Positions 1 through 64,000 of a DNA stretch of 64,000 nt are shown piece after piece. Under the pieces are notes generated by a model. The model worked only from the letters and a program-made list of their open reading frames with translations. It was not told where the DNA came from and made no database searches. Position 1 is the first letter of the stretch. Each line of letters opens with the position of its first letter. The stretch is from Lytechinus pictus (lineage: Eukaryota): contig NC_087251.1 of the NCBI RefSeq assembly GCF_037042905.1, positions 29,266,001 to 29,330,000 of the forward strand. Reading direction: 5' to 3'. A program made the translations under genes and the position numbers.

Positions 1-904
1 AGTAGATTTCATAATTATTATCAATGTTTTTACTATAAATTTGATACTCATGGCAAGAGTGGAATCTCATCTCTAATTAGAAACGAACAGCTTGGCAAAT
101 CGTTCACGCATGGCAGATTACAAATAGTAAATACTGAGACATATCGGAAACGACTTGCGCAGAAACTCACGGGTGAATCTCAACTCGTCCTTATTTCAGG
201 GATCAGTTGAATCAAAGAATACAAAAGAAATAATAATGAGCCAATCGTCGAATAAGCATGTTTGTCAACCAATCTTGACCAATTTTTCTTCGCAACCTGG
301 TTTTTGACATTGAAATCTCAAACTCATTTTGCTCATTAATGCGTGAAGTGTTCGTCACATATTAGGTATCAAAATAAAGAGGAATAATTGAATTATATAA
401 TTCTGTATATTAGATATAATAATTCATTTGCCTTTGAAGAAAAAAAAAGACATGGGAATCCCAGTTTTCTTTTTTCTGGGACGCGCTGTAAAACAAGAAT
501 GTGCAATCAAAATGTTGCCATCTAGGTTAGAAATTGGGTTGGGAGTATCATCTGTATGAATATTGCAGGACAAGAGCTGGTGGTATTCAATGTGGCTATG
601 AAACTTCGCTTTTTAAAAGGAAACCAAATTCCGAGGAGCTTTTCTAGCACAAATAGAATATCCTTCCATAGGCTCATGTGCGATGGTATAGTTTTGATGA
701 TGATAATAACATGCATATTATGTTTCGAAACGCTCTGTATACTATTATTCTGAGGATTATTTCGTCAACATTTCCGTCCGATAAGCTTTTTGATCTGACA
801 ACTTTCCTTGATTATGATTGGCTGAGGAGCAATGTTACTATGGTATTAAACTGTTGGATAAAATGGACTTGGTGGATAAAACGTCCAACAATTTCCTTTC
901 ATGA

Positions 905-1110
905 AACGCCCCCTGGCTTTAGTACTGCAACCATGATCAGGCACTTGAGCATTCATGAAATTTATTCCATCCAGGCACTCATTTATTACACCAGGGTAGA
1001 GAGTAGTAAATGTAGGGAAACGCCTTGCCAAAGGACCCAGGTGTTGTGGTGGGATTCGAACCCTGTACCTCATAATTCAAAGTCCAGAGACTTTTCCACT
1101 GAGCCAACAC
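905..1110 (-). mobile_element. tRNA-derived SINE, degenerate
   Basis: Minus strand begins gtgtTGGCTCAGTGGaaaagtctctggactttgaattatgaggtacagGGTTCGAATCCcacc. These are Pol III A- and B-boxes at tRNA spacing, followed by a non-tRNA body. Left boundary approximate. Confidence 0.7.
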
Positions 1111-1562
1111 ATCTCTACAAGTACATACATGTATAATCTTTCATAAAACAAGAGGAAATAACTTGAATTTTTGATAAAGAAATATAATGGTTATTGGTTG
1201 TCATTGAAAAAAGGGATATGGTTGAAAGCATACTAGTATAAATATTTTATTTATATTAGAAAATGACTCAATATTCTAGAGGTTACATACATTATATCAA
1301 AAGACAACATGATCAAAATCTGCATCCTGTGTAAAGAAGCCAAAACTGTTTGAGTAGCCAAGGTTCAAAGTGAACATGGACCTTACTCACTGACATCATC
1401 GTGCTACCATCTTAAAGACTGAAGCCACTGCCTTGAATGCAATGGTGATCTGCAGTTGGCGCATCTCTGACAACTCCGTTTAAAAATCCTGTATCCTCTG
1501 AGGGAGGTCCCTATGAGATTATGACATCATGCGCATAAGGTCTACTTAAAAGGACCACAAAC

Positions 1563-4500
1563 CTGATCTCTGTCACCTCCAAAGCAGCAGCTCTTCATGG
1601 TACAAGAGTTATAATAGCCATCGTGGTTGAACTCCACAGACGGCACTGAACTGTGGATATCGTAGAGCACCGCCGGTAGCCTTCTCCGCAACGCAAGCAA
1701 CTGGCTACCGCTCTGGTTAAAACGCACACTCATTGCATTCATCTGGGTGTAGGCACTTCCGTATTGTAAAAGGCAACTGAGATGAAGAAATAAATGAAGA
1801 GGTACAGGTTGGTTTTAAAAACTCTATGTCTATGCGTGAGGAAAACAGCTTTGCCCAGTTCCAGTAAGGAAGTGTAAAATCCAACCATAAATAAAACTCT
1901 TAAAAACTACTGATATTCTGTAGAATAGAATTTAAATTGATAATGACAAATAATGTAAATGTACATTAAAGGTAAATATAGTTTGCTTTGACTAACAGTA
2001 CATATATTGGCCTATGATTAAAGATATACTGTATGTGCGATTATATCATTGGAAACTAAATTCCATTGCCAAATTAATTAGTGATCAAACATATGCTTCA
2101 ATAGTCAAACAACACAACAGACAATTTATTTTTAACTATATTTTTTATGGGGGGAGTGTGGTTCGAAATGAAAAATCAAGAAAAAGATTACCTTTTGGGC
2201 GCTCTGACGTCCCACAGGGCGATACCTTCTTTAGCATTGGCAGTGGCTAGAAACCTAGGCTCTTGAGGATGGTACACAACGGCATGGAATGCTGTCACAT
2301 AGTTGGCTAATACAAATGGTTCTGTTGTAATCAATAATGGTGAAGAAAACAAACAAAACATTAATAGTAAGAATGATTAAAAATTTTAATTGAGAATTAC
2401 TTGAGAACTTGATAATTACATCCGAACAAAACATTGATTTGAATAAAAAGAGAAAAATCAAACAAGCATAACACTGAAAATTTCATCAAAATCAGATGTA
2501 ATATAAGAAAGTTGTGACATTTTTAAGTTTCACTTAATTTCACAAAACAGTTATATGCACATCCTGGTTGGTATGCAAATGAGGGGACCGATGACATCAC
2601 TCACTCACTATTTCTTGGGTATTTTATTGTATGACATTTTCTCATTTTCTCCTCATTGTCTTGTGAGACAAAGTATTATTCCTCCCTGCACATGTGGCAT
2701 AACTATTGTTACAAACATGTTATGGTTTATTCAAATTGGTCCCCCATGTCATATCTGTAAAAATTAAAAAATTGTTTAATTCAAACAATAAAAACAAAAA
2801 AGAAATGGTGAGTGAAGGACACCATCGACTGTCTCATTTGCATGTCAATTAGTTGTGCATATAACTGATTTGTGAAAAAATAAGCGAAACTTTGAAATGC
2901 CATAACTTTCTTATTATACATCCGATTTTGATGAAATTTTCAACGTTGCGTTTGTTTGACTTTTCTCTTTTGAAAAGTCTTGCATTACAACATACATCTT
3001 TGAGTCCTTAACATTATCAGATAAAACATCCAACAAGCCACCATGTCATGGATCACTCCCAGAGTCCCAGGATGGATAACGTTCCACGTCATATATATCT
3101 AACCCTTTCTAAAATAGATACTAGATATTGATAGACCACTACTCAACATTACCTTGATGACTTGGGGCTCGGATGTCCCAAAGAAGAACCCTTCCATCTG
3201 CACAGGCACTGGCATAGATATTATCATTCCTGGGATCTACTGCTAAGCCATAAACAGCATCCTCATGTAAGAACAAATCTATCGCATCACCTCTGGGATA
3301 CAAAAGAAATCATTAGAATAATAATAAACAATATTGATATCAATAACAGCAACAACAATAATAATAATATTAATAATAATAAAATTAATAATGACAATAA
3401 TAATATTAATCTAAAAAATACTACTACTACTACTACTAATAATAATTATTATTATAATAGTAATAATAATCATAATAATAATAATTATAATTATAATCTG
3501 ACTTTATATAAAGCACCAAATTCACTCTATAGATTACTCAAGGACATAAAAAAGTAAGTAAATAATAAAATTATCAGGACAGGCTTTTATTACAGTACCT
3601 ATCCACAAGATGCCCATGATAGGCCATGATAAGCCATTTTCATTATGATCAAGAACACACATTTTTAAGCACCCAGAAGACCCCCCCCCCCTAAAAAGAC
3701 CTTTCAGTTTAGAAGCACGTCTGATCTACCTACCTCCTGGTATCATGGACTATAACTTGATCATCATTCCCTCCCGAGTAAATCTTTCCATTCTCATTAT
3801 CAAAAGCCAAACAGAAGATGTTTGAGTGGTGCTCTCCCTTCATGCTACGTGGTTCATATTTTACGTTGAGAGCTTCGTTCACATTCCACAGGAGAATACG
3901 TCTGTCATCTCCACCTGAAAGGAACAAGAACAATGGACAAACACTGATTATACAATTAAAATTCATTGAATACTAGGGCATAAATTAAAACAAGGCCATG
4001 CGATGTATTACCTTCATTAAATGCCCTACTGGATGGCCTCAATGCCACTTTCACTGGCCTTGGATATTTATGTTGCCCTTATAATTTTTCTTTCCTAATT
4101 GAAACTGTTTTTTTTTTTAAATTGCCCTTTTGAAAAGTTGACTTGCCCTAAAAAATGTAAAAAATTATATGCCTGGAATACACATTGAAATCTTTCAAGT
4201 TAACAACTCCAAGGATGATCTTCTTCTTTCTTTGGCTTTGATGGCAACCAGACAGAATTGACTATTTTGCTGCAGCTTTTAAAAATAATTCAATTAGCTT
4301 AATATTTTTCAGTTGTTTTCTTTCTCATTTATTTTTCCCTTTTCTTTCCTCTTTTTATTATTTTCGTTTTGATGTTGTTTTTTCTTCATTTTCTTCTTTA
4401 TAGGGATTATAGTGTGTGTGTGTGTGTATTTGAGTTTTGTCAGACGTGTATCAATCAGATATGATTTATTTACGTCTGGGACCGACCTTTAACGTCACCA

Positions 4501-6301
4501 TGTGAAAGACGTGACCAGGGCTCGAACCTCGAACCTCTGCATCAATTTGTAACTTCCCCACATAGCTTGGATTACAGGCGCACGCCACAATGCCCAGTTG
4601 TGAAATGCATCAATAGTCTTTCCCAGGTGAGATGTCTACTTTTAAAGTTCTATATTCTTTCTCCAAACTGAAGTTATTTTCTAAATTGTTACCCCTAAAA
4701 GAAAAATACTTTGTATTCCATTTTTTTTTTTAATTCTGCTTTTGTAATACAGTAGGGCAAGGGCTGGCTAACATTTCTGTTATTGTGGTCCCAATTAATA
4801 TCTCTAATATATATTTTTTTATTGCCTGTATAAAGCCATGTGCATAAAATTCACACAATTTTCCCAGGAAAATTTCCACAAATTTTCCAGCCCTTTGCAA
4901 CCCTAGGCTAAATGTTGATCGAATCAAATCAAACTTTTCAAAATGCCCAATCATCATTGTCCAATACTTTAGTCTGAACAACTGTGTAAATTTCTGATTT
5001 GACATTGGATTGAAAGGTTAATTTGACCTTTCTGTTCTTATTTTGTGTTATTTCATGCACCATCCCAACTCAGCAAATCTATTAGTGCGTTATCATAATC
5101 TAAAGCAATACAAAAGCCTCTAAAGGAATATATAGTCTAATAACTCAAGGTAGACTGTATATATGCCAACTTGTGGGCATGATTTTTTTTTCTACTGCAG
5201 AAATAACAAAAGATATTAAATTTCAATCTAAGGTGTTTGGTATATTTGAATAAGAGTTTTCATTACAGAAGAAAAATGTGAGAAGATAGGACATTATTCC
5301 ATGTTAATACTACAACGAATTCAAATTCATATATACATGTACTATTCTTAGGCCAACTCCTATTGATACCAATAAAGATGATATAATTATAATAATAAAA
5401 TGAAAATTATTTAATAACAATAATAATAATAATAATAAATGAATAAATAGATAATAAAAAATTAATAATAATAATAAAATGACATTAATAATTATTTCAA
5501 TTATATAAATAAGAATAATATTAATAATACTGATAAAAAATAATACCAATAATTAATAATCAATATATAATTACCCGATGATACTGATAATGCATGATGA
5601 TGGTGAGAAGCTTCATTCCAATCACAATCAAACCCAGAACTCAGATGTAGAAATATTTGAATAATTGTCAGCAGAGTTTAATGATTGATAATGATGCTGA
5701 ATGATTCAACATAATCAGATATGTTTAATGTTTTACTATCAAAATAATTTATTGAAATAAACTGCACATCTAATGGCCACAGGTTATCTGTGATTCATTT
5801 CCATATGCATTTGTACCACCACAATCATCAACACGCAGAGATCATTTCCCAAATCCCGCATCCATACCCATGCTAAAACTTAAGTTCAAGTTCAAAGTTC
5901 AAGTTCAGCGACAAATGATGATTGTTGAAATTGCAATCACCAAGACATTACATTAGCTTAAATCTCTGCTCAGGGCCGCATAAACTACATAGGAGTAAAT
6001 AAAACAAGCTAAATTTTTTGGAAACCCTAAGCTATACTCCCCAAACAAACCCTGCTTGTTCAATTTCCTCACCTGATGCAAGATAATCTCCGCCTCTATT
6101 GCTGAACTCAATGGCGTTGACACAGCCGTAGTGCCCCAATAAATTGAGTCGATAGAATGGCTCTTTCCTGTGCATTGCATTGATGCGGCTGTTCAACACT
6201 ATTCTCGGTAAACTTGTGCAGCCATTCTGCTGTCGACGAGATATCATATGAGACAGTTCCGTCGCCTTTTCATAGCATGTGTGTGTCTTAAATCCCTCCA
6301 T
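1563..6301 (-). CDS. DCAF5: DDB1- and CUL4-associated factor 5 (WD40 substrate receptor), 5' part; gene continues left beyond the window
   Basis: Hand-spliced exons 6301-6073, 3914-3734, 3292-3153, 2321-2192 and 1776-1563. All introns are GT-AG and the phases are consistent (894 nt = 298 codons). Translation includes LLGHYGCVNAIEFSN-GGDYLASGGDDRRILLW, GEHHSNIFCLAF, HEDAVYGL, EPRFLATANAKEGIALWD, AMSVRFN-SGSQLLALRRRLP and YNSCTMKSCCFGGDRDQ, which closely match vertebrate DCAF5 as I recall it. The next exon was not found in 1-1562. Confidence 0.93.
2430..2975. mobile_element. Palindromic non-autonomous DNA element (MITE) in a DCAF5 intron
   Basis: The left end (gaaaatttcatcaaaatcagatgtaatataagaaagttgtgacattt) is mirrored by the right end (aatgccataactttcttattatacatccgattttgatgaaattttc). 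A related diverged copy lies at ~30440-30870. Boundaries approximate. Confidence 0.6.
3318..3496. repeat. (AAT)n / (ACT)n microsatellite
   Basis: Direct reading. It explains the poly-Asn ORF 3162-3557. Confidence 0.9.
4412..4598 (-). mobile_element. SINE-like element with 7SL/Alu-domain-like 5' head and (CA)n tail
   Basis: Minus strand reads ctgggcattgtggcgtgcgcctgtaatccaagctatgtgggg, resembling the 5' end of 7SL RNA. It continues with a B-box-like ggttcgagccc, an unrelated body (…gacgttaaaggtcggtccc…) and ends in (CA)n. Confidence 0.65.
5380..5570. repeat. Degenerate (AAT)n low-complexity tract
   Basis: Direct reading. Confidence 0.85.
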
Positions 6302-6490
6302 GTTTTCCTTACTTCCGAGTAAGAAGGAAAAGGCTAAGTCATGAAGGCGATTCTCAGCTTTTTACGAAAGATTTTCTCTCGAGTCGTCGCTTGCTCTACC
6401 AGACCAGTTCTTGGATTGTTTACCTTCGGACACCAGGGGCAGCGAAATAGCGATGCGAACGAACATTCAGCGACGTCTGCTGGGTGGCGG
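6302..6490 (-). promoter_or_regulatory. Putative DCAF5 promoter / 5' UTR
   Basis: CpG-enriched stretch upstream of the ATG, with an ETS-like acttccg (6311-6317) and a CTCF-like caccaggggcagc (6431-6443). Inference only. Confidence 0.4.
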
Positions 6491-7883
6491 GGGGGGGGGG
6501 GGGTATGGATTATTATAGCCTACCGGTGGTAAACCGGTAATATCACTCTTTACCCCCCCCCCCCCCCCCCCAAAAAAAAAAAATCAATTGAATTTGGCAA
6601 AATAACGACATGAAATGATGACAATGAGCAACAATCACCAACACCAGATTGATGATAGACCTATAAGGGGCTACGACTATTTTATAGGGACTGGTCAGTC
6701 TTCAATTTAGTGTCGGGTTTGGGCGTACAGGTGGTATATTCTACCACAAATTTAGCTAATATATATTTTTTCTTTCAAATTGCTGTAGGCAAGCAAAATT
6801 ATTATCATTTATTTAGAACTCATCACGATCTTGTGTGATTTTCTATTGGTTCTAAAATTGGAAATCAACCCTCACCAGTATTCTTCTTCTTTTTTTTATT
6901 CACTTTATTCGACCATCATGAGGATAAACAAAACAAGATATTAAAACAAATCACAAAGTGACATGAACAAAACAAACAAAAATACATAGATGGCTCAGAC
7001 CCAAGGGGAAAGGGGTCACCTCAAAACATGAATACATTACAAATTCAAAGAGAATATTTCTATAGAAATAGTCGGAATAAAAACAAAATGAAATATAATG
7101 ATTAGATGGGGATTAGATCAAATTATTACAAAATTAATAATATTCTAAAATAGATTATATCAAATCAAACTAAACAATCAAATTAAATACTCCTGCAGCA
7201 AAAATGGGGTAGGGTGAGGAGGGGGAGAAGCACTATGGTATATCAATTAATATTACATGCATACGAACAGTAAATGGAAAATATATATAATTTCCCTGCA
7301 TAATAACCCAAACCTTGAGGAGGTTGAACTATTTAAAAAAATCATTTGAATTCTATTCCATAGATTAGAGAGGAAAGTCTTCAATTGACAATGGCTTAAT
7401 TAAAAGCAATAGAAGTTTGAACATGTGGAGGGAGTATAAGCATTTGCCAATTTATTGTCAGGATGGATTTGGACATTTGGAACAAAAATTTCATTAAACT
7501 GCTCAAGAGAGGTGGTAAGATTCTGGCATTCAATTCAATTCAATTAGTTTTATTTTCATTTTCAGATAAACATAACAAACATAAATTATACATACATAAT
7601 ATACAAAGCAAAATAAATGTCATAAGTTACACATAACATCATACAAAAAAATCGGTAAATAAATAGGTCGTAATTTCAAACACAATGATAATGGAATAAT
7701 TCAAAATTACAGGTCATAGTTAAGCTTAGTACATGAAACTATATGGAATTCAAAGATATAAGTTGTAATTAAGGGGATTGTAAAACATAAATGTTGTATG
7801 ACTATTATATGGAACATTTGAGACAAGTCTTATGGCTTTCTTTTCTAAATGAGTTTTGAAGGTGTAACCCCATACAGTTTTAC

Positions 7884-8139
7884 CAGGGGCGGATCCAGGA
7901 TTTTCCAAAGGGGGTGGCACATTTTCCTCTTTCACGAACAAATTCGACAAGCAAAAAAAAAATTCAATCCCAAAATAAGGAATTTTTGACAAGAAAAAAA
8001 AGGGCTTCCCTTTAAAAAAAAGGGGGGGGGGCACACTTGTGTTTTAACGGCATTTTTACATTACAAATTTTCATTGTGCCTCTCAAAGGGGGGGGGGACA
8101 CGGGCCGGCTGTGCCCCCCCCCCCCTGGATCCGCAAGTG
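7884..8139. mobile_element. MITE with GGCGGATCCAG-type termini inserted in the LINE remnant
   Basis: Starts caggggcggatccagg and ends cctggatccgcaagtg. Internal poly-G/poly-C tracts. Confidence 0.7.
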
Positions 8140-8939
8140 AGTGTTAAAGTAATATAGGTGAGGTCAGGCGCGGTTCTAGACTTTTTTTGGGGGGAGGGGC
8201 TTCTGGGGGCTTGAACATTTTCGACGTTGGTTTATACAACACAATGAAAATTGCTTATTGTGGATAGCCTTATACATACTGATCAAGCAGCTAGTCACCT
8301 TCCCCGGCCCCTCGTATAATTTTTTTTGGTATTATCATGAGAGGGAGCATAGCGACCGAGCAGAAAAAAAAAATCGCATTTTCAAAATGCTTGAGAATTT
8401 TTCATCTATATTGTGCATAAAGGCCTGATGGGTGTTATGGAGATGAGGACATTTAACGATAAGGGGGGAGGGTAGGACTAACTATCAGGAAATGGGTGTT
8501 TGTTGTTACTCTCTCCAGGCGTTTTTTATAGACTTTTAATGTAAAAGGTGTAATAGAACGTGACCGGATATAAGTATTGGGTATACGGAAAACATATCTA
8601 TTTGCTCTGCCCAATAAAAGAATCCATTGCAAAAATGTGTTTGAAAAAAAAAACATCTGAAAGCGCTATAAAACCACCAAAATTGACACAAAAATACTAT
8701 TAAACACATAAAATTGTGAATTTTTTGGTCTGCTTCACGTGCAAAATTCTGCATTGTAATTTGGCGCAGCATATAATTTCATGCATTTTGGGGTTTCAAT
8801 TTAGTTTAACTTCTCAGAGTGGTAGGCTCTACTAAAATTATGTGTGCGGTATCGAGCTGTAATTTCTCTACCAGGGGCGGATCAAGCTTTCGCCAATAGG
8901 GGGGGGGGATATTTTCGTCTATAATTATGTTTCCCGATC

Positions 8940-9985
8940 GGACATTCTAAGCACTTTTTGCAACCGTGAACATCATGGGTTTACGTATATCTAAACGACA
9001 TTGATGCAAGCGCGAAACGCGAGCTGAAAAATTTTGGTATTCTAACCTAAAATTTGGACATTCTAAGCACTATTGGTAATCATGAACAGGATGGGTATAA
9101 ACAAAGTTATACGAGCGCGAAGCGCGAGCTTAAATTATTTGATATTCCGACCCAAAGTTCGACATTCTAAGCACTTTATCTCACCATGAACAGGATTGTC
9201 ACCTTATATTTCTCAACATTTTATGCGAGCGCGAAGCGCAAGCTGACAATTTTTGAATTTCCGACCCCAAACTGGACAATCTAAGCACTTTTTGTAACCA
9301 TGAACAGGATGGGTATATATTTAAATAATTGATGCGAGTGCATAGCGCGAGCTGAAAATTTTTGATATTCTGACCTAATATTTTGACATTCTGAGCACTT
9401 TTGGTAATCATGAACAGGATGGTCATCTAACTTAGCAACAGATGCGAGCACGAAGCGCAGGCTGAAAAATTATGAGATTCTGCCTGAAAATGTTGACATC
9501 ATAAGCATTTTCTGTAATAATGAACAGGATGGACACCTAATTAATCGATGCGACATGCGAGCACGAAGCGCGAACTGAAAATTTTTGATATTCCGACCAA
9601 AAACTTGTCAATATAAGCACATTTTTTTTTACCACGAACAGGATGAGTATCTATCTAAAAAAAAATTATATTCTGATTTAAAATTTGGACATTCGAGTAT
9701 GAGCATTTTTGGTAATCATGGACAGGATGAGTATCTAACAAAACATTTTATGCGAGCGCGAAGCAAGGGCTGATTTTTTTTATCTTTCTACCCAAAGTAG
9801 GACATTCTAAGTACTTTTTTCTAACCATTAACAGGATGGTCACCTTACTAAACAATTGGTGCGAGTGCGAAGAGCGAGATGAAAATATCTGATATTTGAC
9901 CTAAAATTTTGACTTTCAAAGCACTTTTGATACTCATGAACAGGATAGGCATATAACTGTAAGCATTTGATGCAAGCAAACATGA
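8940..9985. repeat. ~80-bp tandem array (gacattctaagcacttt…catgaacaggatgg…gcgagcgcgaagcgcgagctgaaaa)
   Basis: About a dozen diverged copies read directly. The same unit occurs at ~12000-13450, ~17200-17440, ~40950-41700 and ~42850-43320. Confidence 0.85.
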
Positions 9986-10019
9986 GTTTGCCCCCCCCCC
10001 CTTCCCCCATGACGCCCCC

Positions 10020-10995
10020 GGTCAAACATCAAATTGGAGCACAAAGGTCGAATATGAATTTGGCGCCCCCTCCCTATATAGGTTGAACATGAATTTGGCG
10101 CCCCCCCCTTAGGTTAAACATCGATTCGGCGCCCCCTATGTCGAGCATCAATTGGACGCCCCTATGTCGAACATCAATTCGGCGCCACCCTAGGTCAAAC
10201 ATCAATTCGGTGCCCCTAGGTCGAACAACAATCCGGCGCCAACTATAGGTCGAACATAAATTCGGCGCTCCCTATATCGAACTTCAATTCGGCGCCCCTA
10301 GGTATAAGAACATCAATTCGGCGCCCCTATGTCGAACTTCAATTCGGCGCCCCTATATCGAACATCAAGTCGGCGCCCCTATATCGAACATCAATTCGGC
10401 ACCCCCTAGGTTGAAGGTCGATTCGGCGCTCCCTATATCGAACTTCAATTCGGCGCCCCTAGGTCGAACATCAATTCGGCACCCCTTGGTAGAAAATAAA
10501 TTCTGCGCTCCCTATAGCGAACTTCAATTCGGCGCCCCTAGGTATAAGAACATCAATTCGGCACCCCATGGTCGAACATCAATTCGGCGCCCCTATGTCG
10601 AACTTCAATTTGGCGCCCCTATGTCGAACATCAAGTCGGCGCCCCTATATCGAACATCAATTCGGCACCCCCTAGGTTGAAGGTCGATTCGGCGCTCCCT
10701 ATATCGAACTTCAATTCGGCGCCCCTAGGTCGAACATCAATTCGGCACCCCTTGGTAGACAATGAATTCGGCCCCCCCCCCGGTCGGACATAAATTCGGC
10801 GCCCCCTATACATGTCAAAAATCGATTCGGCGCCCCTATATCGAACAAAAATCCGGCGCCCCCTAGGTCGAACATAAATTCGGCGCTCCTTATATCGAAC
10901 TCCAATTCGGCGCCCCTAGGTCGAACATCAATTCGGCACCCCTTGGTAGAAAATCAATTCGGCCCCCCTAAGTAAAATATCAATTCGGCGCCCCT
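10020..10995. repeat. ~21-bp minisatellite (gtcgaacatcaattcggcgcccct[a])
   Basis: Dozens of tandem copies with some higher-order re-duplication. Same unit at 41720-42130. Confidence 0.92.
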
Positions 10996-13477
10996 TTCCC
11001 TCTTCTTTTCCCCCTCTCTCTTCCCCCTTTTCCCTTCTTTCCCTCCTTTTTTCTCCCCCCTTTTTCCATTTATTTTCTTCTTCTTTTTGGCGCCCCTTTT
11101 TCGCCTACCCGGTCCCCGAAACCCCCTCCCCCTGAATAAGTGCATGATTACCTATAATGTGTTTAATCAATCCGGGAGTATATAGCGACAGAGCCGTTTT
11201 CTTTAAAAAAAAAATGTCCTAAAGAATGACAAAAATTCGCAGCGCTTTTGAGAAAACACGGACAGGTTAAGAGTTAAAACTTTAATTTTATGGCATTAGT
11301 ATTGTTATATTCGTGGTTATAATTATATAGGCATTGGGAAGTTAATTTTGAAGAAAAAAAAGTTGCAAGGCAGTGTATTATATTGCAGGATATAATTGAC
11401 ATCCTATACTCGCGCTAACTCGTATTGAATGTATTCTGCATTTAGATTATATTTTGCGAGGGAGCGTTTAGCGACCGAGCGAGAAAATTTTCGAATTTGA
11501 GTTGTAAAAATTTTTGATTTTAGGAGTACTTGACGACATGAATGGAATACTGCATTAATCAATACATATCATATGTAAGAATACAGGGCAAACATTTTAT
11601 CTTTTTTTTCTATGTAGTCGAATTTTTTGGGGATCTTGAGCAATATAATTATAAAGATCAACCAGAATTGTATGAGGAACGAAATGTCTAATTTTTGACA
11701 TTTTCAATAAGATCGAAAAGTGTTCATTAATAATTACTCCTAAAAAATGAAAAAAAATTACTTGTTTTATGATGTCCATCAAAAGATTTGTTGCAGACAA
11801 ACCAATTATGTTCAATTTACTCATTCATTGTTTGCTGATGAGACAAGATTATTATTATTTTTTATATGTGACTGTTGTTTCATTAACAAAGAGTGAAAGG
11901 ACGAGACTTGACGAGTTATTAGCTATATACATATCAATAATATAAACAGCTTGCGTGAAAAAAAATTTGGTCAGTATATCAAAATTTTCAGCTCGCGCTT
12001 TACGCTCACATTAATGTTTATATCCATTTTTTAAGGATTACATAAAGTAAATAGAATGTCCAGTTTTTAGGTCTAAATCTAAAGAAATTAATCCCCGCGT
12101 AAAAATTGTTTATTCTTGTCCTTTATTATTTTTCAAGACAATCTTAAACTGTTCATTTTTTTACATCAGAATGTAACAAACAATTATCTTGCGCTCGCAC
12201 CAATAATAATTCCATATTGTTCAAGATTACAAAAAGTGCTTAAATGTCCCATTTTTAGGTCTAAATCACCAAAAGAATTCAGGTCGCACTTTGCTCTCGT
12301 ATATAGGCTACTTTATTATTTGTTTTTAAAAGTGCTTATTGTCCATTTTCAGGTTTCAGCTCGCGTATCATTCGTGCTCTCATTGTTCACGGTTACAAAA
12401 TGTGCTCAGAACGTCCAGTTCTCAGGTCAAACGTTTTAAGTTTTCACGTCGCTCTCGCATTATGTGATTGCTGAGTCACTGACAGCCCTTAACAGCCTTC
12501 TTCTCATGTCAGTTTATAACAGCTCGCGGTTTGTGCTCGTTTTGATCGTTGAATAAGATGTGCATCTTGATCATGATTACAAGAAATGCTTAAAATGTTC
12601 AATTTTCAGACTTGAAGACGTGAAATATAGAAAACATTGAGCTCATTCCCCGATCAGCCACTCAAAGTTGATTTTTGTTTGTTTATTTGAAGAGGCAGTC
12701 CTAACAGTCACTTCATAGCTTTATTCTTGTAAAACAACATAAATGTGTGATAATCTTATAAGTTTTATTTAAATAATGCAAGCGCGAGCTAAAATTTTTG
12801 GAAATTTCATGTATTTTGTCCTGAAAATTAAACATTCTGGGCAATGTTTGTGATCCTGAACAAGAATCTTATGTAACTAGATAATTACTAAGAGCGCGAA
12901 GCGCGAGCAGAAATTTTCAATATGCGTTACATGGCCTGATCGAAAAGGAACAAGGACTTTTTGCAGTTAGCTATAAAGACGATACATATTTCAACGATTT
13001 AATAATGCGAGCGCAAAGCGAGAGCTGAAAATTTTTGATATTCCGACCCAAACTTAAAATGGACATGAAGCACTTTTTGTAATCATGAACGGGATAGGTA
13101 TATAACTAAACAGTTGATGCTAGCGGAGAAAATGAGATTTCAGCCCTACAATAATTGGACACTCTATTCATGTTGGGTAAATCATGAAAAGGGATGGGTA
13201 ATTTGGTATTTTCTTACATTAATAATGCAAGCACGAAGGGTGAGCAGAATTTCTTTTATATTTTGATCTGAAACTAGGCCTGAAAACTGGACATTTTAAG
13301 CACTTTTGTGAATATGAATAGGATCAATGGGTTAATATATTTTAAGAATTAATGCAAGCGCAAATGGCGAGCCGAAATTTTCGATAAACTGTCACAAAAA
13401 TGGATTTCAAGGAATAAATAAAGATGTATACATAACTCACCAATCAAATTAAATGCGAGCGCACGGCGCTAGTTCAT

Positions 13478-14246
13478 AGCAAGGGCGGTTGAACCGGGGG
13501 GCAGGGGGCAAGTGCCCCCCCCATTCCCCTTAGGAAAAAAATTCCCTTTTTTCAAAATGGCAAATGCCCTTTTTCAAAATGAAATGTGCCCTTTTTCAAA
13601 ATGAAATACCCGTTTTGAAGCAAAACATAATAAAATCAAAAATCGCATCACTGAATTATTGTTTAGTATAAGGTTTTCGTCCCGTTCATGGTTACAAAAA
13701 TGCATAGAATGTCCGAGTTTACAGGTTGGAATATCATACATTTTTGGCTCCTGTTTCTCGCTCGCATCAATGATTGTTTATTAAGGTACTCATTCTGTTC
13801 CTGGTTACAAACAGTGCTTCGAATATCGCGTTAATTCTTTAGTTAGATTCACATACTTTTTTCATGATTACAAAACTGCTCGAAATGTTTACTTTTCATG
13901 TCTTATTAAATTAAATTTCCGAAAGTTTGAGTTTGATTCGCGCTCGCAACATCGCGCAAGGACATGCCTTAAGGTCCATAATTGACCGAAAAAGCGAGTT
14001 TTACAACTTCAGATTTGAAATTTTTTAAAACGCTCGCTCGCAATGAAATAAAACCTAAATCTTATCAATCAGAAATCACTTCAAAGAAAACTTTGCTCAA
14101 GTTTATTTCTTTCTACAAAACACACAACTTCTTCACACAGATGATAATCTCATGGTGAAAATATATGCTTGCACCAAAATGCCCTTTTTGGCATATAGGT
14201 GCCCTTTTTTGTCTTTGCCCCCCCCCCAACGAAAATACGTTCTGCA
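13478..14246 (+). mobile_element. Non-autonomous DNA element; second copy inverted at ~42497-43482
   Basis: Shared terminal blocks: gggcggttgaaccggggggcaggggg… and …cacagatgataatctcatggtga…gaaaatacgttc. Their reverse complements are at 42506-42632 and 43450-43482. Confidence 0.6.
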
Positions 14247-14464
14247 AGGCCCCTCAGGCCCACTGGATCCGCTTATGTAATAAATGTCTTTTTCTCTCTT
14301 ATCAGGGCCGCGGAAACGGGGGGGGGGGCTGGGTGGGCTTCAGCCCCCCCCCTTTTCCAAAACTGTGTAAACAAAAAAAAAACGTTAAAATTACCATTCT
14401 GATTGTCACGGTGATTTTTTTGCAAGGTCACTTTTAATTCTAAACTGTTACGCGGCCCCCGGGC

Positions 14465-17400
14465 GCGAAATTATTTTTCCCACCGAGTTCTGGACCAACA
14501 TATGAATATTCATGACTTGCGTCTTCGGATTAAGAGTACGCATGCGCGTGGACTCTGCATTCACGTTCAGTTGCTCAGAATGAATATTAGCATCGTCAAA
14601 TTACCGGTACTCTTACATAGTTACATATGCCTTATATATATCCAATTCTTAAACACTTTTCAAACTAGCTGCCATTAATGGCAAGACATGTGCTAGGCTA
14701 GGGCTCGCTTAGGCTAGCGCATTAACTTTACCTCAAATCTGGACCTGTCTAATGCCTATGTACTAATCAGTGTTGTAGTGCCTTGGCCTTGAACATTCAA
14801 GCCTTGGCCTTGGCCTTGAGGATTTTGAGCCTTGAAATTTCAAGGCATTTTCAAGGCATTTTGTATTATGTACTTTCATTTGTTTTATAAGTAATTATAA
14901 ATGTTTCAGTTTTTTTTAAAATATTTAATGACACTATAATGGTCAATACTACCAGTCACCAGTAACATTAGCAGCAGCAGCAGTAGTAAGTGTACTAGCA
15001 GTGTCATCGATTGTAATTGTCACCATTATCAAGAATTTTCAAACAAAGAATACATCAGTTATGAAAATTAGCATTATGTATTGGTAATGTGTTGTAATCA
15101 TGACTAATGATGATAATGACAGTAAATAATAATGATCAAGATCAAGATAATAGTGCTTTGATGACAAGAATAAATTTGACATCTGACTGCAATTTTGACA
15201 AAAATGTTCGTACTTTAAACATAGCTAACTCTAAAGCACGATAACAAGGTTGATTTCTATTCCATTAGGATTTTCCTTGTATTATTTTCTTTGGCCAACA
15301 AGAATGTTTTAAGTCTTCATGATATTCTGAAAAGATTTGGTAAGCTTGAACACAGTCTTCAATTTTGTCATATCCAAATGGGTTATGTCAATGGCATGAT
15401 GAGCCAGAAACTTTGAGGGGCCAAGCATGGCATATAGAGCAACATTTCTGTCCAAAAAAAAGAAGAAAGCGATTGAAGCGAGCGAGTGAACAAAATTTGT
15501 CCCCCTCTTTCTATAGGAAAAGCTAATTTTGCGATAGATTGTTTAAAAAATAATATCACATTTACTCCATCTTTTCCTTTCCCTTCCCCCCTTATCTAAG
15601 TGTATTCTTGGTGGTAGAACTTCTTCTTCTCTCTATCTCTTTTCTAAATTGTATATTTGTTTTGGGTCAGATTGACAAAACAAAGGGGGAAAATGTTTAC
15701 TTCTTTTTAATCATATATCGTTCAACAGTGAATTTCATTTCTCTACAGTTTCAAGGAAATAAACAACGTATTTGTTTTTGTGTCAATATGGTTTCAAGAA
15801 ATAATGATTAATAAAAAAATAGTAATTGAATAATTAATTATTATTAATATTATCAACAAGTATTAATGATGGCAAGACATGTCCTAGGCCGCATACATTC
15901 GTAATTCCGAAGCTTCGTTATTCCGAAGGTTCGGATATTCCGAAGGTTCGTTATTCCGAAGGTTCGTATTTCCGAAGGTTCGTAATTCCGAAGGTTCGTT
16001 AGTCCGAAAAAGAAATGAGGTTCGTAATTCCGAAGGTTCCTTAGTCCGAAAACGAAGTGAGGTTCGTAATTCCGAAGGTTCGTTAATCCGAAAACGAAAT
16101 GAGATTCGTAATTCCGAAGGTTTGTTAGTCCGAAAACGAAATGATTAACGAACCTTATTTCGTTTTCGGATTAACGAACCTTCGGAACAACGAACCTTAT
16201 TTCGTTTTTGGATTAACGAACCTTCGGTACATCGAACCTTATTTCGTTTTCGGATTATCGAACCTTCGGAATAACGAACCTTCGGAATAACGCCACAAAT
16301 GTTCGGATTAATAAAGGCAATTTTCGTGTTTCGAAATTACGAACCTTCGGAATAAAGAACCTTCGGAATTACGAACCTTCGGAATTACGAAGTGTAACCG
16401 TGCTAGGCTAGGGCTAGCTTAGGCTAACGCATTAACTTTACCTCAAATCTGGACCTGTCTAATGCCTAATACTAATAGTAATAGCCGACTAATGCCATGG
16501 TTTAAAACTTCGAACCAAATTCCGAACTTTACGTTTGATTTTATTTAACATGGTTTAATATTTCTAGTCCGTATACAGAACCAGTCCTAGATCTAAAAAA
16601 TATCTTAGTTCTAGTCTAGTCTCTAGATCTAGACTCTGATCTACGCTGTATCAGCATGGAACAACTAGTGTACCAAGGGGGGGGGGGCGCAGACTGCCCC
16701 CTGACAATTTACAACTGATCCAGGGGACGTGCCCTCCCCCCTTTGAGAAGCCAAATCAATAATTTGTAATGTCAAAATGCAACAGAAAAAGACTTATGTC
16801 CCCTCTTTTGAACGTGAAGATCTTTTTTTTTTTGCTTGTCAATTATTTTTCAGCTAAGAAATCCTTAATTTGGGGGGGAAGACGGGGATCAAGATCACTG
16901 ACGTTAGTTTGTGCCTGACGTTATAATACGTTCCATGCAATGCAGTGGCGTAGCTAGGATTTTTTTTATGGGGGGGGGGGCACTGGGGGGTCCTTGCTTT
17001 TTCGGGGGGGGGGGGCCACCGGCCATTTTTTCCGGTGTGTGTGTATGTGTCACGAGGGCGGATCGGACTTTCGCCAATAGGGGACGGGGCCCGAAATTAT
17101 TTCACCTATGTTTTCCCCGATCAGTCACTTCTTAGTTTTATTCTTATAAAACAACATAAACATGAAATAATCTCATAAGCCTTATAAAAAGTGTGAGCAC
17201 AAAGCGCGAGCTCAAAAATTTGTGATATTCCAACCTGAAAACTGGACACTCTAAGCATTTTTTTTTGTGAACGGGAAGAGATCGAGTACAATAATTGATG
17301 CGAGTGCAGGAAGCCAGCCAAAAATTTGTGATATTCCAACCATTAAGCAACATTCTATACATTTTTGTTACCATGAGCAGGATTAGTACTGTACTAAACA

Positions 17401-19267
17401 ATAATTGATGCAAGCACGATTCAAAATCTGTGATTTTCGAACCTAAAATGTATTATGTTTTATTATTAAAGAAGGTATATTTCTTTTTTAAAAAGGGCAT
17501 ATTTCATTTGGAAATAAAAATCCTACAGGGATTTTTTTTTTTGGGGGGGGGGGGGGCTAGAGAGCACAAAACGCAAGTTAAAATTTTTAAATGCTTAAAC
17601 TGAAAATGAGTCATTTTTTAGGACTCTTGTCAGCTTTCTTTTTTTTTCTGCTTACAACCACTTTTAAATTTCAATTCTCATTTCTTGTATCTTCTACACT
17701 TATTTTACCTTAAAAAAACAGAATAAAGAATACTAACAAAATAAAGTTATATTCAAAAGGATATAAAGTAAACAGGGCGCACCCCATACCCTTAGTTGGG
17801 AGAGGGTAAATCTTAATTATTTCTTTAAACAGTTAATCAATCATTAATTATTAATACTTGTTGATAATATTAATAATAATTAATTATTCAATTACTTTTT
17901 TTTATTAATCATTATTTCTTGAAACCATATTGACACAAAAACAAATACGTTGTTTATTTCCTTGAAACTGTAGAGAAATGAAATTCACTGTTGAACGATA
18001 TATGATTAAAAAGAAGTAAACATTTTCCCCCTTTGTTTTGTCAATCTGACCCAAAACAAATATACAATTTAGAAAAGAGAGAAGAAGAAGTTCCACCACC
18101 AAGAACACACTTAGATAAGGGGGGAAGGGAAAGGAAAAGATGGAGTAAATGTGATATTATTTTTTAAACAATCTATCGCAAAATTAGCTTTTCCTATAGA
18201 AAGAGGGGGACAAATTTTGTTCACTCGCTTGCTTCAATCGCTTTCTTCTTTTTTTTGGACAGAAATGTTGCTCTATATGCCATGCTTGGCCCCTCAAAGT
18301 TTCTGGCTCATCATGCCATTGACATAACCCATTTGGATATGACAAAATTGAAGACTGTGTTCAAGTTTACCAAATCTTTTCAGAATATCATGAAGACTTA
18401 AAACATTCTTGTTGGCCAAAGAAAATAATACAAGGAAAATCCTAATGGAATAGAAATCAACCTTGTTATCGTGCTTTAGAGTTAGCTATGTTTAAAGTAC
18501 GAAAATTTTTGTCAAAATTGCAGTCAGATGTCAAATTTATTCTTGTCATCAAAGCACTATTATCTTGATCTTGACCATTATTATTTACTGTCATTATCAT
18601 CATTAGTCATGATTACAACACATTACCAATACATAATGCTAATTTTCATAACTGATGTATTCTTTGTTTGAAAATTCTTGATAATGGTGACAATTACAAT
18701 CGATGACACTGCTAGTACACTTACTACTGCTGCTGCTGCTAATGTTACTGGTGACTGGTAGTATTGACCATTATAGTGTCATTAAATATTTTAAAAAAAA
18801 CTGAAACATTTATAATTACTTATAAAACAAATGAAAGTACATAATACAAAATGCCTTGAAAATGCCTTGAAATTTCAAGGCTCAAAATCCTCAAGGCCAA
18901 GGCCAAGGCTTGAATGTTCAAGGCCAAGGCACTACAACACTGATTAGTACTAGGCATTAGACAGGTCCAGATTTGAGGTAAAGTTAATGCGCTAGCCTAA
19001 GCGAGCCCTAGCCTAGCACATGTCTTGCCATTAATGGCAGCTAGTTTGAAAAGTGTTTAAGAATTGGATATATATAAGGCATATGTAACTATGTAAGAGT
19101 ACCGGTAATTTGACGATGCTAATATTCATTCTGAGCAACTGAACGTGAATGCTTACGACCAGCACTGGTCGAGGCAGAGTCCACGCGCATGCGTACTCTT
19201 AATCCGAAGACGCAAGTCATGAATATTCATATGTTGGTCCAGAACTCGGTGGGAAAAATAATTTCGC
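14465..19267. mobile_element. 4.8-kb non-autonomous Mutator/foldback-like DNA transposon with ~1.4-kb TIRs and 9-bp TSD
   Basis: Arms 14465-15867 and 17850-19267 are reverse complements with only scattered SNPs and small indels. The identical 9-mer CCCCCGGGC flanks both ends (14456-14464 and 19268-19276), exactly where the inverted match stops. No transposase ORF. Confidence 0.85.
15890..16400. mobile_element. Foldback MITE built from 16-bp tandem units (ttccgaaggttcgt(t/a)a) in inverted arrays
   Basis: Left half carries the units on +, right half carries their reverse complement (taacgaaccttcggaa). Flanked by tcctaggc (15882-15889) and tgctaggc (16401-16408). The empty site is visible at 14678-14700. 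Confidence 0.85.
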
Positions 19268-19429
19268 CCCCCGGGCGCGGCCCCTGTGAATATTGTGTCT
19301 CGCTCGCTCACAAATTTTAAAATTTTAACACCCCAAAATCTACTGAGATATTGTTTGAAAATTAATTTGAAAAACACTCCAAGCAGCTTTTTCTAAAGTC
19401 TTTGTTTACAAGTACCATGGCATATTCGG

Positions 19430-19609
19430 TTGTATTCGAAAGAATACCACTGACTGGTCATCACTGGAGAAGACAAGCTCCTCGAGCGATTTGATGAAGT
19501 CCGCCCTCTAGCGATTTGAGCAGCACAAAATATCTGACAAAACAAATCGTCTTTCGCTCTTCCTGAATATTCGGCTTCTTGTCTTTCAATGAAGTTTTGA
19601 TAGATTAAG
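19430..19609 (+). promoter_or_regulatory. Putative CRIPT promoter / 5' UTR
   Basis: CpG-enriched, repeat-free stretch directly upstream of the ATG. It has a CTCF-like motif ccgccctctagcga at 19501-19514. Inference only. Confidence 0.4.
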
Positions 19610-22600
19610 ATGGTGTGCGAGAAATGTAAGTAGACATGCCGATGATTTCGCATTTTATAAATTATATCTATAGTAGTGAAGTTTCATTGTTTAAAATTGA
19701 AACTCACTTTTTTGGCCTTTTTTGTAATGTATTTTTGGTTTTGGTTTAGGGCTTAAAGTTAAACACTACACAGTTTTCAATATGTGGGCAAGTGGAGTGA
19801 TAGCGGATCCTTGACTTTGAGTTTGTTATTATTGTTGATATCAATGACTTGTAAGCTTCCTGTATTTCAAGCCTGTCTTTAAGGAGAAGTTAACCCTAAC
19901 AAAAAGTTTATTTATAAAACTAGCAGAAAAAATAATGAAAAATATTGCTGAAGGTTTGAGAAAAATCCATGTCCAAAACACGAAGTACCGTCCATAGTCG
20001 TACTCGTAGACGTAGTGGTTTTCAGCAATCCTACAAGAAGCCACCGGGAGTTACACTTACAGGCTTGCGCCTTCATCCTGTACCAGATGATGATGATGAT
20101 GATGATCAGTCTTGTAGTCGATTCACCATGGTCCGAGTCCGAGTCACCAAATTAAAATGTCATATTTTAATTTGTTTACTTTAAACCTTTTAAAATTACT
20201 TTAAAGTTTTAGTTTGACATCATACAATCAATCAAAAACAATCACTCACCCAATCAACAATTGTCAATTGATTCAAATCAACAAATACTTTATCAATTAC
20301 AATTAAAGAGAAAAAATGACAAAGTAAAGGGAAAGCTGTTGACTTTGAGGTAAATAATAATTTATGTACAGTTATGAGTTAACTCTGCGTAAGTCGAAGT
20401 CGCATAAGTCGAATAATCAGAACATCCAGGACTCGTTTGCAAATATCAGTGCCTGCAAGAAATACAACATAATGTGTCTTTGATGCCACAGGGTCTTACC
20501 CATTTCAAGATTTTACAAAAGCATGAACAATTTGTTGCTCTTCATTCAAACATCATTACATCAATAGTACCATCTTTACAAATATGTTGTGTACAAAATT
20601 TGTAGAAAATGTATTACTCTAAACAAATGATACCAAATGTTCCTACTTTATTCAATATCATGTGTTAAATATCAATGAAAAAATTTGAAAACTTCAAGAT
20701 GTAAGAATCTCAGAAACAAGGATTTTATATCTTAAAAAGAAAAAAAGAGAGAAAGAAACAGTTCAACTGAAGTGTGATTTATAGACTGCCGAGTTCGCCC
20801 TACGATACAGCCTAGTTACCCTTGCACTCGTATACACAATACATGCAGCTGCACAGTGCAATGCAATGATGTGCACAGCTTTTAGCGTTGAGGCAAATCA
20901 TGGGCAAATCAACTTTATTATCAATCGTAGGATATACATTTTCCATGAAATATTATTGGAAAAATACTTCAAAATAGTGAATAATACTGACTATTAAATT
21001 CACCAGATTAGTATTAAATCTTCCTGCCTCGAGCCGAGTCATCGAGGCCGCATGCTACGAGGACGAGTCCGAGTCACGGCATTACGAGGCCAAGGCAGAG
21101 GACTGGCAAAGCCTGCCTCGAGACCTCCAAGACTGATGATGATGACACAAATTTGAAAAAAAGTCACTGAGTCTGAAAGTTCAATACTGTAGGGAGTGTA
21201 GAAGCTAGAGATCTAGACTATTACTTAGACCTTAGTATTTGAATTTTAATGATATGATTTGTGACGTCATATGCTAGCAGCTTTACTACAGTACACATTG
21301 TATGGAAAAAATCAATGAAATGAAATATAATTTTCTCAGAAAATTGAAAATGTTTTTTACGGTATGTTCAGTAGACAATAGACAAATTATTTCACTCCCA
21401 ATTCCCGTTCCTAAAAATGAAATAAAAATAAGTGAGTCATCACAGACCATTATTTAAAAAAACTTGAAATTCATGCATTTTAATTTTTATATTACAAAAC
21501 ATATGGGACAGCTGTTCGTTTATGTCACAGATCCAAAACTTAAAATTCTAATAACTTTCTTAATCTTTCAAACCTTCACTGATATTTTTAATTATTTTTT
21601 TCTGCTATTTTTACAACAAACTTTCTTCCGGGTGAAATTCCCTTTTAAGTTTAACTTCAACTTTATTCTAAGTATAGCTCGGGTACCCCCTCCCGGCCTC
21701 CCCCAAGTACATCGAGGCCTATCACTGCACTTTTCCATTTCATAAATGTCCTAATACTGTCTGTATTGATGTGAATCATGGAAGGTATGAAAATGAATTT
21801 ACAGTCAGTAGACTCGTATCTAGATCACTCATTCAATGAACAAGGTCTAGATTTACTCGATCATTTTGGTAGGGTGCCCAATGGTATATCTGCAATTTCC
21901 CCCTTTTTTTTCACATGATATGAAACCTGGTTCAAGCAAAGAATGGGCTGAAAATATTCAAGATGTAGATCTATTAATTGTATCTTTCTTTGTTTCTGAT
22001 AATACACTAACTTAAGTAAATGTTTACCTACTTTCGTTTAACTACATGTAGTGTTCAACTTCAAGGAATCAAGTATTTTTTAAGAAAACATTGCAGAGAG
22101 AGAGAGAGAAAGGGTGCTAGATACAAAAACCAAGCCAAATTTTAATTCTAATGGTTGAAGAAAGACTTAATGGTCACTATACTTTTGTAAGGTTGGATTG
22201 TTGGATGATACACAAGTATAATTCACTTTATTGGCCCTTTAACTTTAAATGTTTCACCAAAGCCTTAGACAGGCTCTTAATAACCAAACTTGGCTTGCTT
22301 CAGAATTGTTGTAACTAGTTTTACCAAGGGCAGCTCATCATTGATGATGATCAGTCTTTTAGAATAATTGACAAAAGTGAGTGTATGATCACCTTCATCT
22401 AGGCTGCATTAATTATTTGCTTGTCAATTCCATTTTCTAACTATTTTTAGGTGAAAAGAAACTTGGGAAAGTAGTAACACCAGATCCATGGAAAAAAGGA
22501 GCAAGGAACACGACAGGCAAGTGGACTTTGTTTTGTTTTTTTCTTTTTAGCATACCAGTTTGTATGTAAAATTTTGCAGTGAAATTTTTTTGTAGTGACT

Positions 22601-24167
22601 ATCTTTCGTGATTCTACCTTCTTTTTTAATGAAGAGTATTCACTGACGATATTATATATTATGTTGTATTTCATTTTCATTATGTAAAATATCAAATATT
22701 TTCATTTTTTATGAATTCAAGGATGAATTTCCTCACTGAATTGTAACAAAATTAATTCATTGAAAATTTTACAATGTTCTGTAAGAAAGCTAATCAAGAT
22801 TTACTGTTTAACGTTATTGAAGGGAAATAAAATATTTCATAGTAAGATGTATGAGTGTCACATCATCAGCTTTCACTCCGTTTTATAATAGATGATAAAC
22901 AGGTGCTTACAACTTGTAGTACAGTATAATGATAACAACAACAACAACAGTACCAACAACAGTGATAATGATAATAAGAATAATAGTAGTAGTAGTAGTA
23001 GTAGTAATGATAATGATATTATTGTAGTTCCCTGATAGAATTGGGGAAGTGACTACGTGGCATGTATATTATGAACTTGTTTCTGCTTTTTGTTCTTTTT
23101 TATCTATTCCATATTTTTTCTTTGATTAAAACCTATTTATTTCAATAAAGTTTCTTATGATGACAAAATTTACAGGACTTAAATGTATCATAGAGTAATT
23201 ATTTTAGTAATGTAAAATGTATTGACTTACAGAGGGAGGAGGAAGGAAAGTAGGTGAAAACAAGCTTCTGACTGCCAAGAAAGCTCGCATGAATCCATAC
23301 ACCAAGGATTTTAAGAAGTGCAGGATATGTAAGCAGTCTGTTCATCAGATAGGATCCCATTACTGTCAAGCGTGTGCCTACAAAGTTGGTAAGCCATTAC
23401 TCCGATACTTGGATTACCTCTTTCCCTTTAAATGGATGAATTCACTCAATAAAAGTTTTTTTTTAATTTGCTTCTGATGGAATGAGAGGTATGTCCTCAT
23501 CGTCCTGTATATTCCTGGTGTATAATTTACAATCGACTATTCTTGAACTATCGAGAAAAGGCCACAGATAATCAAGGTTTGCAATACTCTGTGCCTGAGA
23601 GCACTCAGCAGACCGCATGGTGGTAAATTATGACAATGCCTAACGGGAGAATGCTTAATGGTATTGTACCAGTATCGTGATGTCATGGATATCTTGATGA
23701 AGAAATGACCGCTTGGCTTTTAATGCTCCACCATTCATGTCTGACCTGAATGATTGCAGTTATGATTAAAATTCATGCTGAATAATTGATTCTAGTCTTG
23801 AATCCTGGACAAAGTTACTACCTACATGTACCTTTAAGATAAGTTTTGTTCTGGCCATGAAATTGAATTATGGGGGAAAAAACTGCCTCAAGGTAATTAG
23901 ACAATGTTGGTCATATTTTTTTTGTCACAGAATATAAAGGACACTGAGAAGCAATACTTTGCACTGAACCTTCTTTACTGTAATTGTGTTCTTTTTACTT
24001 GACCTTACTTGAAAGATTGCAGTTATTGTTGTTATCTTCACTTTAATGAGAGTTTCCCTCACAAGTCTGTTTAAATATGTTTATATATTTCTCTTTGTTA
24101 AGGTATCTGTGCAATGTGTGGAAAGAAGATAATTGACACCAAGAACTACAAGCAGTCATCTGTATAG
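19610..24167 (+). CDS. CRIPT: Cysteine-rich PDZ-binding protein CRIPT, complete, 100 aa
   Basis: Exons 19610-19625, 22451-22516, 23233-23388 and 24103-24167 (303 nt). They give MVCEKCEKKLGKVVTPDPWKKGARNTTEGGGRKVGENKLLTAKKARMNPYTKDFKKCRICKQSVHQIGSHYCQACAYKVGICAMCGKKIIDTKNYKQSSV*. The CxxC pairs and C-terminal PDZ-binding motif (QSSV) are typical of CRIPT. Intron 2 has a GC donor. Confidence 0.95.
19878..21648. mobile_element. TTAA-bounded MITE in CRIPT intron 1, carrying a nested insertion
   Basis: The left end (ttaaggagaagttaaccct…tagcagaaaaaataat…gaaggtttga) mirrors the right end (tcaaaccttc…ttttttctgcta…gggtgaaattcccttttaa). Diverged. Confidence 0.5.
20107..21135. mobile_element. hAT-like non-autonomous element with short TIR cagtcttg(t/g)ag
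   Basis: Begins cagtcttgtag and ends ctccaagactg, with subterminal ccgagtc/cgagg repeats. Flanked by atgatgat on both sides, but within a (GAT)n tract, so the TSD length is ambiguous. Confidence 0.6.
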
Positions 24168-26691
24168 CATCTATGTAGCCTCTGCATGGATTGGTGAGTG
24201 TCTTAAATCAAAATGTGACTTTGCTGCAACAAGTTGCTGCACATGTTTTCAGAGAGTCTCCACTCTATGTCCCACAACATCAACCAGAACAGTCGGAAGA
24301 ACGGTGGCGGTGACGACAGCAGCAGCAGACATAAACATGGAAATCTGGTGTACTTCATGGACACTGCTCATGTATGGATTCCCTAATGCTGAAAGTGGCA
24401 TTCTTCCTTATAAGTACTTCATCAGAAATGAAATATGACAATAAATGATTTTTATGTTAGGACACTCAATTAGAAGGTAGCTATATTATTGACTTCTGCC
24501 ATCATCGTGTGTCATTTCCTGATGGTGTCATGTTTTCAGTGAGATTTGGTACCTTGCACCACCCCAGATTTCACCACAACCCGATGAGATTTCCATAAAA
24601 GTACACCATTGACACCTTCATTGCCACAAAAAAAGATGAGGGCTGAGACAATGTTTAAAAGCTGTAAACCTAAATAATGAGTTGAGACTGTATACATTAA
24701 TGAATTACATTCTCCACTAATTTCCTTTGTATTTTCATTCAAATTAACAAAAGGTTTGAGAAACATTGTTTTTATTTTTACCAGGATAATGATTGCAATA
24801 GAATATTGGAAGATCAAAACACTTTTGTATTTACTATCAAACTATTTAGAGTGTATAATCTGTTAATTAAATATGATTTCAACTTACAGCGCAGTAAAAT
24901 GAATTGTAAGGAGCTTGTATACCCTGCCTTGGTTGAAGGTGGTATTATATTGTGAAACCTGGAGGGTATTTCATAAAGCTGTTCATAACTTATGAATGAC
25001 ATTATTAATGACTGGTGACCATTTCTTATGCTGAATGATATATTGCTACCATGCCTACGTAACTGACCTAGCACCTAAGAACATGTTCCAGTTGTGCATG
25101 AAGAAACTTTACAAACAGCTTTATGAAACACTTGATGTTCCACAATTATTACCCAAGCTTTAGCATAGCTGTCAATGAGGTGCTTTAGTATATCAAGGAA
25201 TATATTCCTGCCAGATACCTACAAGTATGTGTTATATCAATGCTTTGCTATGGGACCTTAGTGATCTAGATTCTGGACACATATCCACTTAACCACATCT
25301 CTTTGTGTTTTACAGCTTGGTGTAGACATGAGCTGAGGTATTTATAAGGCTCCCTTGATTGGTTCATACATTTGCTAGTTAGCCCTCTTTCCATGTAGTA
25401 TTTTCTGCAGGTTTCATAAAATACAGGTTAAACTACTCGAGAATCAATTCAAATCAATTGGGACCACAAAATTATGTTTGTGTAAGGTGAAATAATTTAG
25501 AAGAAGCATATAACATGTTTGGTATAACCTGGTCCAAAAAATTGTTTAGACTTGGGTCATTATTCAACTTAAGGAATGTAGACTTGACTATAGTTGGATG
25601 TGTGACCTTGTCCTCCATTGAACTTGTGTTCTAAAGAGCGAGGCTAAGGTCATTTACATTGTATTCCTATGGTGATCATGATCAAAATTTTAAGTTGCCT
25701 ATAATAAAAGCTCTTGACTTGCCATTTGTTTCATGAAACCAGGGCTTTGGGAGTTTCTAATCTTGAGCATCATTAAAATCTTATTATTAATTCTTCTCTT
25801 TCCTCTCTTCTGATATATTTTGATTAAATTATCTGTTCTTTTCTTTACAATTTACGATGTAATCTTGACCCACATTGTGTAAATATTGCAATAGATTATG
25901 TTTCACAAATGATATTTGTTATAGTTTCAGTTGTTTTATTATCTTTAATACTAGTGGAATTCTTTTCTTTTTACTTTTTGGGATATATGTCAATATTTCA
26001 TGATTTATTATCATTTTAGTTGTAATGTACATGTATATGTATATCTATGTCAGGTGCAAATTCTGCTCGATTAGACACAATGGCTTGTATGCTGTAGTCA
26101 GGTTTAATTTTAACTCTGGTTTAAAGTTATGGTTCAACTATGAATAGCCAATAGTTCCAACAGGGCACAGGCCCTAAAAGTAGAGGTTCAATGTATCAGC
26201 TCAACTGACTATCAAAGCATTCTTAGTTCTTTGTGAAAGATGAATGAAATAGTTGTTTTCTTCCTCACCATCAAAGACTTAGGAAAGAGCACAGTAAAAA
26301 TATACAGTGTAAACAAAGTTTTCAAATTTTTGGCTTCCCATAATTTTAGCACAGTGTTATACCAAGGTCTAGACTTCTGAATATGGGCCCATGCCCCGTA
26401 TTCTCAAAATACATTTCAGCTGTACCAGGGTAAAAACCATGGACAAAGCTTATTTCATCACGTACACTAAAAAAAAGTCCAATTACAAATTTACGCTTTT
26501 GGCAAAGGGCGCCTAATTGCGGTATAGCGCCCAAGTGCGTTAATACAAGAAATCTTTATAGTACATAGTTTTGTACTATGGTGCAATTAAAAACTTTTGA
26601 AAATACAAACGAATAGTTTTGAGGGGCTGACTATTGTGCACAAACAATATTGCCCCAGACATGGTATTGCAACTGCATCCAACCCACAAGC

Positions 26692-27110
26692 GGTAAACTG
26701 CCAATTCGCCATTTGCCAACTCGTCCACTCATCACATCGTCTACCTTCATTCAGTCTAATGCTATTCCGTCCATCAACATTTCACCTAACAACCAGTTGG
26801 TCCAATAATCATTTGGTCCAATCATCACTTCGTCTAATCCCCATTTCCTCTATGACCATTTCGTCTCATAACTAGTTGGTCTAATATTCGTTTTATTTTC
26901 ATTCATTTTGTCCAATTAACACTTAGTCCAATTAGACCAAATGGTATATGGACCAAATGGCTATTGGACTGACCGGTTATCAGACAAAATGGTGAGTGGA
27001 CGAAATGGCAATTAGACGATGTGGATATTGGAAGAACTTATGGTAGACCAAATGATAGTAGACGAGTTGGTAATTGGATGAATTGGCATTGGACCAAATG
27101 AAAATAAACC
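26692..27110. mobile_element. Palindromic MITE rich in tggtc(c/t)aa / tagaccaa units
   Basis: tgccaattcgccatttgccaactcgtccac is mirrored by gtagacgagttggtaattggatgaattggca. Related copies at ~40165-40460 and, diverged, ~31660-32100. Confidence 0.65.
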
Positions 27111-29290
27111 CCCAAAGGCACATACTACATAATAATTGCCAATTAGACAATTTAGACAACTTGTAAATTGATGTATATATATTTTTTATTACTCTTGAAG
27201 TCTATTAATTGGATCTATGAAAATAAATATCTGTACAATTGTACATATAAACATGATAATATGTTTGCATTGGTGTCTGTGCTGTAACATTTACAGTTAA
27301 ACTTAAATGTACACATTCTTACAACACAACACGAGAAATCACTTTCATTTACAACGTTGATCTTTAGAAGGGTTCACCCTGAGGTCAAGTTAGTTTGAAT
27401 TAAAGATGAAAATGAAAGAAACATACTAATGAAGGTGTGGGGGAAATCCATTGACAAATTACAGAGATGTGAATTCCAAGGTTGTAAGTTCAGGACATCA
27501 CATACAGCTCCCCTTTTGTCATGTGATATGAATTCCATAAATTGATACTGCATAGTTCATGTTGATTAAATATGTTTAATAGAGCATATGAAATAATTTG
27601 CCTAATTTTAGATTGAAGGCACCAATCAAGTTAATTTGAATTCCAGACAAAATTGTCACTGTATGTATGGAATTTATAAATGGCACAATGGGGATGATGT
27701 TTGTATGTGACAACACAAAATTTTCAAACCCATTACCGTTACTCTTTGACAGAGTTTTATTAAACCTTCATTAATATGCTTCTCTCGTTTTTTTCCTTTT
27801 CTTAAAACCAACCTGCCTAAGGTTGGGTTTTCTGAATGGTAAAATATCACAATGAATGAATAGTATTCTCTTTATTACAACAGACTCCCAGTAGATTAGG
27901 ATTTTGAAGGCATGTAGTCACATAGGAATAGTGGGCTGTTTTATAAAGATATTTCCAAGTTAAACATGACTTTAAAGCACCACTGGTGACCCTTTCTTGA
28001 GCTACATGATATACCCCAAATGTTCTTTGCTTTGAAAGAATTGGAGCACATGTCTCATAAAACTGATTTCAGATGATTGTGAATCTGATTTAACACCCAA
28101 GAAAGGATCGACAGTCATGCCTCAAGTCATGTATAACTTACAAGTGGCCTAATGAAACACCACACTGTTTAAACCACAGTTTGAATCTTGTTGGCTATAG
28201 GTCGCCAAATCCAACTGTTCCCATCTATACACTATGTTTCTAACGTTCACTGGACCTTTAACCTTGAGAATGTTTTCTTAGGTTTTATCTCAGCAATTTC
28301 AAATTTCTAGGCTGTTCGTATTTTGAAATCACATTGGTACACAAAATAAATGATTGCGAAATTTCAATCTTCTCCAAGTCTGTTACAGATTGTGTCACAT
28401 TTTGCTAATCATAGACCACTGATTTAAACTATGGTTCAACAAACTTTGTCAGTAATGGATAAAAGCAGCTCAATCAAGGGGGAGGGGTCACAAAGAGGTG
28501 TTGAATGCAACACAAAAATCAGATGGAAGTTCCAAACGATGCTTCTGATTGGTTGAAAATTAATTAGCATTTTTTGTGTGTTGTCTTTGATTGCGTCTCT
28601 TCCAAAATTGGATTGAAGCTAATAGAAGTGTGAGGGGGTGGGGCTGTAGTTTGAATCACCAGATAAATCTATTCTCGGTCGTACCGTTGTACCAGGGAGA
28701 TAAGGGCCTGGGGCCCATTACTAAAATGCTAATTTTGTCACTATGATAACTACAACAATAACCTTGATTTTGATTGATCGCTGAGAGATTTTTAATTATC
28801 TAACTGGGGGGTAATAGATATTCAAATCATAATATACATTTTTTATAGATCTAGTATTGTAGAATTAAACATGAACACAGACCATTTTACACCAAACGGC
28901 ATTGATAATTTGATTTATATTGGAGACACATATAACATAACAAGGGTCCTTGATTTGGCACTTCATACCTACATAAACCCTGCAGCTAAACACTTCTAAA
29001 TTTGGCAGAATAATTTGTTACTAAATAAACTGATTTTCAACCTTTTACTCATTTGTTCACATTGAATGATAAATATAATCTAATTTTTGTTTCTGAAAGC
29101 TTTTGCCTACCAATATTTGATGTGTATATGGAATCACAATAACTTTGTGACTGTAATTTTATACTGCCATAGTTTAGTTACACAGTGATTAAACAATTTG
29201 CTTTAGGTTAGCCTTCTTTGCTTCGGGTCCCTATATCATCAAGTTCAACGATCCATTTGAAGATCATTACACAAAATCATCAGGAAAAAT

Positions 29291-32200
29291 TTATTTGGTT
29301 TGAGCCTGCTTCGATCCACGCTTCTGCATCAGTTTGACGGCCCTATGCTTCTGGATGAACTCGTGCAGGCGGGATTTCTTGCCGCCTCTCTTGAGCTGGC
29401 CTGCCGGTCCCCCTGCCAGCTGGTTGTTCATGGTGTCGTCGGATGACTGATGCCGTAGCTGAATCTCCTGTAAGGTCGCTGGAACGGTCGGATCCTTCAC
29501 GGGGGTCAGGTTGGTGAACGGGAGGGAGGAGTATACCATCACCTGTGCACACACAAATGATATATCCGTTATTGTAAGATGAAGTGGATACTGATTGGTA
29601 AAGGGCACACGCATGACAATGATGTATAAGTTCACCTATGACCAGTGATGAGCAGTTATTAAGCAAAGTATTATGATCAGTTTGGGTATGAGGGTGGTTG
29701 ATGAGACATAAAGGATACACATTATTTTATGAAGTAAGTATAATAACCCACACTTGGAACCTTTGAAACAGTCAAAGCACCCTCAGTACAGTTCCAAAGG
29801 TACCTTGTGCGTAAACATTTCAGTGACCTGAAGAATATCTCTGTTTAAGCTTACCTTTACAGCATTCAAGTGTAACCTGGAAACAAAACTTTATTTAATT
29901 GATTTATTGAAAATTTTAATCAAAAAGCTGCAGTTTGACAAATTAATTTTAGCTATGTACAGCAAATCAATTCATACTTTTCTCAAGAAGCAGACCAACA
30001 ATCAAGACTTATACTGACCTTAGTACTTATAATTGGTTACAATTGCCCCCTATGGCAAGCTGGAAATATTTATTGATGTGTTTATTGGTTGAGAATATTA
30101 CCTTACGTGTGAATTTCACTAATTATTGGGAATTGGGCAAGAATGTGTTCATATCTACTGCTGATGAGCCACACAAAATGAACATTTTCCTGTGGGTTTT
30201 CGTCAGTTGGTCTCTTAGTTTCTAGTTCATCCGACATTGGTATGGCTTAACCTATATTCTGTGTCCCAGTGATAAGGTCCGATTGCCATTTGGTCTAACT
30301 GTCATTTATTCTAAATCACCATTTTGGCTAGTGACTGTTAGCTACGACTAAATGCCACTATTTGATTTCTCCCCTTTGTGTCTAACAACTATTTAATTTA
30401 ATACCAGTTAGTCTAAATGGTGGTAGACCAAGAGGCTGTTTAAAGGGGTAAATAATTATATCTGAATAAATAAGAGTAAAATTCACAGAGCAAAATGCTG
30501 AAAATGTCATCCAAATCTGATAAAGTAATTGAAGTTTAAATTTTAGCAATATTTTGTGAAAACATTTATATGCATGTTCTGATGAATTTTCATTTGGTGG
30601 ACTGATGTCACTTTCCCTTATGTCACATAAAATCATATGTTATATTTTCATATATGTGTGTATATGTCTCCCTTGCAACAAAATAAGTAGGAGCAATGGA
30701 TATCTTATACATTAAATTGAGTAATTTCATGTAATAAAACACAAAATAATAAGTGCGGCTATGACATCATTAGCTTTCTCACTGTATATTCATGAAGAAA
30801 TGCATAGAAATTAATGTTTCACCGAAATAATCTCAAACATTAAGCTGTCATAACTTTGCAGATTTCTTGTATAATCACACTGAATTTGATATTCAAAGTG
30901 TATGCGATGAAATGAGCGTAATTATTAAAAAAATCTGCATAGTCCATGATTTTGTACCATGGTACCTTTCAAAGCTCTTTCGAAAATATGGTCCATTATG
31001 TCTCAGACTCTATCAAACTCATGATAGGGAAAAAATGTTGCTCAGCCTTGCTCAGGCAAAGCAATGACTTACCTGACTTTGATTGTGTTTGATATCTGGA
31101 AGAATTGGAGGCATCTTATGCCTGGTCTTTGGTTTGTAAGACTTCCCTAAGATGGAGCTCGTACCCCAAGAAGACTGCCTCTTCTCTTCGGCCTGTTCAA
31201 TATCATCCACGCCATCACTGTTGGAATTGGAATCTTCAAACTCATCTTGTCGGATCTGCTTCCGTCCAACAACCATCATGATCGTCTTGGCAAGTCTGGT
31301 AATGAAAAACCACACCACACGCATAAGAATACATGGATATCTATCTCAAAAATTTGACGCCACTTATAACCATATTTTTCATGTAATGGTAATTTGATTT
31401 CCTATCATGTTACAATAGAGTTTGCTGAATTTGGTATTTATGTGCTTGCTGTATTTCCCATATTTTTCTTAAATCTTGTTAATGGATAAATTTGTAACAT
31501 AGTAGCTCATTGTCCATTGAGAATATCTAACCCATTTAGAAAGAAAGGCCATCTTTCAATATATTTGCATTTTCTGTATTCCCTTGAGTGACTTTTACAA
31601 AGGTTTATATTTATTGGTCTATAAACAGTTGTTTTACTTCTCATATAGTCTAATACCACATTCGCTAAACCCACTTGTCTAATATCAATTTAGTCATATT
31701 TCTGTTTGGTCTATTATAATACTACACTTGGTCTAATATCCAGTCAGTCTATTTCTCATCTGGCCCTTTTTCATAAAGAACTTTTACAAGAACAAATGCA
31801 CAATTTCCATATAAAATTTACTATCAGCCAATCGGATTGAAGGATTTCAGTAGCTTTTAACTGTTATTGCAAATTTGTTACTATAACGAATTCTATGAAA
31901 CGGTTCCCTGGTCTAACAAATTGGGTATTGACTAACTGGAATAAGACAAAATGGTAAATGAGGTAAATAGCAATTCTTACCAGTTGGTAAATAACAGTAT
32001 TAGACCAATCCAAGTAAATGAACTTGTTGAAAACAAACTAGAACTAGACCATGTGTGGTAAGACAAAACGGAAATCAGTAGAAGCTGGCGTAGACCAATT
32101 AGCATTTTACCTTTACAGAGAGATTTTGAGTGTACTTACTTCCATCTTGGGTTGTTTCCTCCATTGAGGACCTTGAGGGTTACAGCTGAAGCTACCCTCT

Positions 32201-35200
32201 GAACATCACGAGGAATCACTCGGGATAGACTACGAGGGTCAATCTCATCGGGCAGTTTAGGCCATCCACCTTTCTGACCAAACGTACCTGGATACGTGCC
32301 ATAAAATAAAGGAAAGGTCATTTAGAAAACGAGGATCATAATGACTTGTAGTATAGAGTTGCAGTATGATGTTTATGAAAAATGCAGACTTCTACAAGCT
32401 ACGGAGGAGACGTTCTGCAACAATGCAGTCACAGGGAGGAAGCTACTTGAAACTCCACAAAATATGATTTTTTTTTTAAAGAGCGAATGTAGGGTCACCG
32501 TAATGATAATGTGACAGCACTTGTAAATAATGAAGATAACTTAAATAGAGAATAAAGAACTGAAAAATAAATGAAGCATGTTTCACTGCTCAGGAAAGGT
32601 TGATTTTTAACTAGTTACACAAGAAATGCTAGTGCCTACCTATGTATCTACCGCATACAGTCCAGAGCCTGATGGAATAGTCAATGCTTCCAGTTATGAT
32701 CAGGCGCTTGTCTTCAGCATAATCAACGTATGTAATTCCTTTGAGATGAGCCCGGAAGGAATTGAGTTTGGGCGGGAAGAGCAATGTGTCCTTTGGGTTA
32801 CTCTGAGGTGGAGGTTGTTTCATGTTGGCTCGAGATCTCATCTCCTTCCTTAGAGATAGCTGTTTGAGGGTGCTGTTGCCCGATAGGTATGGATATTCCT
32901 TTTCTCGTTCATTGTAGTCAACTTTTATGTTCTCTCGCTCGCGACGAGCCATCTCTCGCTTACCGATGCAGTATTCCGAAATGTCCCATACCTGTAATAG
33001 TATACACAATTTCGAAGTTTAAACCTTGTTCTACAAATTATTGAATGGAAACAACTCAATCTTATTAAGAAGATATTTATAGTTTGCTCATACAATGTTG
33101 ATATCTTTTGAAACCCTCCCGCAGCAGGTCCTAGTCTTGGTAACAAACTTAGAGACCCCACATTCAAAATTATTAGTCTTTCTGTTTTACTATCTGGAAG
33201 TGGTGGCAGCGGTGGGATAAACCAAAGCTAATATTCAATACTTCGGTTTAACTTATATTGTGGTTTAAAGTTTTGATGTTGATTATGAAAAGCCACATAT
33301 GACATAAATCTCAAGGAGCATAGGTACACATTAGAGGACATTTATTAGCACTCCAATTTTATCAATTTTCTGTAAATGCTAACTCAAGTAGTTTTATTGA
33401 TAATTACAGCATGAGGAAAGAGCAAAATCAACTTACAAAACATAAAAGCGTAAACAAATATTTTGCTTCAGAGTATTTCAATACAGATTTATAAATGACT
33501 TGAGTAATATCAGAGTTTATAACAGCTAGGGTCGTCATGTTTAGAATAGACCTGCTGAGGAATGATCTTTATTTTTAAAAAGTAAAACACTCTAAAAGTT
33601 AGGTTATTAATATTAGCATAAGAATGGTAAATACCTTAGCATATCCTAATGTATCAGCTGTAATGAGGATCTCATTCTCAGAATCTGTAGCCATTGCTAG
33701 CACGGATTCTCCCGGTTTATGAGCAGCATTGAATTGCCCTAGGAGTCCTCCTTTGTGATGGATGGACCAAGCTCTGACCCAGCCTTCCGATCCACTCGCC
33801 ATCAGAGTTGCCGTGTCTTTGTCGTTCGTCCGTGATTGAAGAAATAATAGCTGCAAAGGAAGCCATGATATCAGTAATTTACTGCAATTGCATTTCTATA
33901 AATATGAAATAATTTATAATGTTTATTTATGTCAGCATCCACTGAAGTAAAATAAAAGTCTGAACCCAGGGTAGCCACTTCAGTTCCAAAACTGTTCTCC
34001 CAGTGGGCCCTAATATTATTATTACCCCGGCTTTAGCTGGGTTGCCTAGGTGCTCAAGCTCAATTTCTATCTCTATGGCAATTGATATTATTTCTTGTGG
34101 AAATGAGCAACAACTTTTTTGAAAAGTAGAACCAGATTGGTATGCCGTTACAGTCAATAGTATATAATTTGGTCGAAATGAAAGACACTGATCTAGAGAG
34201 GCAGGATCTGAGAGCGCATTGAATATTCTACCTTGTCAACTGAAGCTTCATGTTTCCTGACATAGTCTTCTCTGTTCTTTGCACCAAGACAGTAGGAACT
34301 CTCTCGTTTTGGCCGGTCACTTTGGTCCTTCTCTCTCCTCTCCTTTCCTTTGGCATTTTTGGCATTCTCCTTTTCTCTTGTCTCAGTTTCATTCTTTTGC
34401 CGAGAATCTTTGGTTCTTGGTCCGATGCTTTCTGTAAAGAAAGTCTGTGATTCTTCCTTGAGGTTTGCAGCCCGCTCCTGTATCAGACCAACTTTCTGAG
34501 GATCTATTGCTGGTAATTTAGTCTTTTCATCCTCGTCATTTGAGACAGACAACTTGGCAATGTCATTTGAAAGACTTATATTGTCACCATTCTCTTGGAC
34601 GCCCTCCCCGTTAAGCTTGTCCCTTGAACTACTTCTCGTAATTGTTGGAAGTCTTGAGGAGCTACTGGAATAAACGGATGTGTCTCCATTGGTATGGAAG
34701 CTTGTCTCACGGGAAACGCTCAGCATGCGTGAACCTGTCTGAGGTTTGACCCCCTCGAAGGCATTCAGCTTGCACAGAGGGTGTGTCGTCTCTAATGACC
34801 ACACCCAAATGTCGCCGTCGTAGGATGACGTTGCGAGTGAACGACTGGTGTTTGAACATGCAAGGCTGAGGATATCTTCATTGTGCTTGAGTGCCCATTG
34901 ACGTGTGTCCTCATCGTCATCGGAATCACTGCATAAAAGGGGGGAATTATGAGAACTCAATTTTATCATTTTTTTTTTACTACAGATGATCACACAACAC
35001 CAGCAAAGTGAAAAACATAAGTATGACGTGTAAGTGATATTATTATATTAATTATGATGGAAACTTGATGCGATGACATGCATAAACAACCAAGATCAAG
35101 CCCCACGTACCATGCCTTTTGTATTTACTAAGCAATTTGCTTTAAAGAAATAATTAGATTTGTTATCCCATTATAGTTTTATCTCATAGCACTCACATGT

Positions 35201-38200
35201 AACTTGTTATCCTTTTATTCCAGCCAGCTGTTACGATCCTCTGCTTGGGGCAGCAAATCCCGGTCACCTTTGAATAAAATAATATAATTTCTCACAGTAA
35301 AGTTTACTTTCCTGTGAAAAACATAATGATGTGATCTTGCAAATGAATAGTTCAATATAATAACATATGACACCACTACATGTTGATTAAAGGTATAGTG
35401 TATGATTGGTTGATCTCAGACAAGGGCAATGAATCAATTTTGAAATTATTACATTCATTAAATACCTATATTATTGCTCTATTTTATCACGGAAAAGAAA
35501 CTTGCATAACTTTTCTATTTTCATGATATTGAGGGGTAAAACATATATTATGACTTGATCGGTTAAACGATATAAGTTTGAACTTTCTTATTGACGCCCT
35601 CTCGGGTTAAAAAATAAATTGATATTAGAACACCGTTCGAATCATGCATATTCATTACGACCTCATGCATATTGATGAAATACGTCATGGTGCATGCGCA
35701 GTATCAAGAAATCATCGTATCAACAAAGTGCAGTACTGTGTGTGTAGCTGAGTAGAAAGCAAACATCGAACGGTGCGTGCAAGCTCAATGAGCCGATGCT
35801 AGGCGGCTAGCGACATGCTTGCGCTCTGCATTAGTTTCAGATATAATCCACTATTAGCGATTGCACACACAGGATACTAGTAGTTTCATGATTGTATCGT
35901 ACGCGTGAAAAGGGATTCAGACACGTTGAATATCTGACGTGAATGACGAAGCAAAGGATTGCCCAATACGGCTTGCTTTCGGAATCTTATGTCATGAATC
36001 TGAAAGTATACTCCAAGACTAAAAGAGATACGAGAATCCCAGAGATGGGCAAGGGCCGAGTTCCGAGTTTGATCTTTATTCATGTGGATTGTAGCTCTTT
36101 TATGCACCTTTTCCCTTCATGTATAGCTTGGCGTGCTACATACGGGAACCAGAGCGAGGAAAGGGGGAGGGAGGAGAGAGAAGAAAGAAAGAAGTGAATT
36201 AGTGAAAGAGAATCAGGAGAGCTGTTATAAAGGGATCTGAATACAACATACCCTAATTTGATATTTTGGTGTTTTTTTAATCTTTCCTGAATGTTTCAGT
36301 CAGTTTCAGATTATTTGGCTCCACTCGATCGCAAAGTACAGAGGAGAAATTGGAAAAAAAAGTTAAACCAAAAATATTTAAAACTCTAAACAGACGGCCA
36401 CCACCATTCTGTCTACAGCCAAGCATGAAGAAAGGGAAAGGGCGAAGAGAAAAACGATTACTTTCAGGGCGGGTTCTACGATATAAAACAGGGTTTGTTT
36501 AATACGGGGTTAAATATAGGCCTATAGTAAAACCATAGAGCTATTAACATAACGAAGATGAAACCCCAATGCAGGGTTAAATATAGGCCTATAACCCAAT
36601 GCAACACTTGACTACTCTTCGTTTGTTTAGATTGAACTCGCGAGGTCAAAAGGTGAGCTGAGAAACCTGTTGATGCGAAGTACGTACGTGTAGTCTACAT
36701 TGTGTAGACCGTGATAGCATGAATGTGACCAACGTACGCATCAAGTTGCTAATTTCTGTTATTTCTGTTGCCGAGGTTTTTACCTGACTGCTAAGAAAGC
36801 ACGAATGCCTGTGAGCAAGCAACCAGGGGACCAACGGCTCAAGGTCGAACAAGCAGAGTAAAGGCGTCATGAGTCAAAAAATGAGGGGGGCAGACATGAC
36901 GTCAGGGACAAGATTTCTGGGAAAACTCTTATTTTTGCATCCACACAAGAAAGCTTGCATCGAGATATGGAAAAATGAGAAGTTGAGTATTGCGCGGTGC
37001 TTCAGAGTTGTGATTTCCAGGGCCGACCAGCATGTAGAGTCTTACAACAGAACTTTACAAGGCACGCCGTGGGGCAAAGTGCAACAACGTATGTGAAAGA
37101 AGACTAAGCAAACCTGGAGAAGCAGCAAGGTGCAACATGTACAAGGGAATTGTGCATGTACATTACGTCTTTGAAATGTGTACATGGGTCGCCGAGTTTT
37201 TATGTAGTATGGGGAGGGGGTGGGGGTAGCCTATAATGATATAGTAGGGCGCTTTATACTTTATACAATCATGGACCTATCAGGTCCATGCTATAATCAA
37301 ACCATCAGCACGACCGGTGGATGGATGACTGAAAGAATGGATGGATAGGCATATATAAATGGATCATCCAATTGATGTATTTTCCCAAGAAATGGATGGT
37401 CAAAGAGAAATGGATACAAATGATGCAGCAATAGATAGGGGCACCCCATGGGAGATCAACTTGCTACCCCTTCATAGACAGTAAACAAGTAGAAAGAATT
37501 GATAAAAAGATGAAATTTTATAGCAACAAATGAGAGGAAGAAAGGCCTCCGGGAAAGGCCTATACGCATACAGAGTGTGCACGAGCAGTTCAACCGTTGA
37601 AAAAATGTGAATGACTGCGACATGAGCAGGACAAAGACATTACTTGCATCCGGGACTTGCATCTTGATTGGCATAACATTTTAGACTTATTTATCAATGG
37701 AATTGTAACTCCCATTTCCCTGCTATAACTATAGGAAAAACGAATGACAACTGTTGTTTTATAGACGTGGAAATTTATGCTTCATATTAGGACCAAAGAG
37801 ATTCTGGCGTACGTGTCAATATTTCAAAACTCATGCGGGAAAATAATATAATCATTTTTTATGATTGAAAAAAAAGTGCCAAGTTCACACTGTCACGATT
37901 TTTTTTTTGGTGGCGGTGCTGAGGAAAATTTGACAAAGCAAAAGAAAAACATTAAAAAAGGTTCCAATACAAAATGTTGGTAATTTTCCTACATTTATCA
38001 AATTCGACACCTATACCAGAATTCCAGGGGGAGCTGCCTACATGGAAAATAATGCACGATCGTATTGATCGTATAAATAGTTGGAATGGTTCAACTATGT
38101 GGTGATGTGGCTTTTTTTGCAGGATTTTTTTGCATTTATTGGAATAATATACAAAACAAATTTACAATACTTGAGACATAATACAAGTGACAATCGTATA

Positions 38201-41200
38201 TGTAGTGACTGGAGAAATACAATATATAAAAATATATATATATAATGAGTAAAATGCATAGGCAAACTATATACAGTAAGCAAATATGTGCTTGAAGCAT
38301 ATAGCAGCCAAAATAAAAATGAAATTTCGAAACGAGACAAAAATAAAATTGTTATTTTGGGGCAAGCCCCATCTGGCGAGGTTTAATGGGTATACGCTTT
38401 TTCTGATCATGGACCCTGATGTACTTAATTTATGATGATGTAATGCACATGTGCTGCCGATGAAAATATAATATTTTGCCTTTATGGGTTTTTTACAACT
38501 CCAGGGGGATCAATGAGAATACAGTAATAGTTCTGAATACGCACTGAGAGAAGTGAAGGCCGGGGGGGGGGGGGGGCACTTCCATTGACGAGTGGATACC
38601 ATGCGCGACCATGGGGTCTCGAAAAGCACCCAAACACGTATTTTCCATATTCTCAAACTGCACCCCTTAACAAGTATTGGCGTCTCAAACCGACCCTTAA
38701 CAAGTATTGGAAACAAAACGATACTCTTGGCAAGTATTCCCGAAATGAACCCCTAAACAAGTACAGCGATATTTTATTGTTATGTCGGGTCCGTCGGTCG
38801 TTGGTTTTACCTTTACACATCATTATTTTGGTTTAGTACGGCCCCATGCACCTTCCACAACTCGCGCAAGTCGGACTCTAAACACGTAGTGTTGGGGCAA
38901 AAAGGACATCCTTTATAAAACATTTTAATTTTGTTTCATCATCCCCGAAAATATTACCCTAAACACGTAGCTTTCCTAGCAACATAGATACCCTTTTTTT
39001 AATATTTTTGTGTTTTTGACAAAAAGACATCCTTTTTACGTGTTTTTGGGGTCGCGCATGGTATCCACTCGTCAATGTAAGTGCCCCCCCCCCCCGGAGT
39101 GAAGGCAAAGCGGTCATGGAGCATGCAAGCAAACGAGTAATTATAATTCCTTGAATAGTCATACCATAATAAAGTTGGAGAGGATAATATTGAAATAAAT
39201 AGAAAAATAACATTAAAAAATGCGAACATAAGGAATACACACAACCCCCAACCCAAGGCTAGGAATTGTGTAAACATCGAAAAATACAGAAAGATGTTAG
39301 GAACCTTGCTTGAACTATTGGCGTAAATAATAAACGTAAAATATATGAATTAAGGGGCCAGATATATGTGTCGGGCACAAATCATTTTTTATCGGTGATA
39401 GATTTTGACATAATATTCAGATATTAGTTCCCCTTCTCGCTTTCTTTTTGTATTGGCCGTGACAAATTTGGGAATCCATATAGCCCCAATCCTTCCCCAT
39501 TATTTTGAACGCCACTGATTTCAACTGGATATCGTCAAAAAATATTGATTGATTGGTTTTATTTCGCAAGTCACCATAATATATATACAGTAGCATTAAA
39601 AACAACAGGCTTACACAGGATGACCCACGAAAGCTCTAAAGCTATTTTCCAGTGGGGAAATAGGCTTTACCTTGTAAATAAATATTACCTTGGAAATAAG
39701 CTTTACCTTGTAAATAAATATTTACAAGGTAGTCAAACTGACAGCAGATGCAGCGTGTAAACACAGTATGAATTTCATTACATGATAATAATAAAATGAT
39801 AATTACGTAATGTCATGGGTGGTGAAACAAGGATGGGACGTGATAGTAAAGCTGATGAAATACAGGGTTGAAAGTAAAATAATGAGAAAGACTGAAATGA
39901 AACGATCTATTCAAAATATAAATTCCATAAAAGAGAAGCGATTCAAACAGAGTATGATATTGCGTTTACATTCCCTTTGATTCATATTATTTTGATTCCC
40001 TTTCAACAATCTACTTCTTTCTTTATTTCTTCTCTCTCCTCCATGCCCCCCTTCCCTTTCTTGGGGCTGCGGGGATGGGGGGGGGGGGGGTATCGGATAT
40101 GAGAAAGCCTGCAGTTTAGGTGTTATGGCACACTCGGACAAGTTCAATTTAGTGGCCTAGTCGTCGACTGCCAAGTGCCAACTTGCACTCACCACATGGT
40201 CTGATTTAATTTAGTCCATATCCATTCCGTCCATCAATATTTCGTCGAACAACTATTTGGTCCAGTATCCAATTCATTTTCATTCATTTTGCACAATAGC
40301 ACGTTGTCCAATTAGACCAAATGGTATATGGACTGAATGGCTATTGGACCAACTGGTTACTAGACGATAGTGGATGAACATAATTATGGTAGACTTTAAT
40401 GATAGTAGGCGAGTTGGCAATTTGACGATTTGGCATCAGACGAAATGGAAGTAAACTGATCCATGGACTTATATAGTATCACACCGGTATAGATAAAGAG
40501 GTACAAAAGTGGAAACGATGCCCGACGGACATGCGCATATCCAGGATTTTGCACCACGAGGGGGTCACTATTTTTGCGCCCCTGTGAACTTTTCGGAAAA
40601 TTGCACCCCGACCCGACCACTCAGGCAATCAAAGTGCCTAAATGCATTTTGAATTGTCTTATTCCACAACCACGTGAAAAAGGCAATCGAAGACCATTTT
40701 TTTAATGTGTCCATAGTGTGTCCATGTAAAAAAAGATCAAAGTTGTATCCACTTCTTGAAAAGAATAAATGCGACCAGAAAGCATAGAATTTTTAAGCGT
40801 TTTGGGGTTTCAATTTAGTTCAACTTTTCATCAGAGTGGTAGACCATACTAAAATTATGTGCGGGAGCTGTAATTTCTTAACCGGGGCTAGATCCAGCTT
40901 TCGCCAATAGGGGAGGGGGATATTTTCATCTGTTTTCCGATCAAACATTCTACGCTTTTTGCAACCGTGAACATGATATGTATATGAATTATTTAAACAA
41001 TTATTATTGATACGAGCGCGAAACGTGAGCTGAATTTTTTTTATATTCTGACCTAAAATTTGAGGGGAAAAAAATCTATGAGCACTTTTGGCAATCAAGA
41101 ACAGGATGAGTATCTATCAACATTTTATGCGATCACGAAGTGCGAACTGACAATTTTTGAATTCCCAATCCAACACTGGACATCATAAGCACTTTTTATA

Positions 41201-44200
41201 ACCATGAACAGGATGGGTATATAGCTAAATAATTAATGCGAGCGCTAAGCGCGAGTTCAAATTTTTTGATATTCTGACCTCGTAAATTTGTGCGAGTGCG
41301 AAGCGCGAGCTTAAAAAGTGATTGATATTTTGACCTAAAATGTGGACATTCTAAGCACTTTTGGTAATCATGAACAGGATTGTCATCTAACTAAACATTG
41401 ATGCGTCCGCAAAGAGCGAGATGAAATTTTTTTCATATTCTTACCTAAAATTTGGACATTTGAGTAAGCATTTTCGGTTATCATGAAAAGGATGATCAGT
41501 AACAAAACAGTTTATGCGAGCGCGAAGCGCGAGCTGAATAAAAATCTATATATTTTGATACAAAGTCAGACATTCTAAGCACTTATCTTACCATGAACAG
41601 GATCGCCACCTTACTAAACAATTAATGCGAAGAGTAGGATGAATTTGTTTTTATATTCTGATCTAAAATTAGGACTTTCTAGGCACTTTTGGTAATCATG
41701 AACATGATTGGTAATTGATGGGAGCAAACATGAGTTTGGCACCCCCTCCCCTCCCTAGGTAAATTGAACCTGAATTTGATGCACCGAGACAAATATCAAA
41801 TTGGCGTGTGGTGAATATCCATTCGGCACCCCCTAGGTTGAACATCAATTCGGCGCCCCTATATGTCAAACAGCAACTCGACAACCGTATATAGGAAAAA
41901 TAATTATTCGGCGCCCCATCCCCAAGGTTAAACATCATTTCGGTGCCCTTCGGTGCCCCTATGTCGAACATCTATACGGCGCCCCGAGGTAAAACATTTA
42001 TTCGCCCCCCCCCTAGGATGAAGATCAATTTGGCACATCCTAGGTCGAACATCAATTCGGCGCCCCTAAGCAAAACATAAATTCGGCACCCGCTATATAC
42101 ATACTCTAGGTTGAACATCAATTCGGCGCATCCACCCCCCCCCCCATGTCAAACAGCAATTCCTCAACCCCTTTTCTTTCCTTCCCTTTTCTCCCTATTT
42201 TGGCGCCCCCGAATACGCGCATGGTAGAGCTACGGATATAGAGAAATAAGGACAAAGATGTAATGAAAATATAAAAACTCTTGAAATACTTTACGTTTTC
42301 TAGGCAAACAAGAATCCAAACTCCAAAGCGTATAATAACGTCCGGCTGAATAGACCTCCATTTGCATCCTGTTTGATATGCTTTCCTGTAAGTTCCATTG
42401 TGGGCAAAATAAAGGGCAAAAGTAAGTCTGCTTTCTTTGAGAGGGTGGAAATGATGATATATTCAAATACCAGCGAGTGCCATAGGTGACGGAATCATAG
42501 GCGACGGAACGTATTTTCATTTTTTTTTTTTTTTTTTTGGGGGGGGGGGACAAAGCGAAAAAAGGCACTTATATGCAAAAAATTGCATTTTTTATGCAAA
42601 CTTATATTGTCACCATGAGATTATCATCTGTGTTAAGTAGTTGTGCGTTTTGTAGTAATTAATTGAGCAAAACCTTTTTAAAGTCTTTTCTGATTGATAA
42701 AATATCTATTTAGGCTTTATTTTTCCGGGAGCGAGCGTAGCAAGCAAGCAGTTTGAACATTTTCAAATCTGAAGTTGTGAAACTCGCCGCTTTTTGGTCA
42801 AATCGCGCAAATTATTGTTAAAAGAGCATTCTTGCGAGGTGTTAAGAGCGCAAATCGCGAGCTATAAATTCTAGACATTGCTTGTACTAACATGACTAAT
42901 AAGACATGAAAATCAAACATTCCGAGCAATTTTGTTATGAAAAAGATGTGCATCTAATTGAAGAATGGACGCGAGCGCGATATTCCAACCAGAAAACTGG
43001 ACATTCTAAGCACTTTTTTAACCCAAGAACTTAATTGTGTGTCTTAATAAATAATAATTGATGCGAAGCGCGGCGAGCCGAAAATTTGTAATATTTCAAC
43101 CTGAAAACTGGATATTCTAAGCAGTTTGAAACCAAGAACATAATGTGTACCTTTGATGCGAGCGGAAAGCGCGAGCTGAAGATTTGTGACATTTAAACCT
43201 GAAAATTGAACATTATAAGCACAAGTTGTAACCAAAACAAAGTGAGTGCCTTCCTAAAAAATAAATGATGTGGGCGCGAAGCGCGAGCCAAAAATTTTGT
43301 GATTTCCAACCTAAAATGTATCGTTTGACTTCAAAAAGGGTATTTTATTTTGAAAAGGGACATTCATGAACATCATTTTGAAATAAGTGCACTCTCCATT
43401 TAAAAAAGGCATTTTTTCCTACTGGGATTTTTTTATGTAGGGGGTTAAGTGCCCCTGCCGCCCCCCGGTTCCGCCGCCCCTGCTGCTAATATAGCCTCGG
43501 GTTATAATTTTTATCTAAGTTCAAACTGGTATTAACAAAAATATGTTGGTATGACTGCATTTTATAACGATGGTTTTCTTTAAAATATATATTTTTTACC
43601 ATTTCGATCCATCACATTTTTGCATTTTTTTGTCCGTCGATATGCCCAGCGCTGAGAGGTCATGCCAAAACGTGATTTTGCATGAAGTACATTCTCTGAA
43701 CCATCATCGGAACTTCGGAATCACACAGAGATGGAAGACCCCTTCCCCCAAATAGTTCCGCCTAGCTGTATGTCCTCGAATATATATATATATATTTAAT
43801 AAGACATCAGAAATGCGAAACACAAATTCACGAGTAATGCAGTTTTTGCAATAAAATTTGCAATTTTATTATATATATATCACCATGATAAGTACGTAAT
43901 TTTATTATCCGAGCACATGCAGCGGACCGAGGAGGAGTGGGTGGAGGGAGAGGCACCTAGGAGACGTCATACTTGTTCTTGTTCAGTATACTACCATAAC
44001 AAGTTGAAAAGAAAAATGCAAAGAGAAACTTGGAGGGGGATCGATGTTACATGGTTATAACATACAGACCTACGCACCGGTATCATAGGCGGATCCAGGA
44101 GGCCGACGTTACGCCCCCCCCCCCCCCGATATTGGCGGCGCAAAGTAATATGAACGAAAGCAGAGGGGGGGGGGGGGGCAAAATATAAGAGGAAGAATGA

Positions 44201-47200
44201 ATAAAAAAAGGTGAGGGGAATTCAGACTTGGGGAGGGGTGGGAGCCAATCATGTCACTACACATGTATAAAAACAATTTAGCCCGCGCTTTGTGTTCGCA
44301 TTGCCTGTTCGATGGAACATCTATTCATCTATACCAATTCATTTATTGATTTATTCATTCAGTCATGGTTAAACAGGTTCACAAGTTCAGAGTTATTAGT
44401 ATATAAAATCATAGTAACAAGCAATGACAAGGTATAATTCATATCGAAATAGTATGAGACATAAAGAAATATTAACTGATCAATGTAATACAAAACACGG
44501 AAACATTGTTGAAGGGCTTATAGTAAAACGAACAAGGGAACTAAATAGGCCTTTACTTATTCAAATTTTTGAGCACCTTATCCGTCAGTGTGCATCTTGT
44601 TTAATGATCATATTGCTCAGATCAATTTTCAGGACACAATACACAGTCCGAAAATAATACCTCACGCTCGCATTTTTTATAGGGTTTAGTACTGTTACGA
44701 CTATAGATTCCAACAAAAACTAGCTTTGAGCTGCCGATCGATCGGGAAAAATGTGGATGAAAATATTGTTCACCCCGGCCCCGTTATTAGTGAAAGCTGG
44801 ATCCGCCCCAGAATATATTGTTTAAAAAAAAAGGCATAGGCCACGCGGTATTTTTCATTTTTTAGTGATAAATACATTGAGGCAGTATATTGACAAATAA
44901 TCACTGGAAGAGAAAGAGCATCTTATAGGCCTATATAACGCACAAAGCAAAATAATGAAGAATGGCGGCAAAGCTAGTTCAATACAAAATGATTTCCTTG
45001 TCCTTTAAAAAAAATGTTACAACACGTTATAATAATGAACAAATCAAAATACAGAACCTGAAGAAATTGATAACAATTCAGTGAATCGGAATCGAAACAA
45101 AAATGCGTATGTAAATATAATTATAAAATAGATATAAAAAAACGGGAAAAAAAATAAGAATAGCCCTTTCACAAGCAACCATAATTCTCCCTCCCTTCAT
45201 ACCCTGGACAAGTAAAGAAAAAAAAAATACAGCTAGAGAAACGAAGCAAAGATGAAAAGCAAGGAAAGGGAAGGAAGCCGTCTCTCGGTACCTGGTACTC
45301 TGCCCAGATATCAAGATGTACGTAGGACCTATTCTCCGCGATTTGAAAAACAACGTGCATAACATCACAATTATTATGATGGTCATTTAAAAAAGTTCCT
45401 TGGTTGTTTCCAAGTTATTTAATTTGCCGTCGAGGGACTGCGCGAATGCACACGCTCCTACAGGATATGAATGAAAAAGTCGCAAACAGACTCCGCCGTT
45501 CAATCCGATACTGTACTGTATAGCCGGTATACAGATCGGCACGTGAGACAAGCGCAGAGGCGATGGATATGAATATTCATGAGCAGGTATTGATGTCATT
45601 TGGTCTCAAGGTGGCGCTCTTCATTTTTTATATCAATTTCAAAATCTGCATCAAAAGAAAGCTCACTTGGCAAAATTTCTCTTCTTTATATATTTTTTTG
45701 AGAATAAAAACAGTTCTTTTGGCCAATGCAATACATTTTATGGACTCAGAACTTGTTTATGAGTATTTTGAAAAGCGAAGAGTGAAATCTAAAAGAAAGT
45801 TTTGAAATAAACCAATGTCACAATTTACCTTTAAGGAACAGCACAATGTTTTTTTTTCGCAAGTTGTTAGCATTCCGGGATGTGAAGTTTCAAAAGAACC
45901 TTACACAGGGCTTGATAGATAAAAGCTGTCATCCGACAGGACCATGTAAGAGTCAGAAACCTTTGCTTCTCAGCGAATTGAAACCAGGGAAAGATATCAG
46001 ATCTAACAACTTGTCGGACAAAAAATGTTAATGAATTGCTCCCCTGATTCCTACAGGTACTTGACCTTTTAAGTATTATTTTATTATCGATAAATTTGAA
46101 CCAAAAATTGATTATTATTAAAAATATTTTACAATAAATCTACTTTTACTTTTGAGAAGATTTTGTTTACCTCAAGGTTGTCAAATGTCTCCAGTTCCCT
46201 GAGGCAGGCACCGTTGTTGAAGTTCCAGATCTTGACCGTTCCATTCCTGCCTCCTGTGACCAGACGACGCCCGGTGGGATCAAAGGTCATCGCTGTGATC
46301 TCTGCGCACTTCTCCACGCCCTTCTCCATGTACTTGTGGGCATTTGAGAACTGAATGGTCTTGGTACCCGTTGCCAGGTCCCAGACACAGACCACAGAAT
46401 CATGGCATCCACTGACCACCTGGTTGAAGAGGCTGTTGTATAGACAGTGGGTGATCGGTCGATTGTGTGACGTCATCTCATCTTCATCACCTTCAACCTC
46501 CCACTTGTGTTCGAGTAAAGCAAGCTGGAAATCAATTATATGGAATATCATCAATTATTGGTGGCACCAAGATTACATACATTGACAGGTTATATGGCTG
46601 ACTTATTTCAAGGGACACTTCTTTGATAATCCCTTATTTTAACGAAGTGTCAACAATAAAACTTTATTACTTCTCCTTTCCAGTAACTAAGATCACTACA
46701 GCTACAACAGGAACTGTCATACACCAGTCAAAGCATATGCTGCAACCTGCAAAGCCTATATGCTCCCCAAAGTTTGAAACCACCCATTGTCTTCACTACG
46801 TACAAACAGAACTGCCTTCCATCATTAAGTCTGGAGCTCTTTATGATTTCATTGAAGATCCACTTTTCCGGATTTTTTTTACCAGACAAGCAAATTCTAA
46901 CTCTGCTGGAGGGGTCTGTTACTTAACGGTGCCCCTCAAATGATATGAGTCATCATCATCATACCTCCTCTACTTACAAACTTGATCATCATGGCAAAAT
47001 GACCTGGTAAACAGTATTTCATATTTTGTAATAAAAATAATAAGTTTTAGGAAAGCAGTGATATGATAGAGTCTATATGGTTACCTGATTTGTTCCTAGT
47101 ATAAGTGATCCAGTCTTGGCGTGGAAGCATATTGAGCTGATTGCGTGTGGTCCAAGGTTAATATTCCTAGGGTTGATGTTCTGAAGACATGTTTGGTCTC

Positions 47201-50200
47201 TCATATCCCATACCTTGATACCCTGTTACATTCAGAAGTGACAGAAAATAATAATCAATGAGATATGCTGATATATTGATTGATTGTTTAAGTTATTTGT
47301 CTTTAGTTTACATAGTACAGGCTTTTTACCAAATACAATTCAACATTCGTAAGCGATTAATACAATTTAGCAAGATAAACATCTCCCGGTAGAATTAGAT
47401 AAAAATGGCCTCTATATGGTGACGTTTTTCATTATATTCAGGATATAGATATACTTCTTATGATTCAATATATTTAAAAAGTGTTTGTTTAATACTAAAA
47501 AAGTCATCATCACGTTGCTTTTATGAAGGAAACTGGGAATCGGGGAGGGAGGCCTATAGAATGGAATTTTTTGATGATTTATTGATGAACATACTTTGTC
47601 TTTTCCAACGCTGATGATCTGGCCATGTTGGGTATTGATGACCACGTGTACGACAGCTGATGTGTGTCCCTTCATCACTGAAGTCGCCTTGGTCGTCACA
47701 TAAGGATTCCATGTTCTTACCGATCGGTCCATCCCTCCAGTCACTGAACAGAAATAAAAGAGCGAAAAGTGTGAAGATTCCTTTTCCTTCTGATAATTTG
47801 GTGATATATATTTACTGGTAATGATGAACCCACTTCACAGGTTGTACAGTAATTTCGTTTGATAAGAGTGTCAAGTATAGGACTTAACTAAATGGTAAAA
47901 TGAAATAAAGAAGATAATTTCAAAGAAGATAATGTTTTTTTTAATAATATTCAGCTTATACTTACCGATTACATTTGAGTCTTTGTCATAGTCGAAGCAA
48001 AGGATGCCTTTACGGATCTTGAAGAATGAGCCACTTGAATAAAAGTATGAGTAAGTAACAAAATAGTTCAGAAAATGAGTATGTGGTTCATGAAAAAAAT
48101 CAGTGCTCATAGATCTCTCTACATTCTATTGGTAATAAACACAGTATTCTTTCACCGATATAGTAGTCTTCTAATTTCATCTCTTCTGAAACTTTGTTTT
48201 TACTGGGGATTTGAGGAAGGAGTCCTGATGGACTGATGAAGATTTCAAACCAGAAAGATAGAACAATTATTTCACATTAAAACCATTATTATCACCTGCT
48301 AACGTTATAAATAACGTTTTATAATGTTTGACAAGAAAATGAAGTAAAAGCCATTTCCCTTTTGATTGTTATGATACATATGTATAAAGAAATTACATGA
48401 ACGCCAACGACTTCATGCAGTCATCAATCTGGCAATAGGTGCAGAAATTACCCAAATACAAGAGAATTGCTTCATAATGAAAAAAAGGGTGAAAGGAATG
48501 GCACGTGACTTACGATTTCTTCCTGTCCAAATCACCAATGAATATCGATGTATCGTTTGTAGTGGCACACGATACAAACGAATTTAGATTGCAGCAATAC
48601 TTCACTTTCCGAACCCAATCTTCATGAAGAGGCTGAGAATAGAAACGATCGCAACAAAAGTGAATAGAATGTGGACTGGACAGCCATGAAAAACAATATA
48701 GCCTAAGATTCATATATTTACAGGAAATTATTAAAACTGACTTTAAATTGCCAATAGAAGATGTTTCATCCCCACGTAATCAAAGATTTTCAAAATGAAT
48801 AGCCTATATATATATAATTTTGTATATAGTGTATATACATTCGTGTTACAGTGTTTATATCTATATTGATTTATAGAATTTTGCTGATTATTTTACTATA
48901 TTTATATCATAATATTACCCTTATATAATTTCGATAAGGGATCTACATCTTACAAGCTTTGCTTTTTAGCAGGCCCCTCCACCTTTATTCATTTTATTGG
49001 TACGTTTCAAAACTGCATATGCAGATGATGTATATTCTACTGTAAATGATTTATTATGACATGTGCTTTGAGAATTCGAGGAATATGAATATATGAATAA
49101 ATAAAATAGAATAAATAAATATGCAAACTGTTGTACTGTATTTTTATTTCATAGCAAACATTTTATCAATTGCTTTTACAAAATGCTTAATTATCGAGAA
49201 TGCAGATTGACTTCGATGAAATTGCTTCTTTGAGGTAATGGGATATACGTACCGAAAATTTTAGAACCTGGATGCCTTTGACAAGACCTTTGAGTAGTTC
49301 CTGGAATGGTACTCTCCTGGAGCCCACTGATTTGGCGTTCTGTGATCCGAAGAGAGCTGAACCCAGAGCCTCTTGAAACACGATACAGTATACACCACCA
49401 CCAGCATCACCGAATACCAGAACCGCTTTGTTCATATTGCGAGGATCAAACCTAAATAAGTAGCCATGAAAAAAAATCACGAGTTTTGGATTTGTCAGCC
49501 ATTCTATCGTGTTAGCATTTTATTGTTTTTATTTCTTGTATTCTCATTGTTCATTTTCTTCTTCTTGTAGTGATTTGCACAGTGTAATTACAGTGAATCT
49601 GTCTTACATAATTATATTCAAAGAAAATAAAAAACAGCATCTGATGACAACCAGGCAAGGGCTGATATCGTATCCTTTTTAAAAACTTCTAATGCATGTC
49701 GCTTCTTTGGCTTTTCATCAAGATAACCTTTCAATAGTTCTCGTTCTTTTAATTTTGTTTTACCATTTAGACTCTCTAATATTGCATGGGGTGTCAGTGC
49801 CCAATTTACCCCATCTCCTATAGATTTTCGATTGATAATTCAGAGACTTTCTTACCAGTAATCCATGGTGAGTGCGCAGTGTTCCAAACCAGCCACTTGG
49901 AAACATTTGTCACATTTACTTGCATTGACATCAAAGAAACCTGTATCAGATTGATGAAATATATGTTTATCAAAAGATTGGACGATCGAACCATTGCTAT
50001 CTGAGGAGGATAACTGAGATGAAAGTTGAGTAATTGTTTTCAGATCCGTTAGGGAGTAGGCTAATGAAGGGAACTAGCCCATATTCTAATACGAATCAAT
50101 CCAAAGTTGCTCTGAAGATGTGTTTCAGATTTATTTTTCAGCATTTCATGAGGGATTCCCTTTTTTTAAAGAGGTCTTATAAACAAAGCTAATGGTTAGC

Positions 50201-53200
50201 TTTACCAAAATACACCGATGAAAAGTTACAATCTTGGAAAATGAAGTCGGTGATATCGACGTAAATATTGAGTCTATTTTCAGTCAATTTCATTTCGTAC
50301 AGTGTCTTTGAAAATAAACTATTCATTGTTTTGTTGTTATTTTCTTTTCTTGCTGAAGAAGTAGTTAAAGTTAAAGAAGATAGCCCCCCTATTTTTACGA
50401 AAGATAATGTTACATATCAAAATCTGTAATTAGCTTCTCAAACGATTGACATCTTAAAAAATTATTGACATCTTGAAGTGTCTAATTCTTTTGGATACAA
50501 AATTCTTATACGGAATCATGATTACAGAAACTTACTGATTTCTCTCTCGGTAGATGATATAGCAATCATGTTGACGTTTGGCATGCATATCATATCTGTA
50601 AGCCACATTGGTTTAGTCTTTTCTCGAGGCAGCTCCAACTGTTGTGATATAGAACAATCATGAAGAATAAACATTAACTTTTAGCACCTCCAAAACAGAT
50701 TCTTGATTTATTTCAGAATTTCAGAAATGCTCAGATAAAGTAGAATATGTTTATCAATCTAACGAAATTGTCTATGACAAACAAACGAAACAAGTGGAAT
50801 GTGATTTTCTTCAGTTCTTAAATCGAATGTGGACGATACAAAACTCCTTAAATCGAATGTGGAAAATACAAAACTTAGGTCTGAATAAACATGATTTCAC
50901 TAATAAGAACCAGTTTTAGCTTGCAAATAAAGGTAAAAGTGGAAGTGTCGGTAGGCCTAATGATCGCAGATGATAGTGATGATGATGAAGGCGATGATGA
51001 TGATGCTAATGATGACGATGATGATGATTATGGCGGTGGTAGTGGTGGTGGTGGTGGTGGTGATGATGATGATAATGATGGTGGTGATCCATGATGAAGA
51101 TGACGATGGCGATAGCGATGGTGATGATGATGTCAGTTGGTGCTGAGAGTAGTAGTGTTGACAGTGACAACTTAAGTGACGTTGGTGATATTCGAATTTG
51201 TCGATGATGATCACCAGAAGATAAAGAAAATCATGATAATCAATCAAAAACTGGTAGTATTACAAAGCAAAGGACAGAGGGAGATTATACAGACCGTGAC
51301 TGATTTGAGGAGGTTCATCTCCATGTTCCAGAAGTTGATAGTGCCTTCTTTGCTGACTGAGATATGCCTTCCATTATGTTCGCCTTCATCAGCGATTCCA
51401 CCATGGCGAAGGTTGATAGTTTGATAAAAACCAATCTTAGCAATCACGTCACGATGGTTGCTGACGAAATGGGAAAACATAAAAAGATATATAAATAAAC
51501 TTTTGAATTATCATTCAGATGGCGTTTTCTTTTAAGCCTAATCTTCATTTCCTTTAAGGGATGTATATTTGCTTTTGCCATTATAGTAATTATTGTGTAA
51601 ATCATATGCTAGGCGCCGTTGCCTAAGTGAATTATAATGGCAATGCAAATTTACCAAATCGTTTATAAACTCTTTATCAAACGGGGCCTAGTGTCAGTTG
51701 TGCCGATTAATCAACATACTCCATCTCTTGAACAAGCTGATATATTCATCAAACTGTCTGAAAAATGGGATAAATTCTCAAAATGAGAACTTACTAGATG
51801 TCGTACTTCACAGTACGACAATACGCCAGACGGTGGCCTGTACTTATAGAGAAGAAGAAGAAGAAGAAGAAGATGAGAAAGATGACAAAAATGCCATATT
51901 TTTCTGTTTGATATGAGGATCTATTGCGATTATCCAGGACATATATTTTCAATCATAAACATTGATTTCAATTAACCTGTGCCATCATTATACCTCCCAT
52001 TCTCCCGCCTCATTAATTTAGGACATCGTATCCACCCTCTAATGATTGGCCCTTGTTTGTTTGTTTTATTTCCATATAAAAATCATAAATAAAATACATG
52101 AAAGTCAAGAAAATATTCAAAATTATATTTCTTGATATTTATATCACCTTTCTTCCATGGGTTCCTAATTACAAGAAAATACCTTAAAAGATGTAAGATT
52201 GAAAATTAAAACAGAACATAAAATGCTCTCTTTAAAAACTGATCATACATGAAATAATATATCCTTACCTTGGGATATTTTTCAGAGGTTTAGGAAACGG
52301 AATCTGGATTTAAGATAGAGAAAGAGTACATGCAGTAAAATAAGCTTGTTAGCAAAGAAAAATTATGACTTCTTAGTAATTTGAATGTTACTCGGACTAT
52401 CTTGTTCATTTTTTTTTTTTACATACATAGCACAGTAACAATGACGCATTTAGTTTCAGATGTATCTTAAAGCTTTCGGTATCTATGTCATTGTGTTAAC
52501 AGACTTTGTGCTGTATTAGTACATAACATATAGAAATATATTGATACCGATATCGATTAATAATTATAAGCTATTAGCTATCGGACCTTGTTGAAAGTTC
52601 AAATACCGGTCAATCCCTAAAGAAGACTTGGTTAATTATGCGTAAAGGAAACCCATACTTCTGGCAAGAAATAAATGTGCGGAAGCAGAAAAATAAAAGA
52701 AACGGAATGGATAAAGTTTTAAAGAAACTGGGCAACCACCTTCCCCCGCGCTTCCGGCGCCCCTTTTAAAGGTTATCTCCTTTTTAGAGCATGCACTAGG
52801 ATGATCACATTGCTCGAATTTATCTATTCACATGAAATTGGGAAAAATATTTTATATTTTAAAATATAAATCTATAATTATAGTCAAAGCGGGAATATGA
52901 GAGCAACCGTCTTCTTTGGAACACATATTTTTTTCTTGTAAGAAATTCTGGAGAAAACTTTCAGATATTCCTGTGACTCCCCCCTCACCTTCCCATCATC
53001 ACTACACCCTCCCACCATCTCCACACTAATCATCTCCATTCATGTCGACAACTTTCAAGCAGGGGACAGTTGCAGAAAGACAAATAATCAATGGCAAGTC
53101 ACAAACGTGAGATTCTGATTGATTGTAAATCAAGTATAGAGTTGATGGTAGCTCTTTCTGCATGCAACTGTCCCCTGATCATCATAACCCAAAGAAAATA

Positions 53201-56200
53201 ATTTATCGGATAAACGGATACTGATTATAAGGCACGGCAAAGCACTGCAAACGTACATGTAGATTAGATAGTATTAGTAATGTTACCAAAAAGAACGACA
53301 CAGTCTAATAACATAAGGACAAGAAAAACAAAGGAAACGTAACATTTCAATGAACGGAATATGTTTCAGGGTGATTAAACCTCATCATAATTCTGAATCA
53401 CAGGCACTTCGGAAATTGTTACAGAAACATGTCAAAAATACATAATCACATTACTCCTTCTTTCTGATTTTTATGCTCAGTACCATTTTTTAACCAAACA
53501 CGCGAGTACAGGTCACTATGATGGATCATTAGAGAATAAGAAGTCCAATATATGGAAACTACTGCAGTCATCAACACGAATTACCCAATACTCGTTAGAA
53601 TGCAACAGATGAATCCGATCTCAAGCCACTACAACTTATGGCGGCTATTAAAATTAGCAGGGTGCATTGTTATGTCAGTGTATGAATGACCTTGTGTGAG
53701 GCATGCTTGAACCCCACGCTAGCAAATACTATAAAAATCGCCCAAACCAAATCGGTTTAAATTCACGGTCCACTACACAATTGTTTTAATCATACGTAAC
53801 TAAATTCTTAAAAAATGTTCGTACCATGCAGTTTGATAAATTGACATAATCCAATGTGTATATATACAAATGGCTATTCGTATACTTTATTCAGGCTGTG
53901 GATGAGAGTTGGTCACTTTAAAACATCTTCTGTTTATAAATGTTATAATTACTGTATGTATGATATACATATGTGGGATATACAGTTTATAAAGTGAGGA
54001 TATATCCCATTCCCCCAGATTTTGCGGTGTTATGGAAACCTCATTAAGAAGCACATTATGTTATCGACATCCTCAGTGAAATTGACATTCACTGGTTTTA
54101 AATAGTGATAAATACAGTTTAAAACTGTGCAGAAAGATGTCAGTTTCTTGCAGCTTCTTCTTTATTTTTCAAATTAAAAAATGATTTGAAATGCAGTTAA
54201 ATATATAAAATATGATGAGCGTTTGATAAAGCAAGCCAATCTGCGTTATAGTTCAATAATTCACAGCAAATTTGTAAATATCGACATTCTGAGTTTACTT
54301 ACTCGCTGAATATGTAGCAGATATGAACGATAAAAAAATAGTTTATTGAATATAGACATGAAAATGTAGAAAACGTATAATTGTTTTTATCTTGTAGAAT
54401 ATTCAGGCCAATTAATGTGCCTACATTGCCAAAAACCCTACTGGGATCATTTGTCAGTATACAAATAATGCACAGAACTGATGAGACTGCATCGTAAGGT
54501 TTTTGTGAGCATATAATGTAACTATGGAACTCTTAAACCCACGAGGCGCAGCCGATTGGGTTTAGACTAGTTTCCATAGTTACCGCATGCTCACTAGTCA
54601 TACCGATGCACGAACAAACGTGTGTATCATTTGTCTTATCGAGTGGTGGAATTTTTGGCCAAATATCCATTTTTTACAACCATGCAAAAGTAACTACCGA
54701 CGCATGGGTAGCCATGCATCTGGTAAATTTGCCATGCATAAGTAATTACCGGAGGCGTGGCAAATTTACCGGATGCATGCCCGACCATGCGTCGGTGATT
54801 ACTAATGCATAATGCCCATTTTATAAGCAAAGATATTCCTAAATATTCGTACTGGTTGCATTTTTAATAATGAATTATCAACATTTAGTCATGATAGTTA
54901 ATAAATTTCTAGGAATGCAATTCTTAATCGAATTAACATCAAAATATATGAACTCATTTGAGTCGGGTTTCGTTCATCCGTCAGAGTTTATTAGTTGCGT
55001 TCTTGGATTCTGAAACTCGAAACAAGCCTTGTTCCATCAAGGGGGTAAAATATCCACCCCCCCCCCCGAACCTCTCAGTGTATCTAAAGTAAAATTATAT
55101 GTACTTACATCTTTGAACAGGTTACTCATGTGATCTCGTTCCTGGTACTCAAGAAGCATGTAAGATAAGTACTCATCCTGTTGATAACAATAAAAAGGAA
55201 ATTACAGAACACGCTTTATTGGTGATGATACTATAAATCCCACATAATGGGTAATATGCGTTGGGATTTACATTTTATGTAAGGACGAAAAAGAACGAAA
55301 TACAAATTTGCTTACTTTTTAAGAATTAAGGGGCAGAGAAATAGTAGTTGTGTGTTTGGTTAGGATACTTGTTTATCACAAATGATGTATTGAATATGCA
55401 AAAGGGAATAAAACATACTTATATTTACATTACAGGAGATTTTAAAAATCTGAATTGTGGAGGGATCACGAAAAAACAATGGGATAAATAATCTCAGTTT
55501 CCTTAATATACTTGTTCGTTTAAAATCCTCCATATTTATGTCGTCTTGGATAACCAGTTGTGTTTTTTAATCCTATCAATAGTTGTTGGGAAACCATTTT
55601 ATAATCATAGCTTGTATATTTTGTTTTGTCTACTTTATTTACCAAATCACCTATCTTTGTTTAGATAACACTGATATTAAGTTATCACTTTGCCACATTC
55701 CTTTTTTGGGGGGTGGGGGAGGATAAGTGGGTAGGTTTTTTTTATTATTATGGTTTTTTTTTTTTTTTTTGTAACTTACTTGTGTTTATGTAATTTGCAA
55801 TCACCTAATAGTCATTTGTAAATTTTGTGATTTATTTCAATCTATAATAAAAACAGAAATATTAAAAAAAAACATCTTTTTAAAAAGCAATTAATAAAGC
55901 AGGAACGAGCTCGTCATATGATGGGACCTTCCTGGAACTGTGAATGTACACTTCAGGCAACAGTCGTATTGCACACTTCTGGTAAATGTTATATGAACGC
56001 AAGTTACATAATTGGGTTTCAGTATCGAGTCCCATCATGCTCTGATTACAGACCCATTTTAATACGACAGAATAATGTTTTGAAAACCAGAAAGACTGAT
56101 TGGGAAGCGTTCCCGCATGCGCAGACGGGTTATACAGTTGGTCACGTGCGTCGTGAATCGTGAAGACTTTCTCATACGTTAATGGTAATGATCATCTACC

Positions 56201-56278
56201 AATACTCACCCAATCGACTGTGCCGTCACAGTTTGCATCGACTTTCATGAAGACGATTGCCAGTTCTTTGTCGTCCAC
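29291..56278 (-). CDS. EF-hand + multi-WD40 repeat protein, WDR49/WDR64/EFCAB8/WDY-like family; 5' end missing, 1170 aa recovered
   Basis: 19 phase-consistent GT-AG exons: 56278-56210, 55177-55109, 52303-52269, 51460-51295, 50638-50536, 49940-49856, 49451-49253, 48632-48514, 48033-47966, 47743-47595, 47222-47085, 46524-46171, 35267-35197, 34928-34232, 33850-33635, 32991-32640, 32287-32140, 31295-31073, 29542-29291 (3513 nt incl. TAA). It has an EF-hand loop (FMKVDANCDGTVDWDEYLSY) and many WD motifs (TGGMDRSVRTWNPYV, VSGCHDSVVCVWD, VTGGRNGTVKIWNFNNG, ITGSIDYSIRLWT). The exact paralogue cannot be assigned without a search. Confidence 0.88.
38560..39097. mobile_element. MITE with ~55-bp TIRs and 8-bp TSD
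   Basis: TIR ccgg(G)n-gcactt(c/a)cattgacgagtggataccatgcgcgacc at both ends. TSD agtgaagg at 38552-38559 and 39098-39105. Confidence 0.85.
40530..42222 (+). mobile_element. Composite satellite-carrying element (80-bp array + 21-bp array), second copy of the 8790-11147 module
   Basis: Same ordered blocks as 8788-11147. Termini catgcgcatatcc / gaatacgcgcatg form a short imperfect inverted repeat. Confidence 0.65.
50960..51135. repeat. (GAT)n/(GGT)n microsatellite
   Basis: Direct reading. It explains the poly-Asp/Gly ORF. Confidence 0.9.
54505..54802. repeat. Two adjacent long hairpins, probable palindromic DNA element
   Basis: Hairpin 1, 54505-54594: gtgagcat…gtaactatggaa…taaaccca / tgggttta…ttccatagttac…atgctcac. 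Hairpin 2, 54690-54802: accgacgcatgg…atgcatctggtaaatttgcca / tggcaaatttaccggatgcat…ccatgcgtcggt. Confidence 0.7.
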
Positions 56279-57020
56279 CTGGAAAACAGAAGCAAAATGA
56301 ATTATGATGTAAAACATTCTGCTATCAACAACAGTGCCACTCTCATTCACATAAACACCCTAAATGCCCCTAAATACTTTAAAAATTGCATTTTTTGTTC
56401 ACCATTCATATTATTATGATATCAATTTTACACAAAGGTCATATACTAAAGTTGATCATAGAATTTATATTTGCAAATTATGATGTAACAAAATCATTCT
56501 CTAACTCAAAATATATTGATGCGGCTATTTCTGGCAAGATTTAATGTCAGGAATTACCTTTGTTATAAAGTTTGCCCCCCCCCAAAAAAAAAAAAGAAGA
56601 AGAAATACGTCAGTTAAAAACCGGCTTATATTCTCATGGTATGACTATTTTGAATTGCAAAAAAAAAGTAATATTGAAAAACAGATCAACTGATATATCA
56701 TTTAGCATGTAAAGAAATATCAAGTCAGACAGATACTAGTTATTGATTTATTGAATTTGAAAAATTATATGATAGAATAAAGAACGACTCCATGTGTAGG
56801 GGTGCAAACATGTGAATCATGCGTAGGACTATGTCTTGCAGTAAATTAAAAGAAGAGTCGTTGAGACAACAATGCAGTTAGTAAAGTGTAAGATCTAAAT
56901 ATTTCATATAAATGAAGGGTGACATAAAAATTATTTTAAAAAGTCTGAAATTAGGCATGAAACTATAAGACTATCGGTAAATAGAGTGCAGACATGCGAC
57001 AGTATTTATCTTCATACGTT

Positions 57021-60000
57021 CCAAGTTTTGGTCAAGACTTAATATGAATTTGATCCATACTTGTTCATCCTCATTCCATTGCAAAAGTTTTCTTTCCCCC
57101 GAAACTTTTTAATCGTGGCAGTATTAACTGTAAATTTAGTTTGATGAGTTGGGAACATGCTCCATAAAAGTGCAGTCTAAGTTGATGAGAATACCAATCT
57201 TTCTATTATATTTTGTGTCTGTGAATAGGTTGCTTGACATGACCCTGAACATTCGAAATCAAATCAATACATTTAGCATGAAGCAAAATAATTTAACCGC
57301 AGTGGTTAGTATCGAACTGGGCAGATTATTGATTTGGTCAATTCAGTAAAAGAAAGGGGAAGAGATGGCAAAAATACTTATACAGGTATGACAATGTGAA
57401 TACATATAATCGTGTTAACTTGCAGTGAATTACATGCAATGTAAATAAATTCACAGTTTATACACCTGTATATCTGAATGTGTTAGATCCACAATGAAAT
57501 TTACAAAATCTGAGGGTGGCAGATTATTGACCATTAAAGCACACTATTATGGTTAATAGAGAGGATTTATATTAAAGAGGAAAGAAGGAAAAAAATACAA
57601 ATTTTTCACAACGTGAAAACAAAAATTGTGCTTATGTCTGATCTAAACCGTGAATTATGGTGAGTGTTATTGGTGCATTGATACGTTGCAAGTCGTTTAG
57701 TATATCTCAAAAATAAAATAAGGGCAATAATAAGCATATCAAGGGCGTTTTAACGTTTTATAACAGGAATCTGTATCCCACCGCTGCTCCAACAATGAAA
57801 ATGGGTGCGAAATGACACTTGATTGCCACTATGTCATTTAAAAGGTAACTGTTGGAACCATATTGACAATACACTATAAGAAAATAAAAGGTTCAACTTT
57901 GTGTCTTTGAAAGGTGCCACCTTTATATACCATACTACGATTAAATTCTATTATTTCAAACCGGAAAGGTGCGAAATATTGCACTCTCAGAGTGGCATGG
58001 CTAAAGATTCAAAGATTATCGTACTTTTTTTGAGTGCATGTGAAGAGTCAGCAATCGGTAATATCGAACTGTGGTAGGAGATTGTATCCAACCGCTGCCA
58101 CCATATGAGTAATAACTGGTGAATAGTCATTTGTGGTAGGAGATTGTATCCCACCGCTGCCACCATATGAGTAATAACTGGTGAATAGTCATTGGTGGTA
58201 TAGGAGTTTGTTTCCACACCGCTGCCCCCATATTAGTAATAACTGGTTAATAGTGATTGATGGTAGATTCAATCCCACCGCTGCCACCATATAATAACTG
58301 ATGAATAGTCATTGGTGTTAGGAGTTTTTATCCCACTACTGCTACCATATAGTTAAAACTGGTGAATTCTGATTGATGGCAAAATTTGTATCTCACCGCT
58401 GTCTCCATATTAGTAATAACTGGTGAATAGTCATTGGTGTAGGAGCTTCATAGCTCACACCATGGCACTTTTAAAAAAGAAATCAATTATCAACTCTAAT
58501 TCAGAAATTCGTATCCAGGTTTTGGTCAAGACTTAAATATGAATTTAATCCATACTTGTTCATCCTCATTCCATTGCAAAAGTTTTCTTTCCCCCGAAAC
58601 TTTTTAATCGTGGCAGTATTAAATGTGAATTTAGTTTGATGAGTTGGGAACATGCTCCATAAAAGTGCAGTCTAAGTTGATGAGAATACAATCTTTCTAT
58701 TATATTTTGTGTCTGTGAATAGGTTGCTTGACATGACCCTGAACATTCGAAATCAAATCAATACATTTAGCATGGAGCAAAATAATTTAACCGCAGTGGT
58801 TAATATCGAACCGGGCAGATTATTGATTTGGTCAATTCAGTAAAAGAAAGGGGAAGAGATGGCAAAAATACTTATACAGGCGTGACATTAATGTGAATAC
58901 ATAGAATCATATTAACTTGCAGTGAATTAAATGCAATGTAATAAATTCACAGTTTATACACCTGTATATCTGAATGTGTTAGATCCACAATGGAATTTAC
59001 AAAATCTGAGGGTGGCAGATTATTGACCATTAAAGCACACTATTATGGTTAATAGAGAGGGTTTATATTAAAGAGGAAAGAAGGAAAAAAATACAAATTT
59101 TTCACAACGTGAAAACAAAAATTGTGCTTATGTCTGATCTAAATCGTGAATTATGGTGAGTGTTATTGGTGCATTGATACGTTGCAAGTCGTTTAGTATA
59201 TCTCAAAAATAAAATAAGGGCAATAATAAGCATATCAAGGGCGTTTTAACGTTTTATAACAGGAATCTGTATCCCACCGCTGCTCCAACAATGAAAATGG
59301 GTGCGAAATGACACTTGATTGCCACTATGTCATTTAAAAGGTAACTGTTGGAACCATATTGACAATACACTATAAGAAAATAAAAGGTTCAACTTTGTGT
59401 CTTTGAAAGGTGCCACCTTTATATACCATACTACGATTAAATTCTATTATTTCAAACAGGAAAGGTGCGAAATATTGCACTCTCAGAGTGGCATGGCTAA
59501 AGATTCAAAGATTATCGTACTTTTTTTGAGTGCATGTGAAGAGTCAGCAATCGGTAATATCGAACTGTGGTAGGAGATTGTATCCCACCGCTGCCACCAT
59601 ATGAGTAATAACTGGTGAATAGTCATTGGTGGTAGGAGTTTGTTTCCACACCGCTGCCCCCATATTAGTAATAACTGGTTAATAGTGATTGATGGTAGAG
59701 TACTATCCCACCGCTGCCACCATATAATAACTGATGAATAGTCATTGGTGTTAGGAGTTTTTATCCCACTACTGCTACCATATAGTTAAAACTGGTGAAT
59801 TCTGATTGATGGCAAAATTTGTATCTCACCGCTGTCTCCATATTAGTAATAACTGGTGAATAGTCATTGGTGTAGGAGCTTCATAGCTCACACCATGGCA
59901 CTTTTAAAAAAGAAATCAATTATCAACTCTAATTCAGAAATTCGTATCCAGGTTTTGGTCAAGACTTAAATATGAATTTAATCCATACTTGTTCATCCTC

Positions 60001-62800
60001 ATTCCATTGCAAAAGTTTTCTTTCCCCCGAAACTTTTTAATCGTGGCAGTATTGAATGTAAATTTAGTTTGATGAGTTGGGAACATGCTCCATAAAAGTG
60101 CAGTCTAAGTTGATGAGAATACAAATCTTTCTATTATATTTTGTGTCTGTGAATAGGTTGCTTGACATGACCCTGAACATTCGAAATCAAATCAATACAT
60201 TTAGCATGGAGCAAAATAATTTAACCGCAGTGGTTAATGTCGAACCGGGCAGATTATTGATTTGGTCAATTCAGTAAAAGAAAGGGGAAGAGATGGCAAA
60301 AATACTTATACAGGCGTGACATTAATGTGAATACATAGAATCATATTAACTTGCAGTGAATTAAATGCAATGTAATAAATTCACAGTTTATACACCTGTA
60401 TATCTGAATGTGTTAGATCCACAATGGAATTTACAAAATCTGAGGGTGGCAGATTATTGACCATTAAAGCACACTATTATGGTTAATAGAGAGGGTTTAT
60501 ATTAAAGAGGAAAGAAGGAAAAAAATACAAATTTTTCACAACGTGAAAACAAAAATTGTGCTTATGTCTGATCTAAATCGTGAATTATGGTGAGTGTTAT
60601 TGGTGCATTGATACGTTGCAAGTCGTTTAGTATATCTCAAAAATAAAATAAGGGCAATAATAAGCATATCAAGGGCGTTTTAACGTTTTATAACAGGAAT
60701 CTGTATCCCACCGCTGCTCCAACAATGAAAATGGGTGCGAAATGACACTTGATTGCCACTATGTCATTTAAAAGGTAACTGTTGGAACCATATTGACAAT
60801 ACACTATAAGAAAATAAAAGGTTCAACTTTGTGTCTTTGAAAGGTGCCACCTTTATATACCATACTACGATTAAATTCTATTATTTCAAACAGGAAAGGT
60901 GCGAAATATTGCACTCTCAGAGTGGCATGGCTAAAGATTCAAAGATTATCGTACTTTTTTTGAGTGCATGTGAAGAGTCAGCAATCGGTAATATCGAACT
61001 GTGGTAGGAGATTGTATCCCACCGCTGCCACCATATGAGTAATAACTGGTGAATAGTCATTGGTGGTAGGAGTTTGTTTCCACACCGCTGCCCCCATATT
61101 AGTAATAACTGGTTAATAGTGATTGATGGTAGAGTACTATCCCACCGCTGCCACCATATAATAACTGATGAATAGTCATTGGTGTTAGGAGTTTTTATCC
61201 CACTACTGCTACCATATAGTTAAAACTGGTGAATTCTGATTGATGGCAAAATTTGTATCTCACCGCTGTCTCCATATTAGTAATAACTGGTGAATAGTCA
61301 TTGGTGTAGGAGCTTCATAGCTCACACCATGGCACTTTTAAAAAAGAAATCAATTATCAACTCTAATTCAGAAATTCGTATCCAGGTTTTGGTCAAGACT
61401 TAAATATGAATTTAATCCATACTTGTTCATCCTCATTCCATTGCAAAAGTTTTCTTTCCCCCGAAACTTTTTAATCGTGGCAGTATTGAATGTAAATTTA
61501 GTTTGATGAGTTGGGAACATGCTCCATAAAAGTGCAGTCTAAGTTGATGAGAATACAAATCTTTCTATTATATTTTGTGTCTGTGAATAGGTTGCTTGAC
61601 ATGACCCTGAACATTCGAAATCAAATCAATACATTTAGCATGGAGCAAAATAATTTAACCGCAGTGGTTAATGTCGAACCGGGCAGATTATTGATTTGGT
61701 CAATTCAGTAAAAGAAAGGGGAAGAGATGGCAAAAATACTTATACAGGCGTGACATTAATGTGAATACATAGAATCATATTAACTTGCAGTGAATTACAT
61801 GCAATGTAATAAATTCACAGTTTATGCACCTGTATATCTGAATGTGTTAGATCCACAATGGAGTTTACAAAATCTGAGGGTGGCAGATTATTGACCATTA
61901 AAGCACACTATTATGGTTAATAGAGAGGATTTATATTAAAGAGGAAAGAAGGAAAAAAATACAAATTTTTCACAACGTGAAAACAAAAATTGTGCTTATG
62001 TCTGATCTAAATCGTGAATTATGGTGAGTGTTATTGGTGCATTGATACGTTGCAAGTCGTTTAGTATATCTCAAAAAGAAAATAAGGGCAATAATAAGCA
62101 TATCAAGGGCGTTTTAACGTTTTATAACAGGAATCTGTATCCCACCGCTGCTCCAACAATGAAAATGGGTGCGAAATGACACTTGATTGCCACTATGTCA
62201 TTTAAAAGGTAACTGTTGGAACCATATTGACAATACACAATAAGAAAATAAAAGGTTCAACTTTGTGTCTTTGAAAGGTGCCACCTTATACCATACTACG
62301 ATTAAATTCTGTTAGGTGCGAAATATTGCACTCCCAGAGTGGCATGGCTAAAGATTCAAAGATTATCGTACTTTTTTTGAGTGCATGTGAAGAGTCAGCA
62401 ATCGGTAATATCAAACTGTGGTAGGAGATTGTATCCCACCGCTGCCACCATATGAGTAATAACTGGTGAATAGTCATTGGTGGTAGGAGTTTGTTTCCAC
62501 ACCGCTGCCCCCATATTAGTAATAACTGGTTAATAGTGATTGATTGTAGAGTACTATCCCACCGCTGCCACCATATAATAACTGATGAATAGTCATTGGT
62601 GTTAGGAGTTTTTATCCCACTACTGCTACCATATAGTAATAACTGGTGAATACTGATTGATGGCAAAATTTGTATCTCACCGCTGTCTCCATATTAGTAA
62701 TAACTGGTGAATAGTCATTGGTGTAGGAGCTTCATAGCTCACACCATGGCACTTTTAAAAAAGTAATAAATTATCAACTCTAATTCAGACATTCGTATCC
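57021..62800. repeat. Four tandem copies of a ~1.43-kb unit, each containing a ~60-bp minisatellite
   Basis: Unit starts (cca-gttttggtcaagactt) at 57021, 58515, 59948 and 61382; the fourth unit ends at ~62800. Internal subrepeat tatcccaccgctgccaccatat…taataactggtgaatagtcattggtggtaggag. Confidence 0.95.
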
Positions 62801-64000
62801 CACCGCTTTCACCATATTAAAAATGAAGAGTCTCTATTCATTTTTATAACGTGGGCATGTATTTCGCCTATGTCACCATATTGAAATCGGAGAGTTTCTA
62901 GTCATTTCGTAATTTTTCTAGCATGTCTGTGTATCCCACCGCTGCCCCAATATGAAGACTTTAAAGTTGATAGTCATTATTACAGTGTGAGTACGTACTC
63001 CTAAGGTTAATATGGACGACAATAATGCTTATGAAGGAACATAAACTAGACAAATGAACATTCTCAGTATAATAATAATAAAGTGTGAAATAGTAATATA
63101 AATCAAACTATATATTTACATAATGACATCAAAATTCAAAGTAAAAAATTGCTTTATCACAGTCTTTAGTGCAAGATGGCACAATGAAAGGTGACCATTA
63201 ACATGATTAATGGAGTGAATGAATGCTAAATATTGTGGATATGATTACTGAAGTACACTAAGTGCAGTTACATGTGCGTTCGTGTTGGAGATGGGTTGAA
63301 TAATTATTATCAACTTATTGACTTACTTCATCCTGTCGTTGGCAATAGAAGCATGTAAAATAAACAATACTTATTTCTGAATGGAACATATCAAAGGAAG
63401 CCTTATAATCTTGGAGAAAATTAATCATTACCTCCACTCTTCCAACCCACATCCATTGTTCATCTGGCAATTCGACTCAAGTGCTTTCAAAGTGTCTTTT
63501 ACTATTTTTATGACTAACAAATCGTCGTGTATATATCGGAGAATATCACGGAAAATGTAAGATCAGCGACATCATTATTGAATCTTCATGAATATTAAAA
63601 GCGGCTCCCTAATTTATGAATTCGGGGTTCAACAGTTAAATTTATTGCTTCTACGAAAGCATAATTACGTTCTTAATTGTAATACTGTGTAAGGTTTATA
63701 TCAATATCATATGAATAAAATTGATCTGCCGAGATGAATTAAAATGTTTAAAATAACAACTGTCTAATCTTGAAATCTTGTCTTTTCATTATTTTGGTTT
63801 TGCAAAAATGAATATTTATGTGAGTTTGGTAATTTCTAACAATACAACGAAAGAGATACGACATGGACTCACAAGCCGGAAATCATGGATATAAGATGTA
63901 ATCTTCATGTATATCCTATTCAAATCAGGAAACTTGACATTGCATTCAAAGATTTTCGGATAAATACCGTCTGCTCTCACCACTTGATTTGAGCAATTTT

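Follow-up and report, generated by a model that had tools for sequence, protein, structure and literature searches.

A likely non-autonomous Mutator-type transposon with kilobase-long inverted arms upstream of CRIPT in Lytechinus pictus

TU elements of the sea urchin Strongylocentrotus purpuratus, attributed to Liebermann et al. 1983, reportedly consist of long modular inverted repeats around a variable middle, with outer domains made of short tandem repeats. For Mutator-like elements (MULEs), the survey figures of Dupeyron et al. (2019, PMC6446971) give target-site duplications (TSDs) of 8–11 bp and terminal inverted repeats (TIRs) of 14–500 bp, and the formation of fold-back RNA by read-through of MULE TIRs is discussed in the MULE literature (PMC6446971, PMC5225508). 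Long TIRs are not diagnostic of MULEs, to judge from the account of Galileo (PMC3573991). The report on Tetris describes no autonomous copy, and there the Mutator assignment was made via the TSD alone (PMC4079207). Elongation of TIRs comparable to that considered below is described for Galileo (PMC3573991) and for three-TIR MULEs (PMC3310237).

The window analyzed here is a 64,000-nucleotide stretch of the Lytechinus pictus genome (GCF_037042905.1, NC_087251.1, 29,266,001–29,330,000, forward strand), and positions refer to it throughout. In front of CRIPT it contains an element that we consider likely to be a non-autonomous Mutator-type cut-and-paste DNA transposon, elongated in its TIRs and belonging to a small family whose RNA may be edited. 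The arms, TSD, non-coding interior, repeat behavior and second junction are observed; the type of transposase, the elongation path, the editing and the timing are proposed. Mutator membership, as judged by the TSD length and the G...C end, is partly supported: the 9-bp TSD (one pair) lies directly outside the TIRs and within the MULE range of 8–11 bp, and the TIRs are long (~1400 bp, with a core of ~90 bp). As in the foldback class, its non-coding middle is also enclosed by very long inverted arms. A sequence-only reading had proposed a MULE or foldback element with long TIRs; the 9-bp TSD and the long arms bear this out, and neither tandem-subrepeat arms nor a transposase were found in the element. 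In particular, the arms are unlike TU- or FB-type arrays of tandem subrepeats (Tandem Repeats Finder reported one 11-bp × 2.3 unit per arm). The element is a new family member of an already known kind, and no new element class is needed. Literature searches returned no description of the family (Repbase and Dfam lay outside their scope).

Element architecture and genomic setting

The element occupies 4803 bp (14465–19267), and a non-mirrored spacer of 1982 bp separates its arms (Table 1). The arms are near-identical reverse complements, as had been noticed from the letters: between 14465–15867 and the reverse complement of 17850–19267, 1389 of 1395 ungapped columns are identical (99.6%). The differences comprise six substitutions and four indels (23, 1, 6, and 1 bp); all six substitutions lie more than 670 bp away from the tip, so that the outermost ~670 bp are substitution-free. 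Arm identity was not taken as a measure of age, since conversion may homogenize the arms and the differences may come from the donor. The absence of the 23-bp hairpin from the left arm suggests a slippage deletion there, judging by GC microhomology.

Table 1. Features of the element and its surroundings, by position in the window
Feature	Position	Strand	Remarks
Host MITE-like repeat, CAGGG-type start	14303..14455	+	Right end took the insertion; ends compared, MITE status putative
8-bp direct repeat copy 1 (14451-14458) + 5-bp CCGGG spacer	14451..14463		Copy 2 = 19276-19283
Left TSD CCCCCGGGC	14456..14464	+	Perfect 9-bp direct repeat
Left core TIR (~90 bp)	14465..14556	+	CpG o/e 1.39 in first 100 bp; palindrome 14502-14513
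Left arm, flanking domain	14557..14674	+	Arm alignment
Left arm, module M (3 copies in the element)	14675..14770	+	Arm alignment
Left arm, inner block U	14771..15867	+	AT-rich host-repeat patchwork; ends in ATTAAT microhomology 15862-15867
Third, diverged module copy M'	15862..16480	+	Split by nested element
Nested 510-bp foldback	15890..16399		16-bp + 42-bp subrepeats; sits inside M'
Remainder of middle	16481..17849		Host-repeat pieces incl. ~110-bp family present elsewhere in window; non-coding (self-BLAST, Pfam, Rfam)
Right arm	17850..19267	-	Reverse complement of left arm; arm alignment, run comparison
23-bp hairpin, right arm only	19153..19175		Long form also in X5 record 16
Right TSD CCCCCGGGC	19268..19276	+	Perfect 9-bp direct repeat
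Displaced host-MITE tip	19277..19286	+	Putative
CRIPT promoter region, 5' UTR, coding exon 1	19287..19625	+	ATG 19610, donor after 19625

The motif ATTAAT borders the module at all three of its copies, and M' matches the arm copies of M in 89 of 93–94 columns (95–96%). The 1.4-kb arm is probably a core TIR of ~90 bp that was later lengthened: beyond the outer ~90 bp the arms are a patchwork of host repeats that was probably copied across from the opposite end, with M' left behind. The middle is not featureless, as it houses M' and the nested 510-bp foldback. The latter lies between 9-bp direct repeats with one mismatch (15881–15889 and 16400–16408), has spacers of 14–28 nt, and carries the composite tandem-repeat arms (16- and 42-bp units) of the foldback type.

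The absence of a transposase ORF from the middle, also remarked on earlier, was borne out: Met-initiated frames in the element reach 76 aa at most, and none of its 33 stop-to-stop frames of at least 50 aa passes the Pfam cut-off for a transposase or any other domain, as expected for a non-autonomous copy. Pfam returned no THAP or transposase match in these frames. A MOZ_SAS match in two mirror frames was rejected as sub-threshold (16.5–16.8 bits; cut-off 32.2), as was a Leader_Erm match, no frame exceeding the Pfam cut-off. The PDB gave 0 matches at E up to 10. No captured host gene fragment of the kind that defines Pack-MULEs was found with Pfam or the PDB; a captured piece might still stem from a UTR or an unannotated exon. 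Rfam searches of 14000–20000 produced nine matches, six of them within the nested hairpin and none at the gathering score.

CRIPT has four exons encoding a 100-aa protein, and exon 3 matches PF10235 (E = 1.2e-18). The insertion lies ~340 bp upstream of its ATG, as first stated (333 bp separate the ATG from the right TSD, and 342 bp separate it from the arm tip). A divergent gene holding the element in an intron is unsupported, since a 96-aa minus-strand frame at 19396–19683 has no Pfam match. The element is probably a presence/absence variant 250–300 bp from the 5' end of a housekeeping gene, which makes allele-specific CRIPT expression testable.

Junctions in independent runs and the position of the ends

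One arm was compared with four of the 23 listed runs, namely the DNA runs X5 and X7 and the RNA-type runs X1 and X21 (the RNA status of X1 being a guess). In X7, summed contig depth, which is not a copy number, was 502–117888 over 17 arm bins and 25–34 on the CRIPT promoter; in X5 it was close to nil in one of the 17 arm bins and nil on the promoter. The swings of X7 depth along the mirror copy of block U, from about 500 to about 118000, accord with a patchwork of host repeats. X5 record 16 fits 19073–19267 and then runs on for exactly 30 letters in another flank. This is also the length of the overlap between records 15 and 16, which would place a graph branch exactly between 19267 and 19268 (in a k=31 assembly). 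Among the loose ends listed, this record provides the one further junction. On the promoter side, X1 covers only the bins 19528–19691, and X7 record 24 fits 19281–19648, with its first 302 letters off the window; as it starts at 19281 and not at 19268, this promoter contig lacks the element end and is no precise empty site. Three records bridge the right inner junction, X1 record 1 (2 differences in 202), X5 record 9 (1 in 248) and X7 record 19, and the left inner junction, from arm end to M', appears in X1 as a joint of 19031 to 17850 at depth 158. Wider relatives share the outer ~90 bp only and leave the arm at 19178 in X1, X21, and X7. Among the records listed, none spans the element or bridges the outer junctions of this copy. 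The terminal 23-mer had no exact match in either viral or metagenome contigs, and a motif of 20 bases taken from the second flank was absent from the window at up to three mismatches. The motif's single metagenome match (L001) was dismissed as chance, the surroundings being unrelated GC-rich, coding-like DNA.

These data support the view that the arm acts as a repeat family in independent runs and that the element is mobile and non-autonomous with long TIRs. That it is no chance inversion, as had been suggested, agrees with the repetitive arm, a second junction that departs at the identical base, and the CRIPT-promoter contig without an element end. An assembly artefact, in which the mirror arms stem from a palindromic read or from joined haplotypes, seems extremely improbable. 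No listed record covers the whole stretch and the top run holds 0.51 of the arm's words, as such an error would allow; however, the arms differ by substitutions and indels and enclose a non-mirrored middle, fold-back reads make no perfect direct repeat, and both inner junctions occur in independent runs, the right one being bridged in three. It is also very unlikely that the structure is not a single transposed unit but arose around older DNA rich in repeats, through a local inverted duplication or through two independent insertions of an arm-sized repeat in opposite orientations. Arms and middle are indeed patchworks of host repeats, and the intergenic DNA between CRIPT and what we take to be a DCAF5-like first exon (minus strand, near 6035–6361) is crowded with repeats. 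Yet a single TSD encloses both arms, no TSDs were found at the inner arm ends, both inner junctions recur in other runs, and the tip of another copy departs at the same base.

The exact position of the ends deserves separate consideration. The 9-mer CCCCCGGGC occurs only at the two TSD positions within the 64 kb on either strand. The earlier statement that the inverted match ends exactly at this 9-mer holds for the perfect TSD and fails for the clean stop: aligners extend the match to 14457/19275 because the 9-mer is nearly palindromic. Moreover, the direct repeat spans 12 bp, as the flank repeats the first three bases of the element, and together these features create alternative boundary readings. 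In a scan of all tried pairs flanked by a direct repeat of at least 4 bp, 14465/19267 was the sole pair whose arms agree without mismatch over their outer 20 bp. The 6-bp reading, a TSD length that IS3EU/GingerRoot elements have, shows two mismatches there and is disfavored by the X5 junction. The 7-bp readings require a tip mismatch or an indel, and membership in the Galileo/P superfamily was rejected on this ground and for the lack of THAP and transposase matches. The preferred boundary implies a pre-insertion site with 13 extra bases in the host-repeat tip, which requires an earlier event; the 8-bp repeat with its CCGGG spacer is a candidate footprint of an earlier CCGG-ended element, and a sibling CCGG-ended element with an 8-bp TSD lies at 38560–39097. 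We consider it unlikely that the same mobile element instead ends further out (14457–19275), with a 6-bp TSD or a nearby 4–8-bp variant, which would turn the C/G-rich 8–9 bp into imperfect or asymmetric TIR tips and the element into a member of a non-Mutator superfamily or a Tm1-like sub-TIR MULE. Such a reading restores the host-repeat tip without extra bases; the X5 bases past 19267 match the left 9-mer inverted at 8 of 9 positions, as a TIR extension would, and Tm1 is described with asymmetric 7-bp tips within its TSD (PMC3169594). However, it demands that the outermost 9 bp hold two or three mismatches or an indel, while the adjoining 670 bp are substitution-free, and leaves the perfect 9-bp direct repeat to chance. 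In X5 the contig branches exactly at the inner boundary, and the sibling CCGG element could supply the extra bases.

Proposed origin, target sites and RNA

We propose a plausible mechanism for the Mutator-type element bounded by 14465 and 19267. A transposase encoded elsewhere would bind the ~90-bp core TIRs and pair both ends; insertion at a 9-bp staggered cut, followed by repair, would yield the TSD. The element would have landed in a small host repeat, at its GC-rich tip, ~250–300 bp ahead of the 5' end of CRIPT. Recruitment of internal DNA into the TIR would account for the length of the arms. An ancestor may have carried short TIRs (flanking domain and module M) and block U at one end only. 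When its left end was repaired, with the right arm as template, the flanking domain, M and U may have been copied before a switch back at the ATTAAT microhomology, as the anatomy suggests, leaving the former left module behind as the diverged M'. The lower identity of M' to M, 95–96% against 99.6% between the arms, was counted in favor of this model. The lengthened form may afterwards have spread as a small family, whose read-through RNA would fold back and become A-to-I edited.

At the second landing site, 8 of the 9 bases agree with the TSD (n = 2 sites). A match of this quality occurs in 7 of the 63930 9-mers of the window, and would have a chance of ~4% if targets were merely all-GC; the identical 9-mer forms the tip of a MITE at 38558. 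Descriptions of Muta1 (PMC5225508) and Tm1 (PMC3169594) report an absence of target preference, whereas the two sites here are alike. We would entertain only tentatively, and with some doubt, that the family is a sequence-selective long-TIR transposon that seeks G-S-C-C-G-G-G-G-G from the tips or footprints of CCGG-ended MITEs and is steered to repeat tips beside CpG-rich promoters, with arms from one datable template switch and a role as a major source of ADAR-edited dsRNA. The basis for it consists of the two sites alike at 8/9, the MITE-tip 9-mer at 38558, and an editing-like excess in two RNA-type runs. If the preference proved family-wide, sequence selectivity would set this Mutator-like element apart from Muta1 and Tm1 and would help explain the stacking of such elements in MITE tips.

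Places with A>G or T>C outnumbered those with G>A or C>T in X1 (102 vs 28 of 194) and X21 (88 vs 40 of 199), and not in X5 (18 vs 19 of 75) or X7 (66 vs 72 of 257). This excess in RNA-type runs, absent from DNA runs, gave Fisher p values from 2e-7 to 0.03 in a comparison of unmatched samples (RNA runs from organism A, DNA runs from organisms B and C), with counts to which other repeats contribute at either end of the compared stretch. The X21 reads come mostly from other copies, as only 9 of 414 are at least 99% alike. The pattern is editing-like and hints that RNA of family copies exists as dsRNA; if editing holds, the family would be a defined dsRNA source. The sequence-only reading had considered dsRNA or a kilobase-scale cruciform beside the promoter possible. 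The former has indirect support at the level of the family, which does not extend to the intergenic copy itself. The latter was discarded, as a cruciform of that scale across a 1982-bp spacer is unlikely. The nested foldback is a better candidate for cruciform formation than the large element; its folding energy is −307 kcal/mol (z = −26.9), and none of 100 shuffles was equally stable.

Comparison with described systems

TU reportedly shares with our element the long modular inverted repeats and the variable middle, and differs in the short tandem repeats of its outer domains. Like the MULEs described (PMC6446971, PMC5225508), the element combines a 9-bp TSD, long TIRs, a gene-adjacent insertion, and a heterogeneous captured interior; unlike them, it has TIRs of ~1400 bp instead of the 14–500 bp given in the survey, and no DDE transposase (PMC6446971). 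Little or no target preference is reported in the Muta1 account (PMC5225508), in contrast to the 8/9 likeness of the element's two sites. Tetris of D. virilis resembles it in TIRs of up to 1735 bp, several domains, a non-coding middle, and an 8–10-bp TSD, although Tetris arms are described with ~220-bp tandem repeats (PMC4079207), which the present arms lack. Tm1 of root-knot nematodes likewise has a 9-bp TSD, non-autonomous members, and nested inverted-repeat insertions, and is set apart by TIRs of ~14-bp tandem motifs, asymmetric tips, and, in its published description, no target consensus (PMC3169594). The nested 510-bp element resembles Tm1, as described there, more than the large element does (PMC3169594).

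Plant three-TIR MULEs, as presented by Ferguson and Jiang (2012, PMC3310237), carry an additional TIR copy within one end, and acquired sequence joins their extended TIRs, as in our element. Its extra copy, however, is a subterminal module, whereas that of the plant multi-TIR MULEs is a full TIR; and plant solo-TIR MULEs are reported to amplify rarely, while the extra-module junction of our element is deep in X1 (PMC3310237). In Galileo of D. mojavensis, TIRs grew to ~1260 bp by recruitment of internal sequence (TIR1-F1-F1-TIR2), and the longest TIRs described belong to non-coding copies, as here (Marzo et al. 2013, PMC3573991). Galileo is assigned to the P superfamily and has a 7-bp TSD, whereas our element has a 9-bp TSD and recruited a patchwork of host repeats; unlike Galileo as described, it keeps a leftover third module at the switch point (PMC3573991). 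In the third module and the microhomology, a single copy still records how a kilobase arm may have grown out of a short TIR, by a route that has been proposed for Galileo and is seldom visible within one copy.

Arms, boundaries and target site

The insertion upstream of CRIPT is a 4803-bp element with long terminal inverted repeats (TIRs). Its left arm and the reverse complement of its right arm are identical at 1389 of 1395 ungapped columns, and differ by six substitutions, none of them within 670 bp of the tip, and four indels of 23, 1, 6 and 1 bp. The 23-bp indel is a hairpin between GC dinucleotides; as the right arm and record 16 of the DNA run X5 both have it, the left arm has probably lost it by deletion. 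The 9-mer CCCCCGGGC borders both ends and occurs nowhere else within the window. The longest Met-initiated frame in the element spans 76 amino acids, none of 33 frames reached the Pfam cut-off, and none of nine Rfam matches reached the gathering score. These results bear out the sequence-only reading, which had described near-identical inverted arms, a 9-bp target-site duplication (TSD) and the absence of a transposase frame.

Each junction consists solely of C and G and is close to a palindrome, so several boundary readings compete. Ends lying further out (e.g., 14457/19275 with a 6-bp repeat) would give back the intact tip of a small host repeat starting at 14303, but this reading needs two mismatches in 20, whereas 14465/19267, with the 9-bp TSD, is the only one of the readings enumerated whose tips match perfectly. 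This boundary is independently supported by X5 record 16, which matches 19073–19267 and then continues for exactly 30 foreign letters. As X5 records 15 and 16 also overlap each other by 30 letters, these letters represent the branch overlap of the X5 assembly, which puts the branch exactly between 19267 and 19268, in one record among the loose ends listed (560 further rows). With the 9-bp TSD, 13 extra bases are left in the host-repeat tip, as an 8-bp duplication (14451–14458 and 19276–19283) around CCGGG; they may be the footprint of a CCGG-ended element, since one with an 8-bp TSD sits elsewhere in the window (Table).

The second flank, in X5 record 16, starts GGCCGGGGG and matches the TSD in reverse at 8 of 9 positions, a match equalled by 7 of 63930 other window 9-mers; one of the seven is the identical 9-mer, located at 38558 where the CCGG-ended element has its tip. 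By our own arithmetic, the chance is ~4% if targets are merely all-GC. The likeness of the two target sites (n = 2) is a hint, and sequence-selective targeting is less likely than not.

Table. Features of the element and its surroundings, in window positions
Feature	Position	Description
Left arm	14465–15867	
Right arm	17850–19267	
TSD	14456–14464, 19268–19276	CCCCCGGGC
Nested foldback	15890–16399	510 bp, within M'; 16- and 42-bp subrepeats; 9-bp flanking repeat with one mismatch
CCGG-ended element	38560–39097	538 bp, CCGG(G)n ends; inverted arms of at least 46 bp; perfect 8-bp TSD (38552–38559, 39098–39105)
Tandem array	57041–62855	about four copies of a ~1434-bp unit, 98–100% identity, each with a 61–62-bp subrepeat array
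Two similar composites	8872–11120, 40800–43500	~110-bp repeat array, then 26-bp repeat array
Shorter 110-bp-family pieces	12000–13900, 17190–17520	the latter in the element's middle
Further foldback-like element	26690–27000+	16-bp subrepeats; inverted partial match 13 kb off (40311–40363)
Apparent first exon, WD-repeat gene	6035–6361 (minus)	head to head with CRIPT (19610, plus)
Abundant-repeat end	19856–20000	CRIPT intron 1; summed depth >130000 in X7, >1600 in X1
Short GC-richer segments	19990–20145, 21036–21135	CRIPT intron 1; coding-like or low-complexity
Exon-like frames	29294–35047, 46132–49519 (minus)	downstream of CRIPT; large WD-repeat protein gene

Core TIR and build-up of the arms

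The stretch 19178–19232 is common to relatives in X1, X21 (both RNA-type runs, X1 presumably so) and X7 (DNA). Towards the middle of the element they leave the arm at 19178 (5, 57 and 41 records, respectively). Towards its end, 37 X7 records continue past 19232 with the same subterminal sequence in diverged form, and a different end follows after 19226 in 46 X21 reads. Because relatives share this stretch and then part on both sides, the conserved TIR is put at ~90 bp. This core is CpG-rich (observed/expected 1.39), contains a 12-bp palindrome and may resemble NRF1 and octamer sites. The stretch 19178–19232 also occurs in a related family, which is abundant. The different end of the 46 X21 reads finishes like a CAGGGG-type MITE tip; this passage from the TIR core suggests that termini were exchanged between families.

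Outside the core, the arm is a patchwork with X7 depth varying over 200-fold, the pattern to be expected of captured host repeats. Where the left arm ends, module M (14675–14770) begins anew as a third, diverged copy, M', identical to the arm copies at 89 of 93–94 columns. ATTAAT occurs where M starts, at the left-arm end and at the right arm's inner end. In the simplest history, the ancestor would have had short TIRs, with the inner arm block U (14771–15867) on the inside of its right end alone. The left end would then have been repaired from the right arm, in a copying of flank, M and U that returned at ATTAAT, ahead of the old left module. Recruitment of internal sequence into TIRs is proposed for Galileo by Marzo et al. 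(PMC3573991), and three-TIR MULEs are described in plants (PMC3310237). The nested element inside M' forms a tight hairpin (fold z-score −26.9); the classical foldback is this one rather than the large element.

Copies in other runs and the RNA signal

The arm is partly present in 20 of 23 listed runs (nine studies, three organism labels), with half or more of its words in one of the 23. Four runs (X1, X5, X7 and X21) were compared with 17560–20000, which takes in the right arm only. Summed depth, which is not copy number, was 502–117888 over 17 arm bins in X7 and 25–34 on the CRIPT promoter; arm-bin depth was 113–1675 in X1, and in X5 it was 12–79 in 16 of 17 bins and 0.08 in one, with none on the promoter. 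The right inner junction is bridged by X1 record 1 (2 differences in 202), X5 record 9 (1 in 248) and X7 record 19 (23 differences and 9 gaps in 220), while the left inner junction is found in X1 as a joint from 19031 to 17850 (depth 158). These bridges, the TSD and a middle that is not mirrored make an assembly artefact unlikely; among records of the four runs on 17560–20000, none spans this copy or bridges an outer junction of it. X7 record 24 (659 letters, depth 29.8) matches 19281–19648 and opens with 302 letters from outside 17560–20000; it shows a CRIPT promoter that lacks the element end, but it is no precise empty site. Mobility, as originally proposed, is supported by this record, by the departure of X5 record 16 and by the repeat-like behaviour of the arm.

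Over the compared stretch, places with A>G or T>C changes versus G>A or C>T changes numbered 102 versus 28 in X1 (of 194), 88 versus 40 in X21 (of 199), 18 versus 19 in X5 (of 75) and 66 versus 72 in X7 (of 257). Fisher tests on the contrast between runs gave P values of 7e-4, 2e-7, 0.03 and 8e-4, for places that are not independent and take in other repeats at either end of the stretch, in unmatched runs with differing organism labels. Mutations private to the window's copy were rejected as the cause, as they would appear in all runs. X21 arm reads fall on both strands, and only 9 of 414 X21 reads (~6% of the run read) are at least 99% alike. Hyper-editing is documented for purple sea urchin and for palindromic DNA transposons of frog (PMC5625713). 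The editing-like signal concerns the family and not this intergenic copy; the suggested double-stranded RNA has indirect support at family level, and a kilobase-scale cruciform is judged unlikely.

CRIPT and comparison with known elements

CRIPT was confirmed as a 100-aa protein from four exons, with a PF10235 match in exon 3, and its ATG lies 333 bp beyond the right TSD, just downstream of the element as the sequence-only reading had placed it. X1 coverage takes in the 5' UTR and exon 1 without promoter or intron, an RNA-like pattern, and the 5' end is roughly estimated to lie near 19560. Between CRIPT and the apparent first exon of the WD-repeat gene, presumably DCAF5-like, lie ~13 kb, mostly repeats; this exon had no Pfam match.

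Tandem subrepeats characterize TU. The arms of our element are without this feature, which FB, Tetris and Tm1 also have. Its 9-bp TSD, long TIRs and position near a gene are like those of non-autonomous Mutator-type elements, which have TSDs of 8–11 bp, long TIRs and positions near genes (PMC6446971); Tetris was assigned to Mutator by TSD length alone (PMC4079207). Given the 9-bp boundary, Mutator membership is reasonably probable, and the label first proposed is plausible, but it is unproven because kilobase TIRs arise in other superfamilies too, as Galileo shows (PMC3573991). Overall, the element is genuine and of an ordinary kind, with a neat anatomy.
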